Shown here: piece after piece, positions 1-64,000 of the stretch
Layout: the number at the start of each line of letters is the position of its first letter
How positions within the stretch are numbered: position 1 is the first letter of the stretch
Sequence record: PZ445487.1
Length of the DNA stretch: 64,000 nt
Strand: one strand, 5' to 3'
From: a phage
Program-made: the position numbers and the translations under genes
The notes under the pieces: model-generated
Database searches by the model: none
Told to the model about the DNA's origin: nothing
What the model saw: only the letters and a program-made list of their open reading frames with translations

Positions 1-2211
1 ATGGCGTATCAGAAGCGTGATATAGAATATGCCCCAATTAAAACGGGGTTCAAAATAGACGATGTGAAATTGCGTATGGACCAAACGTTCATGCGCAAAC
101 CTTCTGTGCGTGCTCCTCGAGTCGAGTTAATGCTGACAGATGAACAAGAAGACGAATTCGTTGAATGTTCTATGGATGCACACTACTTCGCCGCCAACTA
201 TTACAAGATAACCACGATCGATAAGGGCTTTATCCTTTTCGATATGCATGATTATCAGAAGCAGTTGTTCCACGACTTTCAGGACTATCGATTTAATGCG
301 GTCGTCCAGGCTCGTCAGTCCGGAAAATGTGTAAAAGGCGACACGCTTGTCACAGTTTACGATACTCTCAGCCAAGAGGAGTTGCTCCTGACTATAGGGG
401 AGCTTCACAGCCGCTTCGAGGACGTCAACCACGCTGTGCCGCTGAATACCATTGGCAACCATGACAAGTTCGTGGACAGCCGCTTCGGCAAACGTTACTT
501 TGTACAATCCGATAGTGGCTGGGTTCCGGTTATCGCAGCGCATAAGACGAAGAAATATGCGGAATTCGTTATTGTCACCGTTACCGGAAGGCGAATTAAC
601 GTGGCCGATGAACATATGTTCTTCACTCCGGACATGAAGGAGATATTTGCCAAAGACCTGAATGCTGGGTCATACATCATGACGACAGAAGGTCCAGAAG
701 AAATCCGTGAGATTTGGCAGACTGGTGAATATCACCATATGTACGATCTTCAGGTCAAATCTAGTGATCAACGTTATTACACGAATGGCTTTCTCAGTCA
801 TAACACGACCGTGGTGGCGGCGTTTCTTCTTTGGTATGCGATGTTCCATTCTGATAAGGAAATCGCAGTACTGGCAAACAAAGAGAAACAAGCGATAGAA
901 ATTCTTGACCGTATCAGAAAAGCATACCAAGACCTTCCATTCTTCCTTCAGCAGGGTTGTGAGAAGTTTGGTTCTACCCTGATAGAGTTTGAGAATGGTT
1001 CTAAGATATACGCTTATGCCACGTCTTCGGACTCCATCCGTGGTCGTTCTGTATCGCTCTTGTACGTTGACGAAGTCGCGTTTATCGAAAACGACTTTGA
1101 ATTTTGGGAATCAACTTTCCCAGCCATTGCATCTGCCGATACATCACGCTGTATTTTGACAAGTACTCCGAAAGGCCAGCGAGGGTTGTTCTATGATATT
1201 GTCACCAAAGCAGATCCGCGCCATCCACAATACAACGACTTCCACCTAACTGAAGTCCCATGGTATAAGGTTCCGGCATATACCAAAGATCCAGATTGGG
1301 AAACCAAACAACGTGCCCGTCTGGGGGATGCTCGTTTCGATCAAGAATTTGGCATTAAGTTCCGTGGTTCCGTGGGTTCATTGATTCCGGCCAAATGCTT
1401 AGATAAAATGACGTCCAAGTTGTATCGGGAACCTAATGAATTCACCAAGATTTATAAGGAATACGACCCACAACGTCTCTACTTTGGGATTGCGGACACT
1501 GGGAAGGGGGTGGAAGGAGATTATTCCGTCTTAACAATTCTGGATATAACTGAATATCCGCATGTTATAGCAGCCAAGTACAGGAATAACACGATACCTC
1601 CTATGATGTATGCATACACGATAGCTGATATGTGCACCGAATACGGGGAATGCCCTGTCCTTGTTGAAACAAACAACGACGTCGGCGGTCAGGTTATTAC
1701 AATTCTTTATCAAGAGATAGAATATCCAGAAATCATATTCACATCAACAGATAACAAAGGGACGGGGAAACGGATTGGTGGACGTAAACCGGAACCTGGT
1801 ATCAATACCAACAGAAAAGTCCGATCTATCGGTTGTGCTAACCTGAAAGCGCTCATTGAGAAAGAAATGTTGGTGATAGAAGACCAGGACACGATAGATG
1901 AACTCAGTACATTTGTGTTCAAAGGCGCTCGGTATGAAGCCGATGACGGTTGTCACGATGACTGTGTCATGCCGTTGGTCTTATATTCATGGGCGGTAAA
2001 ACAAGAATGGTTCAGTGACTTGACATCTACAAGTATTTCTCAGGACATGAGAAACCGAATGTCTTCAACTGAATCCCAGCAGGTATTCCCATTTGGCGGT
2101 TTAGTCGTTGGAGACACCCCATCCGAAACTGAGCATTTGCCTGGTTTCGGGGGTATTCAAGTTTTCAACGAAATGTCAGGGATGACCATGGATGAGTGGT
2201 TTAAGAATTGA
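1..2211 (+). CDS. 17: Terminase large subunit (T4 gp17-like), interrupted by an in-frame mini-intein
   Basis: Flanks of the insertion rejoin to a P-loop ARQSGK|TTVVAAFLL matching the T4 gp17 Walker A (SRQLGKTTVVA); Walker B-like LLYVDEVAF follows. ORF begins at window position 1, so the N-terminus may be cut by the window edge. Confidence 0.85.
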   Translation: MAYQKRDIEYAPIKTGFKIDDVKLRMDQTFMRKPSVRAPRVELMLTDEQEDEFVECSMDAHYFAANYYKITTIDKGFILFDMHDYQKQLFHDFQDYRFNAVVQARQSGKCVKGDTLVTVYDTLSQEELLLTIGELHSRFEDVNHAVPLNTIGNHDKFVDSRFGKRYFVQSDSGWVPVIAAHKTKKYAEFVIVTVTGRRINVADEHMFFTPDMKEIFAKDLNAGSYIMTTEGPEEIREIWQTGEYHHMYDLQVKSSDQRYYTNGFLSHNTTVVAAFLLWYAMFHSDKEIAVLANKEKQAIEILDRIRKAYQDLPFFLQQGCEKFGSTLIEFENGSKIYAYATSSDSIRGRSVSLLYVDEVAFIENDFEFWESTFPAIASADTSRCILTSTPKGQRGLFYDIVTKADPRHPQYNDFHLTEVPWYKVPAYTKDPDWETKQRARLGDARFDQEFGIKFRGSVGSLIPAKCLDKMTSKLYREPNEFTKIYKEYDPQRLYFGIADTGKGVEGDYSVLTILDITEYPHVIAAKYRNNTIPPMMYAYTIADMCTEYGECPVLVETNNDVGGQVITILYQEIEYPEIIFTSTDNKGTGKRIGGRKPEPGINTNRKVRSIGCANLKALIEKEMLVIEDQDTIDELSTFVFKGARYEADDGCHDDCVMPLVLYSWAVKQEWFSDLTSTSISQDMRNRMSSTESQQVFPFGGLVVGDTPSETEHLPGFGGIQVFNEMSGMTMDEWFKN
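328..804 (+). mobile_element. Mini-intein (159 aa) in the terminase Walker A P-loop
   Basis: Insert starts with Cys (CVKGDTLV), ends with SHN and is followed by Thr as +1 extein residue; about 160 aa with no room for a homing endonuclease domain. Confidence 0.7.
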
Positions 2212-2214
2212 TCA

Positions 2215-2221
2215 CTAAATA
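2215..2221 (+). promoter_or_regulatory. Late-promoter-like CTAAATA motif upstream of gene 18
   Basis: cactaaatatc about 40 nt upstream of the gp18 ATG; resembles the T4 late promoter TATAAATA with C at the first position. Confidence 0.3.
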
Positions 2222-2263
2222 TCTTTCAAATTGAGCGAAACTCTACCGAGAAGGAATGATATT

Positions 2264-4159
2264 ATGGCAACTCAAAGCTTCAGCGTTGCGCCGTCCGTTC
2301 AGTGGACTGAGCGTGATGCCACGCTTCAGACGTCCCCGTCCGTTGTTGTTCAGGGCGCGACCGTCGGCAAATTTCAATGGGGTGAAGTTGAACTTCCAGT
2401 GCTGGTGACTGGTGGTGAGACAGGTTTGGTGAAGAAATTCTTCAAACCCAACGACAGTACTGCGACCGATTTTCTCGTAATCGCGGACTTTTTGTCTTAC
2501 AGCTCTATGGCATGGGTGACCCGTGTTGTTGGTCCTCTGGCCAAGAACTCTGTTACCAAAGGTCAGACAGCGATTGCGATCAAAAACAAACTGGATTTTG
2601 AAACAGCAAGTCCTTCGGCGTCCATCACTTGGACTGGTCGTTATCCAGGTTCCCTGGGTAATGATATTGCTATCAATGTTTGTGATGCTGCTGGATTCTC
2701 AACTTGGGAATTCCGTAATAACTTTGCATACGCACCTCAGTCTGGTGAATTCCATGTAGTTGTCGTAGACAAAGTTGGTCGCATTACCGACTCTGCTGGC
2801 GCGGTCGGTCAGGTTGACCGTATCTCCGTTTCTGGTACGGCTACTGCTGCTGGCACCATCAGTGTGGCAGGTGAAGATATCGCATATCTGGATACTGATA
2901 CTCCAGCCGATTTGGCAACCAAAATCGGTACAGCACTAACTTCCCTGACAAGTGTTTATTCTTCTGTTGTCGTGAAGTCCAACACTGTCATCGTGACCCA
3001 TAAAGCTATTGGTCCCCAGACAGTTACTGCTATTGTTCCAGATGATAAGGGGCTGACTGCAACCGCCGTGATTACCACTGTTGGCGCATCTGGTTCTATT
3101 ATCGAAAAATACGAACTCATGCAGAACACACAGGGTTCCAAAAAGTCCGATGGCGCGAATGCGTACTTCAAAGATGTCATCAATGATACATCAAATTGGG
3201 TGTACACCTTCGCTACCGCTCTGGCCGCAGGTGTTGTTGAATTAGAAGGCGGCGTAGACGATTATAACATCAACCGCGTGGCAGCTATCCAAGTCTTGAA
3301 CAATGCTGAAGCATATGATGCGAAGCCAGTATTTGCGTACTGTGAAGAACTGATTGAGCAACAAGCATTGATCGACTTATCTACTGAGCGAAAAGATACG
3401 GTATCTTTCGTATCCCCGCTCCGTGATACGGTTGTTGGCAACCGTGGTCGTGAAATGGATGATGTCGTTGCTTGGCGTGAAAGCCTTGTTCGCGACTCTT
3501 CTTATTTCTTCATGGATGATAACTGGGCATATGTGTACGACAAGTACAACGACAAAATGCGTTGGATTCCGGCTTGTGGTGGCACCGCAGGTGTTTGGGC
3601 GCGAAGCATTGAAATCGCGGGTATCTACAAATCTCCGGCGTTCCACAACCGTGGTAAATACAACAACTATAATCGAATGGCGTGGTCTGCGTCTTCTGAT
3701 GAACGTGCTGTGTTGTACCGCAATCAGATCAACAGCATCGTAACCTTCTCCAATGAAGGCATCGTCCTGTATGGTGACAAAACTGGCCTGACCCGCCCGT
3801 CGGCGTTTGACCGCATCAACGTTCGTGGTCTGTTCATCATGGCTGAGCAGAACATCGCCGCAATCGCCAAATACTATCTTGGTGAGAACAATGACGCGTT
3901 TACACGTGGTCTGTTCAGCAATGCGGTTCGTCCATATATCCGCCAGCTGGCAAATATGGGCGCGATTTACGATGGTAAAGTCAAATGTGATGAAGACAAC
4001 AACACTGCTGATGTCATTGCGGCAAACCAAATGGTTGCAGGCATTTGGTTGAAGCCTGAGTACAGCATTAATTGGGTCTACTTAGATTTTGCTGCAGTTC
4101 GACCAGATATGGAGTTCAGCGAAATCGAATCCGGTGGCGGCATCGTTGCTGCTTCATAA
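2264..4159 (+). CDS. 18: Tail sheath protein (gp18-like)
   Basis: C-terminal half matches T4 gp18 as I recall it (YVYDKYNDKMRWIPA, PSAFDRINVRGLF). Start moved from track 2231 to ATG 2264, which has aaggaa 8 nt upstream. Confidence 0.9.
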   Translation: MATQSFSVAPSVQWTERDATLQTSPSVVVQGATVGKFQWGEVELPVLVTGGETGLVKKFFKPNDSTATDFLVIADFLSYSSMAWVTRVVGPLAKNSVTKGQTAIAIKNKLDFETASPSASITWTGRYPGSLGNDIAINVCDAAGFSTWEFRNNFAYAPQSGEFHVVVVDKVGRITDSAGAVGQVDRISVSGTATAAGTISVAGEDIAYLDTDTPADLATKIGTALTSLTSVYSSVVVKSNTVIVTHKAIGPQTVTAIVPDDKGLTATAVITTVGASGSIIEKYELMQNTQGSKKSDGANAYFKDVINDTSNWVYTFATALAAGVVELEGGVDDYNINRVAAIQVLNNAEAYDAKPVFAYCEELIEQQALIDLSTERKDTVSFVSPLRDTVVGNRGREMDDVVAWRESLVRDSSYFFMDDNWAYVYDKYNDKMRWIPACGGTAGVWARSIEIAGIYKSPAFHNRGKYNNYNRMAWSASSDERAVLYRNQINSIVTFSNEGIVLYGDKTGLTRPSAFDRINVRGLFIMAEQNIAAIAKYYLGENNDAFTRGLFSNAVRPYIRQLANMGAIYDGKVKCDEDNNTADVIAANQMVAGIWLKPEYSINWVYLDFAAVRPDMEFSEIESGGGIVAAS

Positions 4160-4167
4160 AAATGACC

Positions 4168-4191
4168 AACCCCGCTTCGGCGGGGTTTTCC
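4168..4191 (+). terminator. Rho-independent terminator after gene 18
   Basis: GC hairpin aaccccgc-ttcg-gcggggtt followed by a T-run. Confidence 0.6.
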
Positions 4192-4217
4192 TTTGTCTTA
4201 TTGATTTGAGTTATTGA

Positions 4218-4676
4218 ATGATATACGCATACAAAATTGAAACGATAACTAATGGAAAGGTCTACATCGGTGTGACCAATGACCCACAACGAAGATATGA
4301 TCAGCATTTTGCGAATGCTTTTCATCATGGAGTCCAAAGTGAATTGTATGATGCCATGCGTAAGTATGGAACATCTGGATTTACTTTCGTTGTAATTGCT
4401 CAGACCGATGAAGTCCATAAATGGGAATTAGAGAAGCAACTCATCGCTCAATATAATTCTTATGAGATGGGTTACAACATGAATAAAGGCGGTAATGATG
4501 GAAGTCATATGCTGGGTAAAACTGCAGCAAAATTGACATCTACAGGTGAACACATTGGTCTTGTTTCTCTCATAGACCCCCGTTGGGAATTGTGTGAAAT
4601 CGAACCCGTTTTAAGCAATGTTGACCACGGATTTGATTTTTCTTCCATGAAGATTAAAAGATTGACGACTAATTAG
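4218..4676 (+). CDS. GIY-YIG homing endonuclease-like protein (Seg-like), short form
   Basis: N-terminus IYAYKIETITNGKVYIGVTNDPQRRYDQH carries the GIY...YIG motif and conserved Arg; free-standing between gp18 and gp19. Only 152 aa, so the DNA-binding domain may be missing. Confidence 0.7.
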   Translation: MIYAYKIETITNGKVYIGVTNDPQRRYDQHFANAFHHGVQSELYDAMRKYGTSGFTFVVIAQTDEVHKWELEKQLIAQYNSYEMGYNMNKGGNDGSHMLGKTAAKLTSTGEHIGLVSLIDPRWELCEIEPVLSNVDHGFDFSSMKIKRLTTN

Positions 4677-4706
4677 AATTGTGTACTCTTATTTGGAGAT
4701 ATAAAA

Positions 4707-5240
4707 ATGGCGACAGTCAATGAGTTTCGCGCAGCCATGTCACGAGGGGGCGGCGTACAACGCCAACACCGCTGGCGTGTGACTGTAAACTTTCCTTCTT
4801 TTGTTGCTGGTTCCGACACAATTCGTGACGTGTCCTTGCTGGCTGTAACCACCAACACCCCAACAGGTCAGCTGGGTGAAATTCTGGTTCCTTGGGGTGG
4901 ACGTGAACTTCCGTTCCCAGGGGATCGTCGTTTCGAAGCGCTTCCTGTGACGTTCATTAACGTAGTGAACAACGCTCCATACAATGCTTTTGAAGTGTGG
5001 CAGCAATTCATCAACGGTAGTGAAAACAACCGCGCCAGCGCGAATCCAGATGATTATTTCCGTGATATCATCATGGAACTTCTGGACGCGAATGACAACG
5101 TGACTAAGACATGGACTTTACAGGGCGGCTGGCCTCAAAACCTCGGCCAACTGGAACTCGATATGTCGGCAATGGACTCTTACACACAGTTCACTGTCGA
5201 TTTGCGTTATTTCCAAGCCGTTTCTGACAAGTCATTGTAA
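4707..5240 (+). CDS. 19: Tail tube protein (gp19-like)
   Basis: 177 aa directly after the sheath gene; overall resemblance to T4 gp19, including the C-terminal TWTLQGGWPQNLGQLELD region. Confidence 0.8.
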   Translation: MATVNEFRAAMSRGGGVQRQHRWRVTVNFPSFVAGSDTIRDVSLLAVTTNTPTGQLGEILVPWGGRELPFPGDRRFEALPVTFINVVNNAPYNAFEVWQQFINGSENNRASANPDDYFRDIIMELLDANDNVTKTWTLQGGWPQNLGQLELDMSAMDSYTQFTVDLRYFQAVSDKSL

Positions 5241-5307
5241 TGTCCTCGGTGCTGGGGGAATGTTATTCCCCCTCACTAATTACAAGAAAACGTTGAGGAC
5301 TTAGATC

Positions 5308-6990
5308 ATGGCTGGATACGGCATGGGGTTCTTCGGTTTGTTTGGTGGCGGCGGTTTAGTCAATGCCAAAGTCGACACCGATAAGTTAGCCCAAAAACAA
5401 GATGAATTGTTGCTCACCAAGGCGACAGTTGTTGCTCTGGACGATGCTCAAGACGGTTCTATAATCCTTCAGGGCGGTGCAAACACCTACAACTATGTTG
5501 GCGTTGAGAGTGAACTTCTCAGCGTTAAAACAGTTGTGGAAGAATATCAGTCCATGGCTCAACAGCCTGAAATTCGCAAAGCTGTGGACATTATTGTCAA
5601 TGATGTTGTCACCTGTGAGGAAGATGAAACTCCAGTGACAGTAAACCTTGACAAAGTTGAAGGGATATCTGATACTGTTAAAGAATCTATCACCGAATGC
5701 TTCAAAGAAGTTATGCACTTGATGGACTTTGACAATACAGCATATCAGAAGATCCGGAAATGGTATGTTGACGGTCGACAAGCATATCATGTCATCGTTG
5801 ATCCCACGAATAAAAAAGGCGGGATCAAGAAATTGGTCATGCTGGATTCTCGTTGTATTCGTCCTGTGTACATCGTTGAAAAGGCAATGCGTGAAGGTGG
5901 TATAGAAGCGATCGAATCTGTAACGCTGAAATACTATTACAATCCGAATTATAATCGAAACCAATTCACTGGTCAATCAGGTACTTCTCAAAACTTCCAA
6001 CCTTCACAACAAGAACTCGTGTTTGATGACGAAAGCATTGTTTATATCGATAGTGGTGAAGAGCCATTGGCCAATGGTATTGTCCCAGGCCTTTTAAATC
6101 CTGCTATCCGTCCGTTGAACAACCTGGTTACGACTGAAGATGCGACTGTAATTTATGCCATCACTCGCGCCCCTGAGAAACGCGCATTCTATCTTGACGT
6201 CGGTACTCTCGGTAAGAAATCTGCTGAAGAATACATGACCATGATGATGGGTAAATTCAAAAACCGCAACGCATATGACCGCACCACTGGTAAGATAACA
6301 GGTAATGCCCATCTTATGGGTATTGCAGAGGATTATTGGTTGCCGCGCCGCGAAGGTCAGAATGCTACAGAGATTGCGACTGTTGGGGGTGGGAATCAAT
6401 TGGGCGAAATGGATCACGTGAACTATTTCCGTGAAAAACTCTATGATGCTCTAATGATCCCTAAGAGCCGCCTCCAAGAGGAAGGATCTATTAACATTGG
6501 GGGTTCTAACCTTGCGGAGATTACACAGGAAGAGCTGCGCTTCAGCAAGTTCTGTGCTGGGTTACGACGCCGTTACTCCCATTTCTTTATGGAATTCTTG
6601 CGCCGCCAGTTAATTTTGAAAGGCGTTACGGATGAAAAGGATTGGAATGAGAAGATCAAACCGTTTATAAAGTTTGAATTCACATCCGATAGTTACATTC
6701 GTGAACAACAAGAAAACGCTATCTTGAATGATCGTCTGGCTTCATTGAACACTGTTGAGCCATTTGTTGGTTCCATTTTCTCCATAGACTACGTCATGAG
6801 AAATGTATTGCGTATGTCTGATGAAGAAGTTAAAGAACAACAAACGAAGATCGCGGAAGAGAAGAAGAAAGGTCTCTATCCGAAGGTTCAAGCAGATGAA
6901 ACTGGCAATTATAGCGGTTCAGATGTTAGTCCGTTGAAGTTTAAACCTGAGACTATCCCATTCTCCGGTTCAACAGACGATAGTATTTAA
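5308..6990 (+). CDS. 20: Portal vertex protein (gp20-like)
   Basis: 560 aa; conserved blocks shared with T4 gp20 (KIRKWYVDGRQ, VIYAITRAPEKRAFYLDVG, TEDYWLPRREGQ). Confidence 0.9.
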   Translation: MAGYGMGFFGLFGGGGLVNAKVDTDKLAQKQDELLLTKATVVALDDAQDGSIILQGGANTYNYVGVESELLSVKTVVEEYQSMAQQPEIRKAVDIIVNDVVTCEEDETPVTVNLDKVEGISDTVKESITECFKEVMHLMDFDNTAYQKIRKWYVDGRQAYHVIVDPTNKKGGIKKLVMLDSRCIRPVYIVEKAMREGGIEAIESVTLKYYYNPNYNRNQFTGQSGTSQNFQPSQQELVFDDESIVYIDSGEEPLANGIVPGLLNPAIRPLNNLVTTEDATVIYAITRAPEKRAFYLDVGTLGKKSAEEYMTMMMGKFKNRNAYDRTTGKITGNAHLMGIAEDYWLPRREGQNATEIATVGGGNQLGEMDHVNYFREKLYDALMIPKSRLQEEGSINIGGSNLAEITQEELRFSKFCAGLRRRYSHFFMEFLRRQLILKGVTDEKDWNEKIKPFIKFEFTSDSYIREQQENAILNDRLASLNTVEPFVGSIFSIDYVMRNVLRMSDEEVKEQQTKIAEEKKKGLYPKVQADETGNYSGSDVSPLKFKPETIPFSGSTDDSI

Positions 6991-6997
6991 AGTTCAA

Positions 6998-7004
6998 CTA
7001 AATA
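6998..7004 (+). promoter_or_regulatory. Late-promoter-like CTAAATA motif
   Basis: aactaaatata about 28 nt upstream of the ATG at 7032. Confidence 0.3.
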
Positions 7005-7031
7005 TAGAAAATTAATTCGGAGATCAAAATC

Positions 7032-7202
7032 ATGAGCGCAATTGATATCGTTCGTGCAGTAATTGACGGTGACACTGAAACTGCTGTTGCAGAATGCAAC
7101 ATGGAACTTGATGCACGTAGTCAAGAACTATTAAACCAAGGCACAGCATATGTTCTGGATTCTATCGCAGCTGATATGAATTCAAACAACAACGGCCAGT
7201 AA
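7032..7202 (+). CDS. 67: Small prohead core protein (gp67-like), 56 aa
   Basis: ORF below the track size cut-off; SD ggaga 7 nt upstream; sits where T4 has gene 67, between portal and gp68/21. Confidence 0.45.
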   Translation: MSAIDIVRAVIDGDTETAVAECNMELDARSQELLNQGTAYVLDSIAADMNSNNNGQ

Positions 7203-7210
7203 GGAGATGC

Positions 7211-7528
7211 ATGATGGAAATCACAGAGATCGCCACGTTCGCTGATTTCCTGGCCTCTCGTATGGACGAGCAGCGAGTCATCGATAAAGTGAACGCTCGT
7301 GGTAAACGCCGCCGCCGCTTGAAATGTGCCCCTGGGTTCAAATTGTCGGCTGATGGTTCACGTTGTGAAGTTATGGACGCCAGCGAACGTCGTGTTCGCA
7401 AGATCGGCAACCGCAAAGCCCTCCGCTCTAAAAAGCGTATGGGAATGGGCTATCAACGTAAAATCGAGCGCCGCAAGAAAAAGGCTATGAAGTTCCGCAA
7501 AATGATGGGACTGAGTAAGAACAAGTAA
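7211..7528 (+). CDS. 68: Basic prohead core protein (gp68-like)
   Basis: Very Arg/Lys-rich 105 aa protein in the T4 gene 68 position; SD aaggag upstream. Confidence 0.5.
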   Translation: MMEITEIATFADFLASRMDEQRVIDKVNARGKRRRRLKCAPGFKLSADGSRCEVMDASERRVRKIGNRKALRSKKRMGMGYQRKIERRKKKAMKFRKMMGLSKNK

Positions 7529-7535
7529 GGAGTTT

Positions 7536-8204
7536 ATGATGAAACTGTTGCGTGAGATCACAGCGATAGGGAAGGATCTTCAAATCGGTGAGGCCACAAC
7601 CTCAACTGGTGGGAAGGCCATGTTCATCGAAGGTCCGTTTGTGATGTGTAACCAAGTCAACCGTAACGGGCGTAACTATGATCTGCAGAAAGTGGGTATT
7701 CCTGCTGTCGAAGCATACGACAAAGAGTATATCCAAGATCGTCGCGCAATCGGTGAAGTCACACATCCTGACTATCCTTTCCCTAATCTGGTGGAAGCTG
7801 CGCTCAAAACCGAATCCCTTCGCTGGGAAGGCACTAATGCCATCGGTCGGGCGCGAATTTTAAATACACCAAAAGGCCAAATCATACGTGCATTGGCCGA
7901 AGCAGACTTCAATCTGGCCGTGTCTACACGTGGTCTGGGTGAGACCAAGTCAGTAAACGGTTATGACGACGTTCAACCTGGCTTTATGCTCACCGCTGTT
8001 GATGCAGTCGACCGTCCTTCTGGACAAGTTTGTTATGTTAAGGCTGTGAGTGAATCTGTTGAATGGCAGCTTGATGAGGCTTCCGGTATTTGGATGCCTC
8101 GGGATGTTAAAGGAAACGTTGTTGACCAGTTGGTGAAAGCCAATATTCAAGTAGAAGACGACTTCCTGCGCCGCCTTGATGCAGCATTGAATCATCTGGG
8201 CTGA
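7536..8204 (+). CDS. 21: Prohead core protein/protease (gp21-like)
   Basis: 222 aa in the gene 21 position; similar in size to T4 gp21. Confidence 0.8.
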   Translation: MMKLLREITAIGKDLQIGEATTSTGGKAMFIEGPFVMCNQVNRNGRNYDLQKVGIPAVEAYDKEYIQDRRAIGEVTHPDYPFPNLVEAALKTESLRWEGTNAIGRARILNTPKGQIIRALAEADFNLAVSTRGLGETKSVNGYDDVQPGFMLTAVDAVDRPSGQVCYVKAVSESVEWQLDEASGIWMPRDVKGNVVDQLVKANIQVEDDFLRRLDAALNHLG

Positions 8205-8215
8205 AATTCAGCTCA

Positions 8216-8222
8216 CTAAATA
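8216..8222 (+). promoter_or_regulatory. Late-promoter-like CTAAATA motif upstream of gene 22
   Basis: cactaaatact about 30 nt upstream of the ATG at 8251. Confidence 0.3.
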
Positions 8223-8250
8223 CTGAAAAATCGTTCAGAAGGAAACTATC

Positions 8251-9090
8251 ATGAAACCTGAATTGCAAAAACTGTTTGAAGGCGTTAATGGCCTCAGCAC
8301 CGATTTCTTGGACAAAGTATCTGGTCTGCTGGAATCTAAAGTTGAAGCCGCCCGTCTGCAAGCTATTCAAGAAACTGAAGCGGCTGGTAACGTTGAGCGC
8401 CTGACTCTGGTAGAAGCCCACCAGAAAGAAGTCGCAGACCTTAAAGAAAATTTCACTCTTCAGTTGGCGGAAAAAGTTGATTCGTTCCTCAACGCGGTGG
8501 TTGAAGAATGGGCTAACAAAAATGCCCCAGCTATTGACGCTCAGATCAAAACTGAAGCTGCTGAACGCTTCCTCACTGGTTTCTCCAACGTGCTGAAAGA
8601 AGCAGGTGTGAGTTTCGCTACTGACCCAGACGGTCAGATTGCCGCCCTCACCAGTCGCCTTGCTGAAGCAGAACAACGCGCCAATATGGCTAATACAGAG
8701 TTGGCTCAGCTCAAAGAAAGCGAGACTAAACGCCAGCGCACCGACGTAATTGATCGCATTTGTGAAGGCATGGTTGACACCAAGAAAGACACTGTTGTCA
8801 ACCTGCTGGAAGGTATTGAATTCCAGACCGAGTCTGAATTTGAATCCCGTGTGCGCACCTTCCGTAACCTGGTAGAAGGCAAAGATGACTTCTCTGATAA
8901 AGTCGGCAAAGACAATGAAAAAGGCAAGCCGGATGGCGACAAGTCTGAAAAAGACATCAAAGAAGGTAAAAAACCGAAGAAAGAAGGTGAAGCCGACGAT
9001 GATGACGATGACGATGATGACAAAGACGAAGTTGGCAAAGAAGTCAACGAAGCCGTCCGTCGCCAGATCAGTGCTTTGCTGAACGGCTAA
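8251..9090 (+). CDS. 22: Prohead core scaffold protein (gp22-like)
   Basis: Alpha-helical, highly charged 279 aa protein with a poly-Asp run near the C-terminus, in the gene 22 position before the major capsid gene. Confidence 0.8.
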   Translation: MKPELQKLFEGVNGLSTDFLDKVSGLLESKVEAARLQAIQETEAAGNVERLTLVEAHQKEVADLKENFTLQLAEKVDSFLNAVVEEWANKNAPAIDAQIKTEAAERFLTGFSNVLKEAGVSFATDPDGQIAALTSRLAEAEQRANMANTELAQLKESETKRQRTDVIDRICEGMVDTKKDTVVNLLEGIEFQTESEFESRVRTFRNLVEGKDDFSDKVGKDNEKGKPDGDKSEKDIKEGKKPKKEGEADDDDDDDDDKDEVGKEVNEAVRRQISALLNG

Positions 9091-9181
9091 TTTTAGCAGC
9101 CACAGCCCTCGAAAGGGGGCTTGATTTTGAACTACTAAGTAATTTCAACTTAACTGAATATCAATGTAAGGAACGAGCATC

Positions 9182-10504
9182 ATGACTAAGAAACTTGTAA
9201 CCGAAGAAATGCGCAAACAGTGGCTGCCAGTTCTCCAAAAAGAATCTGAAGCTATTCAACCTCTGTCTGCCGAAAACGTAACCATCCGTCTGATGCAGAA
9301 CCAGGCTGAATGGAACGCAAAAAACCTGGGCGAATCTGACGCACCTGGTTCTGTGAACAGCACTGTCGGTAAATGGCAGCCAGTTCTGATCGACATGGCA
9401 AAACGTCTGGCGCCGATCAACATCGCGATGGACTTCTTCGGTGTTCAGCCGCTGTCTGGTCCTGACGGTCAGATCTTTGCACTGCGCGCTCGCCAGGGTG
9501 TTGGTGACAGTTCCAACACCGCACAGTCTCGTAAAGAACTGTTCATGCAGGAAGCCGATTCCGGCTATTCCGGTGATGGTACTGTACAGGCTGGCGACCC
9601 GTCAGGCTTTAGTCAGGCTGAGATCGAAGGTTCCGGCTCTGTCGTGACCACTATCGGTAAAGGTATGCCGTCAACCGACGCGGAACTGCTGGGTACTACC
9701 ACCAATCCGTGGGCGCGTGTTGGTATCACCGTTCAGAAAGCGACCGTTACTGCCAAGTCTCGCGGCCTGTACGCTGATTACAGCCATGAACTGCGTCAGG
9801 ATATGATGGCAATTCACGGCGAAGACGTGGATAATATCCTGTCTGACGTGATGGTAACTGAAATTCAGGCGGAAATGAACCGTGAATTCATCCGTACCAT
9901 GAACTTCAGTGCTGTTCGCTTCAAAAAATTCGGTACCAACGGTGTTGTTGATATCGCGCAGGACATCTCCGGTCGTTGGGCGCTGGAAAAATGGAAGTTC
10001 CTGACTTTCATGCTGGAAGTTGAAGCGAACGGTATCGGTGTTGACACCCGTCGTGGTAAAGGCAACCGTGTTCTGTGTTCTCCGAACGTGGCATCCGCTC
10101 TGGCGATGTCTGGCATGCTGGACTATGCTCCGGTTCTGCAGGAAAACACTAAACTGGCTGTTGACCCGACTGGCCAGACCTTCGCTGGTGTTCTGTCCAA
10201 CGGTATGCGCGTCTATGTTGACCCGTATGCTGTAGCAGAATATATCACCCTGGCATACAAAGGCGCAACTGCGCTGGATGCCGGTATCTTCTTCGCGCCG
10301 TATGTGCCGCTGGAAATGTACCGCACCCAGGGTGAAACCACCTTCGCTCCGCGTATGGCGTTCAAAACCCGTTACGGCATCTGTGCTAACCCGTTCGTAC
10401 AGATTCCGGCTAACCAAGACCCGCAGGTTTACGTGACTGCTGACGGTATTGCTCAAGACAGCAACCCGTATTTCCGCAAAGGTCTGATCAAATCTCTGTT
10501 CTAA
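9182..10504 (+). CDS. 23: Major capsid protein (gp23-like)
   Basis: Conserved gp23 blocks FGVQPLSGPDGQIFALRAR, AGIFFAPYV and MAFKTRYGICANPF; 440 aa, shorter than the T4 gp23 precursor. Confidence 0.9.
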   Translation: MTKKLVTEEMRKQWLPVLQKESEAIQPLSAENVTIRLMQNQAEWNAKNLGESDAPGSVNSTVGKWQPVLIDMAKRLAPINIAMDFFGVQPLSGPDGQIFALRARQGVGDSSNTAQSRKELFMQEADSGYSGDGTVQAGDPSGFSQAEIEGSGSVVTTIGKGMPSTDAELLGTTTNPWARVGITVQKATVTAKSRGLYADYSHELRQDMMAIHGEDVDNILSDVMVTEIQAEMNREFIRTMNFSAVRFKKFGTNGVVDIAQDISGRWALEKWKFLTFMLEVEANGIGVDTRRGKGNRVLCSPNVASALAMSGMLDYAPVLQENTKLAVDPTGQTFAGVLSNGMRVYVDPYAVAEYITLAYKGATALDAGIFFAPYVPLEMYRTQGETTFAPRMAFKTRYGICANPFVQIPANQDPQVYVTADGIAQDSNPYFRKGLIKSLF

Positions 10505-10523
10505 GCGACAGGTTTTGATAACA

Positions 10524-10547
10524 AACCCCGCTTCGGCGGGGTTTTTC
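10524..10547 (+). terminator. Rho-independent terminator after gene 23
   Basis: Hairpin aaccccgcttcggcggggtt plus T-run; the 22-nt core is identical to the terminator after gene 18. Confidence 0.6.
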
Positions 10548-10598
10548 TTTATAGGGATATGTAAGATAATAAAGCCTCATTTATCAAAGGAGGTTAAA

Positions 10599-10835
10599 AT
10601 GTCTCATCAATTATCTGGCGGTGCAGTCGATACTCTATTCGTTCTTTTCTGGTTTGGACCTCGTGAAGCTGGGGAAATACCTGCTAAATCTGGAGAAGCC
10701 GAATTGGCCTCCCTGGGGTTTTGTAAACGAGTTGATGTTAAAAACGTACCAAAAGGTCGAGATACACATCTGTGTGTACTCACCGAGGAAGGTTACAAAT
10801 ACGCATATCTGAAATATGTTTCTCAAAATACGTGA
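10599..10835 (+). CDS. Hypothetical protein (78 aa)
   Basis: ATG with SD aaaggagg upstream; the longer track ORF from 10515 would read through the gp23 terminator. Confidence 0.4.
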   Translation: MSHQLSGGAVDTLFVLFWFGPREAGEIPAKSGEAELASLGFCKRVDVKNVPKGRDTHLCVLTEEGYKYAYLKYVSQNT

Positions 10836-10922
10836 TTGTTTATCGTAACGATTTAATACGCGAATAGTTCAATAACAATTCCTGTTGTACGATATAACTT
10901 TCTTACAACAGGAGTATCAGTC

Positions 10923-11237
10923 ATGACAACCCGAAATATTACCTCTGAACAATCCGTGTCACAAATCCTCATTAATTCCCGCACCCAAAAAGAACGTCTT
11001 TTTGACATCCTCACTAATGTGATCAATATTCGTCGACAATTAGATGGTGAATTTCCCGAATCTGATTCTGAAGAAAAATCAACACACAATCCAGGTCTTG
11101 TTGGTGCTATCCTTAACATACAAGGAGAGCAGGACGATATCATCGATAGAATCAATGCTCACATGGACGTCATCCATACTAAACTGGGAACGTTTTATCA
11201 CCCAAATTGTGAAGACGAGTCTAAAGATAATTGTTAA
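10923..11237 (+). CDS. Hypothetical protein (104 aa)
   Basis: ORF with SD aggag upstream of the ATG; no recognisable motif. Confidence 0.4.
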   Translation: MTTRNITSEQSVSQILINSRTQKERLFDILTNVINIRRQLDGEFPESDSEEKSTHNPGLVGAILNIQGEQDDIIDRINAHMDVIHTKLGTFYHPNCEDESKDNC

Positions 11238-11298
11238 TGTTTTCAATAAATGGGTAATGAACCATCATTACCCAACTTTCACAATAGGAATACAACTC

Positions 11299-11493
11299 AT
11301 GGCAAAAGAAACTCTTAACAATGAAAACTCCAACTTTGCAGAATGGCATACCGAATTAGAGCGCGTTGCCCGTTCTCAACATGGTTCTGCCGCTGATGCA
11401 GATGCTTGGCGTGAAGATTATGAATCTGGAAAAACTCCACGTCAGGCTTGGGAAGACGAATGGGGGTGGGATGATGCCGACTCTAATCCGTAA
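11299..11493 (+). CDS. Hypothetical small acidic protein (64 aa)
   Basis: Internal ATG of track ORF 11044..11493 chosen to avoid overlap with 10923..11237; Trp/Asp/Glu-rich. Confidence 0.3.
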   Translation: MAKETLNNENSNFAEWHTELERVARSQHGSAADADAWREDYESGKTPRQAWEDEWGWDDADSNP

Positions 11494-11704
11494 GATATAT
11501 CTGGATAAGAACTATTTGGAATCTAAAATCGAAGTTTTCACGGCTCAAAAAATATTTGAAGACGGTGAAACGAGATATTATCTGAATCCAGACCTTTATC
11601 TCCCAGGAAGTAATTTGAATCGCGACATACCCCAAATAGATGGCACAATCATTCGTTGGGAAATAGCGACGCAAGAAGACAACTGTCACAACATAACACT
11701 TTGA
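11471..11704 (+). CDS. Hypothetical protein (77 aa)
   Basis: Internal ATG of track ORF 11366..11704, overlapping the preceding gene end. Confidence 0.3.
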   Translation: MMPTLIRKIYLDKNYLESKIEVFTAQKIFEDGETRYYLNPDLYLPGSNLNRDIPQIDGTIIRWEIATQEDNCHNITL

Positions 11705-11719
11705 AGTGAGAACTACATC

Positions 11720-12166
11720 ATGTCTAAACAAAATTATATCTTTATTAGTCCAGGACGTTCCCAGTTTTTTCGTAGCGACATCGATACACCTATCGAAGGT
11801 TTTCGCATTTTCAAATGCTATAAATTGGCCAGCGGTGACATTGATTATCAAAGTCACGACAATGACCGCCAAGACTTGGTTGATAACGGTTGGGAAGAAA
11901 TAGATTCTCCTCAATATCTGACCGTCAACCTTTATTATATGAAGGAAAGCGGTAAATATTATTCGACTGGGGAGTTGAAAATCCGAGTTTCAGAAGCCCA
12001 ATCCAATCCAGCAAAAAGTTGGTATGACACGCAAGAGTTAGTGCGTGATCTCCTGAAGAAAGGCGAACTGCCTGGCTTGGTTAAAGGTTCCCGTTTTGAT
12101 ACCTTCATGTCCTGTGAACAACACCCGTGCTATGTTCCGACTTTATTTAAAATCAGCAACATGTGA
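11720..12166 (+). CDS. Hypothetical protein (148 aa)
   Basis: ORF preceded by the recurring leader gaactacatcATG. Confidence 0.5.
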   Translation: MSKQNYIFISPGRSQFFRSDIDTPIEGFRIFKCYKLASGDIDYQSHDNDRQDLVDNGWEEIDSPQYLTVNLYYMKESGKYYSTGELKIRVSEAQSNPAKSWYDTQELVRDLLKKGELPGLVKGSRFDTFMSCEQHPCYVPTLFKISNM

Positions 12167-12177
12167 GAGATTAATAT

Positions 12178-12552
12178 ATGAGCAATTTACCACTGCTTCA
12201 AGTCGGCGATGTGTTCGTTCTCACAGAAGAAATGACCATTGAAACTCAGGTGCCTAAGCATTTCTTGTACTCTAATTGCAAGGGAGATTGGCAAACGGAC
12301 TCTGGTTATATCACCCCTGAGGGATTCTTCGGTTACATGCAAGGGCATTATGTCGTTACCAAAACAGCTCTACAAGGAGGTAGCGCTGGTCACGACCCAT
12401 ACCCAGACGGTCATCATGTTTGGGCACAGCATACCGAAAATGAACGCATCAGGATCTGTTTTTATCAGACAGGCAGCTTCAGAAACATGCACCGTAACGT
12501 TCCAGTAGTCGGAAAAGCCAAGGCGCAAACATGGACTTGGGAGAAATTATGA
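12178..12552 (+). CDS. Hypothetical protein (124 aa)
   Basis: ORF tightly packed after 11720..12166. Confidence 0.45.
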   Translation: MSNLPLLQVGDVFVLTEEMTIETQVPKHFLYSNCKGDWQTDSGYITPEGFFGYMQGHYVVTKTALQGGSAGHDPYPDGHHVWAQHTENERIRICFYQTGSFRNMHRNVPVVGKAKAQTWTWEKL

Positions 12553-12785
12553 GAATCAAAAAGATTGGAGCAAGCCCGTTGACGGGCACTATCTTCCAAG
12601 GTACATTGAATACCAAAACCAGTATGTGGGTAGGTGAGAAGACCGACGTGACTAACGACTGTGTAGCGGCTACGGCTGAACACATGCGCCACATCAAGAA
12701 AGACTACTGCTTCCCTACTAAAGACGGCAAGTTCCTGGTGCTGAGCGCTGAGGTTCACGACACTCTTCCTGATCGCTTCAAATAA
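12549..12785 (+). CDS. Hypothetical protein (78 aa)
   Basis: ATGA start/stop overlap with the preceding ORF. Confidence 0.4.
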   Translation: MRIKKIGASPLTGTIFQGTLNTKTSMWVGEKTDVTNDCVAATAEHMRHIKKDYCFPTKDGKFLVLSAEVHDTLPDRFK

Positions 12786-12805
12786 ATTTAAAATTTATTC
12801 AATAA

Positions 12806-12839
12806 ACGGGGTTTACTTCTTCAATAAACCCCGTATACT
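12806..12839 (+). promoter_or_regulatory. Hairpin overlapping a sigma70-type early promoter (PeSL-like cassette)
   Basis: Stem acggggttt/aaaccccgt; -35 gtttac (about 12811-12816), 17-nt spacer, -10 tatact (about 12834-12839); conserved leader ataagcag...gaaatgaaggaactacatcATG follows. Confidence 0.5.
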
Positions 12840-12888
12840 TCATTCCATAAGCAGCACAACACTGACTCTGAAATGAAGGAACTACATC

Positions 12889-13353
12889 ATGACAACCGTA
12901 AAAATCTCCGTCTGGGCATTCAACAATTTCACCAAATTTGACGCGTTTGTTAAAAACGCTCTGGGCATCACCAACATAGAATCTTTCACTTCTTATGACC
13001 GCGAAGATCAGGTCAAAATGCTTCGTCCTGAAATCGACCTTGACGCAATGCTGAACGCCATCAAGAATCACGATGACAATCTGGCTGAATTCGAAAACCT
13101 CCGCACCTCTATCTTCAAAAAGAATGGTGGCATCCGTAAGCTGAGCAACAAAACCATCAAATATGTCACCGAAGGGTTCTTTGTGGTGTTCGACTTCATA
13201 GAAACCAAGCCGAACGAACTTCGTAAAGATTTAGACGGCAACGTTATCACCCTGAAAATGTTTGGCGAAGCCAAGGCCGATATGATGCGTGACGGCCTGT
13301 GTGATGAGACATTCACATACGACGAATATTGCGATCAGTGCCAAGATCTGTAA
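12889..13353 (+). CDS. Hypothetical protein (154 aa)
   Basis: First gene downstream of the promoter cassette; RBS aaggaa. Confidence 0.5.
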   Translation: MTTVKISVWAFNNFTKFDAFVKNALGITNIESFTSYDREDQVKMLRPEIDLDAMLNAIKNHDDNLAEFENLRTSIFKKNGGIRKLSNKTIKYVTEGFFVVFDFIETKPNELRKDLDGNVITLKMFGEAKADMMRDGLCDETFTYDEYCDQCQDL

Positions 13354-13421
13354 TTTGTTCTAAACCATTTGAACGGGTATGTTAAAATCATACCCAACCC
13401 CTACAAATAGAGGACTATAAC

Positions 13422-13745
13422 ATGGCTTGTAAAACACCAGAAATGAAATTAGTTGTTTCGTCAACGGGACGTCGCAGTCGCAGCCGCAGTCGAAATCTCA
13501 TCACCCGTTTAGATATTCTACGTCAAAAATATCAAGGCCACAGCGTGTTCACTCGCATCCGTAACGCATTAAAGGAAGGGCGAACCGAGTTGGAGCTATA
13601 TCGTCCAAACGGTTCCACTCGTGCGTATCAGACCACCGACGGCTTGCTGGAACTGATCCGCCTCTCGGGAATGAGCATAGAACCTCGTTCATCAGGGACT
13701 CCCTTGTGCAGCCTGTATGTAATCGGCAATCTTGGGGCGCTGTGA
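13422..13745 (+). CDS. Hypothetical protein (107 aa), Arg/Ser-rich N-terminus
   Basis: ORF with RSRSRSR stretch near the N-terminus. Confidence 0.4.
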   Translation: MACKTPEMKLVVSSTGRRSRSRSRNLITRLDILRQKYQGHSVFTRIRNALKEGRTELELYRPNGSTRAYQTTDGLLELIRLSGMSIEPRSSGTPLCSLYVIGNLGAL

Positions 13746-13750
13746 GTTCT

Positions 13751-14173
13751 ATGAAGAAGTATATCGTTCTTATAACGGGTTCCCGTTCTATAACTGAGCG
13801 GGATAAAATATTTGCCAAATTAGATGAACTCTTAATCCCTCACGAGATAGAGACGTTTATTGAAGGTGAAGCAGTAGGTGTGGATCTGATATCCCGTGAT
13901 TGGTGTGAAATCAATTATGTGTATATTACACCAATGCCGATTCCTCAAAATTACCATACGTTATATGGGAAAGGTGCGGGCAATCAACGTAACAAAGATA
14001 TGCTGGACAAGGCTCTAACATTGGCGAAGCAAAAAGATCTTGAGGTCTTTGGAATTGCATTATGGGATGGTTCGTCTACTGGGACGCAAGACATGATCAA
14101 GCGCATGAAGAAAGCGGGAATAAATGTCAATATCACTCTCATGGGCAAACCCAAAACCAAACGATTGTTATAA
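13751..14173 (+). CDS. Hypothetical protein, possibly SLOG/DUF2493-like Rossmann-fold protein
   Basis: IVLITGSRS...IEGEAVGVDLISRDWCE resembles the YspA/DUF2493 pattern (V-ITGG...GAD...WA) as I recall it; weak. Confidence 0.4.
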   Translation: MKKYIVLITGSRSITERDKIFAKLDELLIPHEIETFIEGEAVGVDLISRDWCEINYVYITPMPIPQNYHTLYGKGAGNQRNKDMLDKALTLAKQKDLEVFGIALWDGSSTGTQDMIKRMKKAGINVNITLMGKPKTKRLL

Positions 14174-14203
14174 ATAAATTTGCCACCCATGAGGAGTTAT
14201 ACC

Positions 14204-14374
14204 ATGTTACAAATACTGTTGGTGCTTTGTGTCGCATTTACCATGTACTTCATGGCGCGCATCTGTTTTATTACTTTAGATGACATGAAGGGTATCCCAC
14301 GTGACCCCAAATTCATCTTTCTGAAGAAGTTTGCCAAAAAGTTCTCAGAAAACTTTATTTATCATCTACCATGA
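14204..14374 (+). CDS. Small hydrophobic protein (56 aa)
   Basis: SD gaggag upstream of ATG; one predicted transmembrane segment (LQILLVLCVAFTMYFMARICFI). Confidence 0.4.
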   Translation: MLQILLVLCVAFTMYFMARICFITLDDMKGIPRDPKFIFLKKFAKKFSENFIYHLP

Positions 14375-14379
14375 TTAAA

Positions 14380-14404
14380 TACCCCCAAAATTGGGGGTAT
14401 TTTT
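14380..14404 (+). terminator. Hairpin with T-run
   Basis: taccccc-aaaatt-gggggta followed by ttttt immediately before the ATG at 14405. Confidence 0.45.
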
Positions 14405-15133
14405 ATGAACGCACAAATCTACGATGTCCTTTCCTCTGGTAACGCATTTAGCAATCCGCTTCCGTCCCTCTCCGGTCCCTCACAGGATTTAATCACCAGT
14501 GGTAGTACCAATATACCATTGATAACTACCAACGCGACTCCGGAGATGCAGGCGGCTATGTCAGCAGGTGGACTAACACCAGAAAAACTCACAGCAGCCA
14601 CCACCATGTATAGCACCGCCAACACGGGGATAACGACACTGAACACATATGGCGACCAAAGTATCAATGACGCGTATTCTCGCATCGGTACTTCCGTGTC
14701 ATACAAATCAGGTTTGAAAAGTATATCACGAGAGCCAAACAATTGTGATTTGATCAACAAGGCTTTTGGTGTTGTTCAGGATTTAGGACGCCAATGGCTG
14801 AATGCTATGGAAGGCGCTCTCCAGACTGTGACTAACAAGATATCGGAATTGTATGACATGATTATGGAAGGTGCCTCAGAAGGGATGGCAAAACTACAGC
14901 AATTGGCTGCTGAAGTAACAGGACATATCAATGAGGCAATAACCGCCGTCAATGGAGTTATAAATGATATCACCGATGGGATAGCTGCAGAACTTGCTCA
15001 TATTGAAAGTATGATCAAAGAATGTCTAAACTTCTCTTTTGCGAATGTTCTTGGAGAATGGGCCAAAGATCTCTGTGCTGGAGGCGTTATTGATAAAATA
15101 GGGACTCCAGAATTAAAAGAGTCCCTGAAATAA
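14405..15133 (+). CDS. Hypothetical protein (242 aa)
   Basis: Ser/Thr/Asn-rich N-terminal part, helical C-terminal part; no assignable motif. Confidence 0.5.
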   Translation: MNAQIYDVLSSGNAFSNPLPSLSGPSQDLITSGSTNIPLITTNATPEMQAAMSAGGLTPEKLTAATTMYSTANTGITTLNTYGDQSINDAYSRIGTSVSYKSGLKSISREPNNCDLINKAFGVVQDLGRQWLNAMEGALQTVTNKISELYDMIMEGASEGMAKLQQLAAEVTGHINEAITAVNGVINDITDGIAAELAHIESMIKECLNFSFANVLGEWAKDLCAGGVIDKIGTPELKESLK

Positions 15134-15787
15134 TCAATGTCTAGCGGGGAGAACTCCCACTGGTTCGATACCTTCCATCACCAGGGAGTTCACCCCAACA
15201 TCACTCATCCGAATCCATACTTTACCGCCTGGTCTTATTTCATAGATGTTCATTTCATTACCTACAGCAGATCCATTAACGAAAACACCCTGAGTGGCAA
15301 TTCGGATCGGAGATTTGGTGTTATTAACTATCTGAAATGATATTGCAACGTCTCTGGTGATTTCTACGTCCCTTGCTTGAGTATTCCTTCTGAGTTTGTC
15401 AAAGAAAGAAGGGTTGAAAGTCGCTATGATGCTATTATTCTGAGAGTAATAAATACTTGCGGATAGATATGGGATCTTTCCTTCGTCACCTTTCCTCAAT
15501 AGGGGAATCGTGGTTTTCCAGTATGGTCTCAGTGACTGGTTGTTATCATCAAAACAACCAACAGCTTGAAGAGTCTGGAAGTTCTGAAAATCAGATACTA
15601 CTTGATTCAGAATATTTTTATTGCATTTATCAATGTCGGCTGAGATGTTAACAGGTATGGTTCTGATTTCAGGATCCCAGAGGTCGGTTACAGAAATGAC
15701 GGACGTGACAAAGATACGGCAACTTGTGAGTGCAAGCACCATTATCATCGTCATGATCCATTTTCTGAATCCGCGTGTCAGGAACAC
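15134..15787 (-). CDS. Putative lipoprotein encoded on the opposite strand (about 217 aa)
   Basis: Minus-strand ORF converging on 14405..15133. GTG start chosen because ggaga lies 8 nt upstream and it gives a signal peptide with RK n-region, hydrophobic core and lipobox LTSC. Confidence 0.45.
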   Translation of the reverse strand: MFLTRGFRKWIMTMIMVLALTSCRIFVTSVISVTDLWDPEIRTIPVNISADIDKCNKNILNQVVSDFQNFQTLQAVGCFDDNNQSLRPYWKTTIPLLRKGDEGKIPYLSASIYYSQNNSIIATFNPSFFDKLRRNTQARDVEITRDVAISFQIVNNTKSPIRIATQGVFVNGSAVGNEMNIYEIRPGGKVWIRMSDVGVNSLVMEGIEPVGVLPARH

Positions 15788-15817
15788 TAAAACGTTCTCC
15801 ACAGCAAAGGTGCTAAC

Positions 15818-16315
15818 ATGACAGGTGTACAATTCAAAAACGAAAATCCTAATTTCGCGGCTTCCGATAAATGGCGCTTAACTATCGGAGACCTGATATT
15901 GCTTACTCGTTCAATACATGACTTCAGTATTCCTGGAGTGTATTCTGAAGGTATCGAGGGTCCATCCCCTGGCGATGTGCTCAACTCCATACCTTCAGAA
16001 CGTCTCACGTATGACCCCATCGTATTTACGTTCGTTATCGATGAGAGTTGGTACAACTGGGAACAGATTTACAATTGGATTGCGTCTAATGCTGGATCTG
16101 ATTTAGCTGTTAGCCGCGACATCACCATCGACCTTCTTGATAACATGAATCGACCTATTGGTCTACAATTGTTGTTGGAAGAAGCCCGTCCCACAGCTTT
16201 GGATAACGTATTGGTGGATGTGGATGCTGCGGTTCCCCAACTGGTCACGACTGTTACGTTCAAATATTTGAAACTGACTCCGACTCGCGTCACCCGCGAA
16301 ATTGATAAACAATAA
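15818..16315 (+). CDS. Hypothetical protein (165 aa)
   Basis: ORF with no recognisable motif. Confidence 0.45.
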   Translation: MTGVQFKNENPNFAASDKWRLTIGDLILLTRSIHDFSIPGVYSEGIEGPSPGDVLNSIPSERLTYDPIVFTFVIDESWYNWEQIYNWIASNAGSDLAVSRDITIDLLDNMNRPIGLQLLLEEARPTALDNVLVDVDAAVPQLVTTVTFKYLKLTPTRVTREIDKQ

Positions 16316-16353
16316 GTTATAATACAGAGAGTTGAAACAGCAGGGAATAAATC

Positions 16354-16809
16354 ATGAGCGAAACAAAACTTGAAACGATGAAAACCGAAGATATAATGGC
16401 AGAATTGGAACCTCTTATTTCGGTAAATCCTGAAGACATGAACTTAGACCAAATGTCATTGAAAATTGGTCGTTCGTGGATGACTGTGCAACGCCATTAT
16501 ATTCGTGAAGGAAGATATCTGGAGTATCTAACTGGCAAATTCCGCCAAATAGATCTCTATTTACGCCGATTTTATGCAGGGGAATTGCCGCCCAACGTTT
16601 ATGTTGAACGCCCATTAAAAGTTCGACCCCTGAAATCTGATATAGATGTATGGGTAAAAGCAGATGATGATTATATCGAATTGTCTAGCATGCTTCAAGA
16701 GCAGAAAGCCAAAGTCAAGTTCATCGAAAGTTGCTTAGATCGTTTGAACAAACTCGGATATGAAGTGAAGAATGCTATTGATTGGCGAAAATATTTGGAT
16801 GGGATGTAA
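16354..16809 (+). CDS. Hypothetical protein (151 aa)
   Basis: ORF preceded by aggg...aaatcATG. Confidence 0.45.
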   Translation: MSETKLETMKTEDIMAELEPLISVNPEDMNLDQMSLKIGRSWMTVQRHYIREGRYLEYLTGKFRQIDLYLRRFYAGELPPNVYVERPLKVRPLKSDIDVWVKADDDYIELSSMLQEQKAKVKFIESCLDRLNKLGYEVKNAIDWRKYLDGM

Positions 16810-17555
16810 TGGTTTCTCTACAGGCTTTGCGCAAACTTAATGACTTTGAAAATCGTCATCATACATTTCAGCAATATTCCTTGCCGTTTAAGGAACTGAC
16901 TTGCGTAACTACCGAAAATGGTCGTCACTATGTTTCCCCCACTGGAGTCAAACTAACTTCAGTGACGACCATGTTAGGGCGTACTGGTGACCACACATGG
17001 TTAGAAGCCTGGCGGGACAAGTTGGGGCATGAAGCTGCTGATATAGAAACACATCGTTGCGCAGACCGTGGGGAAAAACTTCATTTGGCTTGTGAGTTGT
17101 ATCTCAAAAACAGACCAATGAAGGAAGTTCTGGAAGCTGCAGGGGAATACGTGTTTATGTTCAAACAGGTTTTCCCCTACCTTAACAAAATGAGCAAGAT
17201 ATATGCACAAGAGATTCCATTATATAGCGAAGTCCTGGGTCTTGCTGGTCGTGTTGACCTCATCGGGGTTTACGAAGGAATTCCAAGCATAATCGATTTC
17301 AAAACATCTAACACCCTAAAAACTCGAAGCATGATAGAAGATTATAGTATTCAATTGTGTCTATACTCAGTCATGTTTCAACAAATGTTTAATGTCAAGA
17401 TAGAGCGTTTAATCAATATTATATCCAACGAAAATGCCCTTGTTCCCACCATAATCGAATTCGATCGCAAAGACGTTATTTCTAAAATGTTTGACCGTGT
17501 CCGTCTGTATCACAAAATGGACAAAGAACAGAAAGGAATCTGGGCGGATCGCTAA
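16809..17555 (+). CDS. Putative PD-(D/E)xK family nuclease
   Basis: GRVDLIG ... IIDFKTSN fits the D...(D/E)xK core of RecB/Cas4/lambda-exonuclease-type nucleases; ATG overlaps the preceding stop. Confidence 0.45.
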   Translation: MVSLQALRKLNDFENRHHTFQQYSLPFKELTCVTTENGRHYVSPTGVKLTSVTTMLGRTGDHTWLEAWRDKLGHEAADIETHRCADRGEKLHLACELYLKNRPMKEVLEAAGEYVFMFKQVFPYLNKMSKIYAQEIPLYSEVLGLAGRVDLIGVYEGIPSIIDFKTSNTLKTRSMIEDYSIQLCLYSVMFQQMFNVKIERLINIISNENALVPTIIEFDRKDVISKMFDRVRLYHKMDKEQKGIWADR

Positions 17556-17584
17556 ATACTCCATAATATTGGGGGAAATTAGTG

Positions 17585-19084
17585 ATGTCTGAGATCCAAA
17601 TAGTCAAAGTGAACGAAGTTAGAATGCGGATCCTTGCCGAGGATTATATCCGTGAAGAACTCAACGATTACTTCAAATTTGAAGATCCTAATTTCCAACC
17701 GAATCCGTTCAGTAAATGGGACGGCGTAGTGCGGTTGTTCACAAAGAGTTCTGGGCTTATCGACATCGGCCTGTTATTTGAGGTGTTCAAATTCTGTAAG
17801 ATGAACGGTTACACCATCAAATTAGATCCGGCCTTAAAATATATTCAAGATATTCCGGATGAAGAAATTCATGCGTTCATCGATACATTGAATGCGGTGT
17901 ACCGAGACGAAAACAAACAATATCAAAAAGCGATTGTCCGCGATTATCAATTTGATTCCGTTACCACAGCAATACGCCAAAGCAGATGTGTCCTCGAAGC
18001 TGCCACGAGTGCTGGCAAATCCTTTATTTTGTACATCATGGCGCGTTACTACAGGCAACGCAGAGATGCCATCGAAAGTAATCTGAGGACGTTAATCGTT
18101 GTACCATCCATTCATTTGGTGACTCAGTTGTATGACAACTTCGAAGAATATAGCCACGGGACAGAATGGAAACCATTGATGAATGTCCAGACAATATACG
18201 AAGGGGCAACGAAAGAGATTTTCAAACCCATAGTTATTTCAACTTGGCAAGGTATCCAGAACCAACCCAAAGAGTGGTTCCATCAATTTGGAGATATCGT
18301 CGTCGACGAAGTACATACATCAAAATCAGATAAATTGTCTTACATCTTGAATAACTGTATTAACGCTGATCAACGTTTGGGAGTAACCGGAACCCTGGCG
18401 AATACAAAGGTCGCAGGGTTACAAGTCGTTGCTCACTTTGGCGCATATCATAAAATTATTACAGCGCGCGATTTAATCGATCTAGGATATGCGGCAGACA
18501 TCAATGTTAATATGATTGAAGTCATACATCCTATGGCAGACTGTATTGAAATGCACGGTGCTGAGTATCAAAAGGAAATAGAATTTCTCATTGCTAACGA
18601 ACGCCGCAATGAATTGATAGCCCGAATGGCTCTGTCTTTGAAAGGGAACGTGGCGGTCATGTTCGAACGTATCGATGCACACATGATGTTGGTTTATGAA
18701 ATGCTATCGGCAGTCAAGAAAAACGTATTCGTCATCAACGGGGAAGTCAAGACAGAAGTTCGTAAACAGATTCAGGCTGCTATGGAAGAAGGGGAAGATA
18801 TAACACTGTTGGCATCATATGGTACTATGCAACAGGGCGTATCTATCAAAAAACTCCATCATCTGATATTGGCCCATCCCAGCAAATCTTATATCCGTGT
18901 TATACAGACATTGGGGCGTTTGATGCGTCAGCATTCCTCTAAGGATGTTGCGCGAATCTGGGACCTGGTAGACAACCTGCGCTACAACGGTTCCTACAAC
19001 CATGCTCTCAGGCATTCTCATGAGAGATATAAATTTTATCTTATGGAGCGCCACCCTGTTAAAATGAAAAAAGTGGCGCTCTAA
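17585..19084 (+). CDS. uvsW: UvsW-like SF2 DNA/RNA helicase
   Basis: Walker A ATSAGKS, DEVH box IVVDEVHT, motifs TGTL and QTLGRLMR; about 500 aa, similar in length and motif order to T4 UvsW. Confidence 0.85.
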   Translation: MSEIQIVKVNEVRMRILAEDYIREELNDYFKFEDPNFQPNPFSKWDGVVRLFTKSSGLIDIGLLFEVFKFCKMNGYTIKLDPALKYIQDIPDEEIHAFIDTLNAVYRDENKQYQKAIVRDYQFDSVTTAIRQSRCVLEAATSAGKSFILYIMARYYRQRRDAIESNLRTLIVVPSIHLVTQLYDNFEEYSHGTEWKPLMNVQTIYEGATKEIFKPIVISTWQGIQNQPKEWFHQFGDIVVDEVHTSKSDKLSYILNNCINADQRLGVTGTLANTKVAGLQVVAHFGAYHKIITARDLIDLGYAADINVNMIEVIHPMADCIEMHGAEYQKEIEFLIANERRNELIARMALSLKGNVAVMFERIDAHMMLVYEMLSAVKKNVFVINGEVKTEVRKQIQAAMEEGEDITLLASYGTMQQGVSIKKLHHLILAHPSKSYIRVIQTLGRLMRQHSSKDVARIWDLVDNLRYNGSYNHALRHSHERYKFYLMERHPVKMKKVAL

Positions 19085-19089
19085 CCATT

Positions 19090-19455
19090 TCAAATATCTT
19101 GATTCACATAGGCGGGGGTTGCCTCGCCTTCTTTGTTGGAACCAAATAAACAGTCGATCGTGCCAATACATTGTTGTAGCACTTTCGGCTCAAGAATCTG
19201 AGAAAACAATTCTTCATTGGATGCCAGCAATGGAACAACTTTCACTTCCCGCGCCTGGCCTTGTTGAATAATGCCAACATATAGACCTTTGTTATTTGGG
19301 AGTAATGGTATCACCAACATCGGTGACACAATAAACCCCGATGTACAGAAAAGGCTTTGTAAATAAACGCCTTTAAATGACGGACGTTGTTCTGCTATGG
19401 AAAGAATTACTTCTTGGTCTTCCCCTACTGCGTATAAACCAACAAATTGCTTCAT
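19090..19455 (-). CDS. Hypothetical protein (121 aa), opposite strand
   Basis: Only ORF in an otherwise non-coding 700-bp stretch after uvsW; weak SD (gaga); could be spurious. Confidence 0.3.
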   Translation of the reverse strand: MKQFVGLYAVGEDQEVILSIAEQRPSFKGVYLQSLFCTSGFIVSPMLVIPLLPNNKGLYVGIIQQGQAREVKVVPLLASNEELFSQILEPKVLQQCIGTIDCLFGSNKEGEATPAYVNQDI

Positions 19456-19794
19456 ATATTATTTCTCACGTGTTAGCAAACTTGACTACATAATAATGTC
19501 ATGCTCTGTTTAGACCAAATAAAATATTTTACTTGTTGAATAAAAATCGCTTTCTTGTTGAACAATCCGTGCGTAATATACGAGTTGTGAGCTTTGCGAG
19601 CAACGAGTATTATCACGAGCGAAGCGAGTAGACTGATAAAGAAAGGTTTTATTAAAACAGAATATTATAAATGCCGTCAGGCATTTATTTATCGCGCGTA
19701 GGGCAATTTATCACTTGTTCTATAACTACAAACACGCGATACTAATTTGCGTCAAATATGACTTGAACCCCACTATATTTTGAGGATACAACTA
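19456..19794. other. Long AT-rich non-coding region with short repeats upstream of gene 45
   Basis: About 340 bp without an ORF; direct repeats cttgttgaa (x2) and cgagc(a)acgag / cgagcgaagcgag; hairpin aaatgccgtcaggcattt next to tataaat. Confidence 0.4.
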
Positions 19795-20463
19795 ATGCAA
19801 GAGATCACTCTCTCCGAACGCACTTTACAACTGCTGGCTAACTTTGAAACCATCTGCCCCTCTATCGTTCTGGCACCTGGTAAAAAGTTACGCACTGTTA
19901 ACGATTCCAGTACAGTTATCGCTATTGCCGACATTGACGAAGACTTCCCGTTCGAATTCCCGATTCTGGATCTGACCAAATTGCTGGCAATCCAGCGTCT
20001 GCCGAGTTTTAAAGGCGGTAAAATTGAAATGTCGGAAGACCACATTTTGCTGAAAGGTGAAAACTCCCAACTGCAATTCTGGCGTTCCGCTAAAGAACTG
20101 ACTGTCGTTCCGGCAGACAGCATCGATCTCCCGTCTGTAGAATTTGAAGCAACAGTCACTCCTGAAAAAATGAAAGAGCTGACTCGCGCCTGTTCTACTC
20201 TGGGCCACAAAACTGTACGCCTGGTGGCCAGCGGCGGTAAAACTCGTCTGGTGGGCACGACCACTACTATCGATAATTCCAACGATTACACTGTTGAGTT
20301 GGGTGAAACAACTCTGGGTGATTTTGCTATGCCTGTTGATGTGGTCAACCTGAAAATGATCGAAGGCAACTACGTGATCCGCGCCTGTGCCGAAATGCAA
20401 CTGGTTAACTTCCAATCCGCAGATGGCACCATCAACTATTACGTCGGCATGCAGCTGGATTAA
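19795..20463 (+). CDS. 45: Sliding clamp (gp45-like)
   Basis: 222 aa; N-terminus LSERTLQLLANFETICPS parallels T4 gp45 LSKDTTALLKNFATINSG; followed by the clamp-loader genes. Confidence 0.85.
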   Translation: MQEITLSERTLQLLANFETICPSIVLAPGKKLRTVNDSSTVIAIADIDEDFPFEFPILDLTKLLAIQRLPSFKGGKIEMSEDHILLKGENSQLQFWRSAKELTVVPADSIDLPSVEFEATVTPEKMKELTRACSTLGHKTVRLVASGGKTRLVGTTTTIDNSNDYTVELGETTLGDFAMPVDVVNLKMIEGNYVIRACAEMQLVNFQSADGTINYYVGMQLD

Positions 20464-20540
20464 TCAATAACGATTCGGCGCTTTATTATCGGTGGCGGGG
20501 TTTCCCCGCCCTTTGAAACGTTTTATCTAAAGAGGCTGCA

Positions 20541-21530
20541 ATGTCTAACATCACTATCGTCACAGATCAATACGCGTGGGAAAACAAATATCGCCCTGAC
20601 AATCTGGATGAGATCGTCCTCCCTTCAGACGTCCGTGCAAAAATCCATGGCTATGTTACATCAGGCAATGGAAACATCCCCTCAATGCTGTTCTATTCCC
20701 CTCAGCCTGGTACGGGCAAGACTACTTCTGCTCTGGCTGTTTGCAACGAAATCGGTTGTATCAAACCGTTGATGATCAATGCGTCACTGGATAACAGCAT
20801 TGATGTCATCCGTGACCGTGTTATTCAATACGCAACTGGCGTCAGTGTTTTCGGTGGCCGTAAAGTCGTTATCCTTGATGAAGTTGAGCGACTTTCTATG
20901 GCGGCACAGGAATCCCTGAAAGGCATCGTAGAGAAAGTCTCCAAAAACTGCTCCTTCATCCTGACGACTAATGCGAAACAGCGCGTTAACGAACCTCTGC
21001 GTTCCCGCTGTCGCGAAATTGATTTTATCTGGTCTGAAAAGGAAGCAGATGAAGTTAAACTTCAATTCATGCGTCGTTGCGCAACTATCCTGACAGAGGA
21101 AGGCATTCCGTATGAAGCTGGTGTAATTGCTTCCATTGTGAAATCATATTTCCCAGATAATCGCAAAATTATGGGAACTCTTCAGGATAATGCCACCACG
21201 TTTGGTAAAATCGATGAACGCGCTCTGGCACAGGTTAAAGCAGGGGAATTCCAAGCGTTGGTGGATTTCCTAAAAACCAATGATTGGGCTGGGATGAAGC
21301 AGTGGGTGACCGACAACCAAAACTACATCACTGAAGATTTTTATTCCCGTTTCTTCCATTTCTGCGTTCCCCAGAACAAGGAAAAGACTCCTTTGATTCA
21401 AAACGAGTCAATCCCTGATCTGGTATGCGTCTGTGGTCAGTCTCAGATTGAACATCGTTCCGTCGGCGACGTCTGGTTACACGGCGTTTACTTCTTGACT
21501 AACGTCATGCTCAACATCAAATGGAAGTAA
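20541..21530 (+). CDS. 44: Clamp loader large subunit (gp44-like AAA+ ATPase)
   Basis: Walker A PQPGTGKTT, Walker B VVILDEVE, SRC motif LRSRCREIDF. Confidence 0.9.
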   Translation: MSNITIVTDQYAWENKYRPDNLDEIVLPSDVRAKIHGYVTSGNGNIPSMLFYSPQPGTGKTTSALAVCNEIGCIKPLMINASLDNSIDVIRDRVIQYATGVSVFGGRKVVILDEVERLSMAAQESLKGIVEKVSKNCSFILTTNAKQRVNEPLRSRCREIDFIWSEKEADEVKLQFMRRCATILTEEGIPYEAGVIASIVKSYFPDNRKIMGTLQDNATTFGKIDERALAQVKAGEFQALVDFLKTNDWAGMKQWVTDNQNYITEDFYSRFFHFCVPQNKEKTPLIQNESIPDLVCVCGQSQIEHRSVGDVWLHGVYFLTNVMLNIKWK

Positions 21531-21534
21531 TATT

Positions 21535-21957
21535 ATGGCCGCTCCGTCACTGTTCGATTACCTCGGTGCGTTGAATAGCACCAAAGAGAATCTGTTGATG
21601 ACCGAAGACCCCGAAATCAGAAAGGCTTTTGATCCTTTCATGACTCGGCGCGGCCTTGCTCAGAGTAAAGACACGCTTGTGGTTGCCGAACAAATGAACC
21701 GCTTCCATGCCATTACTCCTTGGATGCAATGGAACCTGGCGTTTCATAGCATTCCGGCAAAACGTCGCTATGACAAGTGGTCTAAGAAGGGAGCTATGGA
21801 TCCTGATGTGAAATTGATTTCTGAGTATTATTACATCAGTCCTGAAAAGGCTTCAGAATATGTTCGATTCCTGCCGAAAGAAGTCCTGGCTGAAATCAAG
21901 GCGAAGGTCGAACGTTCCAACAGCAACGAAAAAGCCAAACCGCGCAAGGCTAAGTAA
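21535..21957 (+). CDS. 62: Clamp loader small subunit (gp62-like)
   Basis: Sits between 44 and regA; region MNRFHAITPWMQWNLAFHSIPAKRRYDKW resembles the T4 gp62 block AVPRGKRYGKW. Confidence 0.65.
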   Translation: MAAPSLFDYLGALNSTKENLLMTEDPEIRKAFDPFMTRRGLAQSKDTLVVAEQMNRFHAITPWMQWNLAFHSIPAKRRYDKWSKKGAMDPDVKLISEYYYISPEKASEYVRFLPKEVLAEIKAKVERSNSNEKAKPRKAK

Positions 21958-21986
21958 TTCAAATAATTGTTAAAGGGGTATGAGTC

Positions 21987-22451
21987 ATGGCGCGTAATAC
22001 GCTGGACATCTTAAAACTTTCAGCTGTCAACGATGAGGCCAGCATTGTTGACTGTATGGTTGAAGTTCAATTGAACCAAGACAAACCAGGGATTTTCCTG
22101 GGTATCAAGGAAACGCTGAGTCGGATAGGGGTTAACACTCGTCAAGAGCCTAACACCTTGTATCAAACGTGCCATATCCTGCATAAATTTGGCAGATATC
22201 ACATCGTGCATTTCAAGCATTTGTTCATGCTAGATGGGCACTACAACGGCTTTACGCGTGAAGATGTCCTGCGTATGAATCGGATTATACGGCTTCTGGA
22301 GCAATGGAATATGGTTAAGATCTTGCATCCGGAACAAATAACCGAAGTGGCTGACATGTCTCGGATCAAAGTTGTAAAACATGACCAAGTTTCTGAGTGG
22401 AAATTGGTTCCAAAATACACTATTCGCCCAAGTCGGGCAAAAAGCGAATAA
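21987..22451 (+). CDS. regA: Translational repressor RegA
   Basis: KETLSRIGV, LYQTCHILHKFGRYHIVHFKHLFMLDG and EWKLVPKYTI match T4 RegA blocks; has about 23 extra N-terminal residues if the SD-supported ATG at 21987 is used. Confidence 0.8.
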   Translation: MARNTLDILKLSAVNDEASIVDCMVEVQLNQDKPGIFLGIKETLSRIGVNTRQEPNTLYQTCHILHKFGRYHIVHFKHLFMLDGHYNGFTREDVLRMNRIIRLLEQWNMVKILHPEQITEVADMSRIKVVKHDQVSEWKLVPKYTIRPSRAKSE

Positions 22452-22467
22452 CTGGAGTCGCTATATT

Positions 22468-23337
22468 ATGACAACTACATTTAATAAAAACGTGAGATTG
22501 AATTTGGCTTTTGGTAATGCGGCTGGAGATATTACAGCCCCTGACTTCGGTAAAATTCGCAATCAGGCCAAACTGGTTCTGGAAGAGACCCGCGAATTAC
22601 TGGAAGCGGCTTATTTCGACCACGAGGTGAAAATTGAGTTCACTGCATCTCCGCGAGTCCTGAAAGAACCTGCTGTTGTCGACATCAAAGACATTATGCG
22701 CCAGATTCTGGACGCTCAGGGTGATATCACAACAGTCAATGACGGCGTGGCACACATTGCTGGTTTCAACGGCGATGAGTGCTTGCAGCGTGTTTATGCC
22801 TCCAACATGAGCAAATTTATTCGCTCAGAAGATGAAGTCGGTCCGGCACTGGAATATTATTATTCACGCGGTTTCCCAGATGGCCAGTTACGTGTTGAAG
22901 GTGAATTCCCTCAGGCATGCATCAAAGTGAATGAGACTGTGATGTGGAATGGCAAAGAATATCCGAAAGGAAAATTCCTGAAAAACATGGCTGTGTTCAA
23001 AGAGCCTGATTTCTCTGATATGCTGACGAATACCCCTTCCCGTCAGATCAATGACATCGTTGCCAGCATGGCAATTGAAGAAGGTCAGGTATTTGTTGAT
23101 GATTTGAACGGCGTGGCGTTGGTATCTCCAAAAACGTTGGAAATAATTCTTTCTATGGCAGTTGAAAAATCTTCTCGACCCGTAGATGTTAACGGCCAAA
23201 TTGAAAGTTATGTGCCAGCGTATATCATTAACGATACCAATATGCCTAAGCTGTGTGGGGTGTGGGGTGCTAATGTTCGTGTATACGCGTGCGCACCTGT
23301 TCAAAACACTGTGACACACCTCTCTCGCTTCGATTAA
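22468..23337 (+). CDS. Hypothetical protein (290 aa), possible MazG-like NTP pyrophosphatase fold at the N-terminus
   Basis: AKLVLEETRELLEAAY ... DIKDIMRQILDAQGDI loosely fits the all-alpha NTP-PPase EExxE...D pattern; T4 has gene 43 after regA, absent here. Confidence 0.4.
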   Translation: MTTTFNKNVRLNLAFGNAAGDITAPDFGKIRNQAKLVLEETRELLEAAYFDHEVKIEFTASPRVLKEPAVVDIKDIMRQILDAQGDITTVNDGVAHIAGFNGDECLQRVYASNMSKFIRSEDEVGPALEYYYSRGFPDGQLRVEGEFPQACIKVNETVMWNGKEYPKGKFLKNMAVFKEPDFSDMLTNTPSRQINDIVASMAIEEGQVFVDDLNGVALVSPKTLEIILSMAVEKSSRPVDVNGQIESYVPAYIINDTNMPKLCGVWGANVRVYACAPVQNTVTHLSRFD

Positions 23338-23406
23338 TATAATCCGTTATTCACTAAACAACAGAGGCTATAATGGCCTCTGTTTTTGTATTCTAGAGAG
23401 GATACC

Positions 23407-24612
23407 ATGAAAGATAAACCACATGACATCCCATATTGCGGTGTCCGTGAAACCAAAATCAAATCAGCCCATCCTATGTTAAGTTCATTCCACCGCCAGC
23501 TGGCATATGAATGGATGAGGGATCGTTATGCGATACATGTCAAGAAGGACGTGCAATGCCTTCCAGCGCCATGGACGGATAATCCGGTATTACGCCAAGT
23601 CAAGTTTTGTAACGTGCGGAGAGAGCACGATAGGCAGTCTCGAAATTTGATCAATAATATCATCCTCGATCAGGATCTCACGCTATCTGACAAAATGTTC
23701 AACTGTGTATTGTTCCGCATGTACAACATGTGGGAACCTATACAGGCTTTGGGTGGTCCATGGACGATCGAAGAATTCGGAAACATAAATCTTGAATGGT
23801 GTCGAGATGTTCTTCAGGAATTCGAATCTAAAGGTGGCAAAGTTTTCACCAATGCGTTTAATACAGGCGGTCTGAAACAATGCCTGGCTTTCCCTGAACT
23901 AGTTGTCAACCACAAGGAGCAACGCTTTGGCGGCATGAAGGTAAAAGTCCATCGGGTTGGCGGTGTTATAGATGAAATGGATTACAAGGTTGCCAAGAAG
24001 CTGGCCGAAGATAATCCTGGTGAATACAAAATAGAAGGCTGGGAACCATACATGCCGATGCGAGTCATCCGCTCTTTGAAGGCATTCGTCAACAAACACC
24101 CTCATTACTTTGATCGCCTCAGGGAATTTAGCCGTCCCGACTCTGTTTACCAGGCGATGTATGACGACATTGAGGGGCTTGGACCATTCTTGGCATACCA
24201 GATTTGGGTTGATTTTACATACATCGATGAATATCCATTCAGTGAAAACCACTTCACTATCGCTGGTCCAGGTTGCCGTGCTGGTATCGATCTGTTATTT
24301 TTGGACAAGGACGGCATGACGCATGAAGAATGCATATTCTGGGTTCGTGATCATCAAGATCAATTGTTCGCTCAGTACGGGTATAAACGTAATGAATTTT
24401 GGTCGGCAGAAGAACCGGAAGACCGTTGCATGAATGTTATGCAGTTGGAGAACATGTTCTGTGAACTTCAGAAATATACCCGCTGCGTTGAGGCGGTGAT
24501 GCGCGGGGAGAAACCTCGAGGAAAGGTGGGGTATAATGGTGGTGAAGTTAATCAGCCATTACAGAAGACTCCCGTTCGTTCTATTAATCTGTTAGAGAAG
24601 ATGAAAAAATGA
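23407..24612 (+). CDS. Hypothetical protein (401 aa), possible helix-hairpin-helix motif
   Basis: SD agagagga upstream; DIEGLGPFLAYQIWVDF ... AGPGCRAGID is reminiscent of an HhH-GPD element; no P-loop. Confidence 0.45.
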   Translation: MKDKPHDIPYCGVRETKIKSAHPMLSSFHRQLAYEWMRDRYAIHVKKDVQCLPAPWTDNPVLRQVKFCNVRREHDRQSRNLINNIILDQDLTLSDKMFNCVLFRMYNMWEPIQALGGPWTIEEFGNINLEWCRDVLQEFESKGGKVFTNAFNTGGLKQCLAFPELVVNHKEQRFGGMKVKVHRVGGVIDEMDYKVAKKLAEDNPGEYKIEGWEPYMPMRVIRSLKAFVNKHPHYFDRLREFSRPDSVYQAMYDDIEGLGPFLAYQIWVDFTYIDEYPFSENHFTIAGPGCRAGIDLLFLDKDGMTHEECIFWVRDHQDQLFAQYGYKRNEFWSAEEPEDRCMNVMQLENMFCELQKYTRCVEAVMRGEKPRGKVGYNGGEVNQPLQKTPVRSINLLEKMKK

Positions 24613-25016
24613 AACCCGTAAAACATCATCGTTCATGGAAAGTATGCCCAGCGTGTTCAAGTCGGGCGACAAAATTGTTCAACATGAATACTGGGAAATA
24701 TGAATGTCAAGTCTGTCGGCATCATTATGATGATCCAAAATGTCGATCTTTGGTCGACAAAATTTATAAATTTATCATTTTGTTGGGTAATTGCGAGCAA
24801 TATCAATATACCGTGTATGGTGATAGTTTAAGCCAGATCGATAAACATCTTTTGAAATTGATTTCGAAATACGATAAAGAAAGCAAGCGCCCTGTGCGCG
24901 TTGTGAGTACTCCAAAGGGTTATCCAAAGGGAACAAGATCAGTTACGGTTGTTGGTTACACCAGTTATGACGGGAAACGGTTCAGAAGTATTCGAGTAAA
25001 CATGATTCCCGTTTAA
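24609..25016 (+). CDS. Zinc-ribbon protein (135 aa)
   Basis: CPAC...(19)...CQVC motif near the N-terminus; ATGA overlap with the preceding gene. Confidence 0.45.
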   Translation: MKPVKHHRSWKVCPACSSRATKLFNMNTGKYECQVCRHHYDDPKCRSLVDKIYKFIILLGNCEQYQYTVYGDSLSQIDKHLLKLISKYDKESKRPVRVVSTPKGYPKGTRSVTVVGYTSYDGKRFRSIRVNMIPV

Positions 25017-25112
25017 ACTTTTCAATAAATCTTTTCAGCGTATATTGACCTCACTTTAACGACGCGCCCCGATAAGGGCGCTCACTTTGAACTGAAACAG
25101 GAAGACTATACC

Positions 25113-27131
25113 ATGGCAGAATTCAAACCCTTCGCAACGGCAGTTAATAACAACGTGCTGGCGATGTCCGCAACTGGTCTGTTCATGACCAATATCGATA
25201 AAGATGCTCTTTGGGATCTGTATCTGGCATCTTTCCCTGCTGGTACTAACCCGCTGTACCGCGAACGTACTGAACACGATTGCACCTGCTGTAAACAATT
25301 CATCCGTAACATCGGCGGTGTTGTCACCATCGATTCAGAGCTGAACGTAATTTCTATCTGGGACAACATTGATCTGGGCAATGAATATGACGTGGTGGCT
25401 GCGGCTCTTTCCGCGTATGTCAAACAACACGCAATCGTCGATGTTTATTTTAACGATTCTGCTAAAGTCGGCCTGTCTCACAATCACGAATCTGGTGAAG
25501 ATGGCAAAATCCGTACTTACAATCATTTCCATACCCAATTACTTGGTAGCTATGTTCTGCGTCCGGACGCAATCGCTTCGAAAAAAGGTGAAATCCGCCA
25601 GGCTATTGAATTGTTTGAACGCGGTCTGCGTGAAATTACTCTGGAATCAGCTGAAATCGTTCTGGAACTGATTGACCAGAATTCTCTGTATCGCGGCGCA
25701 GAACACAAAGCAGCAGTGAAGGGATTTGTTGAAACCAAAAAGGCATATGAACAAGTCCCCGAATCAGCCCGTTCTCTTTGGGCATGGCATACTGGATACC
25801 GTTCAAACAATCATGTTCCACACGGCATCCGCAACACAGTTATCGGCACTCTGCTGACAGATATCAGTGAAGGCGTGGAACTGGAAAAGGCTGTTAAATC
25901 GTTTGAATCCAAAGTTGCTCCGGCGAACTACAAACGTCCGACAGCGCTGGTTTCAAAATCCATGATCGAAAACGCTCAGAAAGAAGTTATTGCTCTGGGT
26001 TTGGAAGACTCACTGGCGCGTCGTTATGCGGTTTACGATGATCTGACAATCAACAACGTTCTGTTCGCAGATCTGGCTGCTCAGAAAGCGATGGATCCGT
26101 TTGCACAGCTGGCCGCCGAAGTGAAAACTCCGACCAAGTCCCTGGAAAAAGTTGAAGAGATCAGCGTTGATGATTTCCTGAGCAATGTTCTGCCAAAAGC
26201 GCATTCAATGGAAGTGCTTGTAGAGAATTCTCATACTAGCAACCTGATGTCCCTGGTTGCTCCGGCGAACCCAGATGCGCCTAACCTGTTCAAGTGGAAC
26301 AACGGTTTCTCCTGGTCTTACAACGGTGAAGTGACCGATTCCATTAAAGAACGTGTAAAGGCTGCTGGTGGTAAAGTTGACGGGTATCTGCGCGTTTCCT
26401 TGGCGTGGCACAACAACGACGACCTCGATCTGCATATGTTCAACAACATGGAGCACGTTTACTTCCGCGATCGCCGCTCTATGACAGGTGCCCATCTGGA
26501 TATCGATATGAACGGTATGGATGGTATTGATCCAAACCGCGCTCCGGTGGAAAATATCATCTTTACAGATGAAAGCAAGCTGCGCGATGGTGAATACCGT
26601 TTCGAAATCCACAACTACAATCAACGTGAAAAAATCGACGAAGGGTTTGAAGTCGAAGTAGAATACAAAGGCGCAACGCATCGTTTCAGCCATCCTGGCC
26701 TGAAAGATCAGGGACGTATCACCGCAGTCATCTTGACTGTTAAAGACAAACAAGTTGTTGGCATTAAGTCCGAACTGGCTAATGTTGATAAGTCTAAAGA
26801 AGTTTGGGGTATCAAGACTGCGACCTTCCAGAAAGTACAGCTGGTCCTGAACTCACCAAACCATTGGGATGGCGAGCAGACAGGCAACAAGCACGTGTTC
26901 TTCATCCTGGAAGGTTGTGCTAATCCTGAAGGTACTCGTGGTTTCTACAACGAATATCTGAAGCCGGAACTGGATAAACATCGTAAGGTTTTTGAAATGT
27001 TGGGTAGTAAAATGAAAGTCCAGCCGAATGAAAACCAACTGTCTGGTCTGGGATTCTCGACGACGCAACGCAACCACGTGTTCGTCAAAGTGTCCGGCGC
27101 GTTTAACCGTACTGTAAAAGTCATCTTCTAA
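25113..27131 (+). CDS. Large hypothetical protein (672 aa)
   Basis: Long uninterrupted ORF with good RBS context; no canonical motif recognised (no Walker A, no polymerase or ligase motifs). Confidence 0.55.
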   Translation: MAEFKPFATAVNNNVLAMSATGLFMTNIDKDALWDLYLASFPAGTNPLYRERTEHDCTCCKQFIRNIGGVVTIDSELNVISIWDNIDLGNEYDVVAAALSAYVKQHAIVDVYFNDSAKVGLSHNHESGEDGKIRTYNHFHTQLLGSYVLRPDAIASKKGEIRQAIELFERGLREITLESAEIVLELIDQNSLYRGAEHKAAVKGFVETKKAYEQVPESARSLWAWHTGYRSNNHVPHGIRNTVIGTLLTDISEGVELEKAVKSFESKVAPANYKRPTALVSKSMIENAQKEVIALGLEDSLARRYAVYDDLTINNVLFADLAAQKAMDPFAQLAAEVKTPTKSLEKVEEISVDDFLSNVLPKAHSMEVLVENSHTSNLMSLVAPANPDAPNLFKWNNGFSWSYNGEVTDSIKERVKAAGGKVDGYLRVSLAWHNNDDLDLHMFNNMEHVYFRDRRSMTGAHLDIDMNGMDGIDPNRAPVENIIFTDESKLRDGEYRFEIHNYNQREKIDEGFEVEVEYKGATHRFSHPGLKDQGRITAVILTVKDKQVVGIKSELANVDKSKEVWGIKTATFQKVQLVLNSPNHWDGEQTGNKHVFFILEGCANPEGTRGFYNEYLKPELDKHRKVFEMLGSKMKVQPNENQLSGLGFSTTQRNHVFVKVSGAFNRTVKVIF

Positions 27132-27168
27132 TTGATTTGACCACAAATTCGTAATAAGGAACAATGAA

Positions 27169-27540
27169 ATGTTTGATCAAGCAACCCGTTTAAAACTGCG
27201 TTTCAACTCTAACAAAGGTCTGCTGTCTGTTGAGCAGGTTTGGGATCTGAACCTGAATGCCCTAAACGAACTGGCGAAAGACCTCAGCCGTCAGGTGAAG
27301 GAAGCCGCCAGCGATGAAGAAGATTTCATCGGCGTGAAAAGCGCAGTCGACTCTCAGTTACAACTGCGTTTCGATATCGTGAAAGCGATCATCGGTGTTA
27401 AACTGAAAGAACGTGACGAAAGCGCAACCGCCGCCGAACGTAAAGCGAACAACCAGGTTATTCTGGAACTGATCCAGCGTAAGAAACAGCAGGAGCTTGA
27501 AGGTAAATCTCTTGAAGAACTGGAAGCGCTGTTGAAATAA
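27169..27540 (+). CDS. Hypothetical coiled-coil protein (123 aa)
   Basis: Charged helical ORF with SD aaggaa, followed by a terminator hairpin. Confidence 0.45.
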   Translation: MFDQATRLKLRFNSNKGLLSVEQVWDLNLNALNELAKDLSRQVKEAASDEEDFIGVKSAVDSQLQLRFDIVKAIIGVKLKERDESATAAERKANNQVILELIQRKKQQELEGKSLEELEALLK

Positions 27541-27562
27541 TCTGTCGGCTCCGGCCTGAGCA

Positions 27563-27588
27563 ACCCCGCCGTGTGCGGGGTTTCTTTT
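27563..27588 (+). terminator. Rho-independent terminator
   Basis: ccccgc-cgtgt-gcgggg followed by tttcttttgg. Confidence 0.5.
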
Positions 27589-27599
27589 GGAGAAATATT

Positions 27600-27836
27600 A
27601 TGAAACAAATTACTAAGACAGTACAAATCACCCAATATCAAACGGATGACGGCAGAGTGTTCGATACTCTTGGTCAGGCCGAACATTATGAGAAGATGAA
27701 GTCTGGTATTCGCAAGGTATGCCCTTCTTGTGATGGCAAAGGTCGCGACTCTCCGTCGGGCGACGGGCGTGATATGACGACTTGTCATTATTGTGGTGGT
27801 AAAGGCTGGGTAGAAAAGAAAGAGATATGGGGTTAA
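27600..27836 (+). CDS. Small zinc-finger protein with two CxxCxGKG repeats (78 aa)
   Basis: CPSCDGKG and CHYCGGKG resemble DnaJ-type zinc-finger repeats; SD ggag upstream. Confidence 0.5.
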   Translation: MKQITKTVQITQYQTDDGRVFDTLGQAEHYEKMKSGIRKVCPSCDGKGRDSPSGDGRDMTTCHYCGGKGWVEKKEIWG

Positions 27837-28246
27837 TGAAACCTGTCATCTGTGATTACTGCGGTCAACCTGCCCAATACGTCGGGGGCGATGCTGTATA
27901 CCCCCACCGCCCCGACCTCCGCAATCTGAAGTTCTGGGTATGCTCGCCATGCGACGCTCGTGTGGGTTGCCATACCCATGGGGATGGTAGACAACCTCTG
28001 GGAAGGATGGCGAATGCCGCTCTCCGTGCTGCTAAGCAGGAAGCTCATAGGTCGTTTGACCCTATCTGGAAAAGTGGGCAGAGGAGCAGGAGTGATGCTT
28101 ACAGCTGGCTGGCTCATAATCTGGGGATCAAGAAGCGCGATTGCCATATCGGCTTGTTCGATATCGATATGTGCCGTAAAGTAGTCGCTGTGTGTAATCA
28201 ACTAAAGGCACAAGATAATGTCAAAGGAAATACAAGAAGCATTTGA
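27836..28246 (+). CDS. Zinc-finger protein (136 aa)
   Basis: CDYCG...CSPCDARVGCH cysteine cluster; TAATG overlap with the preceding gene. Confidence 0.45.
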   Translation: MKPVICDYCGQPAQYVGGDAVYPHRPDLRNLKFWVCSPCDARVGCHTHGDGRQPLGRMANAALRAAKQEAHRSFDPIWKSGQRSRSDAYSWLAHNLGIKKRDCHIGLFDIDMCRKVVAVCNQLKAQDNVKGNTRSI

Positions 28247-28469
28247 AAAATTATCTCAGGTAATGACCGACTGCAACCGCCGAAATTACTGCGATGAAGC
28301 GTATACCAAATTGAAAACTGCTGTTGAAACCGAGCTGGCAGGTCTTTCCGTTTTCAAAGATATTCAGACCGAAGTGCTATATCTGTCGGATGAAGATTTA
28401 AGGCGTTGCCCCCGCAAGATTTACCAATTACTGGATCGTTTGGTGAAAGTGGGGGTGAATAATGGGTAA
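28218..28469 (+). CDS. Hypothetical protein (83 aa)
   Basis: ORF overlapping the neighbouring gene ends. Confidence 0.35.
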   Translation: MSKEIQEAFEKLSQVMTDCNRRNYCDEAYTKLKTAVETELAGLSVFKDIQTEVLYLSDEDLRRCPRKIYQLLDRLVKVGVNNG

Positions 28470-29187
28470 TCGTGAAGGGATTAAACTCACACCAGAACTT
28501 CTGAAGTCACATATTGCTGAAGTGATTTATGAAGACCGTGAAGTTGGTGGTCACCGCGTCATTACATGCCATTTCAAGATGGACAATGGGTTCGTTGTGT
28601 GGGGTAAGAATAGTTCCACATCGGTAGACCCTGCCAACTTCGATGAAGAAATAGGCAAGCAGCTGGCCTATGAAAAGACCCTTTCTCAACTGTGGGAACT
28701 GGAAGCATATCGCGCGATAGTAGAAAAGCAGATCATCGATGTGTCCGCCAAAGATGATAAGATCAACATTGATGAATATGTGTCAGAAAGGGAAGCGATA
28801 CATGAGATGGGTGGTTTTGAATTCCTTGAGGGTAAAGGACAATCCGTCGTGTTTCGTCATCCCAAGGATCCAAGTCGGGGATTTCGAGTTGAATTTGTTC
28901 GCACCGATAATGAACGTTATGACGAACGGCGTAATGGTGAAGCAAGATCTTTGGTGGAAGCGTATCTTCGCTCGTTTATGACTTCTGAAGATCTAAATTC
29001 TGAACTTGTCTTGCGTTTGGCGAAAACGTGTAATGCTGCTTCAGGGGATTATCCGTGGTGTGACCTGTCAGAAGAAAAACGCCAAGCAGCTTGTGATCGT
29101 GTTAAGAAATTCTTGTTAGATCCGAAAGCCCAACCTGGTGATTCCGTGGGGGCGCTGTATAGAGCCATCGTGGTGTCATACTTGTAA
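28462..29187 (+). CDS. Hypothetical protein (241 aa), N-terminal Gp49-like region
   Basis: LTPELLKSHIAEV...HRVITCHFKMDNGFVVWG resembles a conserved phage family I recall as Gp49-like; low certainty. Confidence 0.4.
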   Translation: MGNREGIKLTPELLKSHIAEVIYEDREVGGHRVITCHFKMDNGFVVWGKNSSTSVDPANFDEEIGKQLAYEKTLSQLWELEAYRAIVEKQIIDVSAKDDKINIDEYVSEREAIHEMGGFEFLEGKGQSVVFRHPKDPSRGFRVEFVRTDNERYDERRNGEARSLVEAYLRSFMTSEDLNSELVLRLAKTCNAASGDYPWCDLSEEKRQAACDRVKKFLLDPKAQPGDSVGALYRAIVVSYL

Positions 29188-29454
29188 TTCTTCAAAAGTC
29201 TTTCAAAATCAATAACGTCCGGCAAATTGCTGGGCGTTTCAATTAACAAGCCAAGGTATAATGGCCCAATTGTAAAGCGAGGGAAATTACTTTGCCCAAA
29301 CCATTTTTGCGTTCAGGAGTTGACTCTCTTGACTCACAGTTTAAACCCAGCGAAGTTTTAATTCAACAGATTGAAACTAATCGCGAATTCATAGAACACA
29401 TGCTGGCGAAGCCGGAAGGTGAAGCCGTCCATACCACTAAAGAAGGTAATAACG

Positions 29455-31671
29455 ATGATTGAATCATTAACATTTAAGAATGCGGTTGCGACCGTCGCGC
29501 CGTCTAACCATGTAATCGTTGTGGATATCTCCGGTTCCATGTATCGTTCACTTCCAGAAGTCCGTAAGCATCTGAAGGAGAACCTGCCTTCCCTGGTGAA
29601 ACCGGAAGATACTGTGAGCATCCTTTACTTTTCATCTCGCGGTGATTTCGGAACGGTATTTGCCGGACGTCAGATTAACAGTGCAACTGATCTCAGTGAG
29701 ATCAATAATTTAATTGACCGTTTCCTGAAGCCTTCTGGTTGTACTGGTTTTGTTGAGCCGCTGAAATTGGCTGCGGAAACTGCCATTAGCTTGAATAAAC
29801 CTGGTTATGTTAATAACCTGGCATTCATGACCGACGGATATGACAACTGCTGGCGTTCTAATGAAATCCTGGATGCCGCTGAAGTACTGCCCAAAGCGTT
29901 TGATAACATTACCTTCATCGAATACGGTTGGTATTGTAATCGCGAACTGCTGGCGCTAATGGCAGAACGTTCTGGTGCGACCCACGTATTCGCCGAAGGC
30001 CAGAATGAATATCAGACCGAATTGGAAAACGTGCTAAAAACTTCTTCACCGAAAGTGGTGGTCGATGTTCCCCTGGTTTACACCCATGCCATTTATGTTG
30101 AAAATGGCGTGGCGACTGTTTTAGCTGTGCATCCTGATGAAGAGCACCCTATTGGCCACGTCAGCATCCCTGAAAGCGTTTCTCAGCTGTGGGTTGTAAA
30201 CCCCAACATGATCGACCAGCTGGATAATCTGGCAGACATCCAAGCGGCATACGTGCTGGCATTTTACGGCGTGTATACCATGGACGCAGATTTGGTTTGG
30301 GCTGCGCTGAAGAAAACGGGTGACGTCCGCTTCATCAAACAATACAGCAACTGTTTCACCAAGCAGGATTACTCCAACATCAAAGTCGATCTGACTCAGG
30401 CTATCGTAGACGAATCTCTGCGAGGAGTTGATGGCATCGATTATAATATGGTTCCGGCTGAAGACGCCACCACCATTGTTGATGTTCTGACGTATTTGGC
30501 TGAAGCAGATGTCTCTATCGTCACCAAGCATCCGCTATTCTCTTACAAGAGCATTGGGCGCGGTACTATACAAAAAGTTGACGACACCGAAGACAAGTTG
30601 GCCGAAGAGATTGCGAATGCGACTTCTAAAGAAGAGCGTAAAGCCCTGGCGCTCAAACTGGCCGAGCACGAAGATTGGACGCCGGAATTCAATCCAGCAG
30701 ATGATAAAGGGATTGTCCCGATCAGCAATTTGGTCTATAATTCAGAACGTCCTAACATCAGTGTGCAGACAGTTCAACACGGAACGGTTATTGTGCCTGA
30801 GTTTGTACAGAAGAAATATGAACTTCCTGAAGAGCTGGGAACCTGGCGTTATCGCAATTACACCATTGTCAAGGATGGTATCATCAACCTGAAAACAATG
30901 CCTATCACTGCAGATTCTCCGATTGTTCGGGCTAAGGTGGCACAGGATTTGACTGCCATGGGTGTTCATGTGTTTGGTGGGCCGGAAGTCTTCATTGTAA
31001 ATCTGGAAAGTGTCCCAATGGTTAACCGCGCCATGACAAAGAATATCAGTGCTGCTGAATTCTTTGCAGACAATGTGCGCCGTGAAGCATTGAAGGCAAA
31101 GCAAAAAGTTCTGAAATTCTACCGTGATGAACTGGTTGGCAAAGGCAACGCTACTGGTCTGGCTTCAAAATATGGCAAAGAAGCGGCTGATTTCCTGTCA
31201 GCAAACGGCATTCGCGACTATGGATTTTCACCGAAGACTTCTTCTGTAGAATCAACCGATGTCTATATGAGTCGTGAATTGAATGTGAAAATCAAAGGCG
31301 CATCTTCACTGCCGAGCATCGCGTCTGTTATCAAAAAACAGACGGACGGTAAAAAACTGAATGTCGCTGATCAGCTGATCGCTAATGCCCTGGCCGAATA
31401 CAATGCGTTTGTTAAATCGCCGATGATCACCAGCGTACCGGAAGAGACTCAGAAAAAGCTGATCGAAAGTTGGATTGGTGATGCAGCAAAAGCAGCTATC
31501 AACGAAGTTCGATCTCTGAACAAAACGCTGTCCAAGGTAGTTTATGGGATTGTTGCAGGCCATGGTTGGTTTACCGACCTGGATTTGGAAGAATCCACTA
31601 TGGATGTGGAAGTTGATGGGGTGAAATACACTGTCACTGCCGAACTGGCTGAAAAAGAAGTCAAAATCTAA
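29455..31671 (+). CDS. von Willebrand factor A (vWA) domain protein (738 aa)
   Basis: N-terminus carries the MIDAS motif in VIVVDISGSMY (DxSxS) with downstream T and D positions typical of vWA; about 550 aa of unassigned sequence follow. SD aagaagg before ATG 29455. Confidence 0.55.
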   Translation: MIESLTFKNAVATVAPSNHVIVVDISGSMYRSLPEVRKHLKENLPSLVKPEDTVSILYFSSRGDFGTVFAGRQINSATDLSEINNLIDRFLKPSGCTGFVEPLKLAAETAISLNKPGYVNNLAFMTDGYDNCWRSNEILDAAEVLPKAFDNITFIEYGWYCNRELLALMAERSGATHVFAEGQNEYQTELENVLKTSSPKVVVDVPLVYTHAIYVENGVATVLAVHPDEEHPIGHVSIPESVSQLWVVNPNMIDQLDNLADIQAAYVLAFYGVYTMDADLVWAALKKTGDVRFIKQYSNCFTKQDYSNIKVDLTQAIVDESLRGVDGIDYNMVPAEDATTIVDVLTYLAEADVSIVTKHPLFSYKSIGRGTIQKVDDTEDKLAEEIANATSKEERKALALKLAEHEDWTPEFNPADDKGIVPISNLVYNSERPNISVQTVQHGTVIVPEFVQKKYELPEELGTWRYRNYTIVKDGIINLKTMPITADSPIVRAKVAQDLTAMGVHVFGGPEVFIVNLESVPMVNRAMTKNISAAEFFADNVRREALKAKQKVLKFYRDELVGKGNATGLASKYGKEAADFLSANGIRDYGFSPKTSSVESTDVYMSRELNVKIKGASSLPSIASVIKKQTDGKKLNVADQLIANALAEYNAFVKSPMITSVPEETQKKLIESWIGDAAKAAINEVRSLNKTLSKVVYGIVAGHGWFTDLDLEESTMDVEVDGVKYTVTAELAEKEVKI

Positions 31672-31679
31672 ATTCAACT

Positions 31680-31700
31680 GGCGGGGAAACCCGCCTTCAT
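31680..31700 (+). terminator. Rho-independent terminator after the vWA gene
   Basis: ggcgggg-aaa-cccgcc then ttcatttt. Confidence 0.5.
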
Positions 31701-31714
31701 TTTGAGATATGCTT

Positions 31715-32026
31715 ATGTCAAACAAACCAACTTATGTTGAAGTAATGCGTGTTCTGGCTCAGTACGCTTGTGACAACCTGAACATGGAAACTTGGCGCAA
31801 CGGGGATCACAAGGACAAGTTTGATAACATTGATGATAATATCGATGCTTTAGCGCCGTTACGGGTTAAGAATGATCTCGGCGGTGACGATCTTGACATG
31901 ATTGAGCTGGTCATGGAAATCGAAGAAGAGTACGATGTAGAAATTAGTGACGAGTGGGTGGGTAAACATGGAGATGATCCTACCCTCGGAGAGTTAGCTG
32001 AACTCGTCGTTGCCCTGCGCAAGTAA
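31715..32026 (+). CDS. Acyl carrier protein-like protein with Asp in place of the phosphopantetheine-attachment Ser
   Basis: DLGGDDLDMIELVMEIEEEYDVEISDE aligns to the ACP core DLGADSLD(T/M)VELVMALEEEF...I.DE, but the modified Ser is D (codon gat). Confidence 0.5.
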   Translation: MSNKPTYVEVMRVLAQYACDNLNMETWRNGDHKDKFDNIDDNIDALAPLRVKNDLGGDDLDMIELVMEIEEEYDVEISDEWVGKHGDDPTLGELAELVVALRK

Positions 32027-32032
32027 CTGAAG

Positions 32033-32059
32033 ATCCCCAACAAACGTTGGGGATTTTTA
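32033..32059 (+). terminator. Rho-independent terminator
   Basis: atccccaac-aaac-gttggggat followed by ttttt. Confidence 0.55.
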
Positions 32060-32068
32060 CTTTTAGGG

Positions 32069-32098
32069 GTTTACTTCTATAAGGCAAATGCGTATTAT
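32069..32098 (+). promoter_or_regulatory. Sigma70-type early promoter
   Basis: -35 gtttac, 18-nt spacer, -10 tattat, about 50 nt upstream of the ATG at 32150. Confidence 0.45.
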
Positions 32099-32149
32099 TC
32101 AATAACTGGCGAACGATGGGTTCACCAGGTTGAAAGGTAAGATTATATC

Positions 32150-32389
32150 ATGAAGAACAAAATGGTAGAAACTTCAGTGGAGATTGATCGTAATTGGGGC
32201 TTGCTCCGCGCTAAAGGGTTCCGTCGTGTGTATGCGACCAAAGAAGTATATGCCCAGCGCCGCGATGTTATCATCAGCAAGAAGGGAAAAGATTGGGTTG
32301 CCGAAGAAGTCGATGTCGAAACAGGCGTCGTCGGAAAGGTGAAAGCCAAGGCCGCGATCCTCTTCGCTCTTCTGAAGCACATCAGTTAA
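32150..32389 (+). CDS. Hypothetical basic protein (79 aa)
   Basis: ORF with RBS aaggtaag upstream. Confidence 0.45.
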   Translation: MKNKMVETSVEIDRNWGLLRAKGFRRVYATKEVYAQRRDVIISKKGKDWVAEEVDVETGVVGKVKAKAAILFALLKHIS

Positions 32390-32405
32390 TTCTATAACTT
32401 AGGGT

Positions 32406-32448
32406 GGGGTATGATTACCCCGCCTATTTGAAATGAAGGAAATACATC
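32406..32448 (+). promoter_or_regulatory. Conserved 5' leader: hairpin plus atttgaaatgaaggaaatacatc
   Basis: Hairpin ggggta-tgat-tacccc followed by the conserved leader; nearly identical to the element at 32962..33007. Confidence 0.45.
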
Positions 32449-32955
32449 ATGACCGATCAACAAATTCAAGATTTATTTTACCTCGTCCATGATAAGTCCC
32501 ACATCATGCGCCCTGGCACTGTTTCCCCTGCCATCCGTGGTCTGGTGCAAGAATTACGCGAACCGCAGATGACCACACTTTATCGCGGGTTGCCTAAAGA
32601 GGACGTTGCGCGTTTGGAGATGATGTTTGAACGAGGAGACATGTTTCAGACATGGGATTCTTGTCTTAGTTTCAGCGAACTGAAGCATGTGGCCAAACAA
32701 TTTTCTAAATCGTATGGAACCAAAGCTGTTGCCCGCATTTGTTATAAACATCGAAACGGACTCCCAGAGGGGCTTAATGTCTTTGGTTCTCTAGAAAAAT
32801 TTGTGAACAAAGGCGATGAATCAGAAATGGATATGCTGGACTTGGCGTCCATGGAGAAAGAATGGATATTCTGTCAGCCTCGCGTCTTCCCAGTTTCAAG
32901 AAAAATGGCAACAGATGGGACGATGGTTTTTACCGTATCACTTGTTACCCTATAA
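32449..32955 (+). CDS. Putative ADP-ribosyltransferase (ModA/ModB-like)
   Basis: R-S-ExE arrangement: LYRGLP (Arg), WDSCLSFS (Ser motif), EKEWIF (ExE) in the order and spacing of T4 ModA as I recall it; 168 aa. Confidence 0.4.
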   Translation: MTDQQIQDLFYLVHDKSHIMRPGTVSPAIRGLVQELREPQMTTLYRGLPKEDVARLEMMFERGDMFQTWDSCLSFSELKHVAKQFSKSYGTKAVARICYKHRNGLPEGLNVFGSLEKFVNKGDESEMDMLDLASMEKEWIFCQPRVFPVSRKMATDGTMVFTVSLVTL

Positions 32956-32961
32956 ACCCAC

Positions 32962-33007
32962 GGCGGGGTATCTTTGCCCCGCCCATTTGAAATGAAGGAA
33001 CTATATC
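32962..33007 (+). promoter_or_regulatory. Conserved 5' leader: hairpin plus atttgaaatgaaggaactatatc (second copy)
   Basis: Hairpin ggcgggg-tatctttg-ccccgcc plus leader; the downstream gene also begins MTDQ. Confidence 0.45.
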
Positions 33008-33286
33008 ATGACAGATCAAAGAAGTATTGCTCGTTCGGAAATCAAAGATATTATACAGAGCAAAACCAACGAAACTCATGCTCAATCCAGAATGCTATCT
33101 CGATTTGTTGAAATTAAGTTTGACATTGAAGAGAATAACAATCGGAGAGCGCTGGAGGGAATGTTGGCGATTATCTTGGGCCATGTCACCAATTCAGCAT
33201 ACGACATGGATGATTTAACTCGTTTGTTGAACGCCCAGAATAACGTTGGGAATTCTGTTCGCGAATTGCTGTTTAAGTCCGAATGA
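33008..33286 (+). CDS. Hypothetical protein (92 aa)
   Basis: Shares leader and first four codons (MTDQ) with 32449..32955; the rest is unrelated. Confidence 0.45.
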   Translation: MTDQRSIARSEIKDIIQSKTNETHAQSRMLSRFVEIKFDIEENNNRRALEGMLAIILGHVTNSAYDMDDLTRLLNAQNNVGNSVRELLFKSE

Positions 33287-33323
33287 ACTAACTAAGGGAT
33301 AATCCTATATCCCGAGGTGTGTC

Positions 33324-33773
33324 ATGTTCCTTACATCCTTTATTGACTGGATGAATATCATAAATGGCCTGAGGATTCCTGTTGGGAACCTCGGGCTTTC
33401 TCGTTCTTCTATGCCGCAAATCGATGCCGACAAACAAGAAGATTTTCACAAATATCTTGAAGACAACGGCGTGTCCATAGATGCTGCGCAAGTGCCCATC
33501 AAAATGCTTCGTCTTACCCAGAACGAAATCAATAAAATGAAGGTCTGGAAGATTATGAAGCAGATCAGAAATAAGAAGCCCATGGGTCGAGTTTGGGTGT
33601 CTTCTGACAATTACGTTGTTGACGGGTCTCACCGATTTGTCGCTGCGTTGAACATGGACGGCAAACAGCGCATGAAGGTCTACAAAGTTGATTTGCCAGC
33701 GATGGAATTTGTTAAACTCGCTAAACAGTTTCAGGGTGTGCGATACAGAACGGTCTCAGATTCGAGATACTAA
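33324..33773 (+). CDS. ParB/sulfiredoxin-like nuclease-domain protein
   Basis: YVVDGSHRFVAA matches the ParB N-terminal domain signature (x-DG-HR-xA). Confidence 0.45.
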   Translation: MFLTSFIDWMNIINGLRIPVGNLGLSRSSMPQIDADKQEDFHKYLEDNGVSIDAAQVPIKMLRLTQNEINKMKVWKIMKQIRNKKPMGRVWVSSDNYVVDGSHRFVAALNMDGKQRMKVYKVDLPAMEFVKLAKQFQGVRYRTVSDSRY

Positions 33774-33774
33774 T

Positions 33775-34050
33775 ATGGACGTCTATTCAGAACTTATCGA
33801 AATAGGAGCGAAACGTCATTTCGTAAACAAATATCTTTCGCTCATTTCTTCTTTTAGTCATTACCAAGGCGTCGGGGAGAAGCACCTATTGAAAGGTAAG
33901 ACGAGAGGGGAAGCCCTGAAACAAGTATTCGGTTCCAATGACGCAGAAATTTGGGCACAGGTTCGGCCAATTATTCTACGGTTGGATAACGGTTGGGACC
34001 CTTTAACTTGCGAAAAATGGGTTAATCGTTATGGGGTGGAATACCAGTAA
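33775..34050 (+). CDS. Hypothetical protein (91 aa)
   Basis: Internal ATG of track ORF 33688..34050 chosen to avoid overlap. Confidence 0.35.
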   Translation: MDVYSELIEIGAKRHFVNKYLSLISSFSHYQGVGEKHLLKGKTRGEALKQVFGSNDAEIWAQVRPIILRLDNGWDPLTCEKWVNRYGVEYQ

Positions 34051-34144
34051 ACCACCCGTTTCTGAATACGATAGTTTATTGAAACCCTTTACTCAACATG
34101 GTGACAGCCCTATCATTTTATCCAATGAAATAAGGAGAATCACC

Positions 34145-34834
34145 ATGAAACGTTTAATCATCGGGGTTGTGCTGGCTGGTCTGGCACTTCCTGCCACCGC
34201 CAAGCTGAATTCCACGGGTGAAAAACTGTGGTCTGATCTTTCCTACTGTGCTGGGTTCTCCCAAGCCGTCGCTATAGACAAAACTGGTTCCATAGAGAAC
34301 TTTGCTGAACTCTGGACCACAGGTAATGTCACAGATGCCGTTGTAAATGCTGGTATTGAGTTTAATCGATATAAGCAAGGCGCGTTCAACCTGAAAGGAT
34401 ATATGAACGACAAAGAATTTAACCGAGGAGGCATGGAGGCGAGCGATCTTATTATGACTGGTCGTATGGGCACACAAGGACGAATGACCGTAAGACAGTG
34501 CCGTTCTCTTCCTTCTCCAGCATTACAAAAAGGTGTGCAGGTTGGCCGACGTCAGCTGGATCTCATCAATGATGGCAACCAATGTATCCGAGTATTTGAA
34601 TACAGTGCTGATCAAGAATCAGATCGACGTTTGAAAAAGGAATGGCGGACTCGCGCCCTTGGCCTGAGAGCATGGCTGGTGGAAAATGATCATTATTATG
34701 AAGACCGTGTTCAGAATGGTTTGAAAGATCTTTCCACTAATTTGTCTGTCAATCTTGATGATCCCAGGCTTGCCCGTGAACTCAAGCAAACAAGAATTGA
34801 CTGTGATAATATGATGAAGGAGAACGAAAGATGA
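34145..34834 (+). CDS. Secreted/periplasmic hypothetical protein
   Basis: SD aaggag; N-terminal signal peptide MKRLIIGVVLAGLALPATA. Confidence 0.5.
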   Translation: MKRLIIGVVLAGLALPATAKLNSTGEKLWSDLSYCAGFSQAVAIDKTGSIENFAELWTTGNVTDAVVNAGIEFNRYKQGAFNLKGYMNDKEFNRGGMEASDLIMTGRMGTQGRMTVRQCRSLPSPALQKGVQVGRRQLDLINDGNQCIRVFEYSADQESDRRLKKEWRTRALGLRAWLVENDHYYEDRVQNGLKDLSTNLSVNLDDPRLARELKQTRIDCDNMMKENER

Positions 34835-35151
34835 GAAACATAATATTCTTGTTATTCTTTTCTATGTTGGCATCATTCCAAGTTGTGGCAACTCCGGCTA
34901 GCAAATTGAATATGTGTGCGGCCTGGTTGTCTACTTATCAACAATTTCACCCTGATGATAAAGATACATCCATCCTTTTATCAGATTATGAAGGTGAGTT
35001 GAAACGCCTTGATCTCTACAGCGTGGATCAAATAGAGAATGCTTTGGATTTGCCAATGATGGAGTCCGCTGCCGACAATAGCAAACAGACGATCAAAGAT
35101 CTGACTATGTGTCGGGAAATAGCGACTAATTTCGTTGGAAATCAAAGATAA
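34831..35151 (+). CDS. Small secreted hypothetical protein
   Basis: ATGA overlap with the preceding gene; signal peptide MRNIIFLLFFSMLASFQVVA. Confidence 0.45.
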   Translation: MRNIIFLLFFSMLASFQVVATPASKLNMCAAWLSTYQQFHPDDKDTSILLSDYEGELKRLDLYSVDQIENALDLPMMESAADNSKQTIKDLTMCREIATNFVGNQR

Positions 35152-35201
35152 TTTTCAGGTTAAAATTTAACTTCCATTGAACTGAAAGGAAATACTTCGT
35201 G

Positions 35202-35993
35202 ATGATTATTACCAAAAAGATCGCCGAATCGATCATTGAAAAGAATAAGATGTTCGCGCCCAACAAAGCAAAGGTCATTCTGATTCACGAAGACGGACGC
35301 GTCATCTTCGCTGAAAAGTTCGAGCAGGGTTGTGCTTTCTGGTTCGCAGACACTATGCGCGAAAGCAAGCTGCAGGGCATCATCTATAAACTGACTCTGG
35401 TTGCCAAGCGCAATGATCAGGGTGATTGGGTTACGGTTTGTGATTTCAGCTCCAAGGTTGATACTCGACCAAAATCTCGCCAAGAGAGAATTCTGGAAGC
35501 TCAGGAAAAACTTGTTGCTGCTCGTACTTCACCAGTCGTTAAGCCCGCAGTCATCTCCCCTTCTATTGATCTGCCGCCTGTCAGCCAAAAGGCTGTTGAG
35601 CAATATGCAGAAAAACGAAAAGAAGAACCCGTGAAGTCTCCAGTTGAGAATAAAGAAGAATCTGAATTTATTTCAATCAGGCAATTATGCCCGCAAGAAA
35701 GGCGATTTTCTTCACCAAATGATTTATTCGTGTCTTTCCGGTCTAATGGGAAGATTATATTGTGCAAAACCCTACGGGAACAATTGCAGTGGCCTAACAT
35801 CAATATGATGGTGAGTCGGAACTTCAAACGATTCGCAATCGGTGAAGGTAAAGATTATCCTGTTAATAAGAGCGGAACATATGCAAATCGTCATATGTGC
35901 GACAAATTGTCTTTCCCAAACGATTCTGGCACTATTCGTGTTCGTTTAGAATGGGATGAAAGTTTGAACATGTATGTCGGTGATATAAAATAA
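35202..35993 (+). CDS. Hypothetical protein (263 aa)
   Basis: Preceded by a leader related to the conserved one (gaaaggaaatacttc). Confidence 0.5.
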   Translation: MIITKKIAESIIEKNKMFAPNKAKVILIHEDGRVIFAEKFEQGCAFWFADTMRESKLQGIIYKLTLVAKRNDQGDWVTVCDFSSKVDTRPKSRQERILEAQEKLVAARTSPVVKPAVISPSIDLPPVSQKAVEQYAEKRKEEPVKSPVENKEESEFISIRQLCPQERRFSSPNDLFVSFRSNGKIILCKTLREQLQWPNINMMVSRNFKRFAIGEGKDYPVNKSGTYANRHMCDKLSFPNDSGTIRVRLEWDESLNMYVGDIK

Positions 35994-36050
35994 TTCAATA
36001 ACATTAGGGCGGTTATTATTAAACCGCCTTTTATTTGAGAGATCTATATT

Positions 36051-36719
36051 ATGAACAACAAGAGCCGTATTATCATCGGGGCTGACCAGGGTAATTTATA
36101 TTTTGAAAGATCTGGTGTTGTCGCCCACGCTATCCTTCCCACTGGAATTTCCGTTTATTGTGTGGAACATCCTGACCCTGCAGTTAAACGTCTTTGCTAT
36201 GTCTCCCGTGAAAATGGACTAATTGTATTGCCAGAAGGCGCGATTATGCGCGCTCGTTTTTGGCCGATCGATTTTAATTCCATGAGCAATAGGGAGATCG
36301 ACGCCCGTTTCTTCGTACATAATATGAACCGGACTCTGAAAAATGAAACTCAGAGAGTTGTTCATTTCGACAATGAAACTCATGGAGTGACGTTAGAATT
36401 CAGAACTCGTGGTGAAGCTCTTCAGGTGAAGAAATCAAGCTGGAAAACTGAAGGGACGTTCACATATGATTATGCGTTAATCGACAAATTGTGTAATCAG
36501 TTTCGCATTAGCCTGACTGCCAACGACGATTTAGGTCAGTATGTTGTATGGACAGCCCGTTCACCACATATGAACGGTATCATGATGGAGAGTGAAACTC
36601 GTAATCGCGCTGTGCTCCAACTGCTGCTGTTAGACGCGTATTCTCGCAACCCGTTGGAATATCTGTCTCGGGAACAGATTGATAACGCGCTTTCTCATTG
36701 TAACCGTCTGGAGGTGTAA
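36051..36719 (+). CDS. Hypothetical protein (222 aa)
   Basis: ORF with no recognisable motif. Confidence 0.5.
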   Translation: MNNKSRIIIGADQGNLYFERSGVVAHAILPTGISVYCVEHPDPAVKRLCYVSRENGLIVLPEGAIMRARFWPIDFNSMSNREIDARFFVHNMNRTLKNETQRVVHFDNETHGVTLEFRTRGEALQVKKSSWKTEGTFTYDYALIDKLCNQFRISLTANDDLGQYVVWTARSPHMNGIMMESETRNRAVLQLLLLDAYSRNPLEYLSREQIDNALSHCNRLEV

Positions 36720-36720
36720 T

Positions 36721-37008
36721 ATGTCCGGCGTATGGTGTGATGTATTGTTGGTAAGATTTTCAAACGGGATGGATAATCAGATCATTTCATTCTTTTATCC
36801 TGTTCCCTTTTCTTCTATGGGTCTGACTGTCAAGCGCGTTCTTGACATAGAAGAAAAACTCAACACGATGCCGTATATGGCGCGACCACACGTGCTGGGT
36901 TGTGAACTGTTAAACGAAATGATGATTGACGAGAATCTTGTTGAAACAATTATCACGCGTGAACAGATGAAAACCATACTGTCTCAGGGAGAACCCCATG
37001 TCGAATAA
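36721..37008 (+). CDS. Hypothetical protein (95 aa)
   Basis: ATG immediately after the preceding stop. Confidence 0.4.
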   Translation: MSGVWCDVLLVRFSNGMDNQIISFFYPVPFSSMGLTVKRVLDIEEKLNTMPYMARPHVLGCELLNEMMIDENLVETIITREQMKTILSQGEPHVE

Positions 37009-37318
37009 ACCGTTTGAACTTAAATTTCGCGTTTGGCATATTCCCCAGGTTCCTGGGATCGCTTTTCATGTTGAGGTTCCAACATTTGAAGAAGCGCAGC
37101 GCCTGAAGAATACTCTGGCTGATTATGATTTGTTCCAGTTCAACAACAATATCAAGCCGGATTATTGTAATGCTTCGGGCATTCAGATTTATCAACATGA
37201 TCTGACTGAAGAAGATCTAAATGATATGGGACTGGATGATCGTTGGGTTGATATCGAAGATATTGACGAACTCAACGATTATTTTGATCATCTGCGTAGC
37301 ACAGGGTGGGAAATATGA
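36998..37318 (+). CDS. Hypothetical acidic protein (106 aa)
   Basis: ORF overlapping neighbouring gene ends; Asp/Glu-rich C-terminus. Confidence 0.45.
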   Translation: MSNKPFELKFRVWHIPQVPGIAFHVEVPTFEEAQRLKNTLADYDLFQFNNNIKPDYCNASGIQIYQHDLTEEDLNDMGLDDRWVDIEDIDELNDYFDHLRSTGWEI

Positions 37319-37524
37319 TCGGGTTAATCCGTTATCTGTTCATATTCGTAATAACAACATTCATTTTATTTTTCTTTTTCAAATACTTGAAAGAGACTAA
37401 AATCTACCGGAGTAAACGTTGGCGCAAACGGGTGAGGGTAACTTTCCTACTGCTGATTTCTTCGGTTACAATAACTGCACTCACATTGGGTGCTTATATT
37501 TACATTTTTGAAGGAGTACATTGA
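37315..37524 (+). CDS. Small membrane protein (69 aa, two predicted TM segments)
   Basis: Hydrophobic stretches LIRYLFIFVITTFILFFFF and FLLLISSVTITALTLGAYIYIF; overlaps the downstream SPFH gene start. Confidence 0.4.
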   Translation: MIGLIRYLFIFVITTFILFFFFKYLKETKIYRSKRWRKRVRVTFLLLISSVTITALTLGAYIYIFEGVH

Positions 37525-38315
37525 TGTTCAAGAAACTGGTATTTGGCGCAATTATGGTCCTAGCGGCAAGCCTTCTTTCAGGCTGCGGCGGTGTTATCGA
37601 TGAAGGAAACGTCGGTGTTCGAACCCAATGGGGTGAAGTGGACATGAACCCTGTAACCGCAGGTATCTACACCAGTTTCGTTTCAAGTGTAGATGTCTAT
37701 ACGACTAAAGAAGCCGTCGTGAGTCTGACGAAAATGACGCCAAAGGCCAAAGACAACCTGACCTTGGAAGATCTGGATGTGGACGTTTATTACACACCGA
37801 ACGTCGCGAAGGTTCCTTGGTTCCATACCAAATTTGCAGGTCAGAGCGCTGAACTCGGTGACGGCACGATAGCGGTGGGATTCAACCTGGTTAAAACCGC
37901 CGCAGCATCCTCAACGATGGACGCCGTTTCTTCTTTGGATTCTATGACAATTCACACCCAACGGGCTGAGTTAGAAAAGATGATCAAGGAACGCACCCAG
38001 CAGCAATTAGAAACAGCTGCACCTGGCATGTTCACAATCACACGCGTGTTGGTCAAAAAGGCGCTGACAGATCCTTCGATTGAGCAATCTATCCGTGATA
38101 ATGTCATGGCCGACAAACGTTTGGATACAGCAAGAAAGAACGTTGAAATTCGCGACCAAGAAGCCAAGGCGAATCAGAAACTGACGACATCTCTGACACC
38201 TGAATATTTACAACACGAATATAACATGGTGTTGCAATCTTGCGCCAACAGCGGGAAATGTACTCTGATTGTTGATGGTTCAGGCTCAAGTAAAATGCTA
38301 AACGTCGGCAAATAA
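37521..38315 (+). CDS. Lipoprotein with SPFH/band-7-like domain
   Basis: Lipoprotein signal MMFKKLVFGAIMVLAASLLSGC; then IDEGNVGVRTQWGEV, resembling the start of SPFH domains; helical C-terminus. Confidence 0.5.
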   Translation: MMFKKLVFGAIMVLAASLLSGCGGVIDEGNVGVRTQWGEVDMNPVTAGIYTSFVSSVDVYTTKEAVVSLTKMTPKAKDNLTLEDLDVDVYYTPNVAKVPWFHTKFAGQSAELGDGTIAVGFNLVKTAAASSTMDAVSSLDSMTIHTQRAELEKMIKERTQQQLETAAPGMFTITRVLVKKALTDPSIEQSIRDNVMADKRLDTARKNVEIRDQEAKANQKLTTSLTPEYLQHEYNMVLQSCANSGKCTLIVDGSGSSKMLNVGK

Positions 38316-38398
38316 ACGCTTTATTCAATAATATTTGTTAGGTAAGCTGTAGTCCTCTTGTAGTGAAACATTGTAAACAACTAACTGGAGTAATCCGA

Positions 38399-38677
38399 AT
38401 GAACCGTACTGATTTTATTGCTCACATCGCCCAGACTCAGGGTATGACCAAAGGCGAAGCTGAGAAAATCGTTGCATCTTTTATCAATGGCGTGAAAACT
38501 GCAGTCGCGGCTGGCCAATCTGTCCAATTCGTAGGCTTCGGCGCGTTCGAAGTTAAACATCAGGAAGCGCGCACTGGCCGCAACCCGCTGAACGGACAAC
38601 AGATCCAGATCGAAGCGAAAAATGTAGTTAAATTCAAAGTCGGTGAAGGTCTGAAAGCTGCTGCCAACGGCCAGTAA
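38399..38677 (+). CDS. HU/IHF-family DNA-binding protein
   Basis: MNRTDFIAHIA...GEAEKIV..F...QFVGFGAFEVKHQEARTGRNPLNGQQIQIEAKNVVKFKVGEGLK matches the HU consensus including the RNP arm; SD ggag. Confidence 0.8.
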   Translation: MNRTDFIAHIAQTQGMTKGEAEKIVASFINGVKTAVAAGQSVQFVGFGAFEVKHQEARTGRNPLNGQQIQIEAKNVVKFKVGEGLKAAANGQ

Positions 38678-38737
38678 TCACACCAGGCGTCGGCCCAGCG
38701 CATGTCTGCAGTGCAGCGGCGCAAGGCTAAAAGGAGA

Positions 38738-38765
38738 AGCCGAGGTTAATGCCTCGGCTTTTTCG
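38738..38765 (+). terminator. Rho-independent terminator after the HU gene
   Basis: agccgagg-ttaat-gcctcggct followed by ttttt. Confidence 0.6.
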
Positions 38766-38812
38766 TTGTTGGGATTCGGGTAAACTATAACAGAATCCAA
38801 AGGAGGAACAAC

Positions 38813-40534
38813 GTGACAGCATTTAATCAACACCGAAAGGCGATTGACGCCATAGGCCGTAAGGTTCCTGTGGAAGAAATACAACGCCTTACCAAAGATG
38901 AATTCCCATATGACAAAGCGAACCCAGGCCAGATGGAATGCATCGTCGAAGCCATAGATGCGCTTATCAACAAAAAGGTTAAACATGTCATCATTGAAGC
39001 TCCGACAGGTGTCGGTAAATCTTTGATTGGCACTACCATTCATAAAGTGATTCGCCATCTAGTTTTACAGGCTGATCCTTATGGGCAATTTCGCACTTCT
39101 ATCAGCACCCCGACCAAAGGTCTGCAAGATCAGTATGCTGCTGAAAAGGCGGTGGCGATAGACATCCTAAAAGGCAAGAAGAACTATCGTTGCCACGTAC
39201 ATCCAGATGTGTATTACAATGCTGTCCAATGCCGTATAGCATGCCGTGACGGGCATTGTAGCAAACGCCGCTGTCCTTATGTACAGGCGCGTAATTTGTG
39301 GACGGATATTTCATCATTGCGTTGTACTAATGCTGCCATGATGATCGAAATGTGTACAACCATCTGCATGAAGCCCGAAAACCGTTCCGATATGCTGATC
39401 CTTGACGAGTGCCATAAAATGCCCTCTACGCTCCTAGAGCACACGATCATGGAATACAATACAAAGGCCGTGGAGGGGCTGCGTTCTATCCCTGAGGGCA
39501 AGGAGATCGTCTCTACCATTGGTGATATCGTAGAACGCACCAAGGACTATGTCCTGGGCAAGTTATATTCTTTGTCTGGTGAACTGCATTCAATGTTTGA
39601 AGCCCTCCATCTCAAAGTAGAAAATTTGTTGGAAGTTCTTGAAGAATTGGTCGAAGATGATCGCTTGAGTGAAAGCCAAGTGATGAAACTCGCCGACATT
39701 ATAGATGTCTTGCATAACTTGAGTGATTATTGCGGTATTATGTCACAAACCCAAGCAAGTACATTTATTGTGCAAGATAAGGGGGAAGATTTTATCCGGT
39801 TTAAACCTGTTATGCCTTCTGATGTAAGCGAATTCGGGTTATTCCGAAAAGCCGATTATCACGTTCATATGTCAGCAACGATCTGTGGTATAGATTCATA
39901 TGCTCGTTCATTGGGTATTCGACAGGGGGATTATCATTCCATTCAGATCGGCAACCCTATCCCGATTGAAAACAGAAAAGTCAACTATATGCCCATAGTG
40001 AAGATGACTAACAATATGGGTGACTATGAAATGAAAAGGTTGACGGAATATATTGATGAAATAATCGCGTTCCACCCAGGTCAGTCCGGCATTATCCATA
40101 CAGTGAGTTATGATCGCGCCTTGGCAATACAAAAATTCAGCAAATATCAGAATTTTATCCATGTTCCGCGTACCCGAAAGGCGTTGATGGATATTATGGA
40201 AAATGCTTTTAGAACAAAGTCCCCATGCGTCATTGCCAGTCCGGCTATGGAAGAAGGTTATGATTTCAAAGGGGATTACAGCCGTTTCCAAATACTGATC
40301 AAAGTCCCTTATGATTATCTGGGCGATCCACTGATAGCACATATCAATTCAGTGGATCCGTCGGCATACTTCCGCAATGCAGTACTGCGCATTGTTCAAA
40401 TGTGTGGACGTTCGGTCAGGGGTGTTGATGACTGGGCTGCGACATACATCATTGATTCATCCTTTGAATCTCTTATGATGCGCAACCCAGAATTCTTCCC
40501 AACCTGGTTCACCGATGCAGTGTTTGAGGTTTAA
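38813..40534 (+). CDS. DinG/XPD-family (Rad3-like) FeS helicase
   Basis: GTG start with SD aaggagga; Walker A EAPTGVGKS, DECH box ILDECHK, four Cys between helicase motifs (CHVHPD...C...CRDGHC...RRCPY), motif VI GRSVRG. Confidence 0.7.
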   Translation: MTAFNQHRKAIDAIGRKVPVEEIQRLTKDEFPYDKANPGQMECIVEAIDALINKKVKHVIIEAPTGVGKSLIGTTIHKVIRHLVLQADPYGQFRTSISTPTKGLQDQYAAEKAVAIDILKGKKNYRCHVHPDVYYNAVQCRIACRDGHCSKRRCPYVQARNLWTDISSLRCTNAAMMIEMCTTICMKPENRSDMLILDECHKMPSTLLEHTIMEYNTKAVEGLRSIPEGKEIVSTIGDIVERTKDYVLGKLYSLSGELHSMFEALHLKVENLLEVLEELVEDDRLSESQVMKLADIIDVLHNLSDYCGIMSQTQASTFIVQDKGEDFIRFKPVMPSDVSEFGLFRKADYHVHMSATICGIDSYARSLGIRQGDYHSIQIGNPIPIENRKVNYMPIVKMTNNMGDYEMKRLTEYIDEIIAFHPGQSGIIHTVSYDRALAIQKFSKYQNFIHVPRTRKALMDIMENAFRTKSPCVIASPAMEEGYDFKGDYSRFQILIKVPYDYLGDPLIAHINSVDPSAYFRNAVLRIVQMCGRSVRGVDDWAATYIIDSSFESLMMRNPEFFPTWFTDAVFEV

Positions 40535-41298
40535 TAACCCGCAATAAACGATAAATGGCACTTGATATTTGGTTCAAGTGTCGTTATCGTGATAATCATA
40601 TTGTCCACATCTTGGCTGAAAGATATATTTGCGATCGGTTTGGTTTGAACATGATTATACAGGCTATAAATCAGATCTTCACCACGATAACCGATTTTGC
40701 CATCAGTGTCCTGCCAATGACCGAGGGTAGACTCTCGAGCGTGTACTCGGAATTCGACCATATGAAACAATGCTTTTGGGATGGTCTTCAGTATGCTGGT
40801 CCCAACAACCGGAATATCAATAGAAGAGTCGTTGGAGTTTCCTTCATAAACAGATTCCCAACCAAATATTGGATCACCTCCTGCCACAGGAGTTCTTTTC
40901 CAGTATTGGAATTCTGGGTTGCCCGAAGCGTTCTTTTGTAGGAGGATTACTTCACCGCCTTCAAAATTGGAAGTGTCTATATCGTCCCTTGCTAATAAAT
41001 CTGCCGGAGAACCAATAAATTTCCAAGTTTCGCGATCTAAAATAGACTTATAATAATCGGTGAATACGTTGCTGTCGTTAGCTGCATTGATTGCGTCTTT
41101 AAGACCTTCACCTGTGACCATCTCATTAAGTTTTAGCCACATGTTTTTGACAGCTGACGCAGCTGCGACTTGACCTTCAGTCCCACCCGCCGTGTAGTCA
41201 TAAATGATGTCCAGCTTTTGTATGGAATCATTTATAGACAAGAGCAAACGCTCAATTTCTGGGGCGGTCAGACTGAAACGATATGCGCGTTCTGACAT
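40531..41298 (-). CDS. Hypothetical protein (255 aa), opposite strand
   Basis: Minus-strand ORF converging on the helicase gene; SD gagga 7 nt upstream of its ATG. Confidence 0.5.
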   Translation of the reverse strand: MSERAYRFSLTAPEIERLLLSINDSIQKLDIIYDYTAGGTEGQVAAASAVKNMWLKLNEMVTGEGLKDAINAANDSNVFTDYYKSILDRETWKFIGSPADLLARDDIDTSNFEGGEVILLQKNASGNPEFQYWKRTPVAGGDPIFGWESVYEGNSNDSSIDIPVVGTSILKTIPKALFHMVEFRVHARESTLGHWQDTDGKIGYRGEDLIYSLYNHVQTKPIANISFSQDVDNMIITITTLEPNIKCHLSFIAGY

Positions 41299-41340
41299 GA
41301 TTCGTTCCTCATCGATAAAACCAGTTTGGGATACTTATAC

Positions 41341-41868
41341 ATGATTGAAATATACACTGACGGGGCATCGTCCCCTCAGAAGACACGAGCCGCTGGTTGG
41401 GCATTTGCCATCAGTCCAATCACTGGAGAGCAATGGAAAGTGTTTTATGGGTATTTACCCCCGCCGTCAACGAACAATATAGCTGAGTTACTCGGGGTTA
41501 TAAACGCAATGAAGATCCTATGGAAATTCTCTAATTGCGGTGAACGCTGCATTCCCCCAGCCCGCATTATATCCGACAGCCAATATGTTATCAATAGCGT
41601 TTTGGAGTGGCGTCGTAAATGGGAATATGAAGGAATGCCGCCTAAGAACACAGAACTTCTGCTCGAGTTGTTCGATTATTATGACAAAGTTTGTTCAATT
41701 TGTGAACTTGAATTAAAATGGGTGAAAGGTCATGCAGGAACGATGGGCAACGAAATTGCGGATCAGTGGAGCGTTAGAGCCAAAGAAGATAGTTCAATGG
41801 TTCTTGAAAATAACCGTTTCTCGGTCAAGAAAGTCGTTGGTTCTTTCAATGAATTCATTGGTATTTGA
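41341..41868 (+). CDS. Ribonuclease HI
   Basis: IEIYTDGAS...TNNIAEL...SDSQYVINSV...WVKGHAGTMGNEIAD follows the E. coli RNase HI catalytic blocks (D, E, D, H, D). Confidence 0.8.
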   Translation: MIEIYTDGASSPQKTRAAGWAFAISPITGEQWKVFYGYLPPPSTNNIAELLGVINAMKILWKFSNCGERCIPPARIISDSQYVINSVLEWRRKWEYEGMPPKNTELLLELFDYYDKVCSICELELKWVKGHAGTMGNEIADQWSVRAKEDSSMVLENNRFSVKKVVGSFNEFIGI

Positions 41869-41879
41869 GGATTATCACG

Positions 41880-42671
41880 ATGGGTATGAATTTTGTAGAC
41901 AGGGGTGATAACGTCACCAAATATTTCACAGACGAAGATAATGACCGTGTTGTTGGAATATTGAGAGATTGGATTCCGGCTCGCAAAAAGGCTTTGGCCG
42001 AAGGAACACCCCTACCAAGAATCCCCAATTATGTGGCCATGAATGTTCAGATGATTATTAAGAACATGAGTATGCGCTACAACTATCGTGATTATCCATA
42101 CCGCGAAGACATGGTCAGTGAGGCCGTTGTCAACATCCTTCGTTACCTCCATACATTTGACGTCAGTCATATCGGCAAGAAAGGAAAAATCAATTTCTTC
42201 TCTTGGGTAACGATGTGCGCCGATCGTTCATTCGCCAAGAAACTCACCAGTGAAGAAGAACACAATTATATCAAGTTGCGTTCATTTGAAGAAGCAGGTG
42301 GTTTCGCTGCATTATCAGATGACCCAGACTTCCAGCAACAGACATTCGTAGACAGCACTGGTATAACAATGGACTTCCGTGAGCGTATCGGAAATTTTGA
42401 AACTAAGAAAGAAGCACAGCGCGAAAAGGAACGCCAAAAGCAAATCGCCATCAAAGAAGAGGAAAAGAATAAGAAAATTCCTCGCGGTATACTTCAATGT
42501 CTCACAAAGAGTGAAAATACCATTACCGCCGACGCCGAAGATAATTCAGACTATGACTTCGGCTCTACTCAATTCAATCTGGAAGACGAAATATGTTCTA
42601 TGGAACCAGATTGGGAAGAAGCAAAGAAACGAGCATTAGAACGGGAGCAACAAAATAATGGCGATTGCTAA
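41880..42671 (+). CDS. 55: Late-transcription sigma factor (gp55-like), extended
   Basis: Region VAMNVQMIIKNMSMRYNYRDY...NILRYLHTFD...FFSWVTMCADRSF parallels T4 gp55 (LAIMLIAEGLSKRFNFSGY...KGLHNFD...YITQACFNAFVQRI); gene order 55-47-46 as in T4. Confidence 0.5.
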   Translation: MGMNFVDRGDNVTKYFTDEDNDRVVGILRDWIPARKKALAEGTPLPRIPNYVAMNVQMIIKNMSMRYNYRDYPYREDMVSEAVVNILRYLHTFDVSHIGKKGKINFFSWVTMCADRSFAKKLTSEEEHNYIKLRSFEEAGGFAALSDDPDFQQQTFVDSTGITMDFRERIGNFETKKEAQREKERQKQIAIKEEEKNKKIPRGILQCLTKSENTITADAEDNSDYDFGSTQFNLEDEICSMEPDWEEAKKRALEREQQNNGDC

Positions 42672-43773
42672 AATAGGCGATTTACATATCGGGAGCCGTA
42701 ATGGTTCCCGTTACGTTCGAGAATTCATAAAGAATTATCTCATCAATTATTTTATTCCAGAATTGGTTGACGCCGATATTAAAGAAGTGTGGCAATTTGG
42801 TGATACGTTTGATGTTCGCAAATTCATGTATGGTCGCGATAAAGATTGGTTGAAAGATGAATTGACGCCAGCGCTGCGCAAAGCAGGTATTAAATGGAAT
42901 GGCATCGTCGGCAACCATGATATCACGTTAGAAGAGTCCAATCGTATTAACTGGCCTTCTTATCTTAATGAATTGGCACCGGATGTTTATCATTATTACA
43001 GCGAACCAACTGAAGTAATGATTGAAGGTGTCAAGACCCTCCTACTGCCGTGGATTAACAAAGAGAACTATGATGCGTCCATTAAAGCGATACAAGATAC
43101 AGACGCCAAGTACTGTTTTGCGCATCTGGAGTTGGCAGGGTTCAAAATGTACCAGTCCTCTGTATGTGATAAAGGTCAGATCGACGTGGCGCTCCTTTCG
43201 AAATTCGAGCGCGTGGATACCGGACATTTCCATACCCGTTCGATGGAAGGTAACATTCAGTATATTGGGACTCCTTATCACCTTACCTGGGAAGACCACA
43301 AAGACGGGACGAACCGAGGATTCTATGTAGACGACATGAATGGCGGGGAATTGTTTATCCCCAACAACGAACAACAAACGTTGTTCCGGTTCGTGGAATA
43401 CGACTACACCCAAATGTCTTCTGATACTGAAGGTAATTGGATCGACCCCGATTGGTTAAACAATGTTTTGGGTATTGAAGGGCAAATCGTTAAGGTGATT
43501 GTACAGAACCGTGACAATGCCAAGCATTATGAAAAGTTCTGTGACGCATTGAAGCGCTGTAAATGCATCGATTACAACTTCATCGATCGGACGATTACTG
43601 TTGCTTCCGAGAAGGTAGAAGTCACTGAAGAGATGGTGGCTACTGATGCGGTGGAAGTCTTGAAGAAAGATATCCGCGCCGCCAATAATATCCAGCGCCC
43701 TGAAAATGTTTGCAAATTAGCAGAACAATTCTATAATGCTGCCCAACAACGCCTGAACACATTGGATGCATAA
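42658..43773 (+). CDS. 47: Recombination nuclease subunit gp47 (Mre11/SbcD-like)
   Basis: Metallophosphatase motifs GDLHIG, GDTFD, GNHD, HLE; directly upstream of the Rad50-like gene. Confidence 0.85.
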   Translation: MAIAKIGDLHIGSRNGSRYVREFIKNYLINYFIPELVDADIKEVWQFGDTFDVRKFMYGRDKDWLKDELTPALRKAGIKWNGIVGNHDITLEESNRINWPSYLNELAPDVYHYYSEPTEVMIEGVKTLLLPWINKENYDASIKAIQDTDAKYCFAHLELAGFKMYQSSVCDKGQIDVALLSKFERVDTGHFHTRSMEGNIQYIGTPYHLTWEDHKDGTNRGFYVDDMNGGELFIPNNEQQTLFRFVEYDYTQMSSDTEGNWIDPDWLNNVLGIEGQIVKVIVQNRDNAKHYEKFCDALKRCKCIDYNFIDRTITVASEKVEVTEEMVATDAVEVLKKDIRAANNIQRPENVCKLAEQFYNAAQQRLNTLDA

Positions 43774-43775
43774 TA

Positions 43776-46109
43776 ATGAACAATGTAGACCTATTATCAA
43801 AATTTGGTTCGCTGTTGAAAGAAGCGGACACTCCTGTTTCTGTTGAAGTACCATTTGAAATTCGTGGGGAAATTACCCACAAACTGACTTTCCATCGCGG
43901 TCGCGCTAAAAACTTCCGTTCTATCGGTAATGAATTCATGGAAATTGATTACCAACGCAATTCGGCAACCTTGGTTACATCCGATGACAATGGCGCTGGT
44001 AAATCCACCATGCTTGTCTGGCTGCTGTTCTTCGTTCTGTATAATGACACATATAGCAAGAAAGAAAAGAAAGCCGGATTAGTCAATTCCCAAAACAAAA
44101 AGGAATGCGTGGGTGAAGTTGAGTTCTCCACTCGAGGAAGTGAATGGAAAGTCCGTCGTGGTATCAAACCTGATTTCGTAGAAGTCTATCAGATGGTAGA
44201 CGGTGAGTGGAAGCAGGTCGTGAATGATGCGGCCAAAGCCGACATGAACAAATATATTGTGAACCTGATTGGCGTAGACCAGAAGATGTTTGAGAACTCC
44301 CTGGTTCTAGGCAAAGAGAAGTTCATCCCATTCACGGAAATGTACACTGCCGACCGTCGCGCTATGGTAGAGACAATCTGGGATTTGGGGTTCTTCAGTC
44401 TGATGAATGAAGATGTAAAAGCATCTATCAAGACAGTAACGAATGAACTCACGACGGTCACCAATGATTACGCCTTTCATGATGTAAATTTAAAAGGCCA
44501 GCAAGCGCAGTTGGAACAGATCAATAATTCCAATGCGATGATCCAGCAACAATCTGCGGATATCCTTGTCCAAGAGAAGGAACGTCTGAATAGCCTGAAT
44601 TCAGATATCAACGCAGTGCAGGAACAACTGACAGAGTCCCGTGCTCAAGACTCTAAATTGGAATCAGAATTATCAGAAGTCCGTAATCGCCTGAACGCTG
44701 AAATGAAGGTGGATATCGATTCCATCAATGACGAGTATTTTGCCAAAATTCAAGCGGTTCAGGATGAGGCTGATACCAAGGCTGAAGACTATGAGCGTAT
44801 CGAGGTGTCTGATGGCGAACGTTCATTACAAGAAATTCGGGAGAGAATGGCGGTAGTCGCGGAACGTAAAAATGATCTGGTTAGCCAACGGAATGCTAAC
44901 CTGGATGAACTGAACAAAGCATTAGCGCGGCGTCAGCAGGGTGAGAACTTCCGTATCAAATTCGTAACAGAAATGGAAGGACATGAATCTGCCATCAAAC
45001 GTTTCCACGATATGGGCACTTGCCCTACGTGTACGCAATTAGTGTCGGACGATACCAAATCACGCATTGAAAGTCAATATTATCCACAAATCAGTGAACT
45101 GACTGACAAGATTCTTCAGGTTGATACAGCCCTAGAAGAAGTGAATTCCCTGATTGAGAATTACAATGTCAGAGATTCAGAATTATCTTCTCAGATTTCG
45201 GTTATTGACAAAGAACTGGATGCTTTGCGCAATGAAATTCGAGAAGCGGAATCGGCGATCGCTACATTAAAACGCGACATCCAAGGTTTCTACGAAGTTG
45301 CGGCGGTTGAGAAAACATCTTTACAGCGGGAACAACAGTCCAAAATTAACGACGTCCTCAAGGCCGTAGACACCCGTTACGAAGATATCACGACGTCAAT
45401 CCGTCAAGCCCGTGAGCAGCTCTCTAAGAGTATCAACGACACGGCTGATAAACTCACCAGCCTGAAATCACTCCGTGCCCCTCTGGAGGCATCCATTGCT
45501 GATTTAGAGCGTAAATTGGCGGTTAAGCCGACACCAACTGACGCCCTGGAAGAAGAGATCGCTCGCATCACGGCATTAATGGAAGATCTGAATGCGCGGC
45601 GCGTAGAGTTGGATGAGAAATTGCAAGACCTGAACCATCTTCTGTTCTTCCTAAAAGATGATCAGACCAAGGCTCGAATTATCAGTCTGTATTTGCCTTT
45701 CCTCAATAGTAAAATAAACGAGTATCTTGAAGCACTCAATATGTTCTTGGATATTGCTGTTGATGATACATTTGAAATCACCATGAGCGCTGCTGGTCGT
45801 AAAGGGCAAAGCATATTCTCCCTGTCTACAGGACAACGCAGCCGACTCAATCTGGCTGTGACATTAGCCCTACGGGACGTCGCTAACCTGAAGGCGTCTG
45901 TACAATGTAACCTCTTCGTGTTGGATGAGATACTCGAAAACATGAGTGAGCGAGGGGTTCAAGAATCCATCGAGATGCTGAAACATAAATTTGGTGGGAA
46001 CAATCTGTTTGTCATCAGTCAGCGTGAGCAGGAGTTCCAAGAATATTTCCAACATAACATTCGTTATGGTCTGCGTAATGGCATGACCGAAGTGATTAAG
46101 AAGGATTGA
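43776..46109 (+). CDS. 46: Recombination ATPase subunit gp46 (Rad50/SbcC-like)
   Basis: Walker A DDNGAGKST, long coiled-coil with CPTC zinc hook, signature LSTGQRSRLNLA, Walker B LFVLDE. Confidence 0.85.
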   Translation: MNNVDLLSKFGSLLKEADTPVSVEVPFEIRGEITHKLTFHRGRAKNFRSIGNEFMEIDYQRNSATLVTSDDNGAGKSTMLVWLLFFVLYNDTYSKKEKKAGLVNSQNKKECVGEVEFSTRGSEWKVRRGIKPDFVEVYQMVDGEWKQVVNDAAKADMNKYIVNLIGVDQKMFENSLVLGKEKFIPFTEMYTADRRAMVETIWDLGFFSLMNEDVKASIKTVTNELTTVTNDYAFHDVNLKGQQAQLEQINNSNAMIQQQSADILVQEKERLNSLNSDINAVQEQLTESRAQDSKLESELSEVRNRLNAEMKVDIDSINDEYFAKIQAVQDEADTKAEDYERIEVSDGERSLQEIRERMAVVAERKNDLVSQRNANLDELNKALARRQQGENFRIKFVTEMEGHESAIKRFHDMGTCPTCTQLVSDDTKSRIESQYYPQISELTDKILQVDTALEEVNSLIENYNVRDSELSSQISVIDKELDALRNEIREAESAIATLKRDIQGFYEVAAVEKTSLQREQQSKINDVLKAVDTRYEDITTSIRQAREQLSKSINDTADKLTSLKSLRAPLEASIADLERKLAVKPTPTDALEEEIARITALMEDLNARRVELDEKLQDLNHLLFFLKDDQTKARIISLYLPFLNSKINEYLEALNMFLDIAVDDTFEITMSAAGRKGQSIFSLSTGQRSRLNLAVTLALRDVANLKASVQCNLFVLDEILENMSERGVQESIEMLKHKFGGNNLFVISQREQEFQEYFQHNIRYGLRNGMTEVIKKD

Positions 46110-46420
46110 TCATGGGTAGCCTGATTCGTGTATCAAAGAAATCCAAGGGCGCTGAAAAGCGCCTGTACAAAGCCGTTCGCCTGATGATCCTCTACAAGTA
46201 CAAAGCGGAGAATCAATGCTGGCGCAAGAAGACGCGTGTCCGCTACCAAGTCGCCCAGTACCAGATGAAGCTGCGCGTTATCCGTTTGGCGATGAAGATC
46301 GCAGGGAATTACAAGTATTGGACATGTGAGGCTGTGGGCAGTCGCAAGGCAATTGACCTTGTCGAAGACCGGAATCTGTCCTTCCTGATCAATCTATCTA
46401 ATTATGAGGACATGACATGA
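46106..46420 (+). CDS. Hypothetical basic protein (104 aa)
   Basis: ATGA overlap with gene 46 stop; Lys/Arg-rich. Confidence 0.4.
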   Translation: MIMGSLIRVSKKSKGAEKRLYKAVRLMILYKYKAENQCWRKKTRVRYQVAQYQMKLRVIRLAMKIAGNYKYWTCEAVGSRKAIDLVEDRNLSFLINLSNYEDMT

Positions 46421-46539
46421 TGGTTAGTGCTGGTGTAAACCACGCCCCTGCCACGGGGATGTTTACGTCAAAGTGATCGGTCGTATTAAACTATTCCGTA
46501 AGTTGGGTAAATCTTTTACTGAATATTTGAGACAAACAT

Positions 46540-46824
46540 ATGTCAGAAGAGAAAGATGAAATTCAGATTGCTTGTGATATCGCTGTCGAGTTATGGAATC
46601 AGCGAAACAAACATTATCAGGTGACGTTGACCCCAAAGCGTTATCTAGAGCAAGGTGGCTTAATAGTCGTTGATGCCGTGTTAGGTTTCAACAAATATAC
46701 TGACATGCAAATCTTGGACGGGGATTTCACTATTGCTTCCAATACAGCTTGGGATGATCCTATGGAATTTGTCTACGGTTGGTTGGAATGCATCGAGGAA
46801 TCATACCATCTGATCTACGAATAA
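46540..46824 (+). CDS. Hypothetical protein (94 aa)
   Basis: ORF followed by a hairpin terminator. Confidence 0.45.
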   Translation: MSEEKDEIQIACDIAVELWNQRNKHYQVTLTPKRYLEQGGLIVVDAVLGFNKYTDMQILDGDFTIASNTAWDDPMEFVYGWLECIEESYHLIYE

Positions 46825-46830
46825 GGTGAA

Positions 46831-46862
46831 GGGCACTAAATATCAAGTGCCCTTTATCTTTT
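46831..46862 (+). terminator. Terminator hairpin with CTAAATA in its loop
   Basis: gggcact-aaatatca-agtgccc followed by tttatctttt; the loop carries the late-promoter-like ctaaata. Confidence 0.5.
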
Positions 46863-46920
46863 AACCCTGTCAGGAGGCTCAATCGAGCTGCAAGTCGACA
46901 AACACATAAGGAACGCCATC

Positions 46921-47538
46921 ATGACGATGACAACGTTGAAGGCCATGGCCTTGTCCGTGACCTTTACCATTGCCAGCGGGAGTGTGCACGCTTCCCAAAG
47001 TACCACCCAATGTGATTACGAATTTTCTGATCAACAACTTTCAACCATGGCCACAGCCTATCACATAGGCAAACAACAAGACCTTGGTTTCACCCTCGCC
47101 GCGATATCATGGAGGGAAAGCCGCGCCGGAGAAGATGTTGTATCCATGCGGAATAACCTGAAATCGGCTAACATGGGGGCATTTCAAAATCGCGTCCAAA
47201 CCGTCGGGAAACGGGAGGGATGCAAAACACAGAAGTGTTACGCCAATGTCGCGATCAAATTACTGGTCAATCAAGAATATGCTGCCAATGCTGCCCTTGA
47301 TGAAATGAATTTCTGGCTAGAATATCACAACCAAAACATTCGCAAATCCCTTTCCTCTTACAATGCTGGGTTCAATCGTAACCAGAAATCCAATTCTTAT
47401 GCAGCCGACGTCGTGAAGAAGGCTAAATATCTTCAACGATGTGTGTCTTTCAAAAGCATGGCAATAAACCCAAAGGTCGACCCAGGAGTGATCGCCATGA
47501 ATAAGCGCACGATTGAGAAACTCAAGAGGACCAGATAA
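46921..47538 (+). CDS. Secreted lytic transglycosylase-like protein
   Basis: Signal peptide MTMTTLKAMALSVTFTIASGSVHA; AISWRESR (candidate catalytic Glu-Ser) and SYNAGFNR (YNxG motif) as in SLT-domain enzymes. Confidence 0.45.
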   Translation: MTMTTLKAMALSVTFTIASGSVHASQSTTQCDYEFSDQQLSTMATAYHIGKQQDLGFTLAAISWRESRAGEDVVSMRNNLKSANMGAFQNRVQTVGKREGCKTQKCYANVAIKLLVNQEYAANAALDEMNFWLEYHNQNIRKSLSSYNAGFNRNQKSNSYAADVVKKAKYLQRCVSFKSMAINPKVDPGVIAMNKRTIEKLKRTR

Positions 47539-48176
47539 TGAATATCACTCCATCTCAGACCGGATATGAACACATAATGGTGTTTCTGGCTATTCAGGGC
47601 GCGAAGGAAGGGATCATTACTTCAGAATATTCCGGTACAATGCGCCTTGCGGATTATGTCGCGCCGGAAGCATTCATCAAGAAATGCATCGACGCTTGGT
47701 GCCTTTATGCACTCGGCACGTATCCATCCCCTCCTGCTGGTGAGTTATTGTTTACCATACCGACTCCGGCAACTGGTGACACAGACGCGATATTCGCCGA
47801 TATGCTGTCAAAGGGTTATCTGACATATGACAGTGCTCACAGCGTGTATGATTTTTCTGCGCTGAATCGTATCTTCGGATTCACCATAACTTCTGAAGCG
47901 AATATTCCTGATTATGGAATACTAGCATGGGGCGTCGACGGTTTGGGGGCAACATATGCATCTTCGGATGTCGGTCCTGTGTTGATAGACCCAGGGGTGA
48001 CGATGGAGCAATACATGTCACAATTCCCTCAGCATAATGTTACCGGAAGCGACATCATTATTGTCTATCCTGGTTCTAATGCGCTACCCCGTTTGGTCAC
48101 GGGTTGGCAGTCACAGTTGAAGGACATTGTCTCTGGAATCAGGTTCCATATTCCTGTTGTCAATCCAACACCTTAA
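47538..48176 (+). CDS. Hypothetical protein (212 aa)
   Basis: ATG overlaps the preceding stop; no motif. Confidence 0.45.
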   Translation: MNITPSQTGYEHIMVFLAIQGAKEGIITSEYSGTMRLADYVAPEAFIKKCIDAWCLYALGTYPSPPAGELLFTIPTPATGDTDAIFADMLSKGYLTYDSAHSVYDFSALNRIFGFTITSEANIPDYGILAWGVDGLGATYASSDVGPVLIDPGVTMEQYMSQFPQHNVTGSDIIIVYPGSNALPRLVTGWQSQLKDIVSGIRFHIPVVNPTP

Positions 48177-48189
48177 AATATTCAATAAA

Positions 48190-48232
48190 AGGGGCAAAAG
48201 CCCCTTTACTTCTTCAATAACCCACGTATAAT
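48190..48232 (+). promoter_or_regulatory. Hairpin overlapping a sigma70-type early promoter (PeSL-like cassette)
   Basis: Hairpin aggggc-aaaa-gcccct; -35 ctttac, 17-nt spacer, -10 tataat; conserved leader ataagcag...aggaactacattATG follows. Confidence 0.5.
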
Positions 48233-48280
48233 TCTAAACATAAGCAGTACGACACCAACTTGAAAAGCAGGAACTACATT

Positions 48281-48556
48281 ATGAAAATCATCCTCGACGC
48301 ATATATCCGTTACGGCAGCAAATGGTTGATGGCCAAAGTTTACGACGGTGAAGAATTAGTCCACGCCCAAACCGCCCCTTCTGAACAATTGCGTGAAATT
48401 ATGAAACGCGATTTTCCTACTGCTGAAATGATTGAACCTGCCAACCAAACCGAAGTTGACAAAGAATGGGAACGCGAATGGAGTCCGGCGGCGTTGGCAC
48501 AATTTGATAAGAATTACAACAATCGCCAAAACGCGTCTCGCCCGTTTCGTCGTTAA
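48281..48556 (+). CDS. Hypothetical protein (91 aa)
   Basis: ATG after the conserved leader; the track ORF begins at an upstream TTG (48260). Confidence 0.45.
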   Translation: MKIILDAYIRYGSKWLMAKVYDGEELVHAQTAPSEQLREIMKRDFPTAEMIEPANQTEVDKEWEREWSPAALAQFDKNYNNRQNASRPFRR

Positions 48557-48621
48557 GAAGCACCCCTTTCTTTTCGCTAATTAAGGGAAACCGCACCGAT
48601 TTTATAATCAGGAGAATTACA

Positions 48622-51009
48622 ATGGCCATCCCATCTTTCTTGAACTTTCTTGAAGAGTCTAAACAATTAGACGAAGCGTTTAACTCATCCCCGTATGAAT
48701 TGACATTCGGCAAGAAGAACGCTGGTGACATTTTCTTCACATTTGTTGATGAAGACGAAAAAGAATTCCGTATTCAATTCTATACCCCACAAGGTCTAGG
48801 CAAGAATGTTCGCCAAGTCTTTATCGGTCAGAAGCGTGGTTCCACATATCCCGATGCCATCGGTCGTTTCAAGAATCCGATGCGTGTTATCGCATCCATG
48901 ATTGAAGCAACAAAGCAATTCATGGCGACGCCTTTGGGGAAAACCATTGACGGCTTTGCAATTAACTTCTCCAAGAAAGCATTGGAGCGTGGTGTTACCC
49001 TCCTGCCGAAGATTATCCGTCAGTCCGGCCTGAAGCAAAAGCTCAATGTCATGGACCTGACGTATACCCCTATCCCTGATCGTGCATTCGTATGGGTTGT
49101 GCGTAAAGGCAAGGATCCTGCTCAGGTATTCGATGGTCCGAAAATGAAAGGCGTGACTTGGGACGACCCAGACAAAGTCGGTGACGTTCCTGACCAGGCT
49201 GCTCGTGACGCCGCACTACAAGGTGACATGGATGATTTGAGCCAATCCATAAATGCCGATTCTCGCTGGATTCTGACCAAAGCTGATCATACTCAGCCTA
49301 TGCTGGTCTGGTCTGGTAAAGAACGTGGGCGGACTATTACCGCCAATATCGCACCTCACGCGAATGAACCTGGTGTGTATGCTGGTAGTATCATGAACGA
49401 GAAACGGATCCGCGCTCAATCCCCAGACGCTATTGTACGCCAACTGGGATTACCGCAGATCCCTGTGAATATTCTGAATGATTTCACCAAGCAGTCGTCC
49501 ATCTTCTGGAAAGAGATGACGGGGGATTCTGGAAAAATAGACATGCAGACTTTGCCAAAAACAGGATCTGTGGATGACTTACGAAATCAGGGTTATATTG
49601 CTCGCCTTCTGGGGATTGTAGACACATATGCTCCACAACAGGTCGGTATGTATGCAGGTGAGAAACTAACACGAATCGGCGCGGGCAAATATCGTACTTC
49701 GGGTGGTCTGGACATTCAGGTTTATTTCTGGGGAATTGTCAACGGAAAACTTTCTGTAGAAGTGGTTTCTGATTTATCTGGCAATGAACAGCTGATGCTG
49801 GAAGGCGACGTGAAAAACGCTGCTTTTGAAATCGTCAGTGCGATATCCCGTGCTGCTGATTCTCAGTTCAACGGTGAAGTGGAATGTCGTGTTGTTCCGA
49901 TCAACGGTGCCCCATACCCGATTCAAAAGGTTTCCCGTTCTCAGGGTTATTCTTATGTCGATTGTATTTCGTTTACTTTGAAGATCGCCGATGCATTGTT
50001 AAATCGATTTACTCTGGGTAAGGCAGTCAAACTCGATCTGATAAAAGAGTTCCCTCGAACGACGTTTATTGTTCGTTATGACTGGCGCAGCAAAGATACT
50101 CTGATGGTCCAGTCTTCTGATGGGAAGACTATCTTCGGCGAAATCAACACAAATTCCAGTGATAACGCTGTCATCACTGCGAACCTGAAAGCCCCAAGCA
50201 ATGCGAAGATATTTGGTGAAACCGTTCATGGGTTCTCTGTGGCTTGGGACTTCCAGTTCCCTGCGGGTAGCCAGCTGCAAGCCGCACGGTTCGTTACGAA
50301 CGTGACTTACGACTTCGATCGTAATAAGGCCAACATCACGACCATGCTGACAGAAAATGGCCGAAATGTAGTCAATAGCAGCGGATATGACATTCAGTTA
50401 TCTGTCAAGTCTGTGCAAGATGCATTGAATGAGACTTCACAACGCCTGAAAGACGCTGCGGCTCAATTGAGCCATCTTGGTTCATCAAACTATAACCCGA
50501 ACAAGCTGTTCCTGAATGATATCACCGTCAGTAAGTTTGGTGCAATTATGTTCCAAGACAAAGATCTGGCACAGTCCAAAAACCGCACGGCAGTCATTGA
50601 TGCTTTGGCTCGGGCGAAAGATCAGGTCGCTGGTGGTAAGAATGCAGGCGATCTGGCCACCTATGCCGGATCCATTCGTGATAGCGCTCCTAATGGACGA
50701 GATCTGGATTGGCAGGTATACACAGCCAGTAATGGTACAGTTCTGAATGTTGCCTGGGATATCACTTTCCGTCGCAATACGACCGAAGGAGCATATCGTG
50801 AATTCAAGGATCAGATCAACCGTGCCAACCAATACCTGCAAACGGTATACAACGACGCGAAATCTAAAGGCTATAATCCTACCGAGCCAAATCTCATGAC
50901 TCTTGAACGCGCTCGCCAATCCGACGAATGGGCTATGAGTAATGGTGATAGTGCATACAGTGAATATGAACAATCGCTGGGTGGTAATCTTCAGATTAGT
51001 CTGAAATAA
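48622..51009 (+). CDS. Large hypothetical protein (795 aa)
   Basis: Long ORF with RBS aggaga; contains the motif SPDAIVRQLGLPQIPVNIL also found at the C-terminus of the next gene product. Confidence 0.55.
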   Translation: MAIPSFLNFLEESKQLDEAFNSSPYELTFGKKNAGDIFFTFVDEDEKEFRIQFYTPQGLGKNVRQVFIGQKRGSTYPDAIGRFKNPMRVIASMIEATKQFMATPLGKTIDGFAINFSKKALERGVTLLPKIIRQSGLKQKLNVMDLTYTPIPDRAFVWVVRKGKDPAQVFDGPKMKGVTWDDPDKVGDVPDQAARDAALQGDMDDLSQSINADSRWILTKADHTQPMLVWSGKERGRTITANIAPHANEPGVYAGSIMNEKRIRAQSPDAIVRQLGLPQIPVNILNDFTKQSSIFWKEMTGDSGKIDMQTLPKTGSVDDLRNQGYIARLLGIVDTYAPQQVGMYAGEKLTRIGAGKYRTSGGLDIQVYFWGIVNGKLSVEVVSDLSGNEQLMLEGDVKNAAFEIVSAISRAADSQFNGEVECRVVPINGAPYPIQKVSRSQGYSYVDCISFTLKIADALLNRFTLGKAVKLDLIKEFPRTTFIVRYDWRSKDTLMVQSSDGKTIFGEINTNSSDNAVITANLKAPSNAKIFGETVHGFSVAWDFQFPAGSQLQAARFVTNVTYDFDRNKANITTMLTENGRNVVNSSGYDIQLSVKSVQDALNETSQRLKDAAAQLSHLGSSNYNPNKLFLNDITVSKFGAIMFQDKDLAQSKNRTAVIDALARAKDQVAGGKNAGDLATYAGSIRDSAPNGRDLDWQVYTASNGTVLNVAWDITFRRNTTEGAYREFKDQINRANQYLQTVYNDAKSKGYNPTEPNLMTLERARQSDEWAMSNGDSAYSEYEQSLGGNLQISLK

Positions 51010-51013
51010 GTCA

Positions 51014-51035
51014 TAGCCCCTTCGGGGGCTAAATA
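51014..51035 (+). promoter_or_regulatory. Hairpin followed by late-promoter-like CTAAATA
   Basis: tagcccc-ttcg-ggggcta then ctaaata about 25 nt upstream of the ATG at 51061. Confidence 0.35.
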
Positions 51036-51060
51036 CATCAAAATCCTTAGGAGATCCACG

Positions 51061-51606
51061 ATGAAACCGTTTATCGAATATTTTAAAGAACAAGCTCAAC
51101 AACCGCAAACTCATGGCGGCATACAAGGCAAAAGTGTAACCATCACCAAACAGGCCGACGGAACCCAATGGTGTACTGGTGCCACCGTGACCCAGATCAC
51201 TCCAGATAATCAGGCCGACATCTATAATCTGGAATTGACTAATGGCAACACCATCAAAGTGAAGCTAACTCCAAACCAGACCCACGGCATTACCCAAGGC
51301 CAAGAAGTTGTTGCCGTCCATGATGGTTTTGAATTTTTCTTCGGCAAGTCAGCTGACAAAGGTCAGGTTACTGAAGCGGAAGGCTGGCGTTTCGTCGGTG
51401 ACCGTGGCGCTCATATTCTGATGTATGACGCAAAAGTTGGCGGTGCCTCCACTATCCTTCGCAGTCCAACAGATCGAACCAAATTTGTTGGTGGTCTCAT
51501 CAACGGTAGAAAAATTTTGGGTAATTCCCCAGAAGAACTGGCGGCAAAATTAGGTCTTCCAAAAATTCCTGATAATTTATTAAAATCGTTTTTTGGTAAA
51601 AAGTGA
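51061..51606 (+). CDS. Hypothetical protein (181 aa)
   Basis: RBS aggaga; C-terminus SPEELAAKLGLPKIPDNLLKSFF shares a motif with the preceding large protein. Confidence 0.5.
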   Translation: MKPFIEYFKEQAQQPQTHGGIQGKSVTITKQADGTQWCTGATVTQITPDNQADIYNLELTNGNTIKVKLTPNQTHGITQGQEVVAVHDGFEFFFGKSADKGQVTEAEGWRFVGDRGAHILMYDAKVGGASTILRSPTDRTKFVGGLINGRKILGNSPEELAAKLGLPKIPDNLLKSFFGKK

Positions 51607-51619
51607 TTATAAAATACAA

Positions 51620-51646
51620 TCCCCCTAAATACAGGGGGATTTTCTT
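51620..51646 (+). terminator. Terminator hairpin with CTAAATA in its loop
   Basis: tccccct-aaatac-aggggga followed by ttttcttttt. Confidence 0.5.
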
Positions 51647-51662
51647 TTTAGGGGTAAATATC

Positions 51663-52016
51663 ATGGTCAATGCGAGTATATTCATCAACCGTGGACTGCT
51701 TGCTATAGCCCACTCCCATGCCCTCCACTTCGTTACAACGTCCTATGCCAAGCACAAGGCACTCGGGGAGTTCTACGGGGAACTGGAGGACTTGCTGGAT
51801 ACCTTCACAGAGGCATATATCGGCGCGGGTGGTGTATATGTCCCAGGGTTTGAGAATATTAAACTGTACAACCCAGATCCTATATCGTATGTCAACAGTG
51901 TCGTTATCGACGTAAACGGAATTTATGGTCAATGCGACAGCCATCTTCAAAATACGCTTGATGAAATCAAAACTTTGTGCTATCAAACGATTTACAAACT
52001 GAAGCAATTGTCCTAA
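51663..52016 (+). CDS. Hypothetical protein (117 aa)
   Basis: Internal ATG of track ORF 51603..52016, chosen because the upstream part overlaps the terminator hairpin. Confidence 0.4.
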   Translation: MVNASIFINRGLLAIAHSHALHFVTTSYAKHKALGEFYGELEDLLDTFTEAYIGAGGVYVPGFENIKLYNPDPISYVNSVVIDVNGIYGQCDSHLQNTLDEIKTLCYQTIYKLKQLS

Positions 52017-52079
52017 CTCAATAGGATCATCGTCAGGTTATAATTTTGCCCATTCGTCATCAATAGGATACAGATAACA

Positions 52080-52697
52080 ATGGGCAAAATCTTTATACCT
52101 TCTCACTCAGAAGGTTGTCAAATCGCTGCAAAATTTCTACACAAACAAATGAATTGTGGTGCTGTGTTCGTAGAACCAAATTCATTCGATAATCGTGAAT
52201 CCCCTGACGCCATCGGGTTCAGACCTGGGGGTTGTTCTATATTAATGGAAGTTAAAGTCTCCCGCGCCGACTTCCTGACAGACAAAAAGAAACCTCATCG
52301 CATGAATCCTTCCATAGGCATGGGAGCATATCGTTTCTATGTTTGCCCAGCAGATGTTATTAAAATTGAAGACCTCCCTCCCAAATGGGGTTTGTTGTAC
52401 TTCACCCCTAGAAAATCTTTGAAGCCCGTTCACGTTCCGAATATGCAATATTCCTCTTTGTCTTCACCGGAACATTATGCATCATATTTGTCTAAATCTT
52501 TGGGCAAAAGAAGTCCTACAGATATCCCTCCTTATCTATTAGGGTACAAACAGATGCTGGAAGAATTTGCCCACTTTGATCGCAATCAGGTTGCGGAACA
52601 AAATATTCTGTATGGGGCTTGGCGACAGCTTTGCATAGCTCAAAGTCGCGGGGTGGATTATAATGTGACAGAAGTGTTCCAGAGGCCAAATATCTAA
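52080..52697 (+). CDS. Hypothetical protein, possible PD-(D/E)xK nuclease fold
   Basis: DAIGFRPGGCSILMEVKVS fits a D...(I/L)xEVK core; otherwise unassigned. Confidence 0.4.
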   Translation: MGKIFIPSHSEGCQIAAKFLHKQMNCGAVFVEPNSFDNRESPDAIGFRPGGCSILMEVKVSRADFLTDKKKPHRMNPSIGMGAYRFYVCPADVIKIEDLPPKWGLLYFTPRKSLKPVHVPNMQYSSLSSPEHYASYLSKSLGKRSPTDIPPYLLGYKQMLEEFAHFDRNQVAEQNILYGAWRQLCIAQSRGVDYNVTEVFQRPNI

Positions 52698-53761
52698 TGA
52701 AATTCTTGGACGAACAATACATCAATTTTCTCGCCCCCCGACTTGATAAATTCAGTTGGGAACGTGTTGGCGCTGTCGCCAAATTTCGTTGCCCATTATG
52801 TGGGGATTCTAAGAAGAGTGCCAACAAGCGTCGTGGTCACTTCTTTTATGATCGTGATGACGATGTGTTTCGTTTCAAGTGCCACAACTGTAATGAAATG
52901 AGCGGTTGGGCGTTTGAATTCTGGTTGAAGAAGTTTGACGAGCGTCTGTATAATGAATACAACCTTGAAAAATTCAGAATCATGGGGGATACCAGTTCCC
53001 GCCCGTTACAAAAACTCAAACCACTACAGCGCCTGACCCAGACAGCACGTATCGGTTCTCAGGTCGCCAAACGGGATGAAGAGCACCTTGGGAATATGAT
53101 ACGCCTTGATCTTCTTGACCGTGATCATATCGCCCGTCGTTATGTTGAAGGCAGGGGAATGCCGGAGAGCACGTTATCTTTGTTGTATTACAGCAGGAAT
53201 TTTCGTCAAGATCTTCTGAGTTTCGAAACGGATGTTGAGAAGCAGAAGAAGATACCCGAAGATGAGCGGCTGGTAATCCCATTCTGGACCCAAGACGGGC
53301 GCATGAAGATAGTTCAGGGGCGCGCATTCGGCGATAACCTTCCTGATGGGGTATTACGGTATGCCACTGTCAAGCCTAAGAACGAAGATACTAAGATCTA
53401 CGGGGAAGAGCGCATCATTTGGAACAAAACAAAGTTGGTAGTAGAAGGTCCAATTGATAGCTTGTTTCTACCCAATTGTCTTGCGACTGCCGATGCCGAC
53501 TTATTAAGTGCTAAGGGAGACATCTATATCCCCGATAACCAATACAGGAACAAACAAGTTTGTGACGGTATACAGAAGATGATAGACAGCGGAGTCAAAG
53601 TCGTTCTGTTTCCACCGGAAATACCGTGGAAGGATATCAATGATATGGTTCGCCCCGACAAGGGAAATATCCCGATACGGGATCTGCTTCAGATCATAGC
53701 CAAGAACGTATATCAGGGACTGTCGGCGTCCTTACGATTTTCTGACTTGAGGAAGATATGA
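52697..53761 (+). CDS. 61: DNA primase (gp61-like)
   Basis: Zinc ribbon FRCPLCGDSKKS...KCHNCN; blocks PESTLSLLYY, ERLVIPFW, KIYGEERI and VVEGPIDSLFLPN parallel T4 gp61; C-terminal ...QGLSASLRFSDLRKI resembles the T4 end. Confidence 0.85.
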   Translation: MKFLDEQYINFLAPRLDKFSWERVGAVAKFRCPLCGDSKKSANKRRGHFFYDRDDDVFRFKCHNCNEMSGWAFEFWLKKFDERLYNEYNLEKFRIMGDTSSRPLQKLKPLQRLTQTARIGSQVAKRDEEHLGNMIRLDLLDRDHIARRYVEGRGMPESTLSLLYYSRNFRQDLLSFETDVEKQKKIPEDERLVIPFWTQDGRMKIVQGRAFGDNLPDGVLRYATVKPKNEDTKIYGEERIIWNKTKLVVEGPIDSLFLPNCLATADADLLSAKGDIYIPDNQYRNKQVCDGIQKMIDSGVKVVLFPPEIPWKDINDMVRPDKGNIPIRDLLQIIAKNVYQGLSASLRFSDLRKI

Positions 53762-53967
53762 TGGATTTGAAAGAACTGAATAGTATGGACGATGAAGAGA
53801 TTCTTCGCGGGTATATGCAAGCCCGTGAAGGATATGTCCTATCTGGTTTAGAATCTAAGAGTTTCATCCATGGTTGGAGGAACGGAATGGTGGACTTCGG
53901 CGGTTGTCCTATCACTGAAGAACAAATGAATTTGGCTCGCCAGTATTTGAAAAAGAAGCCGACCTAA
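53758..53967 (+). CDS. Hypothetical protein (69 aa)
   Basis: ATGA overlap with primase stop. Confidence 0.4.
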   Translation: MMDLKELNSMDDEEILRGYMQAREGYVLSGLESKSFIHGWRNGMVDFGGCPITEEQMNLARQYLKKKPT

Positions 53968-53995
53968 AACTTTTTAACTCAAAAACCTTCTCTCT

Positions 53996-54020
53996 AGGCC
54001 TCATTCTACGAGGCCTTTTA
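53996..54020 (+). terminator. Rho-independent terminator
   Basis: aggcctc-attctac-gaggcct followed by tttt. Confidence 0.5.
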
Positions 54021-54059
54021 AAATACTTCAAAAATAATTTAAAAATTTATTGAAAAAGA

Positions 54060-54089
54060 CTTTACTCTTAAATAATCATGCACTATTAT
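54060..54089 (+). promoter_or_regulatory. Sigma70-type early promoter
   Basis: -35 ctttac, 18-nt spacer, -10 tattat; a hairpin (ggcgg...ccgcc, about 54101-54121) and the leader ...ggaattacatcATG follow. Confidence 0.45.
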
Positions 54090-54166
54090 AGTTCACATAG
54101 GGCGGTACACAACACCCCGCCGAATGAAAAGTGAAACGACCCAACTACATTATGAGGAATTACATC

Positions 54167-54655
54167 ATGGCTACTACCAAAACTCTGATCACCAACGGCA
54201 CCATCTCTTTTGAACTGAACACCGAAGTTGCAAAAGTTGAAATGTTCCGCATCGCTCAGGCAGCTGGCTTCACTGGTGGCAAAACTTCCTTCATGAATCT
54301 GCTGAACGGCAAAGTGAAAGCGACCAACGGCTTCACCCTGGTAGAGCAGGTTGTCGTAGACAAAGCCGTGGTTGCCAAGACTGCTGACAAGGTTGGCATG
54401 CTGAAAGACCTGGGCCATGACATCCACGTTGTCGAAGCGAACACCGAAACTTACGGCACCATCGTAGTCGGTAAAGGTCGCATTCAGCTGAACCCGCTGA
54501 ACAACGGAACCTTCTCCGTGATGGTATTCCCGAAAAAGGGTTATGACAACAGCGATATCGTGAAAGCCGCTGGCGGTGAAGCGAAATCCCAGTATGTCAA
54601 AATGGGTAAACTGAGCGCCGACGCAGTAGAAACTCTGGTGAACAAACTGGCTTAA
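54167..54655 (+). CDS. Hypothetical protein (162 aa), probably highly expressed
   Basis: Framed by a promoter, the conserved leader and a strong terminator; Gly/Val/Lys/Thr-rich; no motif recognised. Confidence 0.5.
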   Translation: MATTKTLITNGTISFELNTEVAKVEMFRIAQAAGFTGGKTSFMNLLNGKVKATNGFTLVEQVVVDKAVVAKTADKVGMLKDLGHDIHVVEANTETYGTIVVGKGRIQLNPLNNGTFSVMVFPKKGYDNSDIVKAAGGEAKSQYVKMGKLSADAVETLVNKLA

Positions 54656-54659
54656 CCGC

Positions 54660-54685
54660 AAGGGGGAAACCTCCCCCTTTCAAAG
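54660..54685 (+). terminator. Rho-independent terminator
   Basis: ggggg-aaac-ctccccc followed by tttcaaagtttt. Confidence 0.55.
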
Positions 54686-54705
54686 TTTTGGTAGGAGAAT
54701 GAGAC

Positions 54706-54894
54706 ATGAGTAGAGCAATTATCCAAGCCTCTCCTGGCGCTCTATGGGTTGCCGACCGAATTCCCAACGCGCACTTTCCTCAGTTCCAAGAGGAACTGGA
54801 ACAAGCGATGTTGAAAATATTTGAAAAATATGGGTATGATTCCGAAGTTAGGACTTCCTTCAAAGAAATCATGCCTATCGTCGTAGTCAGATAA
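54706..54894 (+). CDS. Hypothetical protein (62 aa)
   Basis: Small ORF with SD ggagaatgag upstream of the endolysin gene. Confidence 0.35.
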   Translation: MSRAIIQASPGALWVADRIPNAHFPQFQEELEQAMLKIFEKYGYDSEVRTSFKEIMPIVVVR

Positions 54895-54963
54895 TCGACA
54901 CTAAATCCTCAAGTTCGACTTTCACTTTAAATACCTTCGCATACATTGCGGAGGTATTTTCTT

Positions 54964-55758
54964 ATGGCCATTCTAAAACTTGGCAACCGAGGTTCTGAAG
55001 TCAAAGCACTTCAACAAAGCCTCAACAAAATCGGTTTCTCTCTTACAGCCGATGGCATATTTGGTAAGGCAACAGAGAATGCCGTCAAATCCGTTCAGGC
55101 AGGTGCTGGATTGGTTATTGATGGTATTGCTGGGCCAAAGACCTTCTATGCTATCCGCAACGCTGGAGACGCTCACCAGGAACATCTGACCGAAGCGGAC
55201 TTGGTTGACGCAGCACGTGAACTTGGTGTTGAGCTGGCCAGTATGAAAGCGGTGAACCAGGTAGAATCCCGTGGTACGGGTTTTACCAAAACTGGCAAGA
55301 TCAAAACTCTGTTTGAGCGCCACATCATGTACAAAAAGGTGACGGCCAAATTCGGGCAAGCAAGAGCCAATGCTCTGTACCAACTCTACCCAACATTGGT
55401 TAACCCCAATTCTGGCGGGTATATCGGCGGAGACGCGGAGTTGGAACGCCTTCAGGGTGCAATCGCCCTTGACGAGGACTGCGCTTACGAGAGTGCTTCC
55501 TACGGCCTATTCCAGATCATGGGGTTCAACTGCCAAATCTGTGGCTATTCAAATGCCAAAGAGATGTTCACTGATTTCCTGACTGGTGAACGCGCTCATC
55601 TTCTGGCATTTGTCAAGTTCATCAAGGCTGATGCCAATATGTGGAAAGCCCTGAAGAACAAGAATTGGGCCGAGTTTGCTCGTCGGTACAATGGTCCGGC
55701 ATATGCGAAAAACCAGTATGATACTAAACTGGCGGCAGCATACAAGAGTTTCTGTTAA
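54964..55758 (+). CDS. Endolysin: peptidoglycan-binding domain plus N-acetylmuramidase-like domain
   Basis: N-terminal PG_binding_1-type repeat (LKLGNRGSEVKALQQSLNKIGF...DGIFGKATENAVKSVQ...IDGIAGPKTF); C-terminal FARRYNGPAYAKNQYDTKLAAAY typical of phage muramidases. SD gcggagg. Confidence 0.8.
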   Translation: MAILKLGNRGSEVKALQQSLNKIGFSLTADGIFGKATENAVKSVQAGAGLVIDGIAGPKTFYAIRNAGDAHQEHLTEADLVDAARELGVELASMKAVNQVESRGTGFTKTGKIKTLFERHIMYKKVTAKFGQARANALYQLYPTLVNPNSGGYIGGDAELERLQGAIALDEDCAYESASYGLFQIMGFNCQICGYSNAKEMFTDFLTGERAHLLAFVKFIKADANMWKALKNKNWAEFARRYNGPAYAKNQYDTKLAAAYKSFC

Positions 55759-55764
55759 TTCTCA

Positions 55765-55790
55765 AGGCCGGAAACGGCCTTTTTCTTTAT
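55765..55790 (+). terminator. Rho-independent terminator after endolysin
   Basis: aggccg-gaaa-cggcct followed by ttttcttt. Confidence 0.55.
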
Positions 55791-55865
55791 CTGATATACA
55801 GGTATGCTGGGCGTGTCGCTTAATTAAAGGTGTCGACAACCCCTGTAGATATAGGAAGGTTCAAC

Positions 55866-56705
55866 ATGCAATCTGCGTCTAAAGTTGTATCCATGAAGCC
55901 AGCGAAGACAAAATCTGCTCGTAAGAAAGACACCATCCAGAAGGAAGAAGACTGGATGAAGTTTTCCAAAGGCGATTTCAAAATTGCTCCGTTCAATGGC
56001 CTCTCAGAAAATCAGAACCTCGCATATCAATCCGCACTCAATGAACATCTCACTATCGCTATCGGTCCGGCAGGTACAGGCAAATCCTATTGTGGTGCAT
56101 CTGCTGCAGCAAAACATCTGATTGACAAAACCATCAACAAGATTATCATCACGCGTTCTCCCCTTCCAACTGGCACCACAGCAGGGTTCCGGCCTGGTGA
56201 TACATATGAAAAGTTGATGCCTTATTTGATGCCGCTCATACAGACATTCAAAAAGGTTCTCAAAACAGATACGGGTTCCGACGGTTTCTTCAACTATCTG
56301 TGGGAGAAACGCATCATAGAAATTCAAGACCTTGAAACTGTAAAAGGGATGACTTTCGATGATTGTTTCCTGATTATCGAAGAGGCGCAGGAATGCGATA
56401 TGGAGCAGCTGAAGAACTTACTGACCCGTGCTTCAGATTCTTCGTACATCTTCGTGAATGGAGATATCAAACAGTCTAACAAGCGATTGCGTGATAGTGC
56501 GTTACAGACGTATGTGGATTCCTTTAAAGACTTCAACAATAAGCTGGAAACAGGTTCCTTGCAAATTGACGGTGTAGAAATCGGAGATGAATATCCAGAG
56601 TGGGTTCAACCATTCAGCATCATCGAATTCGATAAGTCTGATCGTAATGGTCGCGGCAACTTCACCCGCCTGATGTTAGAAATTAACGACCTGTACAACA
56701 TTTAA
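55866..56705 (+). CDS. phoH: PhoH-like P-loop ATPase
   Basis: Walker A GPAGTGKS and overall PhoH organisation (IITRSPLP, IIEEAQE, FVNGDIKQSN). Confidence 0.85.
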   Translation: MQSASKVVSMKPAKTKSARKKDTIQKEEDWMKFSKGDFKIAPFNGLSENQNLAYQSALNEHLTIAIGPAGTGKSYCGASAAAKHLIDKTINKIIITRSPLPTGTTAGFRPGDTYEKLMPYLMPLIQTFKKVLKTDTGSDGFFNYLWEKRIIEIQDLETVKGMTFDDCFLIIEEAQECDMEQLKNLLTRASDSSYIFVNGDIKQSNKRLRDSALQTYVDSFKDFNNKLETGSLQIDGVEIGDEYPEWVQPFSIIEFDKSDRNGRGNFTRLMLEINDLYNI

Positions 56706-56789
56706 ATACCACACGAACTTCCCCGTCGCCTTCAATCCATGGAGGCGACGTATAATAACAGCCTGCATAAACACAAACCGAGGATCGCT

Positions 56790-59066
56790 ATGATTAACAT
56801 CATAAAGCGGGACGGATCTTCTGTCCCCTTTGACATTGAAAAACTCCATACCGTTATTGAACGAGCATGTGACGGCCTTGAAGGAGTATCGGTGTCTGAG
56901 GTGGAAGCCGCATCGAAGATTCAATTCACCGATAACATGAAAACCGAACGCATTCAGGATATCATTATCCAAGCTGCGGCCACCTTAATTTCTGTTGATA
57001 AACCCAACTATCAATATGTTGCTGCCCGCCTGAAGTCGTATGACCTGCGCAAGGTTGTCTATGGTCAGTACAAGCCACCTCATTTGCTGGATATTTTTGC
57101 AAAGAACACCAAGCTGGGTGTTTATGACCGCGAATTCCTCGAACTTTACTCTAAAGAAGAATTCGAAGAACTTAACACAGTCATCAACCACAAACGCGAC
57201 AAGAATTTCACTTGGGCAGCAATGGGCCAGCTGACTCAAAAATATCTTTTGCGTGATCGTTCTTCTGACAGCAAAGTGTATTATGAAACCCCTCAAGTCA
57301 TGTACATGGCAATCGCTATGGCATTATTCTCAGCGTGGGATAAAGAAAGCAGACTGACAATGGTGAAGAAGTTCTATGAATACGCCAGTACAGGCAAATT
57401 CAGTCTTCCAACACCTATTATGTCCGGCGTCCGCACCCCGACCCGACAGTTCAGCTCTTGTGTATTGATCAAAACTGGTGATACATTGGACTCAATTAAT
57501 GCCACTGCGAAAAGCATCGTGGATTATGTTTCCAAACGTGCTGGCATCGGATTCGATGTTGGGGCAATTCGTGGCATCGGTAGCCCTATCCGTAAAGGGG
57601 AAATGGTCCATACAGGTCTGGTTCCATTCATCAAGTATTTGACTGGTGCCCTGAAGTCTTGCTCTCAAGGCGGTATCCGTGGTGGATCGGCAACATGCTA
57701 TGTTCCCATCTGGCATTATCAATTTGATGATGTCGTTGTTCTCAAAAACAACCGTGGATTGGAAGAGAACCGTGAACGCCGTATCGACTATGGGATTCAG
57801 ATTAACCGCGTCATGTTCGAGCGCCTGGTGAACAAACAGCCTCTATACCTGTTTGATCCAAAAGACAACCGCGAAATGTATGAAGCATTTTTCGCAGACG
57901 TCAATAAATTCCGCGAAATGTACGACAATATGATCAAGGCCGCCGACGCCGGATTATGTCGTTCCAAAAAGCTGCAAGCTGAAGAAGTGTTCCAAATGCT
58001 ACTAGACCAGCGTTCTGACACTGGACGGATCTACATCGCATTCGTTGATCACATGAACGAGTATAGTCCGTTCAATTTGGACACGATTTATAGCTCTAAT
58101 CTGTGTTTAGAAATCGCGCTTCCGACTCGTGAGTTCCAACAGTATGATGATGAAGATGGTCGCATTGCCCTGTGTACACTCGCATCATTTAACCTGACGG
58201 CATTTGAAGATCCAACAGAAATGGAAGATGTTGCTTTCGTTCTGGTTTCAGCTTTGGATATGTTGTTGGAATATCAGGACTACCCAGCTCGCCAAGCCCG
58301 TTTGGCCGTAGAAGAATATCGTCCTCTGGGTATCGGTATCGTCAACGTCGCACATTTCCTGGCCAAGAATTTCACGGGTTATGGATCGCCTATCGGATTA
58401 GAACTTCTAGACAAGTGGATGGCGCATCTTCATTTCTACTTGGTCAAAGCGTCCAACCGTCTGGCCATGCGTTTCGGATCTTGTAAGAAGTCAACTATCC
58501 ATGATTCCGGATTTGTAACAGCCGACCTTCAGCCTCTCCCGCTGGACATCCTACCCAATGGCAAAAAGCCTGTTGGGCAAGCCTATGGTCTTGACTGGGA
58601 AGGTCTTAAGCAGAACCTATCCGAGTATGGGATCCGTAACGCCACGTTGTTAGCCGTAGCACCAACTGAAAGCTCCTCTCAGGTGCTGAACGCAACGAAC
58701 GGTATAGAGCCACCAAAAGGTCTCATCAGCATCAAAGGCAGCAAGGACGGCGTCTATAAACAGATCGTTCCGGATGTAGAAACCCTTGGTCCTCTATATG
58801 ACCTGAAATGGAATCTGGATTGTATTGAATACCTGAAGACGGCTGCGGTCATACAACGTTGGGTAGATCAATCTATCAGCACCAACACATGGTATGACCC
58901 AGAGAAATATCCAGAAGGCAAGATCCCGCGCTCTCTTATGATGCAGGATATTCTGTCTTTCTACATGTGGGGTGGTAAAACTCTGTATTACAACACCAAC
59001 AAAGACTCCAAGGAAGATGAAGAGTTGAAACAAGTTGAAGAAATTTGTGATACCTGTGTTGTTTGA
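56790..59066 (+). CDS. nrdA: Ribonucleotide reductase class Ia alpha subunit (NrdA)
   Basis: Extensive blocks shared with NrdA (PTPIMSGVRTPTRQFSSCVLI, SCSQGGIRGGSAT, NLCLEIALP, PTESSSQ, C-terminal Cys pair). Start set to the SD-supported ATG aligning with the T4 N-terminus. Confidence 0.9.
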   Translation: MINIIKRDGSSVPFDIEKLHTVIERACDGLEGVSVSEVEAASKIQFTDNMKTERIQDIIIQAAATLISVDKPNYQYVAARLKSYDLRKVVYGQYKPPHLLDIFAKNTKLGVYDREFLELYSKEEFEELNTVINHKRDKNFTWAAMGQLTQKYLLRDRSSDSKVYYETPQVMYMAIAMALFSAWDKESRLTMVKKFYEYASTGKFSLPTPIMSGVRTPTRQFSSCVLIKTGDTLDSINATAKSIVDYVSKRAGIGFDVGAIRGIGSPIRKGEMVHTGLVPFIKYLTGALKSCSQGGIRGGSATCYVPIWHYQFDDVVVLKNNRGLEENRERRIDYGIQINRVMFERLVNKQPLYLFDPKDNREMYEAFFADVNKFREMYDNMIKAADAGLCRSKKLQAEEVFQMLLDQRSDTGRIYIAFVDHMNEYSPFNLDTIYSSNLCLEIALPTREFQQYDDEDGRIALCTLASFNLTAFEDPTEMEDVAFVLVSALDMLLEYQDYPARQARLAVEEYRPLGIGIVNVAHFLAKNFTGYGSPIGLELLDKWMAHLHFYLVKASNRLAMRFGSCKKSTIHDSGFVTADLQPLPLDILPNGKKPVGQAYGLDWEGLKQNLSEYGIRNATLLAVAPTESSSQVLNATNGIEPPKGLISIKGSKDGVYKQIVPDVETLGPLYDLKWNLDCIEYLKTAAVIQRWVDQSISTNTWYDPEKYPEGKIPRSLMMQDILSFYMWGGKTLYYNTNKDSKEDEELKQVEEICDTCVV

Positions 59067-59097
59067 TTAGGTCTATACAACACAAACGTTTAATATC

Positions 59098-59117
59098 AGG
59101 GGTGATTCGTCACCCCT
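59098..59117 (+). other. Hairpin in the nrdA-nrdB intergenic region
   Basis: aggggtga-ttcg-tcacccct with only a weak T-run; possible attenuator or RNA-processing site. Confidence 0.35.
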
Positions 59118-59136
59118 TATTCATCAGGAAAGAAAC

Positions 59137-60240
59137 ATGAACGAACAAAAGCAATTCTCAGTATTCGATCCATCTTCAAATAATACAGGACTGCCATTCT
59201 TTGGCGACCCTGTAAGTATCCAGCGTTATGACAAAGTGGCTTGGCCTTTTGTTCAAAAATGGTATGAAAAAGGCCTCAGCCAATTCTGGCGTCCGGAAGA
59301 AGTGGATGTCACCAAAGACAAAGCAGACTTTGCCACTCTATCCGCTGCGGAACAACACATCTACTTCAGCAACCTGAAACGACAGACCATGCTGGATTCT
59401 ATCCAGGGTGCTGCTCCGTTCGAAGCGTTTGGCCCATGGGCATCAACACCAGAAGCGCAATTTGCTATTCTGGAGTGGACGCGCCAAGAAGCCATCCACT
59501 CACTATCTTACACGCATATCCTTCGTAACACAGTGAATGATCCTGGTATCGTTTTTGACCATGTTCTGGACGTTCAGGAGATCGTCGATTGCGCCGGACA
59601 GATCAGCGTATACTACGACGACATGGTGCGTTACAGCGGGATGCGTATGGCTGGACGCGCGTTCACCCGTGAAGACATCATGAACGCCAAGCGTGCATTC
59701 TGGCGTGCTCTGTTTGCCGCCAACTCCCTCGAAGGCGTCCGTTTCTATGTTTCATTTGCGTGTTCTTGGGCATTCATGCAATTCCTCAACAAAATGGAAG
59801 GCAACGCTAAAATCATCCGTCAGATTGCTCGTGATGAGCAAGATCACCTCATCCTGACCCAGACTTTCCTGAACCGTCTGCCACTGATGGACCCTGATTT
59901 TGCCATTATTAGAGAAGAACTGCGCGGCGAAATGACCCAGATGTATGTCGACGTTGTCAACCAAGAAAAAGAATGGGCGAATTATCTGTTCAAAGACGGC
60001 TCAATGCTGGGACTGAATGCAAATATCCTTCATCAAATGGTGGACTGGTTGGCAACACACCGTATGGGAGCTATTGGCCACCCATATCCAGGACAAGCCC
60101 GTAAAGACAATCCGGTGCCATGGATAAATGAGTGGCTAGATAATAAAACAATGCAATATGCATTACAGGAAGCGGAAGCTCCTGATTATCTGACTGGTGT
60201 CCTTACTGGATCAGTCTCCGACGGTCTGAAATTTGCCTAA
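59137..60240 (+). CDS. nrdB: Ribonucleotide reductase class Ia beta subunit (NrdB)
   Basis: Di-iron/tyrosyl-radical protein hallmarks (RPEEVDV, EAIHSLSYTHI, EGVRFYVSFA, RDEQDH); uninterrupted ORF, no intron. Confidence 0.9.
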   Translation: MNEQKQFSVFDPSSNNTGLPFFGDPVSIQRYDKVAWPFVQKWYEKGLSQFWRPEEVDVTKDKADFATLSAAEQHIYFSNLKRQTMLDSIQGAAPFEAFGPWASTPEAQFAILEWTRQEAIHSLSYTHILRNTVNDPGIVFDHVLDVQEIVDCAGQISVYYDDMVRYSGMRMAGRAFTREDIMNAKRAFWRALFAANSLEGVRFYVSFACSWAFMQFLNKMEGNAKIIRQIARDEQDHLILTQTFLNRLPLMDPDFAIIREELRGEMTQMYVDVVNQEKEWANYLFKDGSMLGLNANILHQMVDWLATHRMGAIGHPYPGQARKDNPVPWINEWLDNKTMQYALQEAEAPDYLTGVLTGSVSDGLKFA

Positions 60241-60249
60241 AGGTGAGAA

Positions 60250-60474
60250 ATGATTACGATTTATTCCAAACAAGGTTGTGCGCAATGTTTACAAGCTGAA
60301 AACATCTGTCGCATTCGCGGTATTGAACACCAAATTCTGAAGCTAGACAAAGACTACAAGCTGGAAGAATTACAGAAAATCACTGGTAAGCAACGCATGT
60401 CTATGCCCGTGATTGTTCTGGCTGACCAAACCGTGACCGACGTTACTGGACTCGCCGCAAGTTTGAAACGCTGA
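60250..60474 (+). CDS. Glutaredoxin/NrdH-like redoxin
   Basis: 74 aa with CAQC active site in a thioredoxin-fold context, directly after nrdB (the position of nrdC in T4). Confidence 0.75.
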   Translation: MITIYSKQGCAQCLQAENICRIRGIEHQILKLDKDYKLEELQKITGKQRMSMPVIVLADQTVTDVTGLAASLKR

Positions 60475-60482
60475 TCTTTCAA

Positions 60483-60529
60483 AGCCCCTCATTGAGGGGC
60501 TTTACTTTTGAAACCTTTCCGCCTATACT
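60483..60529 (+). promoter_or_regulatory. Hairpin overlapping a sigma70-type early promoter (PeSL-like cassette)
   Basis: Hairpin agcccctc-att-gaggggct; -35 ctttac, 18-nt spacer, -10 tatact; leader ...aatagcaggaactatatcATG follows. Confidence 0.5.
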
Positions 60530-60580
60530 TCCCAGTAATTCATTGGCAAACGCCACAAATTGAATAGCAGGAACTATATC

Positions 60581-60814
60581 ATGACCAACTCTGAAATATA
60601 TCATGCTTCTATGCATTATCACGACCTACGCGCCCGTCCAGGACACGCCAAACAAAAAGCATTCTGGGTGGCAGAACTCAGATTACGCCGTGCTGTCGTT
60701 AACCACCAAATAATCATGAATCGGAAAAACGACAAATCACCGTTGTTGGCAGATTCTTATCTTGAACTCCGCACAGCCTATGAACAAGCCAAACAGCACG
60801 TAATAGGAGCATAA
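60581..60814 (+). CDS. Hypothetical protein (77 aa)
   Basis: ATG after the conserved leader; the track ORF begins at an upstream TTG (60560). Confidence 0.45.
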   Translation: MTNSEIYHASMHYHDLRARPGHAKQKAFWVAELRLRRAVVNHQIIMNRKNDKSPLLADSYLELRTAYEQAKQHVIGA

Positions 60815-60815
60815 T

Positions 60816-61277
60816 ATGTCCAACAAATTACTCACCAACCCCCGCCACAACTTTGGTTATATCCAATTACCAGAAGTGATAGACACGTTGTTTGCTGAAG
60901 ACAAGGAAGAAGTTTGTTGGGCACCAGCGACTCTTATTGAACGCGAAATTTTCAAATCTGAAGTAGACGTGATGTTCCGCATCGGTTCATCCGGAGACCT
61001 CCATTATTTGGGGAAAGTGACCGAGTTAAAGACCTGCCATGCTCAAAGATTTTTGCGCATTGACACCACTCAATGTGAAGACTTTTCATTCAGCATTCTG
61101 CGTGAATATGTTCAGGTCAACCGTCCTGTGTATCAACACCGTCCTTATTTGACGTCGATGCATATAGACAATTATATTTCTGACATTCATTTACGTGCAT
61201 CAACTATCCATGAAGAAGATTCTGGTGTCGCGGTTGATACAGTACTCAATATGATCGTCATTACTTTGGTGCCGTGA
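60816..61277 (+). CDS. Hypothetical protein (153 aa)
   Basis: ORF 1 nt after the preceding stop. Confidence 0.45.
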   Translation: MSNKLLTNPRHNFGYIQLPEVIDTLFAEDKEEVCWAPATLIEREIFKSEVDVMFRIGSSGDLHYLGKVTELKTCHAQRFLRIDTTQCEDFSFSILREYVQVNRPVYQHRPYLTSMHIDNYISDIHLRASTIHEEDSGVAVDTVLNMIVITLVP

Positions 61278-61278
61278 T

Positions 61279-61617
61279 ATGTACAAATTCCCGATATTAG
61301 AAACAGTGTACTCTGTTCACAAAAAGGAAGGTCCATTATTTGAAAATTTGGATATTCTGTTAAAGGAAAATGTCCGTATCCCTCTGGTTCTAAAGGGAAA
61401 GCAAATAGGATATAGCCATGACTGCCAAATAATGCGTTCTGAAGGCACCGACGTCTTACGCATCCGTCTGACATTTGTGTTGACAGGTAATCTGGACGGT
61501 ATGGTGGTTAATCTGAAACCAACCACCATAGTCCACAGAACGGGTGGGAAAATATTATATCGTTTATTAACTCATTTTGAGTTGGTGACAAAATGCTCTG
61601 CCACGGACGTTCTTTAA
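61279..61617 (+). CDS. Hypothetical protein (112 aa)
   Basis: ORF immediately after the preceding gene. Confidence 0.4.
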   Translation: MYKFPILETVYSVHKKEGPLFENLDILLKENVRIPLVLKGKQIGYSHDCQIMRSEGTDVLRIRLTFVLTGNLDGMVVNLKPTTIVHRTGGKILYRLLTHFELVTKCSATDVL

Positions 61618-61998
61618 TCAATTTGTCCGTTTCAACCATATGGTGTCTGTTATCGGCTCTGGGTTGTTGACCACATAGAACGTGATGGTTACGCCCAGAG
61701 AATGATAATCGTCCGACAATGATACATCAACAGATTGCAATTCAGCTCTTGGCTCAAAAAGAGCAATGGCATCTTCAACTTTGTTCTTCACGTCGACCTG
61801 TATCGTGGGATTTGTATTTTCTCCCAGCATGGTATACAACCCCGCCCCAATACTCGGATACGTCGGCCAATCACCTACCGTCGCCATCACTATATTACGC
61901 ACAGATTGTAGTACAGCATAAATGCCTGTTTTCTTAGTGACATCTTTGGTGACCGGATGCATGCCAAACTTCAGGTCAATGTCCTTGTACTCTTTCAT
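61618..61998 (-). CDS. 25: Baseplate wedge protein gp25-like
   Basis: Minus strand; MKEYKDIDLKFG...VRNIVMATVGDWP...LFEPRAEL...VTITFYVVNNPEPI parallels T4 gp25; SD aagggg before the chosen ATG. Confidence 0.7.
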   Translation of the reverse strand: MKEYKDIDLKFGMHPVTKDVTKKTGIYAVLQSVRNIVMATVGDWPTYPSIGAGLYTMLGENTNPTIQVDVKNKVEDAIALFEPRAELQSVDVSLSDDYHSLGVTITFYVVNNPEPITDTIWLKRTN

Positions 61999-62062
61999 GT
62001 TAAACCCCTTTGGATATTGCCTCTCCAGCACGAGAGGGCATTATCTGCCCTCACCAGTGTAA

Positions 62063-63688
62063 TCATGCGCCTTTACCACCAAAATTGCCGCCGTTATCCT
62101 CTAACTCCGGTTTTATATCAATTGGACCTGGGCCTGTAGTTGTTACAGGAGTTGCCCCCGCACGTGAGGCGGCGCGGCCAGCGCCTTCAGCATATTTGAT
62201 GTTGCCTTCAATAGTCTGTGCAACCGATAATTTATCACAAATTATTTCAGTTGCCAGTATCTTAGGAACCTTCAAAGTGTTAGACACTTCAAACATTTCA
62301 CAGATGAGACGCAACACGTTCTGTGCCTGTATCTCAGCCAATTGGGAAAATTTCATCAACGCTGTTCCAGCGACCACATTGGAATAGTTAGAAGAGTGTA
62401 AGTGGTAAACTTCTCCTTTCTTGCGCTGTACTTCAGTCCCACCAATTGTCAGGTTATGATCACCCCCCACATAATAACGTTTGTCGAACATCGTCAGGTC
62501 ATAATGATCTTTGACTGATTTATTAACAACATCACCGTCAGGAAGCATTTGCTTGTAAGACCCAGAAGAGTGCATCCAATGCAAACGTTCCCCGCCTGGA
62601 GTGTCATCGACCTCCATAATATGCCCAGCTCGAGAAGCCATAACATTGTTGTATGGATAACGAGACCCTCCAGCCGAAGGAACCGATACCTCTCCTGTGT
62701 TGTCAATATCCTGAACACGACCAGAAGGAGGCGGTGTTTCTTGGACTTTCGGGGTACGATCTGGAATAGGTTCAGACCATTTACCGTTTTGTTGTGCCGG
62801 AGCTGCTGAAGCTGTAGTTGCTGGACCTGGCCAACGATAACCCAACACGGATGAGCGGCTAAAACGGCTCACCTTCACAGAATCGGATTGGTTTCCCCCG
62901 ATACACCAAACGTAGTTGGCGTCAAATTTCTGAACGAATGCAACGTGACCGAATGTCGGGTTGTTCCCGCGCCGGAACACTACAACAGCGCCGTAACGTG
63001 GTTCTGACAGAGGAGACCCCCATTGTAAATATGAACGAGCCAAAGCAGAACGTGTTGATGTATATCCGGCCTGTATCAGAACCCATCCGACAAACGACGC
63101 ACACCAACTAACTTCATCTTCTGACGCCCCCAGGGAAGTTGTCTTATGATATTCCAATATCCTTGGGTTGTTATTGAACTTACCAGAATATTCTTTGACA
63201 CCCAATTCCCCACGAGCCACGGTCATCCACTTCTCAGGATCATATCCGTCTACTGGTGGTTGTGGATCCGGTTGCGGTTCATCCTCAATCTTAACAGGAA
63301 CATTCTCGACGGCATTATACTTCTGCCTTTCTATAGATTGAACGACCTGACCCAGCGCCAATGGGTTTGTATCTGACCCATCTGTTGGTGTTGCTGCTGG
63401 CCATACCCATGCAATACGGATGTTCTGATATGCTTCATCCAAAGCAAACCCCATGACGTCAGAGCCGACAGTGATACCCGTCGGAGACCAGCCTAAACCT
63501 GCCGAGGAGGCGTTAGATGCTGGCATAAGCATTTTACCCCAAGGCAATAATTCTGTAGGCAGGAGAGTGGTATCCTCCGTGTGTACCCCATAGATGCGTA
63601 CTGCGACGCGCCCGTTTTGATCGGGATCATTCACGTCTTCAACGCGCCCGTAAAACCAACGCAAGTTGTCTAACATATTGAAACCCAT
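62063..63688 (-). CDS. 5: Baseplate hub/tail-associated cell-puncturing protein gp5-like, with CHAP-type domain
   Basis: Minus strand; N-terminus LRWFYGRVEDVNDPDQNGRVAVRIYGVHTEDTTLLPTELLPWG parallels T4 gp5; central SWCASFVGWV and GHVAFV give Cys/His of a CHAP fold; C-terminal VGGDHNLTIGGTEV beta-helix-like repeat. Confidence 0.8.
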   Translation of the reverse strand: MGFNMLDNLRWFYGRVEDVNDPDQNGRVAVRIYGVHTEDTTLLPTELLPWGKMLMPASNASSAGLGWSPTGITVGSDVMGFALDEAYQNIRIAWVWPAATPTDGSDTNPLALGQVVQSIERQKYNAVENVPVKIEDEPQPDPQPPVDGYDPEKWMTVARGELGVKEYSGKFNNNPRILEYHKTTSLGASEDEVSWCASFVGWVLIQAGYTSTRSALARSYLQWGSPLSEPRYGAVVVFRRGNNPTFGHVAFVQKFDANYVWCIGGNQSDSVKVSRFSRSSVLGYRWPGPATTASAAPAQQNGKWSEPIPDRTPKVQETPPPSGRVQDIDNTGEVSVPSAGGSRYPYNNVMASRAGHIMEVDDTPGGERLHWMHSSGSYKQMLPDGDVVNKSVKDHYDLTMFDKRYYVGGDHNLTIGGTEVQRKKGEVYHLHSSNYSNVVAGTALMKFSQLAEIQAQNVLRLICEMFEVSNTLKVPKILATEIICDKLSVAQTIEGNIKYAEGAGRAASRAGATPVTTTGPGPIDIKPELEDNGGNFGGKGA

Positions 63689-63709
63689 TAGTCAATTAGA
63701 ATCATGTGA

Positions 63710-63717
63710 TATTTATG
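63710..63717 (-). promoter_or_regulatory. Late-promoter-like CATAAATA upstream of gene 5
   Basis: Minus-strand cataaata (7 of 8 match to TATAAATA) about 22 nt upstream of the gp5 ATG. Confidence 0.3.
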
Positions 63718-64000
63718 GCGGGGATTTGAAATCTGTCGAATAATATATTATAGGAAGCTCTGCTTCCGTTCAACCTTTATTCTTTTCGTTCCTACTCGCT
63801 GAAGCTCGTAACACCGCCTTGACAGGCAGTCCCATTCCAATGCCATGGAGGCATAAAGGCGAGGAAAATACTGTACACCTCAGAACATGCGTAGAAAAGG
63901 ATTATTTTTGCTTCAAAACAAATTCAAACCCCAATTACACAACACTTACTTCAGCAACAACGGTGTTATAGCAATTTAAGGTTAAACGTTCCTGTCTTAA

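Follow-up and report, generated by a model that had tools for sequence, protein, structure and literature searches.

A contiguous mini-intein in the Walker A loop of the large terminase of Escherichia phage CBA120

The terL gene and its insert

The window, i.e. the whole stretch of 64,000 nucleotides that was analysed, is from Escherichia phage CBA120 (100% identity; Ackermannviridae, Kuttervirus). ORF 1..2211 on the plus strand encodes a T4 gp17-type large terminase (TerL, 736 residues long), which aligns with the structures of T4 gp17 (PDB 3ezk and 3cpe) with an E-value of 8e-69. The Terminase_6N match covers residues 269–460 and the Terminase_6C match residues 498–656; PF03237 is found with E = 2.8e-16, and PF17289 scores 20.9 bits, slightly below its cut-off of 22.6. 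The protein thus has the N-terminal Walker A ATPase and the C-terminal RNase H-like nuclease of a T4-type (Terminase_6) large terminase. It also has the gene order of one, with terS upstream and the tail sheath gene downstream, as in gp16-gp17-gp18. Downstream, at a distance of 3.4 kb, there is one gene for a GIY-YIG endonuclease. In each of the listed Ackermannviridae genomes that were searched, terL gave one match only, which suggests that they have no large-terminase gene besides the interrupted one.

The terminase is split by an insert at nucleotides 328–804 (477 nucleotides, 159 residues, in frame and free of stops; TerL residues 110–268), and the codons place it exactly where the initial annotation had put it. 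The upstream part of the terminase, the N-extein (residues 1–109, nucleotides 1..327, plus strand), aligns to T4 gp17 residues 85–166 and ends in the first six residues of the Walker A motif, A-R-Q-S-G-K (nucleotides 310–327, plus strand). The downstream part, the C-extein (residues 269–736 plus the stop codon, nucleotides 805..2211, plus strand), starts with TTVVAAF and aligns to gp17 residues 166–563. The motif is interrupted between its Lys and Thr (ARQSGK|T). Alignment to T4 gp17, an intein-free terminase, is not continuous through residues 110–268: query residues 28–109 run up to gp17 K166, the next gp17 residue pairs with query Thr269, and the residues in between have no counterpart in 3ezk or 3cpe. 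The boundary residues expected of an intein, Cys, His-Asn and Thr, are all in place. The first codon of the insert is TGT (codon 110, nucleotides 328–330) and its last two are CAT AAC (codons 267–268, nucleotides 799–804). The Thr269 that follows (ACG, nucleotides 805–807) is the Thr of Walker A and at the same time the nucleophile of splicing at +1.

The terminases of Erwinia phage Bue1, also a member of the Ackermannviridae, and of Vibrio phage K489 carry an uninterrupted RQSGKTTVVAAF at this junction, and the insert is missing from TerL of Bue1/phiEa2809 and of the Vibrio K489 group. At full length it is present in 285 phage records. It is neither a product of chance nor an assembly artefact. 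An antisense ORF that overlaps it (127..615, 162 residues) was dismissed as spurious, being broken by stops in Vi01 and Magnus and not conserved.

Intein motifs, profiles and fold

Motifs, profile matches near their cut-offs, the predicted fold and the annotation of the related phage Maynard all identify the insert (328..804, plus strand) as a class 1 mini-intein of 159 residues that runs from Cys1 to Asn159. Conservation of its residues was scored over an alignment of 23 family inteins with identities down to 31%. Block A, CVKGDTLVTVYDT (328..366, plus strand), begins with the nucleophile Cys1 (nucleotides 328–330), which is invariant, and V2 and T6 are conserved in at least 90% of the family. 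Block B, TGRRINVADEHMFF (583..624, plus strand), carries His96 (nucleotides 613–615); A93, D94 and H96 are invariant. Block F, EYHHMYDLQVKSS (727..765, plus strand), contains the conserved Asp140, is invariant at M138 and D140, and can be aligned with the same block in the Cat, VidaL and CDC21 inteins. Block G, YYTNGFLSHN (775..804, plus strand), matches the TIGR01443 intein_Cterm profile and closes the intein with His158 and Asn159, its last two residues; T152 and the L156-S157-H158-N159 quartet are invariant. Residue +1 is Thr or Ser in all 32 listed inserts. Between blocks A and B lies a linker, DVNHAVPLNTIGNHD (intein residues 32–46, 421..465, plus strand), which varies in length, is gapped in the alignment and has the lowest pLDDT of any block (88).

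Clean insertion at a conserved site, Cys1, the block B His, the block F Asp, the His-Asn/Thr+1 junction and the HINT fold together define a class 1 intein. The WCT triplet of class 3 inteins is not found here: Cys1 is the sole cysteine of the CBA120 intein, and the block F residue is Asp140. The one departure from the canonical motifs is in the TxxH of block B, where the His is present and the Thr position is taken by Ala93 throughout the CBA120 intein family; the same A-x-x-H is seen in the solved VidaL intein.

The intein profiles detect the insert with scores close to their thresholds. On the insert alone, Pfam Intein_splicing (PF14890) gives 36.3 bits (cut-off 35.8), and on the whole protein 29.6; TIGR01443 gives 15.8 against 15.6, and TIGR01445 falls just under its cut-off (24.4 against 24.5). 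Two of the three therefore pass and one fails, all narrowly (no score on the insert is more than 0.1 bit short), and no non-intein family competes with them. Intein_splicing is the sole Pfam match of the 159 residues; no endonuclease domain is found among them by Pfam, as the initial annotation had anticipated, and the element is a mini-intein, a single HINT domain without a homing endonuclease.

The AlphaFold (AF2) model of the intein is a single compact β-rich domain predicted with high confidence (pLDDT of 95.2, pTM of 0.87). A Foldseek comparison with the PDB gives 70 matches with E ≤ 1e-3 and TM-scores of up to 0.80. The best 50 matches consist of 46 intein chains and four chains of intein-like BIL (BIL2) domains, and VidaL is at the top (E = 3e-11). 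The best sequence matches of the CBA120 intein in the PDB are also inteins, namely CatC (6dsl, E = 0.003) and VidaL (6vgv, E = 0.005). The intein interpretation is thus upheld by motifs, near-threshold profile matches and a confident model of the HINT fold.

A HINT-like domain does not have to splice, and the Ala in block B and the marginal profile scores would suit a domain that is now retained in the mature terminase or undergoes cleavage only. The Ala, however, is a conserved trait of the family and is common to the active VidaL intein. Furthermore, an insert between the Lys and the Thr of GxxxxGK[T/S] would disrupt the loop with which an essential ATPase binds phosphate, and this loop is contiguous in the insert-free orthologues.

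The insert might also be an intervening sequence at the level of nucleic acid (a group I intron, a mobile ORF or the like) and be in frame by chance. Group I introns abound in T4-like phages, as do free-standing homing endonucleases, and the GIY-YIG gene is 3.4 kb away. Against this, the insert is read through without a stop, it is the protein that is conserved, with intein motifs and a HINT fold, substitutions between relatives in blocks F and G are mostly synonymous, and a scan of the whole window against Rfam gives no match that attains a gathering threshold. We regard this explanation as hardly credible. A search for tRNA genes over the whole window also found none.

Alleles, selection and split relatives

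When the intein alone was used as the query, a word-indexed protein search gave only two matches, and the relatives were gathered by exhaustive HMMER searches and with full-length TerL as the query. An insert of the same length at the same site is found in Kuttervirus, Agtrevirus, Limestonevirus, Taipeivirus and Miltonvirus, and a longer version in Vapseptimavirus. The TerL intein has been reported in the genome papers of phages Maynard (Tatsch et al. 2013), Marshall (Luna et al. 2013) and the Taipeivirus Magnus (2019), and is identical to that of CBA120 in host protein, insertion point, length and numbering. The RefSeq record of Maynard (NC_022768) bears the note ‘intein from Cys110-Asn268’ and mat_peptide features, whereas the GenBank and RefSeq records of CBA120 have no intein annotation. 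The CBA120 mini-intein is therefore a rediscovery: the element, the type of site and its presence in Kuttervirus were already known. The present analysis adds the kinship of this contiguous form to split TerL inteins, two alleles in Kuttervirus with a chimera of them, and out-of-frame nested endonuclease genes in metagenomic relatives.

The two alleles, CBA120-type and Vi01-type, are deeply diverged and circulate within near-identical exteins. The CBA120 intein is 78.6% identical to the Maynard/Vi01 type and 76.1% identical to that of Magnus, and extein identity is 98.9%. One natural chimera of the alleles occurs in phage LPST94. Between CBA120 and Vi01, the inteins differ by 21% of their amino acids, and synonymous divergence (pS) is higher in the intein (0.78) than in the extein (0.54), which points to older alleles or to allele exchange. 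The MK13–LIMEstone1 pair is less saturated than CBA120–Vi01. In this pair, dN/dS is 0.057 for the intein and 0.038 for the extein, and the intein dN equals the extein dN. The CBA120 family of inteins is thus under strong purifying selection (dN/dS ~0.06), and relaxed constraint as the sole cause of the CBA120–Vi01 divergence is ruled out by this value together with the raised pS of the intein. The element had been described as an old, degenerate intein. Its age is borne out by its occupation of the same site in six genera of Ackermannviridae; ‘degenerate’ holds only with a qualification, as the splicing domain, with a dN/dS close to that of the extein, is not in decay.

A link made in the present analysis is that between the CBA120 intein, which is contiguous, and the atypically split TerL inteins, to which it is related. 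Hundreds of metagenomic TerL C-fragments start with a homologue of intein residues 46–159, i.e. at the residue equivalent to ~46, and continue into TTVV. At one split locus (L014), the upstream ORF ends with RQSGK followed by CVDGETII, so that its Walker A site and block A are the same as those of CBA120. In the split TerL inteins (the terminase locus of Dassa et al. 2009, AceL-TerL and GOS-TerL), two genes encode the parts, which are joined by trans-splicing, and in those that have been characterised IntN is short (25–37 residues). CBA120 has a single uninterrupted ORF (1..2211) and, at the split position, the 15-residue linker; its intein is therefore homologous to the split inteins and not itself split. 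AceL-TerL and GOS-TerL were compared with it through their description in the literature (PMC11766414), and the engineered consensus ‘Cat’ (PDB 6dsl) by sequence. In that review, the +1 residue of AceL-TerL and of Cat is given as Cys and the pair of GOS-TerL as Ser1/Cys+1, unlike the Cys1/Thr+1 of CBA120.

Such naturally split pairs are workable only via trans-splicing. This, and the invariance of every catalytic residue across deep divergence at a dN/dS of ~0.06, argue further against a domain that has ceased to splice, which we consider very improbable.

The linker corresponds both to the atypical split site and to the endonuclease insertion site of the related TerL inteins. Large relatives (P0054, P0058, P0065 and P0072) have ~290 extra residues at this position, in which Pfam finds nothing and whose composition is odd. 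A novel in-frame endonuclease domain was considered for these parts and rejected: they are what the TerL/intein frame yields as it reads through an endonuclease gene nested out of frame. In four metagenomic relatives (L017–L020), the TerL/intein frame stays open across an endonuclease gene nested in another frame; the nested genes encode Vsr-like or HNH+NUMOD3 endonucleases and share the strand of terL, and their site is N-proximal. This architecture matches that of non-canonical inteins whose endonucleases are out of frame or antisense (Gosselin, Arsenault and Gogarten, bioRxiv 10.1101/2025.01.02.630785); the CBA120 intein has no nested ORF. The endonucleases seen in relatives within its clade are free-standing or out-of-frame genes at the N-proximal site, so nothing indicates the past loss of an in-frame endonuclease domain. 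In LIMEstone1, the endonuclease gene F-LimIX adjoins terL directly upstream.

The Lys|Thr junction of the P-loop is called a ‘classic’ intein site by Kelley et al. (2016, PMC5050341), who also showed by experiment that TerL inteins at five other positions splice. The likeness between the CBA120 intein and the mycobacteriophage TerL1-a inteins from the same study is one of site, as both are located in the Walker A motif of a large terminase, after the invariant Lys and before the nucleophilic Thr; the host of TerL1-a is of the Terminase_1 family, whereas that of CBA120 is a T4-type Terminase_6. The Terminase_6 inteins described in that study are in the C-motif, not in the P-loop.

Splicing and its bearing on DNA packaging

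Nucleotides 328–804 very probably represent a functional class 1 mini-intein in the TerL Walker A P-loop, which is inherited mainly by vertical descent and whose splicing we infer from the features above. terL would be translated as an 84.5-kDa precursor (calculated mass) with a physically interrupted ATP-binding loop, and the HINT domain would then fold. Cys1 would carry out an N–S acyl shift at the Lys109–Cys110 bond, and the resulting thioester would be attacked by the hydroxyl of Thr+1 to give a branched intermediate. Cyclisation of Asn159, presumably aided by His158 and Asp140, would free the 18.3-kDa intein, close to the 17 kDa of the initial annotation. Finally, an O–N shift would ligate Lys to Thr, restoring ARQSGKT and yielding an active TerL of 66.2 kDa. 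The interrupted motif gives good reason to expect packaging to depend on splicing. The intein would persist mainly vertically because only its precise deletion would be tolerable, with occasional exchange of alleles by homologous recombination between co-infecting relatives.

The intein could do more than remove itself. As a conditional switch, its rate of splicing would gate the onset of packaging, or it would hide the folded ATPase domain from host sensors such as Avs2. In bacteria, Avs2 sensors attach to this domain of the terminase, with an ATP as the bridge (PMC13601566). In favour of such a role are the strict splicing dependence of TerL activity that its position in the catalytic P-loop implies, its retention over genus-level divergence, and the regulatory functions proposed for P-loop inteins (PMC4760082, PMC5050341). 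On the other hand, the sequence carries no sensor signal: there is no extra domain, and a single cysteine leaves no room for a disulfide trap within the intein. Bue1 and the Vibrio/Aeromonas group package without the intein, and the difficulty of precise deletion explains its retention equally well. The endonuclease-free intein may also still be spreading, by recombination or with the help of nearby free-standing endonucleases, as hinted at by the LPST94 chimera, by the position of F-LimIX in LIMEstone1 and by the presence of two deeply diverged alleles where the exteins are near-identical. Even taken jointly, the switch and continued spread appear unlikely next to a functional mini-intein of mainly vertical descent.

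The finding in CBA120 leaves the current understanding of inteins unchanged, and its value is in part one of annotation. The CBA120 reference and most of the ~280 related records label the gene only ‘terminase large subunit’ or ‘hypothetical protein’, and the 159 extra residues distort terminase phylogenies and structure predictions that are made from the precursor. Atypically split TerL inteins serve as tools in protein engineering, and the CBA120 intein is related to them but contiguous. CBA120 offers a clean and culturable case of an essential phage ATPase with a probable dependence on splicing, in a well-studied group of E. coli O157 and Salmonella phages, and could be a tractable system in which to test the regulation of a host enzyme by a P-loop intein. 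If its splicing does act as a gate, the precursor would be an inert packaging ATPase whose rate of maturation would set the timing of packaging or limit the exposure of the terminase to Avs2.

A mini-intein in the CBA120 large terminase

The 736-residue ORF of the CBA120 large terminase (TerL; nt 1–2211, + strand) runs ...NAVVQARQSGK / CVKGDTLV...GFLSHN / TTVVAAFLLW..., where the slashes delimit an insert of 477 nt (159 residues). In the ORF translation, the insert starts with Cys (nt 328–330, + strand), ends with His-Asn (nt 799–804, + strand) and is followed directly by Thr (nt 805–807, + strand), exactly as described in the initial annotation. In a PDB sequence search, T4 gp17 pairs with TerL in two pieces, query residues 28–109 with gp17 residues 85–166 (the last being K166) and query residues 268–675 with gp17 residues 166–563. 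The two pieces abut at residue 166, so this intein-free T4-family terminase is contiguous across the junction where the CBA120 query holds 159 extra residues without a counterpart. The Pfam domains Terminase_6N and Terminase_6C occupy residues 269–460 and 498–656 of the precursor, respectively.

The insert had been read as a mini-intein from the sequence alone, and its profile matches, motifs and fold support this. The isolated insert matches Pfam Intein_splicing (E = 6e-9, 36.3 bits; cut-off 35.8), NCBIfam intein_Nterm (24.4; cut-off 24.5) and intein_Cterm (15.8; cut-off 15.6), and its remaining weak NCBIfam matches are all models of intein-containing proteins. The nearest sequences with a solved structure are inteins: the consensus atypical CatC, VidaL, a CDC21 intein and gp41-1. 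An alignment of the CBA120 insert with 22 inserts from related TerL proteins (identity down to 31%) has C1, K47, G64, T74, A93, D94, H96, G114, M138, D140, T152 and L156-S157-H158-N159 invariant. These residues fall in block A (Cys1), block B (A-D-x-H, with Ala standing where Thr is usual), block F (M-[YF]-D-L) and block G (L-S-H-N). All 32 inserts listed are followed by Thr or Ser.

The AlphaFold2 model derived from the 23-insert alignment is very confident (mean pLDDT of 95.2, pTM of 0.87). Its best 50 Foldseek matches in the PDB comprise 46 intein chains and four chains of the Tetrahymena BIL2 domain, which has an intein-like HINT fold; the top match is VidaL (E = 3e-11), and TM-scores reach 0.80. 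Neither Pfam nor the model reveals an endonuclease domain or an extra lobe in the insert. Since Cys1 is its only cysteine, and in view of these motifs and this fold, the insert is a class 1 mini-intein. A class 3 intein is ruled out because block F contains no cysteine.

Along the genome, terS, the final 20 nt of which run into the start of the window, is followed by terL, the tail sheath gene, a GIY-YIG endonuclease gene and the tail tube gene. The free-standing GIY-YIG homing endonuclease gene (orf195, 152 residues; window 4218–4676, + strand) lies between the end of the tail sheath gene (4159) and the start of the tail tube gene (4707). An antisense ORF (127–615, – strand, 162 residues) that overlaps both the N-extein and the intein contains stops in Vi01 and Magnus and thus almost certainly does not represent a gene. 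Across window 1–64000, neither tRNA genes nor Rfam families reaching the gathering threshold were found.

Contiguous and split relatives of the intein

The intein matches 310 phage records in tblastn, 285 of them over its full length. Where present in Kuttervirus, Agtrevirus, Limestonevirus, Taipeivirus and Miltonvirus, it is 159 residues long and occupies the same site, and it is 179 residues long in Vapseptimavirus (VAP7; ~31–35% identity). Remoter relatives interrupt T4-like terminases of Campylobacter and Vibrio phages. In Campylobacter phage CP21, the terminase with the intein-related segment (L010:1994–4439) is annotated as two overlapping CDSs, 1994–3205 and 3174–4439, which could be a genuine split or stem from a frameshift or a sequencing error. 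TerL without the insert, recognized by single-piece matches across the junction in a total of 76 records, is found in the Ackermannviridae genus Nezavisimistyvirus (Erwinia phages Bue1 and phiEa2809) and in a Vibrio/Aeromonas group.

An exhaustive HMMER search with the intein finds 701 proteins at E ≤ 1e-3, of which 311 reach E ≤ 1e-10. For most of the best 150 of the 701 matches, the alignment pairs intein residues ~46–159 with the first ~125 residues of the match: the protein opens with the last three quarters of the intein and continues into the C-extein (TTVV...). In a metagenomic contig (SRR23684539_56284, L014:3424–5788), a naturally split version of the intein occupies the same Walker A site as in CBA120. 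The ORF preceding its C-fragment, 163 residues long, is the TerL N-extein ending in RQSGK plus a 53-residue tail that contains IntN and reads CVDGETIIKIRN...TIGEFHEL; a 42-residue ORF comes next, and a 595-residue ORF then carries IntC and the C-extein. Exactly such a terminase split intein was the sole exception to the usual break point in Dassa et al. 2009, and AceL-TerL, GOS-TerL and the consensus Cat are described as atypically split TerL inteins (PMC11766414). CBA120 has the contiguous form, with a short linker (intein residues 32–46; nt 421–465, + strand) at the split position; AceL-TerL and GOS-TerL are linked to it through published descriptions.

Alleles and endonucleases of terL loci

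CBA120 and Vi01 TerL share 98.9% protein identity in the exteins and 78.6% in the inteins (window 328–804 versus Vi01 L004:2001–2477). Between them, dN is 0.162 in the intein and 0.009 in the extein, and pS is 0.78 and 0.54, respectively; the excess divergence is thus also synonymous. By this divergence, the two Kuttervirus intein alleles are either older than the rest of terL or were exchanged independently of it. In its C-terminal half, the Vi01-type intein shares 85.9% identity with the Taipeivirus allele and 74.4% with the CBA120 type. The terL of Salmonella phage LPST94 (L007) is of the CBA120 type but for a clean Vi01-type tract (nt 571–792, ~222 nt) in the C-terminal half of the intein. 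This intein is a natural chimera, and its pattern indicates recombination between the two Kuttervirus intein alleles. Because of the higher dN and pS of the intein, the Taipeivirus affinity and the LPST94 tract, intein alleles appear to coalesce deeper than the exteins and to recombine, although the intein encodes no endonuclease. In Dickeya phage LIMEstone1, terS and the intein-containing terL are separated by F-LimIX (L005:809–1693), a free-standing homing endonuclease gene. CBA120 lacks this gene at the corresponding position; F-LimIX might affect terL alleles in trans.

In some metagenomic terL genes of the T4-like kind, relatives of the CBA120 intein form inserts of 420–450 residues at the same K|C site. 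The middle parts of these inserts are not junk, but terL-frame read-through of a homing endonuclease gene nested in another frame at the atypical split site (L017:2871–3710, L018:2865–3749, L019:1763–2689 and L020:1880–2776). The nested gene of L017 and L018 encodes a Vsr-like/DUF559 endonuclease with a Ros/MucR-type zinc finger. Those of L019 and L020 look like HNH plus NUMOD3 endonucleases, as their translations, read by eye, contain an HNH catalytic motif and NUMOD3-like repeats. The terL/intein frame is stop-free for 280–309 codons in these regions. Synonymous-codon shuffles of the nested genes (20,000) predict 12–22 terL-frame stops (minimum 4–11), whereas none is observed in any of the four loci, and the third frame has 21–31. 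This argues that the terL frame is kept open by selection and that the regions are dual-coding. Out-of-frame and antisense endonucleases were recently described in actinobacteriophage inteins (bioRxiv 10.1101/2025.01.02.630785), and the nested architecture is a further variant of these 'non-canonical inteins'.

In four TerL proteins (P0063 of Vibrio phage VP-1, P0052, P0061 and P0093), a GIY-YIG domain directly follows the ATPase domain and the Terminase_6C nuclease is missing, which suggests that a GIY-YIG endonuclease insertion split terL between the ATPase and nuclease domains. The P-loop intein is also present in three of the four. A metagenomic TerL of 970 residues (P0081) combines a 175-residue P-loop intein with a second insertion of ~300 residues in the ATPase domain, which has an in-frame SegE-like GIY-YIG match at residues 373–449.

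Predicted splicing at the P-loop

The intein interrupts the Walker A motif A-R-Q-S-G-K-T at its Lys|Thr junction, a position termed 'classic' for P-loop inteins (Kelley et al. 2016, PMC5050341). The Walker A Thr doubles as the +1 splicing nucleophile and as the Mg/phosphate ligand of the P-loop. Because the intein separates this Thr from the Lys, the precursor could not have a functional ATP site. By established intein chemistry, the site would be restored in the four steps of the standard class 1 pathway: Cys1 would undergo an N-S acyl shift, Thr+1 would serve as the acceptor in trans-esterification, Asn159 would cyclise, and Lys would be joined to Thr via an O-N shift. Splicing is supported by a single place matching terL in each of the Ackermannviridae genomes listed, by the invariant catalytic residues, by the dN/dS of the intein (0.057, compared to 0.038 for the exteins, in the unsaturated pair of MK13 and LIMEstone1) and by the split homologues, whose gene pairs can only function through trans-splicing. 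Five other phage TerL inteins were shown to splice, and assembly of the pentameric motor was argued to be impossible with an intein in place (Kelley et al. 2016).

Reviews list terminases among common intein targets. The Maynard and Marshall genome announcements (2013, Kuttervirus) stated that, in contrast to T4, their large terminase contains an interrupting intein. In RefSeq NC_022768, the note 'intein from Cys110-Asn268', with residue numbers identical to those of CBA120, accompanies mat_peptide features. The terminase intein of Klebsiella phage Magnus is both annotated and published, and the gene of Dickeya phage phiD3 is labelled as a HINT-domain protein. With the Maynard, Marshall and Magnus inteins already published or annotated, the CBA120 intein is known, and its detection is a correct rediscovery. 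Nt 1–2211 are 100% identical to Escherichia phage Cba120 (JN593240/NC_016570, 108091–110301, reverse strand), where the ORF is orf198, labelled 'terminase large subunit', without intein annotation. Many Kuttervirus phages of Salmonella and E. coli match this stretch at ≥99% identity. The CBA120 terL is matched at 99.7–99.9% identity by records under the names 'Pseudomonas phage Pa-sanjiao' and 'Enterococcus phage Efm 3-10', which probably carry a wrong host label or stem from contaminated samples. The CBA120 intein is of some value for annotation correction and offers a tractable model for P-loop intein biology.

What the first reader, a model, noticed from the sequence alone, without database searches (positions are those of the whole stretch)
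4218..4676. Short GIY-YIG endonuclease gene wedged between tail sheath and tail tube genes
A free-standing GIY-YIG ORF sits between two terminators in the 18-19 intergenic space, a typical landing site for Seg-type homing endonucleases. At 152 aa it seems to have only the catalytic domain, so it may be a decaying homing endonuclease or a repurposed nuclease.
Basis: partly seen in the sequence, partly recalled or inferred. Interest (0 to 1): 0.45.

Follow-up and report, generated by a model that had tools for sequence, protein, structure and literature searches.

The report
Shortened but conserved GIY-YIG endonuclease gene
This is the already-annotated orf195 of E. coli phage CBA120: a small nuclease gene descended from a mobile "homing endonuclease" that has lost its DNA-targeting domain, yet selection has kept it intact in the same spot before the tail-tube gene in several related phage genera.

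Summary
The window is phage CBA120 (Kuttervirus, Ackermannviridae), 100% identical. The ORF at 4218-4676 is orf195/CBA120_gp152. GenBank, RefSeq, PHROGs and the 2011 genome paper already call it a putative GIY-YIG homing endonuclease ("SegD homolog").

It is a real GIY-YIG gene between the sheath and tube genes. Only one terminator flanks it, upstream.

The protein does lack the C-terminal NUMOD3/HTH DNA-binding region. The 230-232 aa relatives at the same junction in other phages have that region. About 75 codons were lost by an internal deletion.

It is not decaying:
- The catalytic residues are invariant.
- dN/dS is about 0.08.
- Length stays at 151-157 aa in Kuttervirus, Taipeivirus, Miltonvirus and metagenomic lineages.
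- Its divergence tracks the flanking structural genes (r = 0.94-0.97), which indicates vertical inheritance.

It keeps one 29-aa "TGE-DPRW" module. The same module is repeated 3-7 times in other phage HNH and GIY-YIG endonucleases, so it is probably a DNA-contact element.

The junction itself is a hot spot. I found at least eight occupancy states and clear co-conversion tracts for the full-length genes.

Best reading: a sessile, domain-deleted homing-endonuclease derivative kept as a working small nuclease. Its role is unproven and it is dispensable. The gene is already known, so interest is modest.

The parts
2264..4159 (+). Tail sheath gene (gp18 homologue, orf197), the upstream flank
   Evidence: Pfam Phage_sheath_1C and phrog_23; RefSeq annotation
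4168..4187 (+). Intrinsic terminator hairpin after the sheath gene (8-bp stem with 6 GC pairs, GNRA-like loop, U-rich tail). It is the only terminator next to the ORF.
   Evidence: Terminator scan; RNA fold. A hairpin of the same kind is present in all relatives, including those with an empty site.
4218..4676 (+). orf195 / CBA120_gp152: 152-aa short-form GIY-YIG nuclease (stop codon TAG at 4674-4676)
   Evidence: named in PMC3184105
4218..4493 (+). GIY-YIG catalytic domain, aa 1-92. Y5, Y16, G18, R26, H30, E72 and N87 are all present.
   Evidence: These columns are invariant in 108 family members. pLDDT is above 90. The fold matches the I-TevI catalytic domain.
4515..4601 (+). 29-aa 'TGE-DPRW' module, aa 100-128 (GKTAAKLTSTGEHIGLVSLIDPRWELCEI): a beta-hairpin plus a third strand, inferred to contact DNA
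   Evidence: It is the most conserved block of the short-form family. pLDDT is about 82. The same module occurs 3-7 times in tandem in other phage HNH and SegE-like endonucleases. It has no Pfam or PDB match.
4602..4673 (+). C-terminal tail, aa 129-152. It contains the scar of an internal deletion of about 225-234 nt (about aa 134-138) that removed the NUMOD3/HTH region, followed by a remnant of the ancestral C-terminus (...KRLTTN against ...ARLNTTGWQLIRIV).
   Evidence: Protein alignment with the full-length paralogues; a single ~225-nt indel in the 4600-4699 bin against Menlow; DNA comparison of the 3' ends; the tail is predicted to be disordered.
4669..4676 (+). CTAATTAG, a one-base variant of the CTAAATAG motif that lies about 30-40 nt upstream of the tube gene in every relative, including empty sites. 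It is a candidate late promoter of the tube gene, and the ORF's stop codon overlaps it.
   Evidence: Alignment of tube leaders. CTAAATA occurs 8 times in the window, always on the + strand, and 5 of the 8 lie about 30-50 nt upstream of a gene's ATG. The promoter function is inferred, not shown.
4707..5240 (+). Tail tube gene (gp19 homologue, orf194), the downstream flank
   Evidence: phrog_45 and Pfam Phage_T4_gp19; RefSeq annotation

Best explanation
orf195 descends from a free-standing Seg/I-TevI-type GIY-YIG homing endonuclease that once invaded the spacer between the sheath terminator and the tube gene's promoter. An internal deletion of about 75 codons removed the NUMOD3/helix-turn-helix DNA-binding region. 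What remains is the catalytic domain, one 29-aa TGE-DPRW module and a short tail.

This short form no longer behaves as a mobile element. It has been inherited vertically with the sheath and tube genes since before Kuttervirus, Taipeivirus and Miltonvirus diverged.

It is nevertheless kept as a working protein under purifying selection with an intact active site. It most likely still cuts or nicks DNA, with reduced specificity supplied by the catalytic domain plus the single module. It is probably made at a low level by read-through of the sheath terminator late in infection. It gives the phage a non-essential advantage, most plausibly in competition or recombination with co-infecting relatives.

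Shown here: identity, domain loss, conservation, vertical inheritance, and mobility of the full-length neighbours.
Inferred: nuclease activity, DNA contact by the module, the mode of expression, and the nature of the benefit.
For: Identity: 100% match to CBA120 orf195. GIY-YIG profile hits. The fold matches I-TevI.

Domain loss:
- Menlow's 230-aa protein is 57% identical over aa 4-132 (E=7e-51). It then continues into a NUMOD3-like helix and an HTH-like region that the 152-aa protein lacks.
- Menlow matches TIGR01453 over 5-203/215, whereas orf195 matches only 5-93/215.
- The two differ by a single ~225-nt indel.
- The 3' ends are homologous.

Selection:
- Omega is 0.08 (CBA120 against KP6F1), 0.07 (against KpS110) and 0.085 (L013 against Kevin, dS=0.60). 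This is comparable to the sheath gene at 0.045-0.053.
- Y5, Y16, G18, R26, H30, E72 and N87 are invariant.
- Length is 151-157 aa down to 53% identity, and the gene always sits directly upstream of the tube gene.

Vertical inheritance:
- Pairwise identity of the short form correlates with that of the sheath (r=0.97) and tube (r=0.94) genes.
- Its dS equals that of the flanks.
- Identity against KP6F1 is uniform across the locus.
- It keeps the native tube leader seen at empty sites.

Contrast with mobile neighbours:
- The extra reverse-strand 262-aa gene in bering comes with a ~1-kb divergent tract in the sheath 3' end (80-93% against 98-100% elsewhere).
- allotria and SilasIsHot show ~200-bp tracts.
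- allotria (Kuttervirus) and Menlow (Taipeivirus) share a foreign tube leader and second codon.

The module as a DNA-contact element: it is tandemly repeated 3-7 times C-terminal to unrelated nuclease domains (HNH in P0045, SegE-like in P0011, P0013 and P0055).

Recurrence: two independent clean deletions of the same region occurred in Menlow-type genes (141 aa in L017, 139 aa in L018).
Against: - No biochemical or genetic data exist for this protein or any member of its family, so nuclease activity and any benefit are inferred.
- For I-TevI (from my own knowledge) the catalytic domain needs tethering by its DNA-binding domain to cleave efficiently. A form without that domain might therefore be nearly inactive as a nuclease and be conserved for some other reason.
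- The gene is dispensable. Viable Kuttervirus isolates lack it (SilasIsHot, allotria, Mutine-type L025/L030), and whole genera have an empty site.
- A terminator lies directly upstream and no recognisable promoter was found in CBA120, so expression is unproven.
- dS is saturated for the deepest comparisons, so those omega values are rough.
- The records in the phage collection are redundant (GenBank plus RefSeq copies).
Confidence: 0.6

Rival explanations
1. It is still an autonomous, mobile homing endonuclease. The catalytic domain plus the single TGE-DPRW module and tail give enough site specificity to cut relatives that lack it. It would then spread by double-strand-break repair, as T4 SegA-G do.
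For: The active site is intact and under purifying selection. The gene shows presence/absence polymorphism across the family. It sits free-standing next to highly conserved genes, as Seg genes do (PMC2988022). The retained module looks like a DNA-binding element.
Against: Its divergence tracks the flanks (r=0.94-0.97, same dS), with no co-conversion tract or foreign leader around it. That is unlike the full-length genes at the same site. It lacks the domain that confers specificity in every characterised family member. Within Kuttervirus it is the gene that gets displaced by the full-length genes; I found no case of it displacing them.
Confidence: 0.2
2. It is a decaying relic of a homing endonuclease: a pseudogene in the making with no protein function.
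For: It has lost about one third of the ancestral protein, including the DNA-binding region. Truncated endonuclease genes are common decay products in T4-type phages (my own knowledge, e.g. the T4 I-TevIII remnant). The gene is dispensable in some isolates.
Against: Omega is about 0.08 in several independent pairs. There are no frameshifts or stops in lineages down to 53% identity. Catalytic residues are invariant and the module is the most conserved block.
Confidence: 0.04
3. The DNA, not the protein, is what is kept. The ORF persists because it carries signals needed by the essential tube gene, such as a promoter, a leader or a terminator spacing, so any deletion of it is harmful.
For: The ORF's last codons and stop overlap the CTAA(A/T)TAG motif that precedes the tube gene in all relatives. 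Embedded promoters are a documented reason why T4 keeps endonuclease genes (PMC2988022).
Against: This explains only the last ~10 nt. Synonymous sites across the ORF are as diverged as in the flanks, while non-synonymous sites are not. The sigma70-like site inside the ORF (4429-4457) is not conserved outside Kuttervirus and Taipeivirus. Empty-site phages express the tube gene with a 77-78 nt spacer.
Confidence: 0.06
4. It has been repurposed as a general DNA-degrading or nicking enzyme that acts on unmodified DNA from the host or from competing phages. It would be analogous to the small GIY-YIG endonuclease II (DenA) of T4. The phage's own hypermodified thymidines would protect its genome.
For: It is a small GIY-YIG protein without a specificity domain, and it is under selection. 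ViI-type phages carry hypermodified thymidine (my own knowledge; not tested here).
Against: It is most like I-TevI and homing-type enzymes. T4 endonuclease II is not among the top 50 PDB fold matches. It lies in a late structural operon behind a terminator, not among early genes. It is dispensable and sometimes replaced by site-specific full-length genes.
Confidence: 0.1

Closest known systems
Full-length GIY-YIG genes at the same sheath-tube junction (Klebsiella phage Menlow CPT_Menlow_063, 230 aa; also in Salmonella phage BRM 13314, P0162)
   Same: Same locus, same orientation and same 3' overlap with the tube promoter-like motif. 57% identical over aa 4-132, including the catalytic domain and the TGE-DPRW module.
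   Different: Menlow-type proteins carry about 78 more residues: a NUMOD3-like helix plus an HTH-like C-terminal region. They arrive with a foreign tube leader, which indicates recent transfer.
I-TevI (phage T4 td intron endonuclease), catalytic domain, PDB 1mk0/1ln0
   Same: Same fold (TM 0.82-0.84, rmsd 1.8-1.9 A, 25-26% identity). The same catalytic Tyr, Tyr, Arg, His, Glu and Asn residues align.
   Different: I-TevI is intron-encoded, has 245 aa, and has a long linker, a zinc finger and an HTH that tether it to its site (my own knowledge). orf195 is free-standing and has none of these. No group I intron is present here.
T4 SegD, the name used in the GenBank record, and the T4 Seg family in general
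   Same: Free-standing GIY-YIG genes lodged between conserved structural genes of a T4-related myovirus (PMC2988022). Full-length Menlow aligns with SegD end to end at 22% identity.
   Different: orf195 matches SegD only over 69 residues at 28% identity (pairwise E=5e-4), and matches SegE slightly better. SegD lies between genes 23 and 24 on the opposite strand and has 223 aa with a C-terminal domain. So 'SegD' is a family-level label and does not indicate orthology.
Truncated homing-endonuclease remnants in T-even phages (e.g. the shortened I-TevIII ORF of T4 against the full-length one in RB3; my own knowledge)
   Same: A homing-endonuclease gene shortened by deletion that stays at its original site.
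   Different: Those remnants are regarded as inactive decay products. orf195 keeps the catalytic half and shows omega of about 0.08 across genera.
Domesticated HEG-derived nucleases of phages (e.g. ICP1 Odn; HNH proteins that assist terminases), as discussed in PMC10448857
   Same: A nuclease domain of homing-endonuclease origin kept by the phage for its own benefit.
   Different: In those cases the nuclease domain gained or kept a targeting domain and the function is known. Here the targeting domain was lost and the function is unknown.

Membership tests
GIY-YIG nuclease superfamily (Pfam PF01541) | Profile match above the curated threshold | tested here: met
   44.1 bits against a cut-off of 22.6, E=2.5e-11, aa 2-87
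GIY-YIG nuclease superfamily (Pfam PF01541) | Catalytic residues present: Tyr of 'GIY', Tyr/Gly of 'YIG', then Arg, His, Glu and Asn | tested here: met
   Y5, Y16, G18, R26, H30, E72 and N87 align with I-TevI Y6, Y17, G19, R27, H31, E75 and N90. They are invariant in 108 relatives.
GIY-YIG nuclease superfamily (Pfam PF01541) | Three-stranded sheet with flanking helices (the I-TevI/UvrC N-terminal fold) | tested here: met
   The model has pLDDT above 90 over aa 1-92. Best PDB matches are 1mk0/1ln0 (TM 0.82-0.84), then the UvrC N-terminal domain.
GIY-YIG nuclease superfamily (Pfam PF01541) | Nuclease activity | not testable with these tools
   Needs purified protein
Free-standing Seg-type GIY-YIG homing endonucleases (T4 SegA-G) | Own gene lodged between conserved phage genes, not inside an intron | tested here: met
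   It lies between the sheath and tube genes. No intron or RNA family is present.
Free-standing Seg-type GIY-YIG homing endonucleases (T4 SegA-G) | Two-part protein: N-terminal catalytic domain joined to a C-terminal DNA-binding domain (NUMOD3/HTH type) | tested here: not met
   There is no NUMOD or HTH hit. The alignment with 230-264 aa paralogues shows that the region is deleted. TIGR01453 is matched only over 5-93 of 215 positions, at 49 bits against a cut-off of 56.
Free-standing Seg-type GIY-YIG homing endonucleases (T4 SegA-G) | Sporadic distribution with signs of lateral spread (co-conversion of flanks, incongruent phylogeny) | tested here: not met
   Presence/absence polymorphism exists between genera. 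However, the short form's divergence tracks its flanks (r=0.94-0.97, equal dS) and no conversion tract surrounds it. The full-length genes at the same site do meet this feature.
Free-standing Seg-type GIY-YIG homing endonucleases (T4 SegA-G) | Site-specific cleavage of endonuclease-lacking relatives and biased inheritance in mixed infection | not testable with these tools
   Needs cleavage assays and phage crosses
Orthologue of T4 SegD (the record's label) | Full-length similarity and an equivalent genomic position | tested here: not met
   28% identity over 69 aa only. SegE scores better. SegD lies between genes 23 and 24 on the opposite strand.
PHROG 5123 ('homing endonuclease with GIY-YIG motif'), the short-form family | End-to-end profile match at the family's length | tested here: met
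   1-152 of 152 profile positions, E=4.9e-94. Members are 151-157 aa and always lie upstream of the tube gene.
T4 endonuclease II (DenA)-type small GIY-YIG host-DNA nucleases | Closest structural or sequence relationship to EndoII | tested here: not met
   No EndoII chain is among the top 50 PDB fold matches. The I-TevI type is clearly closest.

The most novel reading that the evidence does not exclude
The short form is a domesticated minimal nuclease rather than a selfish element. After losing its targeting domain it was kept for tens of percent of sequence divergence because a low-specificity GIY-YIG cutter benefits the phage. The benefit could be attack on unmodified host or competitor DNA while the phage's own hypermodified DNA is spared, or provision of breaks for recombination-dependent replication. 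Its 29-aa TGE-DPRW unit would be a previously undescribed portable DNA-binding repeat, shared by GIY-YIG and HNH homing endonucleases.
Probability: 0.25. Interest if true: 0.55.

Novelty: already known. Interest (0 to 1): 0.28.

Why it matters
The gene itself adds nothing new. It has been listed as one of CBA120's two putative homing endonucleases since 2011.

The modest value lies in the pattern around it. One phage junction shows the whole life cycle of homing-endonuclease genes side by side:
- empty sites;
- fresh invasions with co-converted flanks;
- tandem occupants;
- replacements;
- deletion derivatives.

Against the usual expectation that a fixed, immobile endonuclease gene decays, one derivative without its targeting domain has been kept under purifying selection across at least three genera. 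That makes it a convenient test case for whether, and how, phages domesticate the catalytic half of a selfish nuclease.

The analysis also flags a small repeat module, apparently unannotated, that may be a DNA-binding unit of phage endonucleases.

For phage-therapy genomics (Kuttervirus and Taipeivirus are widely used), it shows that variation at this locus is endonuclease traffic. It does not reflect differences in the structural genes.

Tried and rejected
1. T4-type late promoter TATAAATA near the ORF: there is one match in the whole window, at 14169, and none near the ORF.
2. Translational control by an RNA hairpin over the ribosome-binding site. In CBA120 the start region is predicted to be paired (P unpaired 0.26). 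The structures in KP6F1, Kevin-like and metagenomic relatives differ and are weaker, so this is not conserved and is inconclusive.
3. A sigma70-like promoter inside the ORF (4429-4457, 10/12 match). The -10 element is lost in all lineages outside Kuttervirus and Taipeivirus, so it is not a conserved embedded promoter.
4. A 19-nt inverted repeat between the sheath 3' end (4086-4104) and the ORF (4515-4533), 17/19 complementary. Complementarity falls to 12/19 in Taipeivirus and 7-10/19 elsewhere, so it is a chance match around a PstI-like GCTGCAG.
5. Group I intron or other RNA family. Only sub-threshold hits to the terminator hairpin.
6. First structure prediction with 9 sequences: pLDDT 59, not usable. 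It was replaced by the 108-sequence run.
7. Orthology with T4 SegD: rejected.
8. Looking for a solved structure or Pfam family for the TGE-DPRW module: none found. There is only a weak, sub-threshold resemblance to the PRC-barrel-like YlmC/YmxH model.
9. Literature search for expression data on Kuttervirus, or any study of this gene beyond annotation: nothing found.
10. The opposite-strand ORFs over the region (4116-4418, 4249-4374, 4428-4553 and 4505-4648, all on the - strand) lie inside or across the GIY-YIG ORF, and none is annotated in the RefSeq record. I did not run them against any profile library and set them aside as by-products of the coding strand.

Full report
**Identity of the window and of the ORF**

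The 1.6 kb around the finding is 100% identical to Escherichia phage CBA120 (JN593240 / NC_016570; Kuttervirus, Ackermannviridae), read on the reverse strand. The ORF at 4218-4676 (+) is orf195 = CBA120_gp152 = YP_004957854.1. GenBank calls it 'putative homing endonuclease SegD' and RefSeq calls it 'homing endonuclease with GIY-YIG motif'. [quoted passage not shown] The feature is therefore already on record.

**Check of the observation**

- The ORF has 152 codons and starts at an ATG.
- It matches Pfam GIY-YIG above threshold (E=2.5e-11, aa 2-87) and PHROG 5123 over its whole length (1-152/152, E=4.9e-94).
- Upstream is the sheath gene (2264-4159) and downstream is the tube gene (4707-5240).
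- A strong terminator hairpin lies at 4168-4187.
- The 30 nt between the ORF and the tube gene contain no terminator. 'Between two terminators' is therefore wrong by one.
- No intron or other RNA family is present.

**What the protein is**

An AlphaFold model built on 108 relatives has mean pLDDT 82, and above 90 over residues 1-92. Its best PDB matches are the I-TevI catalytic domain (1mk0/1ln0, TM 0.82-0.84, rmsd 1.8-1.9 A), followed by the UvrC N-terminal domain.

The residues that align with the I-TevI catalytic set are Y5, Y16, G18, R26, H30, E72 and N87. All are invariant in the 108-sequence alignment.

After a low-confidence loop, residues 100-130 form a beta-hairpin plus a third strand (pLDDT about 82). 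Residues 133-152 are predicted to be disordered.

**What is missing**

The same junction in other Ackermannviridae holds full-length GIY-YIG genes:
- Menlow, 230 aa;
- allotria, 232 aa;
- Coodle, 231 aa;
- KpS110, 240 aa;
- reverse-strand genes of 262-264 aa in bering and SilasIsHot.

Menlow's protein is 57% identical to orf195 over residues 4-132 (E=7e-51). It then continues into a NUMOD3-like helix and an HTH-like region ending ...ARLNTTGWQLIRIV. It matches the group-I-intron-endonuclease model TIGR01453 over 5-203/215, whereas orf195 matches only 5-93/215 and falls below the cut-off.

The multiple alignment places the last ~15 residues of orf195 (GFDFSSMKIKRLTTN) against the end of the long proteins. 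The DNA shows the same: agattgacgac...taattag against agattgaatac...ctaattag. The difference from Menlow is one block of about 225 nt.

The broad family has the long architecture. That includes T4 SegD, which aligns with Menlow end to end. I therefore conclude that the short form arose by an internal deletion of the DNA-binding region.

Two further, independent clean deletions of the same region exist in Menlow-type genes from metagenomes: 141 aa in L017, which keeps a remnant of the C-terminal codons, and 139 aa in L018.

**The retained module**

A full HMMER scan of 1.84 billion representative proteins gave 13,542 hits at E<=0.001, but only 2 at E<=1e-30. Several hits matched residues ~95-138 repeatedly.

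Those proteins carry 3-7 tandem copies of a 29-aa unit, G-x-x-A-A-x4-TGE-x-(L/I)G-x-V-x3-DPRW-x-TGEI. The copies lie behind an HNH domain (P0045) or a SegE-like GIY-YIG domain (P0011, P0013, P0055, P0119).

orf195 has one copy (aa 100-128). It is the most conserved block of the short-form family, with 18 invariant positions (G100-E129) in nine sequences at 54-97% identity.

The unit has no Pfam family and no solved relative. Its position and repetition behind two unrelated nuclease folds suggest a DNA-contact module. That is an inference.

**Not decaying**

| Pair | Gene | dN/dS | dS |
|---|---|---|---|
| CBA120 vs Klebsiella phage KP6F1 | short form | 0.080 | 1.37 |
| CBA120 vs KP6F1 | sheath | 0.045 | 1.33 |
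| CBA120 vs KP6F1 | tube | 0.017 | 1.56 |
| L013 vs Serratia phage Kevin (unsaturated) | short form | 0.085 | 0.60 |
| L013 vs Kevin | sheath | 0.053 | 0.73 |
| L013 vs Kevin | tube | 0.020 | 0.49 |

Short forms of 151-157 aa occur in the following lineages, always immediately upstream of the tube gene:
- Kuttervirus;
- Taipeivirus;
- Miltonvirus (Kevin);
- four metagenomic lineages, down to 53% identity.

**Vertical, not mobile**

- Across 21 pairs of seven loci, identity of the short form correlates with that of the sheath (r=0.97) and tube (r=0.94) genes.
- Its dS equals that of the flanks.
- Identity to KP6F1 is flat across the locus.
- It keeps the same tube leader (TAGAATTGTGTAAC...TTGGAGAAT) that empty-site phages have.

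**The junction as a hot spot**

States seen:
- empty: EspM4VN, MK-13, Bue1 and Vibrio phage VP-1;
- short form alone;
- a full-length forward gene alone, of Menlow type or allotria type;
- a reverse 264-aa gene alone (SilasIsHot);
- a reverse 262-aa gene plus the short form (bering);
- a forward full-length gene plus the short form in tandem, with overlapping ATGA (KpS110, L013, L019, L026, L044);
- reverse Hef-like genes of ~600 aa (LIMEstone1 F-LimVIII, Mutine-type L025/L030; PMC3296691);
- unrelated cargo (L035).

Counts:
- Of 22 IMG/VR loci found with the tube protein, 12 carry the short form.
- In the phage collection, about 206 records hold a protein at least 60% identical to orf195.
- About 279 records hold a tube protein at least 80% identical. 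Records are redundant, so these numbers are rough.

The full-length genes show classic signs of homing:
- bering differs from CBA120 by 7-20% over the last ~1 kb of the sheath gene, next to the extra gene. It is 98-100% identical elsewhere, including the short form and the tube gene.
- allotria and SilasIsHot show ~200-bp tracts.
- allotria (Kuttervirus) and Menlow (Taipeivirus) share a foreign tube leader and second codon (caaNcatttaaagaggaattaatc-ATGAGT).

**Context signals**

Every relative has CTAA(A/T)TAG about 30-40 nt before the tube ATG, including the empty sites. In CBA120 this is CTAATTAG at 4669-4676, overlapping the ORF's stop codon. In the full-length genes the reading frame runs through it (L-I-R-I-V-stop).

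CTAAATA occurs eight times in the window, all on the + strand, and five of the eight lie about 30-50 nt before a gene's ATG (sheath at 2215; also 6998, 8216, 17552, 51029). This looks like the late promoter that the 2011 paper said had not been identified. That is an inference.

The endonuclease genes thus sit between the sheath terminator and the tube promoter. Expression of orf195 probably depends on terminator read-through.

**Comparison with known families**

orf195 is a member of the GIY-YIG superfamily by profile, catalytic residues and fold. It is of the I-TevI/Seg homing type, not the UvrC or EndoII type.

It fails the two-domain criterion of Seg/I-TevI enzymes, and it fails the lateral-spread criterion.

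It is not an orthologue of T4 SegD. The match is 28% over 69 aa, SegE scores better, and SegD sits at a different locus on the opposite strand.

**Verdict**

The gene and its family assignment are already known. What the record does not say is that:
- it is a domain-deleted, sessile derivative held under purifying selection;
- it retains a single copy of an apparently undescribed repeat module.

Its function is unproven. My best estimate is that it remains an active, low-specificity nuclease of non-essential benefit to the phage.

Noticed in passing
window 328-804 (aa 110-268 of the terminase large subunit gene, 1-2211): The terminase large subunit carries a 159-aa mini-intein-like insert inside the Walker A motif: QARQSGK | CVKGD...FLSHN | TTVVAAF. 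It has canonical Cys1 and His-Asn/Thr+1 boundaries and no endonuclease domain. The profile hits are sub-threshold (Pfam Intein_splicing 29.6 bits; TIGR01445 19.3 bits). The word 'intein' does not occur in the 2011 genome paper, and the RefSeq product name does not mention one.
   Followed up: partly
window 2215, 6998, 8216, 17552, 46836, 47423, 51029, 51625 (+); variant CTAATTA at 4669-4675: CTAAATA occurs 8 times, always on the + strand, and 5 of the 8 lie about 30-50 nt upstream of a gene's ATG. It is conserved before the tube gene in all relatives. It is a candidate late-promoter element of ViI-like phages, which the CBA120 paper says was unidentified. The total count is not above chance; the strand and the positions are what stand out.
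   Followed up: partly
window 4515-4601; proteins P0011, P0013, P0045, P0055, P0119: A 29-aa 'TGE-DPRW' unit is present once in orf195. It is repeated 3-7 times in tandem behind HNH or SegE-like GIY-YIG domains in other phage proteins. It has no Pfam family and no solved structure.
   Followed up: partly
L005 (Salmonella phage bering) against window 3200-4200: A ~1-kb tract of 80-93% identity in the 3' end of the sheath gene lies next to an extra reverse-strand 262-aa GIY-YIG gene. The rest of the locus is 98-100% identical. This looks like a textbook one-sided co-conversion tract.
   Followed up: yes
L003 2741-2770 (allotria) and L010 2721-2750 (Menlow): A Kuttervirus and a Taipeivirus that carry full-length junction genes share a near-identical foreign tube-gene leader and second codon (…aaagaggaattaatcATGAGT). 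The native version is …ttggagaat…ATGGC. This indicates that the cassette moved between genera together with a short piece of flank.
   Followed up: partly
L021 458-2248 (LIMEstone1) against L006 2044-2739 (Coodle): Two isolates of the same species (Limestonevirus limestone) carry different genes at the junction: a 596-aa reverse Hef-like gene (F-LimVIII) and a 231-aa forward GIY-YIG gene.
   Followed up: no
L002 2038-2108 (EspM4VN) and L007 2044-2118 (SKML-39): Likely start-site mis-annotations in public records. The EspM4VN tube gene is annotated from a GTG 70 nt downstream of the conserved ATGGCTACAG start. The SKML-39 junction gene is annotated from an internal Met, although the upstream 75 nt encode the GIY motif (MIGSVYKITNLVNQKAYIGITTRDP).
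   Followed up: no
L035 about 1750-3000 (IMG/VR UViG 3300045988_107072): One Taipeivirus-like metagenomic genome has a 1254-nt sheath-tube spacer with no GIY-YIG similarity at all. It contains a ~100-aa ORF (MKSFSQFLAEAGLKGD...) of unknown nature.
   Followed up: no
window 4086-4104 and 4515-4533: A 19-nt inverted repeat (17/19) lies between the sheath 3' end and the ORF. It is not conserved in relatives and is judged to be chance.
   Followed up: yes

What the first reader, a model, noticed from the sequence alone, without database searches (positions are those of the whole stretch)
12806..12888. Repeated hairpin-plus-early-promoter cassettes (PeSL-like)
At least five intergenic sites share one architecture: a GC-rich hairpin whose 3' arm overlaps a -35 (g/c)tttac, a 17-18 nt spacer and a -10 tatact/tataat/tattat. 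Copies lie near 12806-12839, 32033-32098, 48190-48232, 54060-54089 and 60483-60529. This matches the promoter-early-stem-loop cassettes proposed to mediate modular shuffling in T4-type genomes, and each copy here fronts small unknown genes.
Basis: partly seen in the sequence, partly recalled or inferred. Interest (0 to 1): 0.55.

Follow-up and report, generated by a model that had tools for sequence, protein, structure and literature searches.

The report
Terminator-plus-early-promoter cassettes in phage CBA120
The five sites are real, conserved junctions in phage CBA120 that combine a terminator hairpin, a T4-early-type promoter and a shared mRNA leader; they sit where related phages have swapped, gained or lost small genes, which extends a known T4-phage design (PeSL) to another phage family.

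Summary
The window is the reverse complement of Escherichia phage CBA120 (Kuttervirus, Ackermannviridae), record positions 46302-110301. All five sites exist as described and share TTTACT, a 16-17 nt spacer and TAYWMT, on the coding strand, 49-78 nt before a start codon.

Genome-wide, a relaxed pattern gives 10 co-oriented intergenic sites against 1.0 expected (0 of 1000 shuffles reach 10). A sixth site in the window lies at 34088-34116.

The hairpin claim holds only in part. Stable stem-loops touch the -35 at s1, s3 and s5. At s2 the hairpin lies 12 nt upstream, and at s4 44 nt upstream.

The sites are not one uniform repeat. s1, s3 and a copy outside the window form a roughly 100-nt family that includes the leader and ribosome-binding region. 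s5 is a distant member. s2 and s4 share only the promoter core.

The cassettes are conserved across four genera, more strongly than most of the flanking genes compared, and the genes behind them vary. In Det7 a 75-nt cassette repeat flanks an extra ORF. The promoter consensus equals the published PST/T4 PeSL consensus. LIMEstone1's GenBank record already marks four orthologous sites as putative promoters.

Verdict: a PeSL-like element in a new family. Transcription and recombination remain untested.

The parts
12786..12891 (+). Cassette s1 (orf178 stop to orf176 ATG). TTCAATAA box 12798-12805; stem-loop 12806-12815/12825-12834; -35 TTTACT 12812-12817; second TTCAATAA 12820-12827 in the spacer; -10 TATACT 12834-12839; CA-rich leader; ribosome-binding region (TIR) CTGAAATGAAGGAACTACATCATG 12868-12891.
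   Evidence: Mean identity 0.96 across 7 genomes of 4 genera, against 0.87 and 0.52 for the flanks. Found in 283 phage records, 212 of them at 95% identity or more. The orthologue in LIMEstone1 is annotated 'putative early promoter'.
32027..32152 (+). Cassette s2 (acyl-carrier-protein gene stop to orf141 ATG). Terminator hairpin 32030-32057 followed by a T-run; -35 32070-32075; -10 TATTAT 32093-32098; leader hairpin 32099-32133; ATG 32150.
   Evidence: Four different gene arrangements at this locus among 7 phages. The LIMEstone1 orthologue is annotated as an overlapping terminator and early promoter.
34088..34147 (+). No hairpin.
   Evidence: Conserved in all 6 relatives. In every relative, homology to CBA120 resumes 4-11 nt after the stop of orf136, which is found only in CBA120.
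48177..48283 (+). Cassette s3 (orf113 stop to orf112 ATG). TTCAATAA 48181-48188; hairpin 48188-48195/48200-48207, whose 3' arm GCCCCTTT runs into the -35 at 48205-48210; TTCAATAA 48213-48220; -10 TATAAT 48227-48232; TIR 48260-48283.
   Evidence: It is a paralogue of s1 (80% over 56 nt ungapped; BLAST E 1e-15). Mean identity across relatives 0.92.
53996..54169 (+). Junction s4. Terminator hairpin 53996-54016; A/T-rich stretch 54017-54060 (88% A+T in the 40 nt before the -35); -35 54061-54066; TT(A)AATAA 54068-54075; -10 TATTAT 54084-54089; leader stem GGGCGG/CCGCC 54101-54121; ATG of orf104 at 54167.
   Evidence: The leader stem is kept while its loop differs in Ag3, phiD3 and cp19. The LIMEstone1 orthologue is annotated terminator plus 'middle promoter'.
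60475..60583 (+). Cassette s5 (glutaredoxin gene stop to orf096 ATG). Hairpin 60481-60490/60494-60503 overlapping the -35 at 60501-60506; -10 TATACT 60524-60529; TIR 60560-60583.
   Evidence: Profile E 4e-5. The stem shows a compensatory C:G to G:C change in Vi01 and Det7.
32396..32460 (+). Left copy of a 65-nt direct repeat (hairpin with a -10-like loop, TIR and first codons) flanking orf140. It carries a second-class promoter, TTCTATAA-N12-TATGAT.
   Evidence: orf140 is replaced by denV or another gene in Vi01, phiD3, Ag3 and cp19, with breakpoints inside the repeats.
32955..33019 (+). Right copy (83% identical) of the 65-nt repeat flanking orf140.

Best explanation
Each site is a compact regulatory junction of phage CBA120 that does three things on about 100-175 bp.

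1. A G+C-rich stem-loop followed by a T-run ends transcription coming from upstream. At s3 and s5 the T-run is itself the -35 element. At s1 the stem encloses the -35.
2. A host sigma-70 promoter of the T4-early type starts a new transcript early in infection without phage factors. It consists of an A/T-rich or hairpin-occupied upstream region, a -35 (G/C)TTTACT, a 16-17 nt spacer and a -10 TAYWMT.
3. A leader of roughly 20 to 70 nt ends in a shared ribosome-binding region (TTGAAA-N2-3-AGGAACTAYATYATG) that drives translation of a small accessory gene.

The cassettes are repeated in direct orientation and are better conserved than most of the flanking genes. They therefore also act as portable homology: recombination within or at the edge of a cassette, inside one genome or between co-infecting relatives, deletes, inserts or exchanges the ORF behind it together with its expression signals. 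This is the PeSL mechanism described for T4-like phages.

What the sequence shows: the motif, its significance, strand and position bias, hairpin stability, conservation, and the coincidence with mosaic boundaries. What is inferred: promoter activity, early timing, termination, and the causal role in recombination.
For: Motif statistics:
- Relaxed pattern 10 against 1.0 expected, 0 of 1000 shuffles, antisense 0. All 10 lie 27-78 nt upstream of a co-oriented start.

Conservation across Kuttervirus, Agtrevirus, Limestonevirus and Taipeivirus:
- The -35 (with its extension), the -10 and the ribosome-binding region are conserved. The spacer varies in sequence, and its length stays at 16-17 nt in the site listing.
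- Cassette mean identity is 0.87-0.96 at s1, s3, s4 and s6, above all but two of the flanks compared.
- The s1 cassette is at least 95% identical in 212 of 283 records. The surrounding 4 kb reaches that level in 63 of 273.

Hairpins:
- -12 to -17 kcal/mol, z -3.2 to -5.6.
- One compensatory stem change at s5.

Independent annotation and literature:
- LIMEstone1 annotators marked the s1 and s2 orthologues as early promoters, and s2, s3 and s4 as having terminators.
- The consensus is identical to the PST/T4 PeSL consensus.

Shuffling:
- The s2 locus has four arrangements. Det7 has a 75-nt, 95% direct repeat flanking an extra ORF, and Ag3 has two different cassettes around another ORF.
- The gene behind s1 has two unrelated alleles whose distribution cuts across the taxonomy: Det7 groups with Ag3 and phiD3.
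- In phiD3 the s3 leader is joined to an s1-type ribosome-binding region and a different gene.
- The cassette is found in 283 records, but orf176 in 81, orf112 in 134 and orf096 in 150.
- 6 of 6 class-I junctions carry a breakpoint, against 31 of 59 others (p 0.028).
Against: - No transcription start, expression-timing or recombination data exist for any Ackermannviridae in the literature I could search.
- Breakpoints are common at gene junctions in general (52%). Against other intergenic spacers of at least 30 nt the enrichment is not significant (p 0.077).
- Many breakpoints lie 3-16 nt inside gene starts that have no class-I cassette.
- The SP1 deletion of seven genes, which removed s1 itself, used only an 11-nt identity (TCATGACAACC) at two start codons.
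- s2 and s4 share only the promoter core with the repeat family.
- The s1 hairpin is invariant, so covariation cannot test it.
- s3 and s4 were annotated as 'middle' promoters in LIMEstone1. A conserved TTCAATAA box in the spacer hints at phage-factor control.
Confidence: 0.7

Rival explanations
1. The sites are ordinary terminator/promoter junctions and nothing more. Mosaic boundaries fall there because only exchanges at gene borders give viable phages, and because any short identity at gene starts is enough for recombination. On this view the cassettes play no special part in shuffling.
For: - 31 of 59 junctions without a class-I cassette also carry breakpoints. The p value against other intergenic spacers is 0.077.
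- Many breakpoints lie 3-16 nt after start codons that follow only a shared ribosome-binding region.
- The SP1 seven-gene deletion used 11 nt of identity at two ATGs.
- Homing-endonuclease insertions explain several other differences.
Against: - Det7 has a 75-nt direct repeat of the whole terminator and promoter around an extra ORF.
- A 65-nt repeat flanks the swapped gene orf140.
- s1 and s3 show mosaic patterns in Ag3 and phiD3.
- The cassette is conserved far above what promoter function would need.
- Class I and II junctions together carry breakpoints in 11 of 12 cases, against 26 of 53 (p 0.006).
Confidence: 0.3
2. The sites are not immediate-early, host-only promoters. They are controlled by a phage protein that recognises TTCAATAA. 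The same box sits 11-14 nt (mode 12) upstream of TATAAT in a much larger promoter class with the geometry of T4 middle promoters. In s1, s3, s4 and the copy before orf234 the box lies inside the spacer, where a bound protein would repress or retime the promoter.
For: - TTCAATAA occurs 44 times in the genome, 29 of them non-coding against 3.8 expected. TTCAATAA-N11-13-TAnnnT occurs 10 times against 0.03 expected.
- The spacer box is invariant across four genera in s1 and s4.
- The s3 and s4 orthologues are annotated as 'middle promoter' in LIMEstone1.
Against: - s5 and the 34088 site lack the box, and s2 has only a one-mismatch version (TTCTATAA). All three still show the same -35 and -10 pattern.
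- The -35 and -10 and their spacing are adequate for sigma-70 alone and equal the T4 early type.
- The CBA120 genome paper found no MotA or AsiA homologue.
- This reading is compatible with, rather than opposed to, early-promoter function.
Confidence: 0.2
3. The resemblance is chance, or reflects A/T-rich intergenic composition.
For: A generic sigma-70 scan finds about as many sites as in shuffled sequence (48 against 38.5, and 51 against 36.5).
Against: - 0 of 1000 composition-preserving shuffles reach the observed count, and there is no antisense hit.
- Orthologous conservation across four genera.
- Profile E-values of 1e-9 and 4e-5 for copies not used in training.
Confidence: 0.01
4. The ultra-conserved s1/s3-type element has a function other than as a promoter, such as a small RNA, a replication origin of the promoter-plus-unwinding type, or a packaging or protein-binding site.
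For: Nearly every nucleotide of about 100 nt is conserved in genomes that are otherwise about 80% identical. That is more than a promoter needs.
Against: - No Rfam family matches.
- The leaders of s1 and s3 have no significant structure (z -0.5 and +0.6).
- The element always ends exactly at a start codon with a Shine-Dalgarno sequence.
- There are three copies per genome, in front of different genes.
Confidence: 0.04

Closest known systems
PeSL (promoter-early stem-loop) cassettes of T4-like phages: RB49/phi1 (Arbiol et al. 2010, PMC2839356), and PST/T4 and nt-1/KVP40 (Comeau et al. 2014, PMC4122927)
   Same: - A composite of an early sigma-70-type promoter and a stem-loop terminator.
- The stem-loop sits in various positions relative to the -35 and -10.
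- The promoter consensus of the PST/T4 pair, TTTACW-N17-TAYWAT, is the one found here.
- The elements sit in front of small genes of unknown function.
- They coincide with insertions, deletions and replacements between relatives.
- ORFs flanked by two copies occur (Det7).
   Different: - The host phage family is Ackermannviridae, not Straboviridae.
- No sequence homology is detectable to any Straboviridae record.
- About 10 copies per genome, instead of about 50.
- The repeat family extends through the leader to the start codon.
- A conserved TTCAATAA box is present.
- No reporter or mini-circle data exist.
Bacteriophage T4 early promoters (Liebig and Rueger 1989; reviewed by Hinton 2010; both are cited in PMC3184105, and the details here are from my own knowledge)
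   Same: A -35 GTTTAC/TTTAC in place of TTGACA, a -10 close to TATAAT, A/T-rich upstream DNA, and use by unmodified host RNA polymerase to express many small takeover genes.
   Different: Not tested experimentally here. The upstream A/T-rich region is replaced by a hairpin at several sites. The shared leader and ribosome-binding sequence is not a T4 feature that I know of.
PmSL (promoter-middle stem-loop) of vibriophage nt-1 and T4 MotA-box middle promoters (PMC4122927)
   Same: The second class seen here has the same geometry: TTCAATAA, 11-14 nt, TATAAT, often with the -10 lying in the loop of a terminator hairpin. That is a box centred near -30 plus a -10, combined with a stem-loop.
   Different: The box sequence differs (TTCAATAA, not TGCTT). 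No MotA or AsiA homologue is known in these phages. This class is not the finding itself.
GenBank annotation of Dickeya phage LIMEstone1 (HE600015; Adriaenssens et al. 2012, PMC3296691)
   Same: The orthologues of s1 and s2 are annotated 'putative early promoter'. Those of s3 and s4 are annotated 'putative middle promoter'. Terminators are annotated at s2, s3, s4 and s5, overlapping the -35 at s2 and s3.
   Different: In the passages on promoters and terminators that I read, the elements are listed as separate predicted signals. They are not described as a repeated cassette, as conserved across genera, or as recombination joints. The CBA120 genome paper states that early promoters could not be identified by informatics.

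Membership tests
PeSL cassettes (Arbiol 2010; Comeau 2014) | Sigma-70-like early promoter with -35 and -10 hexamers about 17 nt apart | tested here: met
   TTTACT-N16/17-TAYWMT at all five sites plus one more. This is identical to the PST/T4 PeSL consensus TTTACW-N17-TAYWAT.
PeSL cassettes (Arbiol 2010; Comeau 2014) | Stable stem-loop within or next to the promoter, in any of five positions | tested here: met
   - s1: between and overlapping the -35 and -10.
- s3 and s5: overlapping the -35.
- s2: just upstream, plus one downstream of the -10.
- s4: 44 nt upstream.
- Energies -12 to -17 kcal/mol, z -3.2 to -5.6.
- The 34088 site has none.
PeSL cassettes (Arbiol 2010; Comeau 2014) | [quoted passage not shown] | tested here: inconclusive
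   A+T in the 40 nt upstream is 0.75 at s1, 0.88 at s4 and 0.82 at the orf234 copy. It is 0.50-0.60 at s2, s3 and s5, where the hairpin occupies this space. The non-coding mean is 0.58.
PeSL cassettes (Arbiol 2010; Comeau 2014) | Many repeated copies per genome, with conservation over about 100 bp | tested here: inconclusive
   There are ten sites per genome, not about 50. s1, s3, the orf234 copy and s5 share homology of about 90-110 nt (E 1e-9 and 4e-5 for the copies not used in training). s2 and s4 share only the core.
PeSL cassettes (Arbiol 2010; Comeau 2014) | Placed directly upstream of small genes of unknown function, in variable regions | tested here: met
   All six first genes have no Pfam hit and match only PHROGs of unknown function. 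orf176, orf112 and orf096 are found in 81, 134 and 150 of about 283 related records.
PeSL cassettes (Arbiol 2010; Comeau 2014) | Insertions, deletions and replacements between relatives bounded by the cassettes, and ORFs flanked by two copies | tested here: met
   6 of 6 junctions carry breakpoints. The s2 locus has four arrangements. Det7 has a 75-nt, 95% repeat around gene 46. The excess over other junctions is modest (p 0.028 and 0.077).
PeSL cassettes (Arbiol 2010; Comeau 2014) | Measured promoter and terminator activity, and formation of mini-circles by cassette-to-cassette recombination | not testable with these tools
   This needs reporter fusions, 5'-end mapping and inverse PCR. No such data were found.
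PeSL cassettes (Arbiol 2010; Comeau 2014) | Resident in a T4-type (Straboviridae) genome | tested here: not met
   The host genome is CBA120, Kuttervirus, Ackermannviridae. The cassette matches only Ackermannviridae-like records. This describes where PeSLs were found rather than how they work.
T4-type early promoters | Recognition by host sigma-70 polymerase immediately after infection, without phage proteins | not testable with these tools
   This is inferred only from the hexamers and spacing.

The most novel reading that the evidence does not exclude
The conserved TTCAATAA box may be the binding site of an unidentified phage transcription factor. This factor would activate the large second promoter class, where the box lies at about -30 with MotA-like geometry. 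It would at the same time shut off or retime the early cassettes, where the same box lies in the -35/-10 spacer of s1, s3, s4 and the orf234 copy. That would amount to a one-protein early-to-middle switch in a phage family that has no MotA or AsiA. The near-total conservation of the 100-nt s1/s3 cassette across genera would then reflect overlapping promoter, operator, leader and recombination functions.
Probability: 0.15. Interest if true: 0.65.

Novelty: new member of a known kind. Interest (0 to 1): 0.4.

Why it matters
The CBA120 genome paper stated that early promoters could not be found by informatics. These cassettes give concrete, testable candidates for early transcription in Kuttervirus and its relatives, a group used for biocontrol and as reporter phages.

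The work also shows that the composite terminator/promoter design proposed to drive modular gene shuffling in T4-like phages recurs in a separate family. Here it uses the same promoter consensus but unrelated sequence. That would support the idea that regulatory cassettes act as general recombination joints in large lytic phages.

In practice, the cassettes mark sites where accessory genes are naturally exchanged. Such sites are convenient places to insert payloads.

Tried and rejected
- **Generic sigma-70 and terminator scans.** Counts were close to those in shuffles, and the sites were only mid-ranking, so the scans were not useful for discrimination.
- **Exact 16-mer TTTACTTCTTCAATAA in IMG/VR.** Abandoned.
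- **Rfam scan of the whole window.** No family matched.
- **Literature searches for the TTCAATAA motif, Kuttervirus promoters and transcriptomes.** Nothing relevant was found. The Viunalikevirus genus paper (Arch Virol 2012) is not held, so I cannot exclude that it describes these motifs.
- **One profile to unite all five sites.** s2 was not recovered and s4 was only marginal, so the idea of a single repeat family was dropped in favour of one tight family plus sites that share only the promoter core.
- **An upstream overlapping promoter at s2 (TTTACT 32056-32061, N16, TATAAG).** Its -10 is not conserved in relatives, so it was set aside.
- **Structured leader RNA at s1 and s3.** No significant fold was found.
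- **First shuffle scripts.** One timed out and one included coding DNA by mistake. Only one search is used.

Full report
**Identity of the window**

Window 11000-15000 matches Escherichia phage CBA120 (JN593240 / NC_016570; Kuttervirus, Ackermannviridae) at 100% on the minus strand. Assembling the record shows that the whole window is the reverse complement of record positions 46302-110301, apart from two single-base differences. The conversion is: window position = 110302 minus record position. The five sites precede these genes, with the ATG in window coordinates:

| Site | Gene | ATG |
|---|---|---|
| s1 | orf176 | 12889 |
| s2 | orf141 | 32150 |
| s3 | orf112 | 48281 |
| s4 | orf104 | 54167 |
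| s5 | orf096 | 60581 |

**The observation**

All five sites read TTTACT, 16-17 nt, TAYWMT on the coding strand. The strict pattern was derived from the sites themselves, so its 5 hits against 0.23 expected is circular. I therefore used a looser pattern, TTTAC-N17-19-TAnnnT, on the whole 157-kb genome.

- It gives 22 hits. Ten of them lie entirely in the 8.7% of the genome that is non-coding. All ten are co-oriented with a start codon 27-78 nt downstream.
- In the 112 co-oriented upstream intergenic regions (13.3 kb) the count is 10 against 1.0 expected. None of 1000 dinucleotide-preserving shuffles reaches 10, and the antisense strand has none.
- Canonical TTGAC-type promoters are not enriched (1 against 0.64).
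- A generic sigma-70 scan does not single these sites out.

The ten sites are s1-s5, a sixth window site at 34088-34116 before orf135, and four outside the window (before orf025, orf061, orf076 and orf234).

**Hairpins**

| Site | Position | Energy (kcal/mol) | z-score | Relation to the promoter |
|---|---|---|---|---|
| s1 | 12806-12834 | -14.0 | -5.4 | Perfect 10-bp inverted repeat ACGGGGTTTA/TAAACCCCGT; 5' arm contains the -35, 3' arm touches the -10 |
| s2 | 32030-32057 | -16.9 | -5.2 | 12-bp stem plus T-run, ends 12 nt before the -35 |
| s3 | 48188-48207 | -13.3 | -3.2 | 3' arm runs into the -35 |
| s4 | 53996-54016 | -12.1 | -4.4 | Terminator 44 nt upstream of the -35 |
| s5 | 60481-60503 | -16.6 | -5.6 | 3' arm runs into the -35 |

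This spread of stem-loop positions is itself what Arbiol et al. describe for PeSLs.

**The sites are not one uniform repeat**

- s1 and s3 are paralogues over the whole stretch from the upstream TTCAATAA box to the ATG. An unbiased repeat search of the window recovers them, and BLAST gives E 1e-15.
- A profile of s1 and s3 orthologues finds two copies that were not used to build it: the orf234 copy (E 1e-9) and s5 over its full length (E 4e-5).
- s4 reaches only E 0.15 and s2 is not found.
- The profile also hits the ribosome-binding regions of orf138 and orf140. The sequence AGGAACTACATCATG, allowing up to three mismatches, occurs 12 times in the window against 1.9 expected. It is a general translation-start signal of this phage and not specific to the cassette.

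**Conservation**

I fetched the syntenic 50 kb of six relatives: Mutine, Vi01 and Det7 (Kuttervirus), AG3 (Agtrevirus), phiD3 (Limestonevirus) and Klebsiella phage cp19 (Taipeivirus).

- Every class-I site that lies within the fetched stretch recurs at the orthologous place, apart from Det7's s5 promoter, which is interrupted by a homing endonuclease gene.
- Mean identity of the cassettes is 0.96 (s1), 0.92 (s3), 0.91 (s4) and 0.87 (34088 site). This exceeds all but two of the flanks compared: the flanks downstream of s4 and of the 34088 site are as conserved or more (0.95 and 0.91).
- s5 could be aligned in only three genomes. Its cassette (0.81) is no better conserved than its upstream flank (0.84).
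- The -35 with its 3' extension, the -10 and the ribosome-binding region are invariant or nearly so. The spacer varies in sequence at s3, s5 and the 34088 site, and in the site listing its length stays at 16-17 nt. This is the footprint expected of a real promoter.
- The 102-nt s1 cassette alone matches 283 phage records at 786 places, about three per genome. None carries the name of a T4-like (Straboviridae) phage, and those whose taxonomy I fetched are Ackermannviridae. Identity is at least 95% in 212 records. The surrounding 4 kb reaches that level in only 63 of 273.
- The s5 stem shows a compensatory C:G to G:C change in Vi01 and Det7.
- The leader stems of s2 and s4 keep their stems while their loops differ.

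**What is already known**

- The CBA120 paper found only eight sigma-70-like promoters and says early promoters could not be identified by informatics. The AG3 paper says much the same.
- The LIMEstone1 paper reports five early, five middle and 33 late predicted promoters and 31 terminators.
- LIMEstone1's GenBank record marks the s1 and s2 orthologues as "putative early promoter", with the s2 promoter overlapping an annotated terminator. It marks the s3 and s4 orthologues as "putative middle promoter" plus terminator, and s5 as a terminator only.
- So the individual signals have been predicted before in a relative, but not as a repeated, conserved cassette.
- Comeau et al. 2014 give TTTACW-N17-TAYWAT as the PeSL promoter consensus of the PST/T4 pair, which is exactly the consensus here. 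They also define a Mot-box version, the PmSL.

**Gene gain and loss**

Chained BLAST of the window against the six relatives shows a breakpoint at all six class-I junctions.

- *s1.* The downstream gene exists as two unrelated alleles. Homology breaks within 8 nt of the ATG. The alleles are distributed against the taxonomy: Det7, a Kuttervirus, carries the allele of AG3 and phiD3. In Klebsiella phages homology stops soon after the ATG. In some Serratia phages only the cassette itself matches.
- *s2.* There are four arrangements:
  - CBA120 and phiD3: ACP gene, cassette, orf141.
  - Mutine and Vi01: an unrelated 79-codon gene lies between the cassette and the orf141 homologue.
  - Det7: cassette, unrelated ORF, second cassette, orf141 homologue. 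The two cassette copies form a 75-nt direct repeat, 95% identical, with 356-nt spacing.
  - AG3: two different cassettes around yet another ORF, the second of the s1/s3 type.
- *s3.* In phiD3 the leader is joined to an s1-type ribosome-binding region and a different gene.
- *s4.* Vi01 lacks the upstream gene orf105.
- *s5.* cp19 has a different gene after codon 3. Det7 has a homing endonuclease gene inserted just after the -35.
- *34088 site.* The upstream gene orf136 is unique to CBA120, and homology resumes 4-11 nt after its stop codon.

Across all records, orf176, orf112 and orf096 are detectable in 81, 134 and 150 records, against 283 for the cassette. All six first genes are of unknown function.

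**How strong is the link to recombination?**

It is modest.

- Junctions with a class-I site carry breakpoints in 6 of 6 cases, against 31 of 59 for all others (one-sided Fisher p 0.028). Against other spacers of at least 30 nt the figure is 21 of 34 (p 0.077).
- Class I and class II together give 11 of 12 against 26 of 53 (p 0.006).
- Many breakpoints lie a few nucleotides inside start codons that follow only the shared ribosome-binding region.
- In phage SP1, seven genes together with s1 were deleted through an 11-nt identity, TCATGACAACC, at the starts of orf184 and orf176.

Short identities at gene starts are therefore sufficient on their own. The cassettes are the longest and best-conserved such identities, but not the only ones.

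Three observations speak for real cassette-to-cassette exchange:
- the Det7 repeat;
- the 65-nt, 83% repeat flanking the swapped gene orf140;
- the mosaic of s1-type and s3-type segments in AG3 and phiD3.

**Mechanism proposed**

Each site ends the upstream transcript at a hairpin and T-run. It then restarts transcription from a T4-early-type sigma-70 promoter and supplies a standard leader and ribosome-binding region for a small accessory gene. Because it is a conserved direct repeat, it also provides homology for exchanging the gene behind it.

- Shown: motif, statistics, hairpin stability, conservation, and coincidence with mosaic borders.
- Inferred: promoter and terminator activity (I put this at about 0.85), early timing independent of phage factors (about 0.7), and a causal role in shuffling (about 0.6).

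No transcriptome of any member of this family was found, and no Rfam family matches.

**Classification**

By mechanism and by every sequence-level criterion, these are PeSL-like elements. They lie in a family where PeSLs have not been reported in the literature I could search, and they show no sequence homology to Straboviridae records. I file them as a new member of a known kind.

They differ from PeSLs in four ways: lower copy number, extension of the repeat through the leader to the start codon, the TTCAATAA box, and the absence of experimental data.

Noticed in passing
Window 10868-10893, 20463-20489, 23350-23374, 25021-25046, 29238-29262, 32390-32415, 35994-36019; record 26031, 31249, 37463, 133395, 148005, 152626, 155612: There is a second, much commoner promoter-like class: TTCAATAA, 11-14 nt (mode 12), TATAAT. 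The box occurs 44 times in the genome, 29 of them non-coding against 3.8 expected. The full pattern occurs 10 times against 0.03 expected. The geometry is that of T4 MotA-box middle promoters, yet no MotA or AsiA homologue is known. In about ten cases the -10 hexamer lies in the loop of a strong G+C-rich hairpin followed by a T-run, so one sequence would serve as both terminator and promoter.
   Followed up: partly
Window 54070 and 45472: The window differs from NC_016570 at two bases. At 54070 the window has A and the record has C. This base lies in the TTCAATAA box of the s4 spacer, and all six relatives also have C. At 45472 (inside orf118, the gp46 homologue) the window has T and the record has G.
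   Followed up: partly
Window 32396-32460 and 32955-33019: A 65-nt direct repeat (83% identical) of hairpin, ribosome-binding region and first codons flanks orf140, an Alt-like gene that matches the PHROG 'RNA polymerase ADP-ribosylase' at E 1e-15. The gene is replaced by denV in Vi01 and phiD3, and by another gene in AG3.
   Followed up: partly
Window 10923-12891 compared with L011 (Salmonella phage SP1): SP1 lacks the seven genes orf184 to orf178 and the s1 cassette. The junction falls in an 11-nt identity, TCATGACAACC, shared by the starts of orf184 and orf176, which places orf176 behind the orf184 promoter.
   Followed up: yes
Window 2212-2263, 8205-8250, 46825-46920, 51010-51060, 51607-51662; record 113923-129290: The motif CTAAATA (often ACTAAATAC) occurs 25 times in the genome. 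Sixteen copies are non-coding, and all of those are co-oriented just upstream of genes, mostly structural ones. It looks like the late-promoter element of this family; from memory, a CTAAATAcCcc consensus has been published for the ViI-like phages.
   Followed up: partly
Window 27606-27836 and 33755-34054: orf149 is absent from five of the six relatives, where its removal is precise and leaves a 7-14-nt overlap at the junction; cp19 lacks a larger stretch (27604-28477) that includes it. orf136 is absent from all six.
   Followed up: no
Window 19090-19455, minus strand: The 710-nt stretch annotated as non-coding between orf165 and orf163 holds a 121-codon ORF on the opposite strand. It is the same length as Det7 gene 30 and Mutine_087, which are annotated at the corresponding place.
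   Followed up: partly
Record 30450-30566 (outside the window, before orf061): Directly after a terminator hairpin there is a tandem duplication of the 16-nt unit CTTTACTTCAATAAAA, that is, the -35 plus the TTCAATAA box.
   Followed up: no
Window 54140-54169 and record 30450-30566: At s4 a second, in-frame ATG with the same ACTACATTATG context lies five codons upstream of the annotated orf104 start. A similar ACTACATCATG lies upstream of orf061, out of frame. These look like remnants of duplicated ribosome-binding regions.
   Followed up: no
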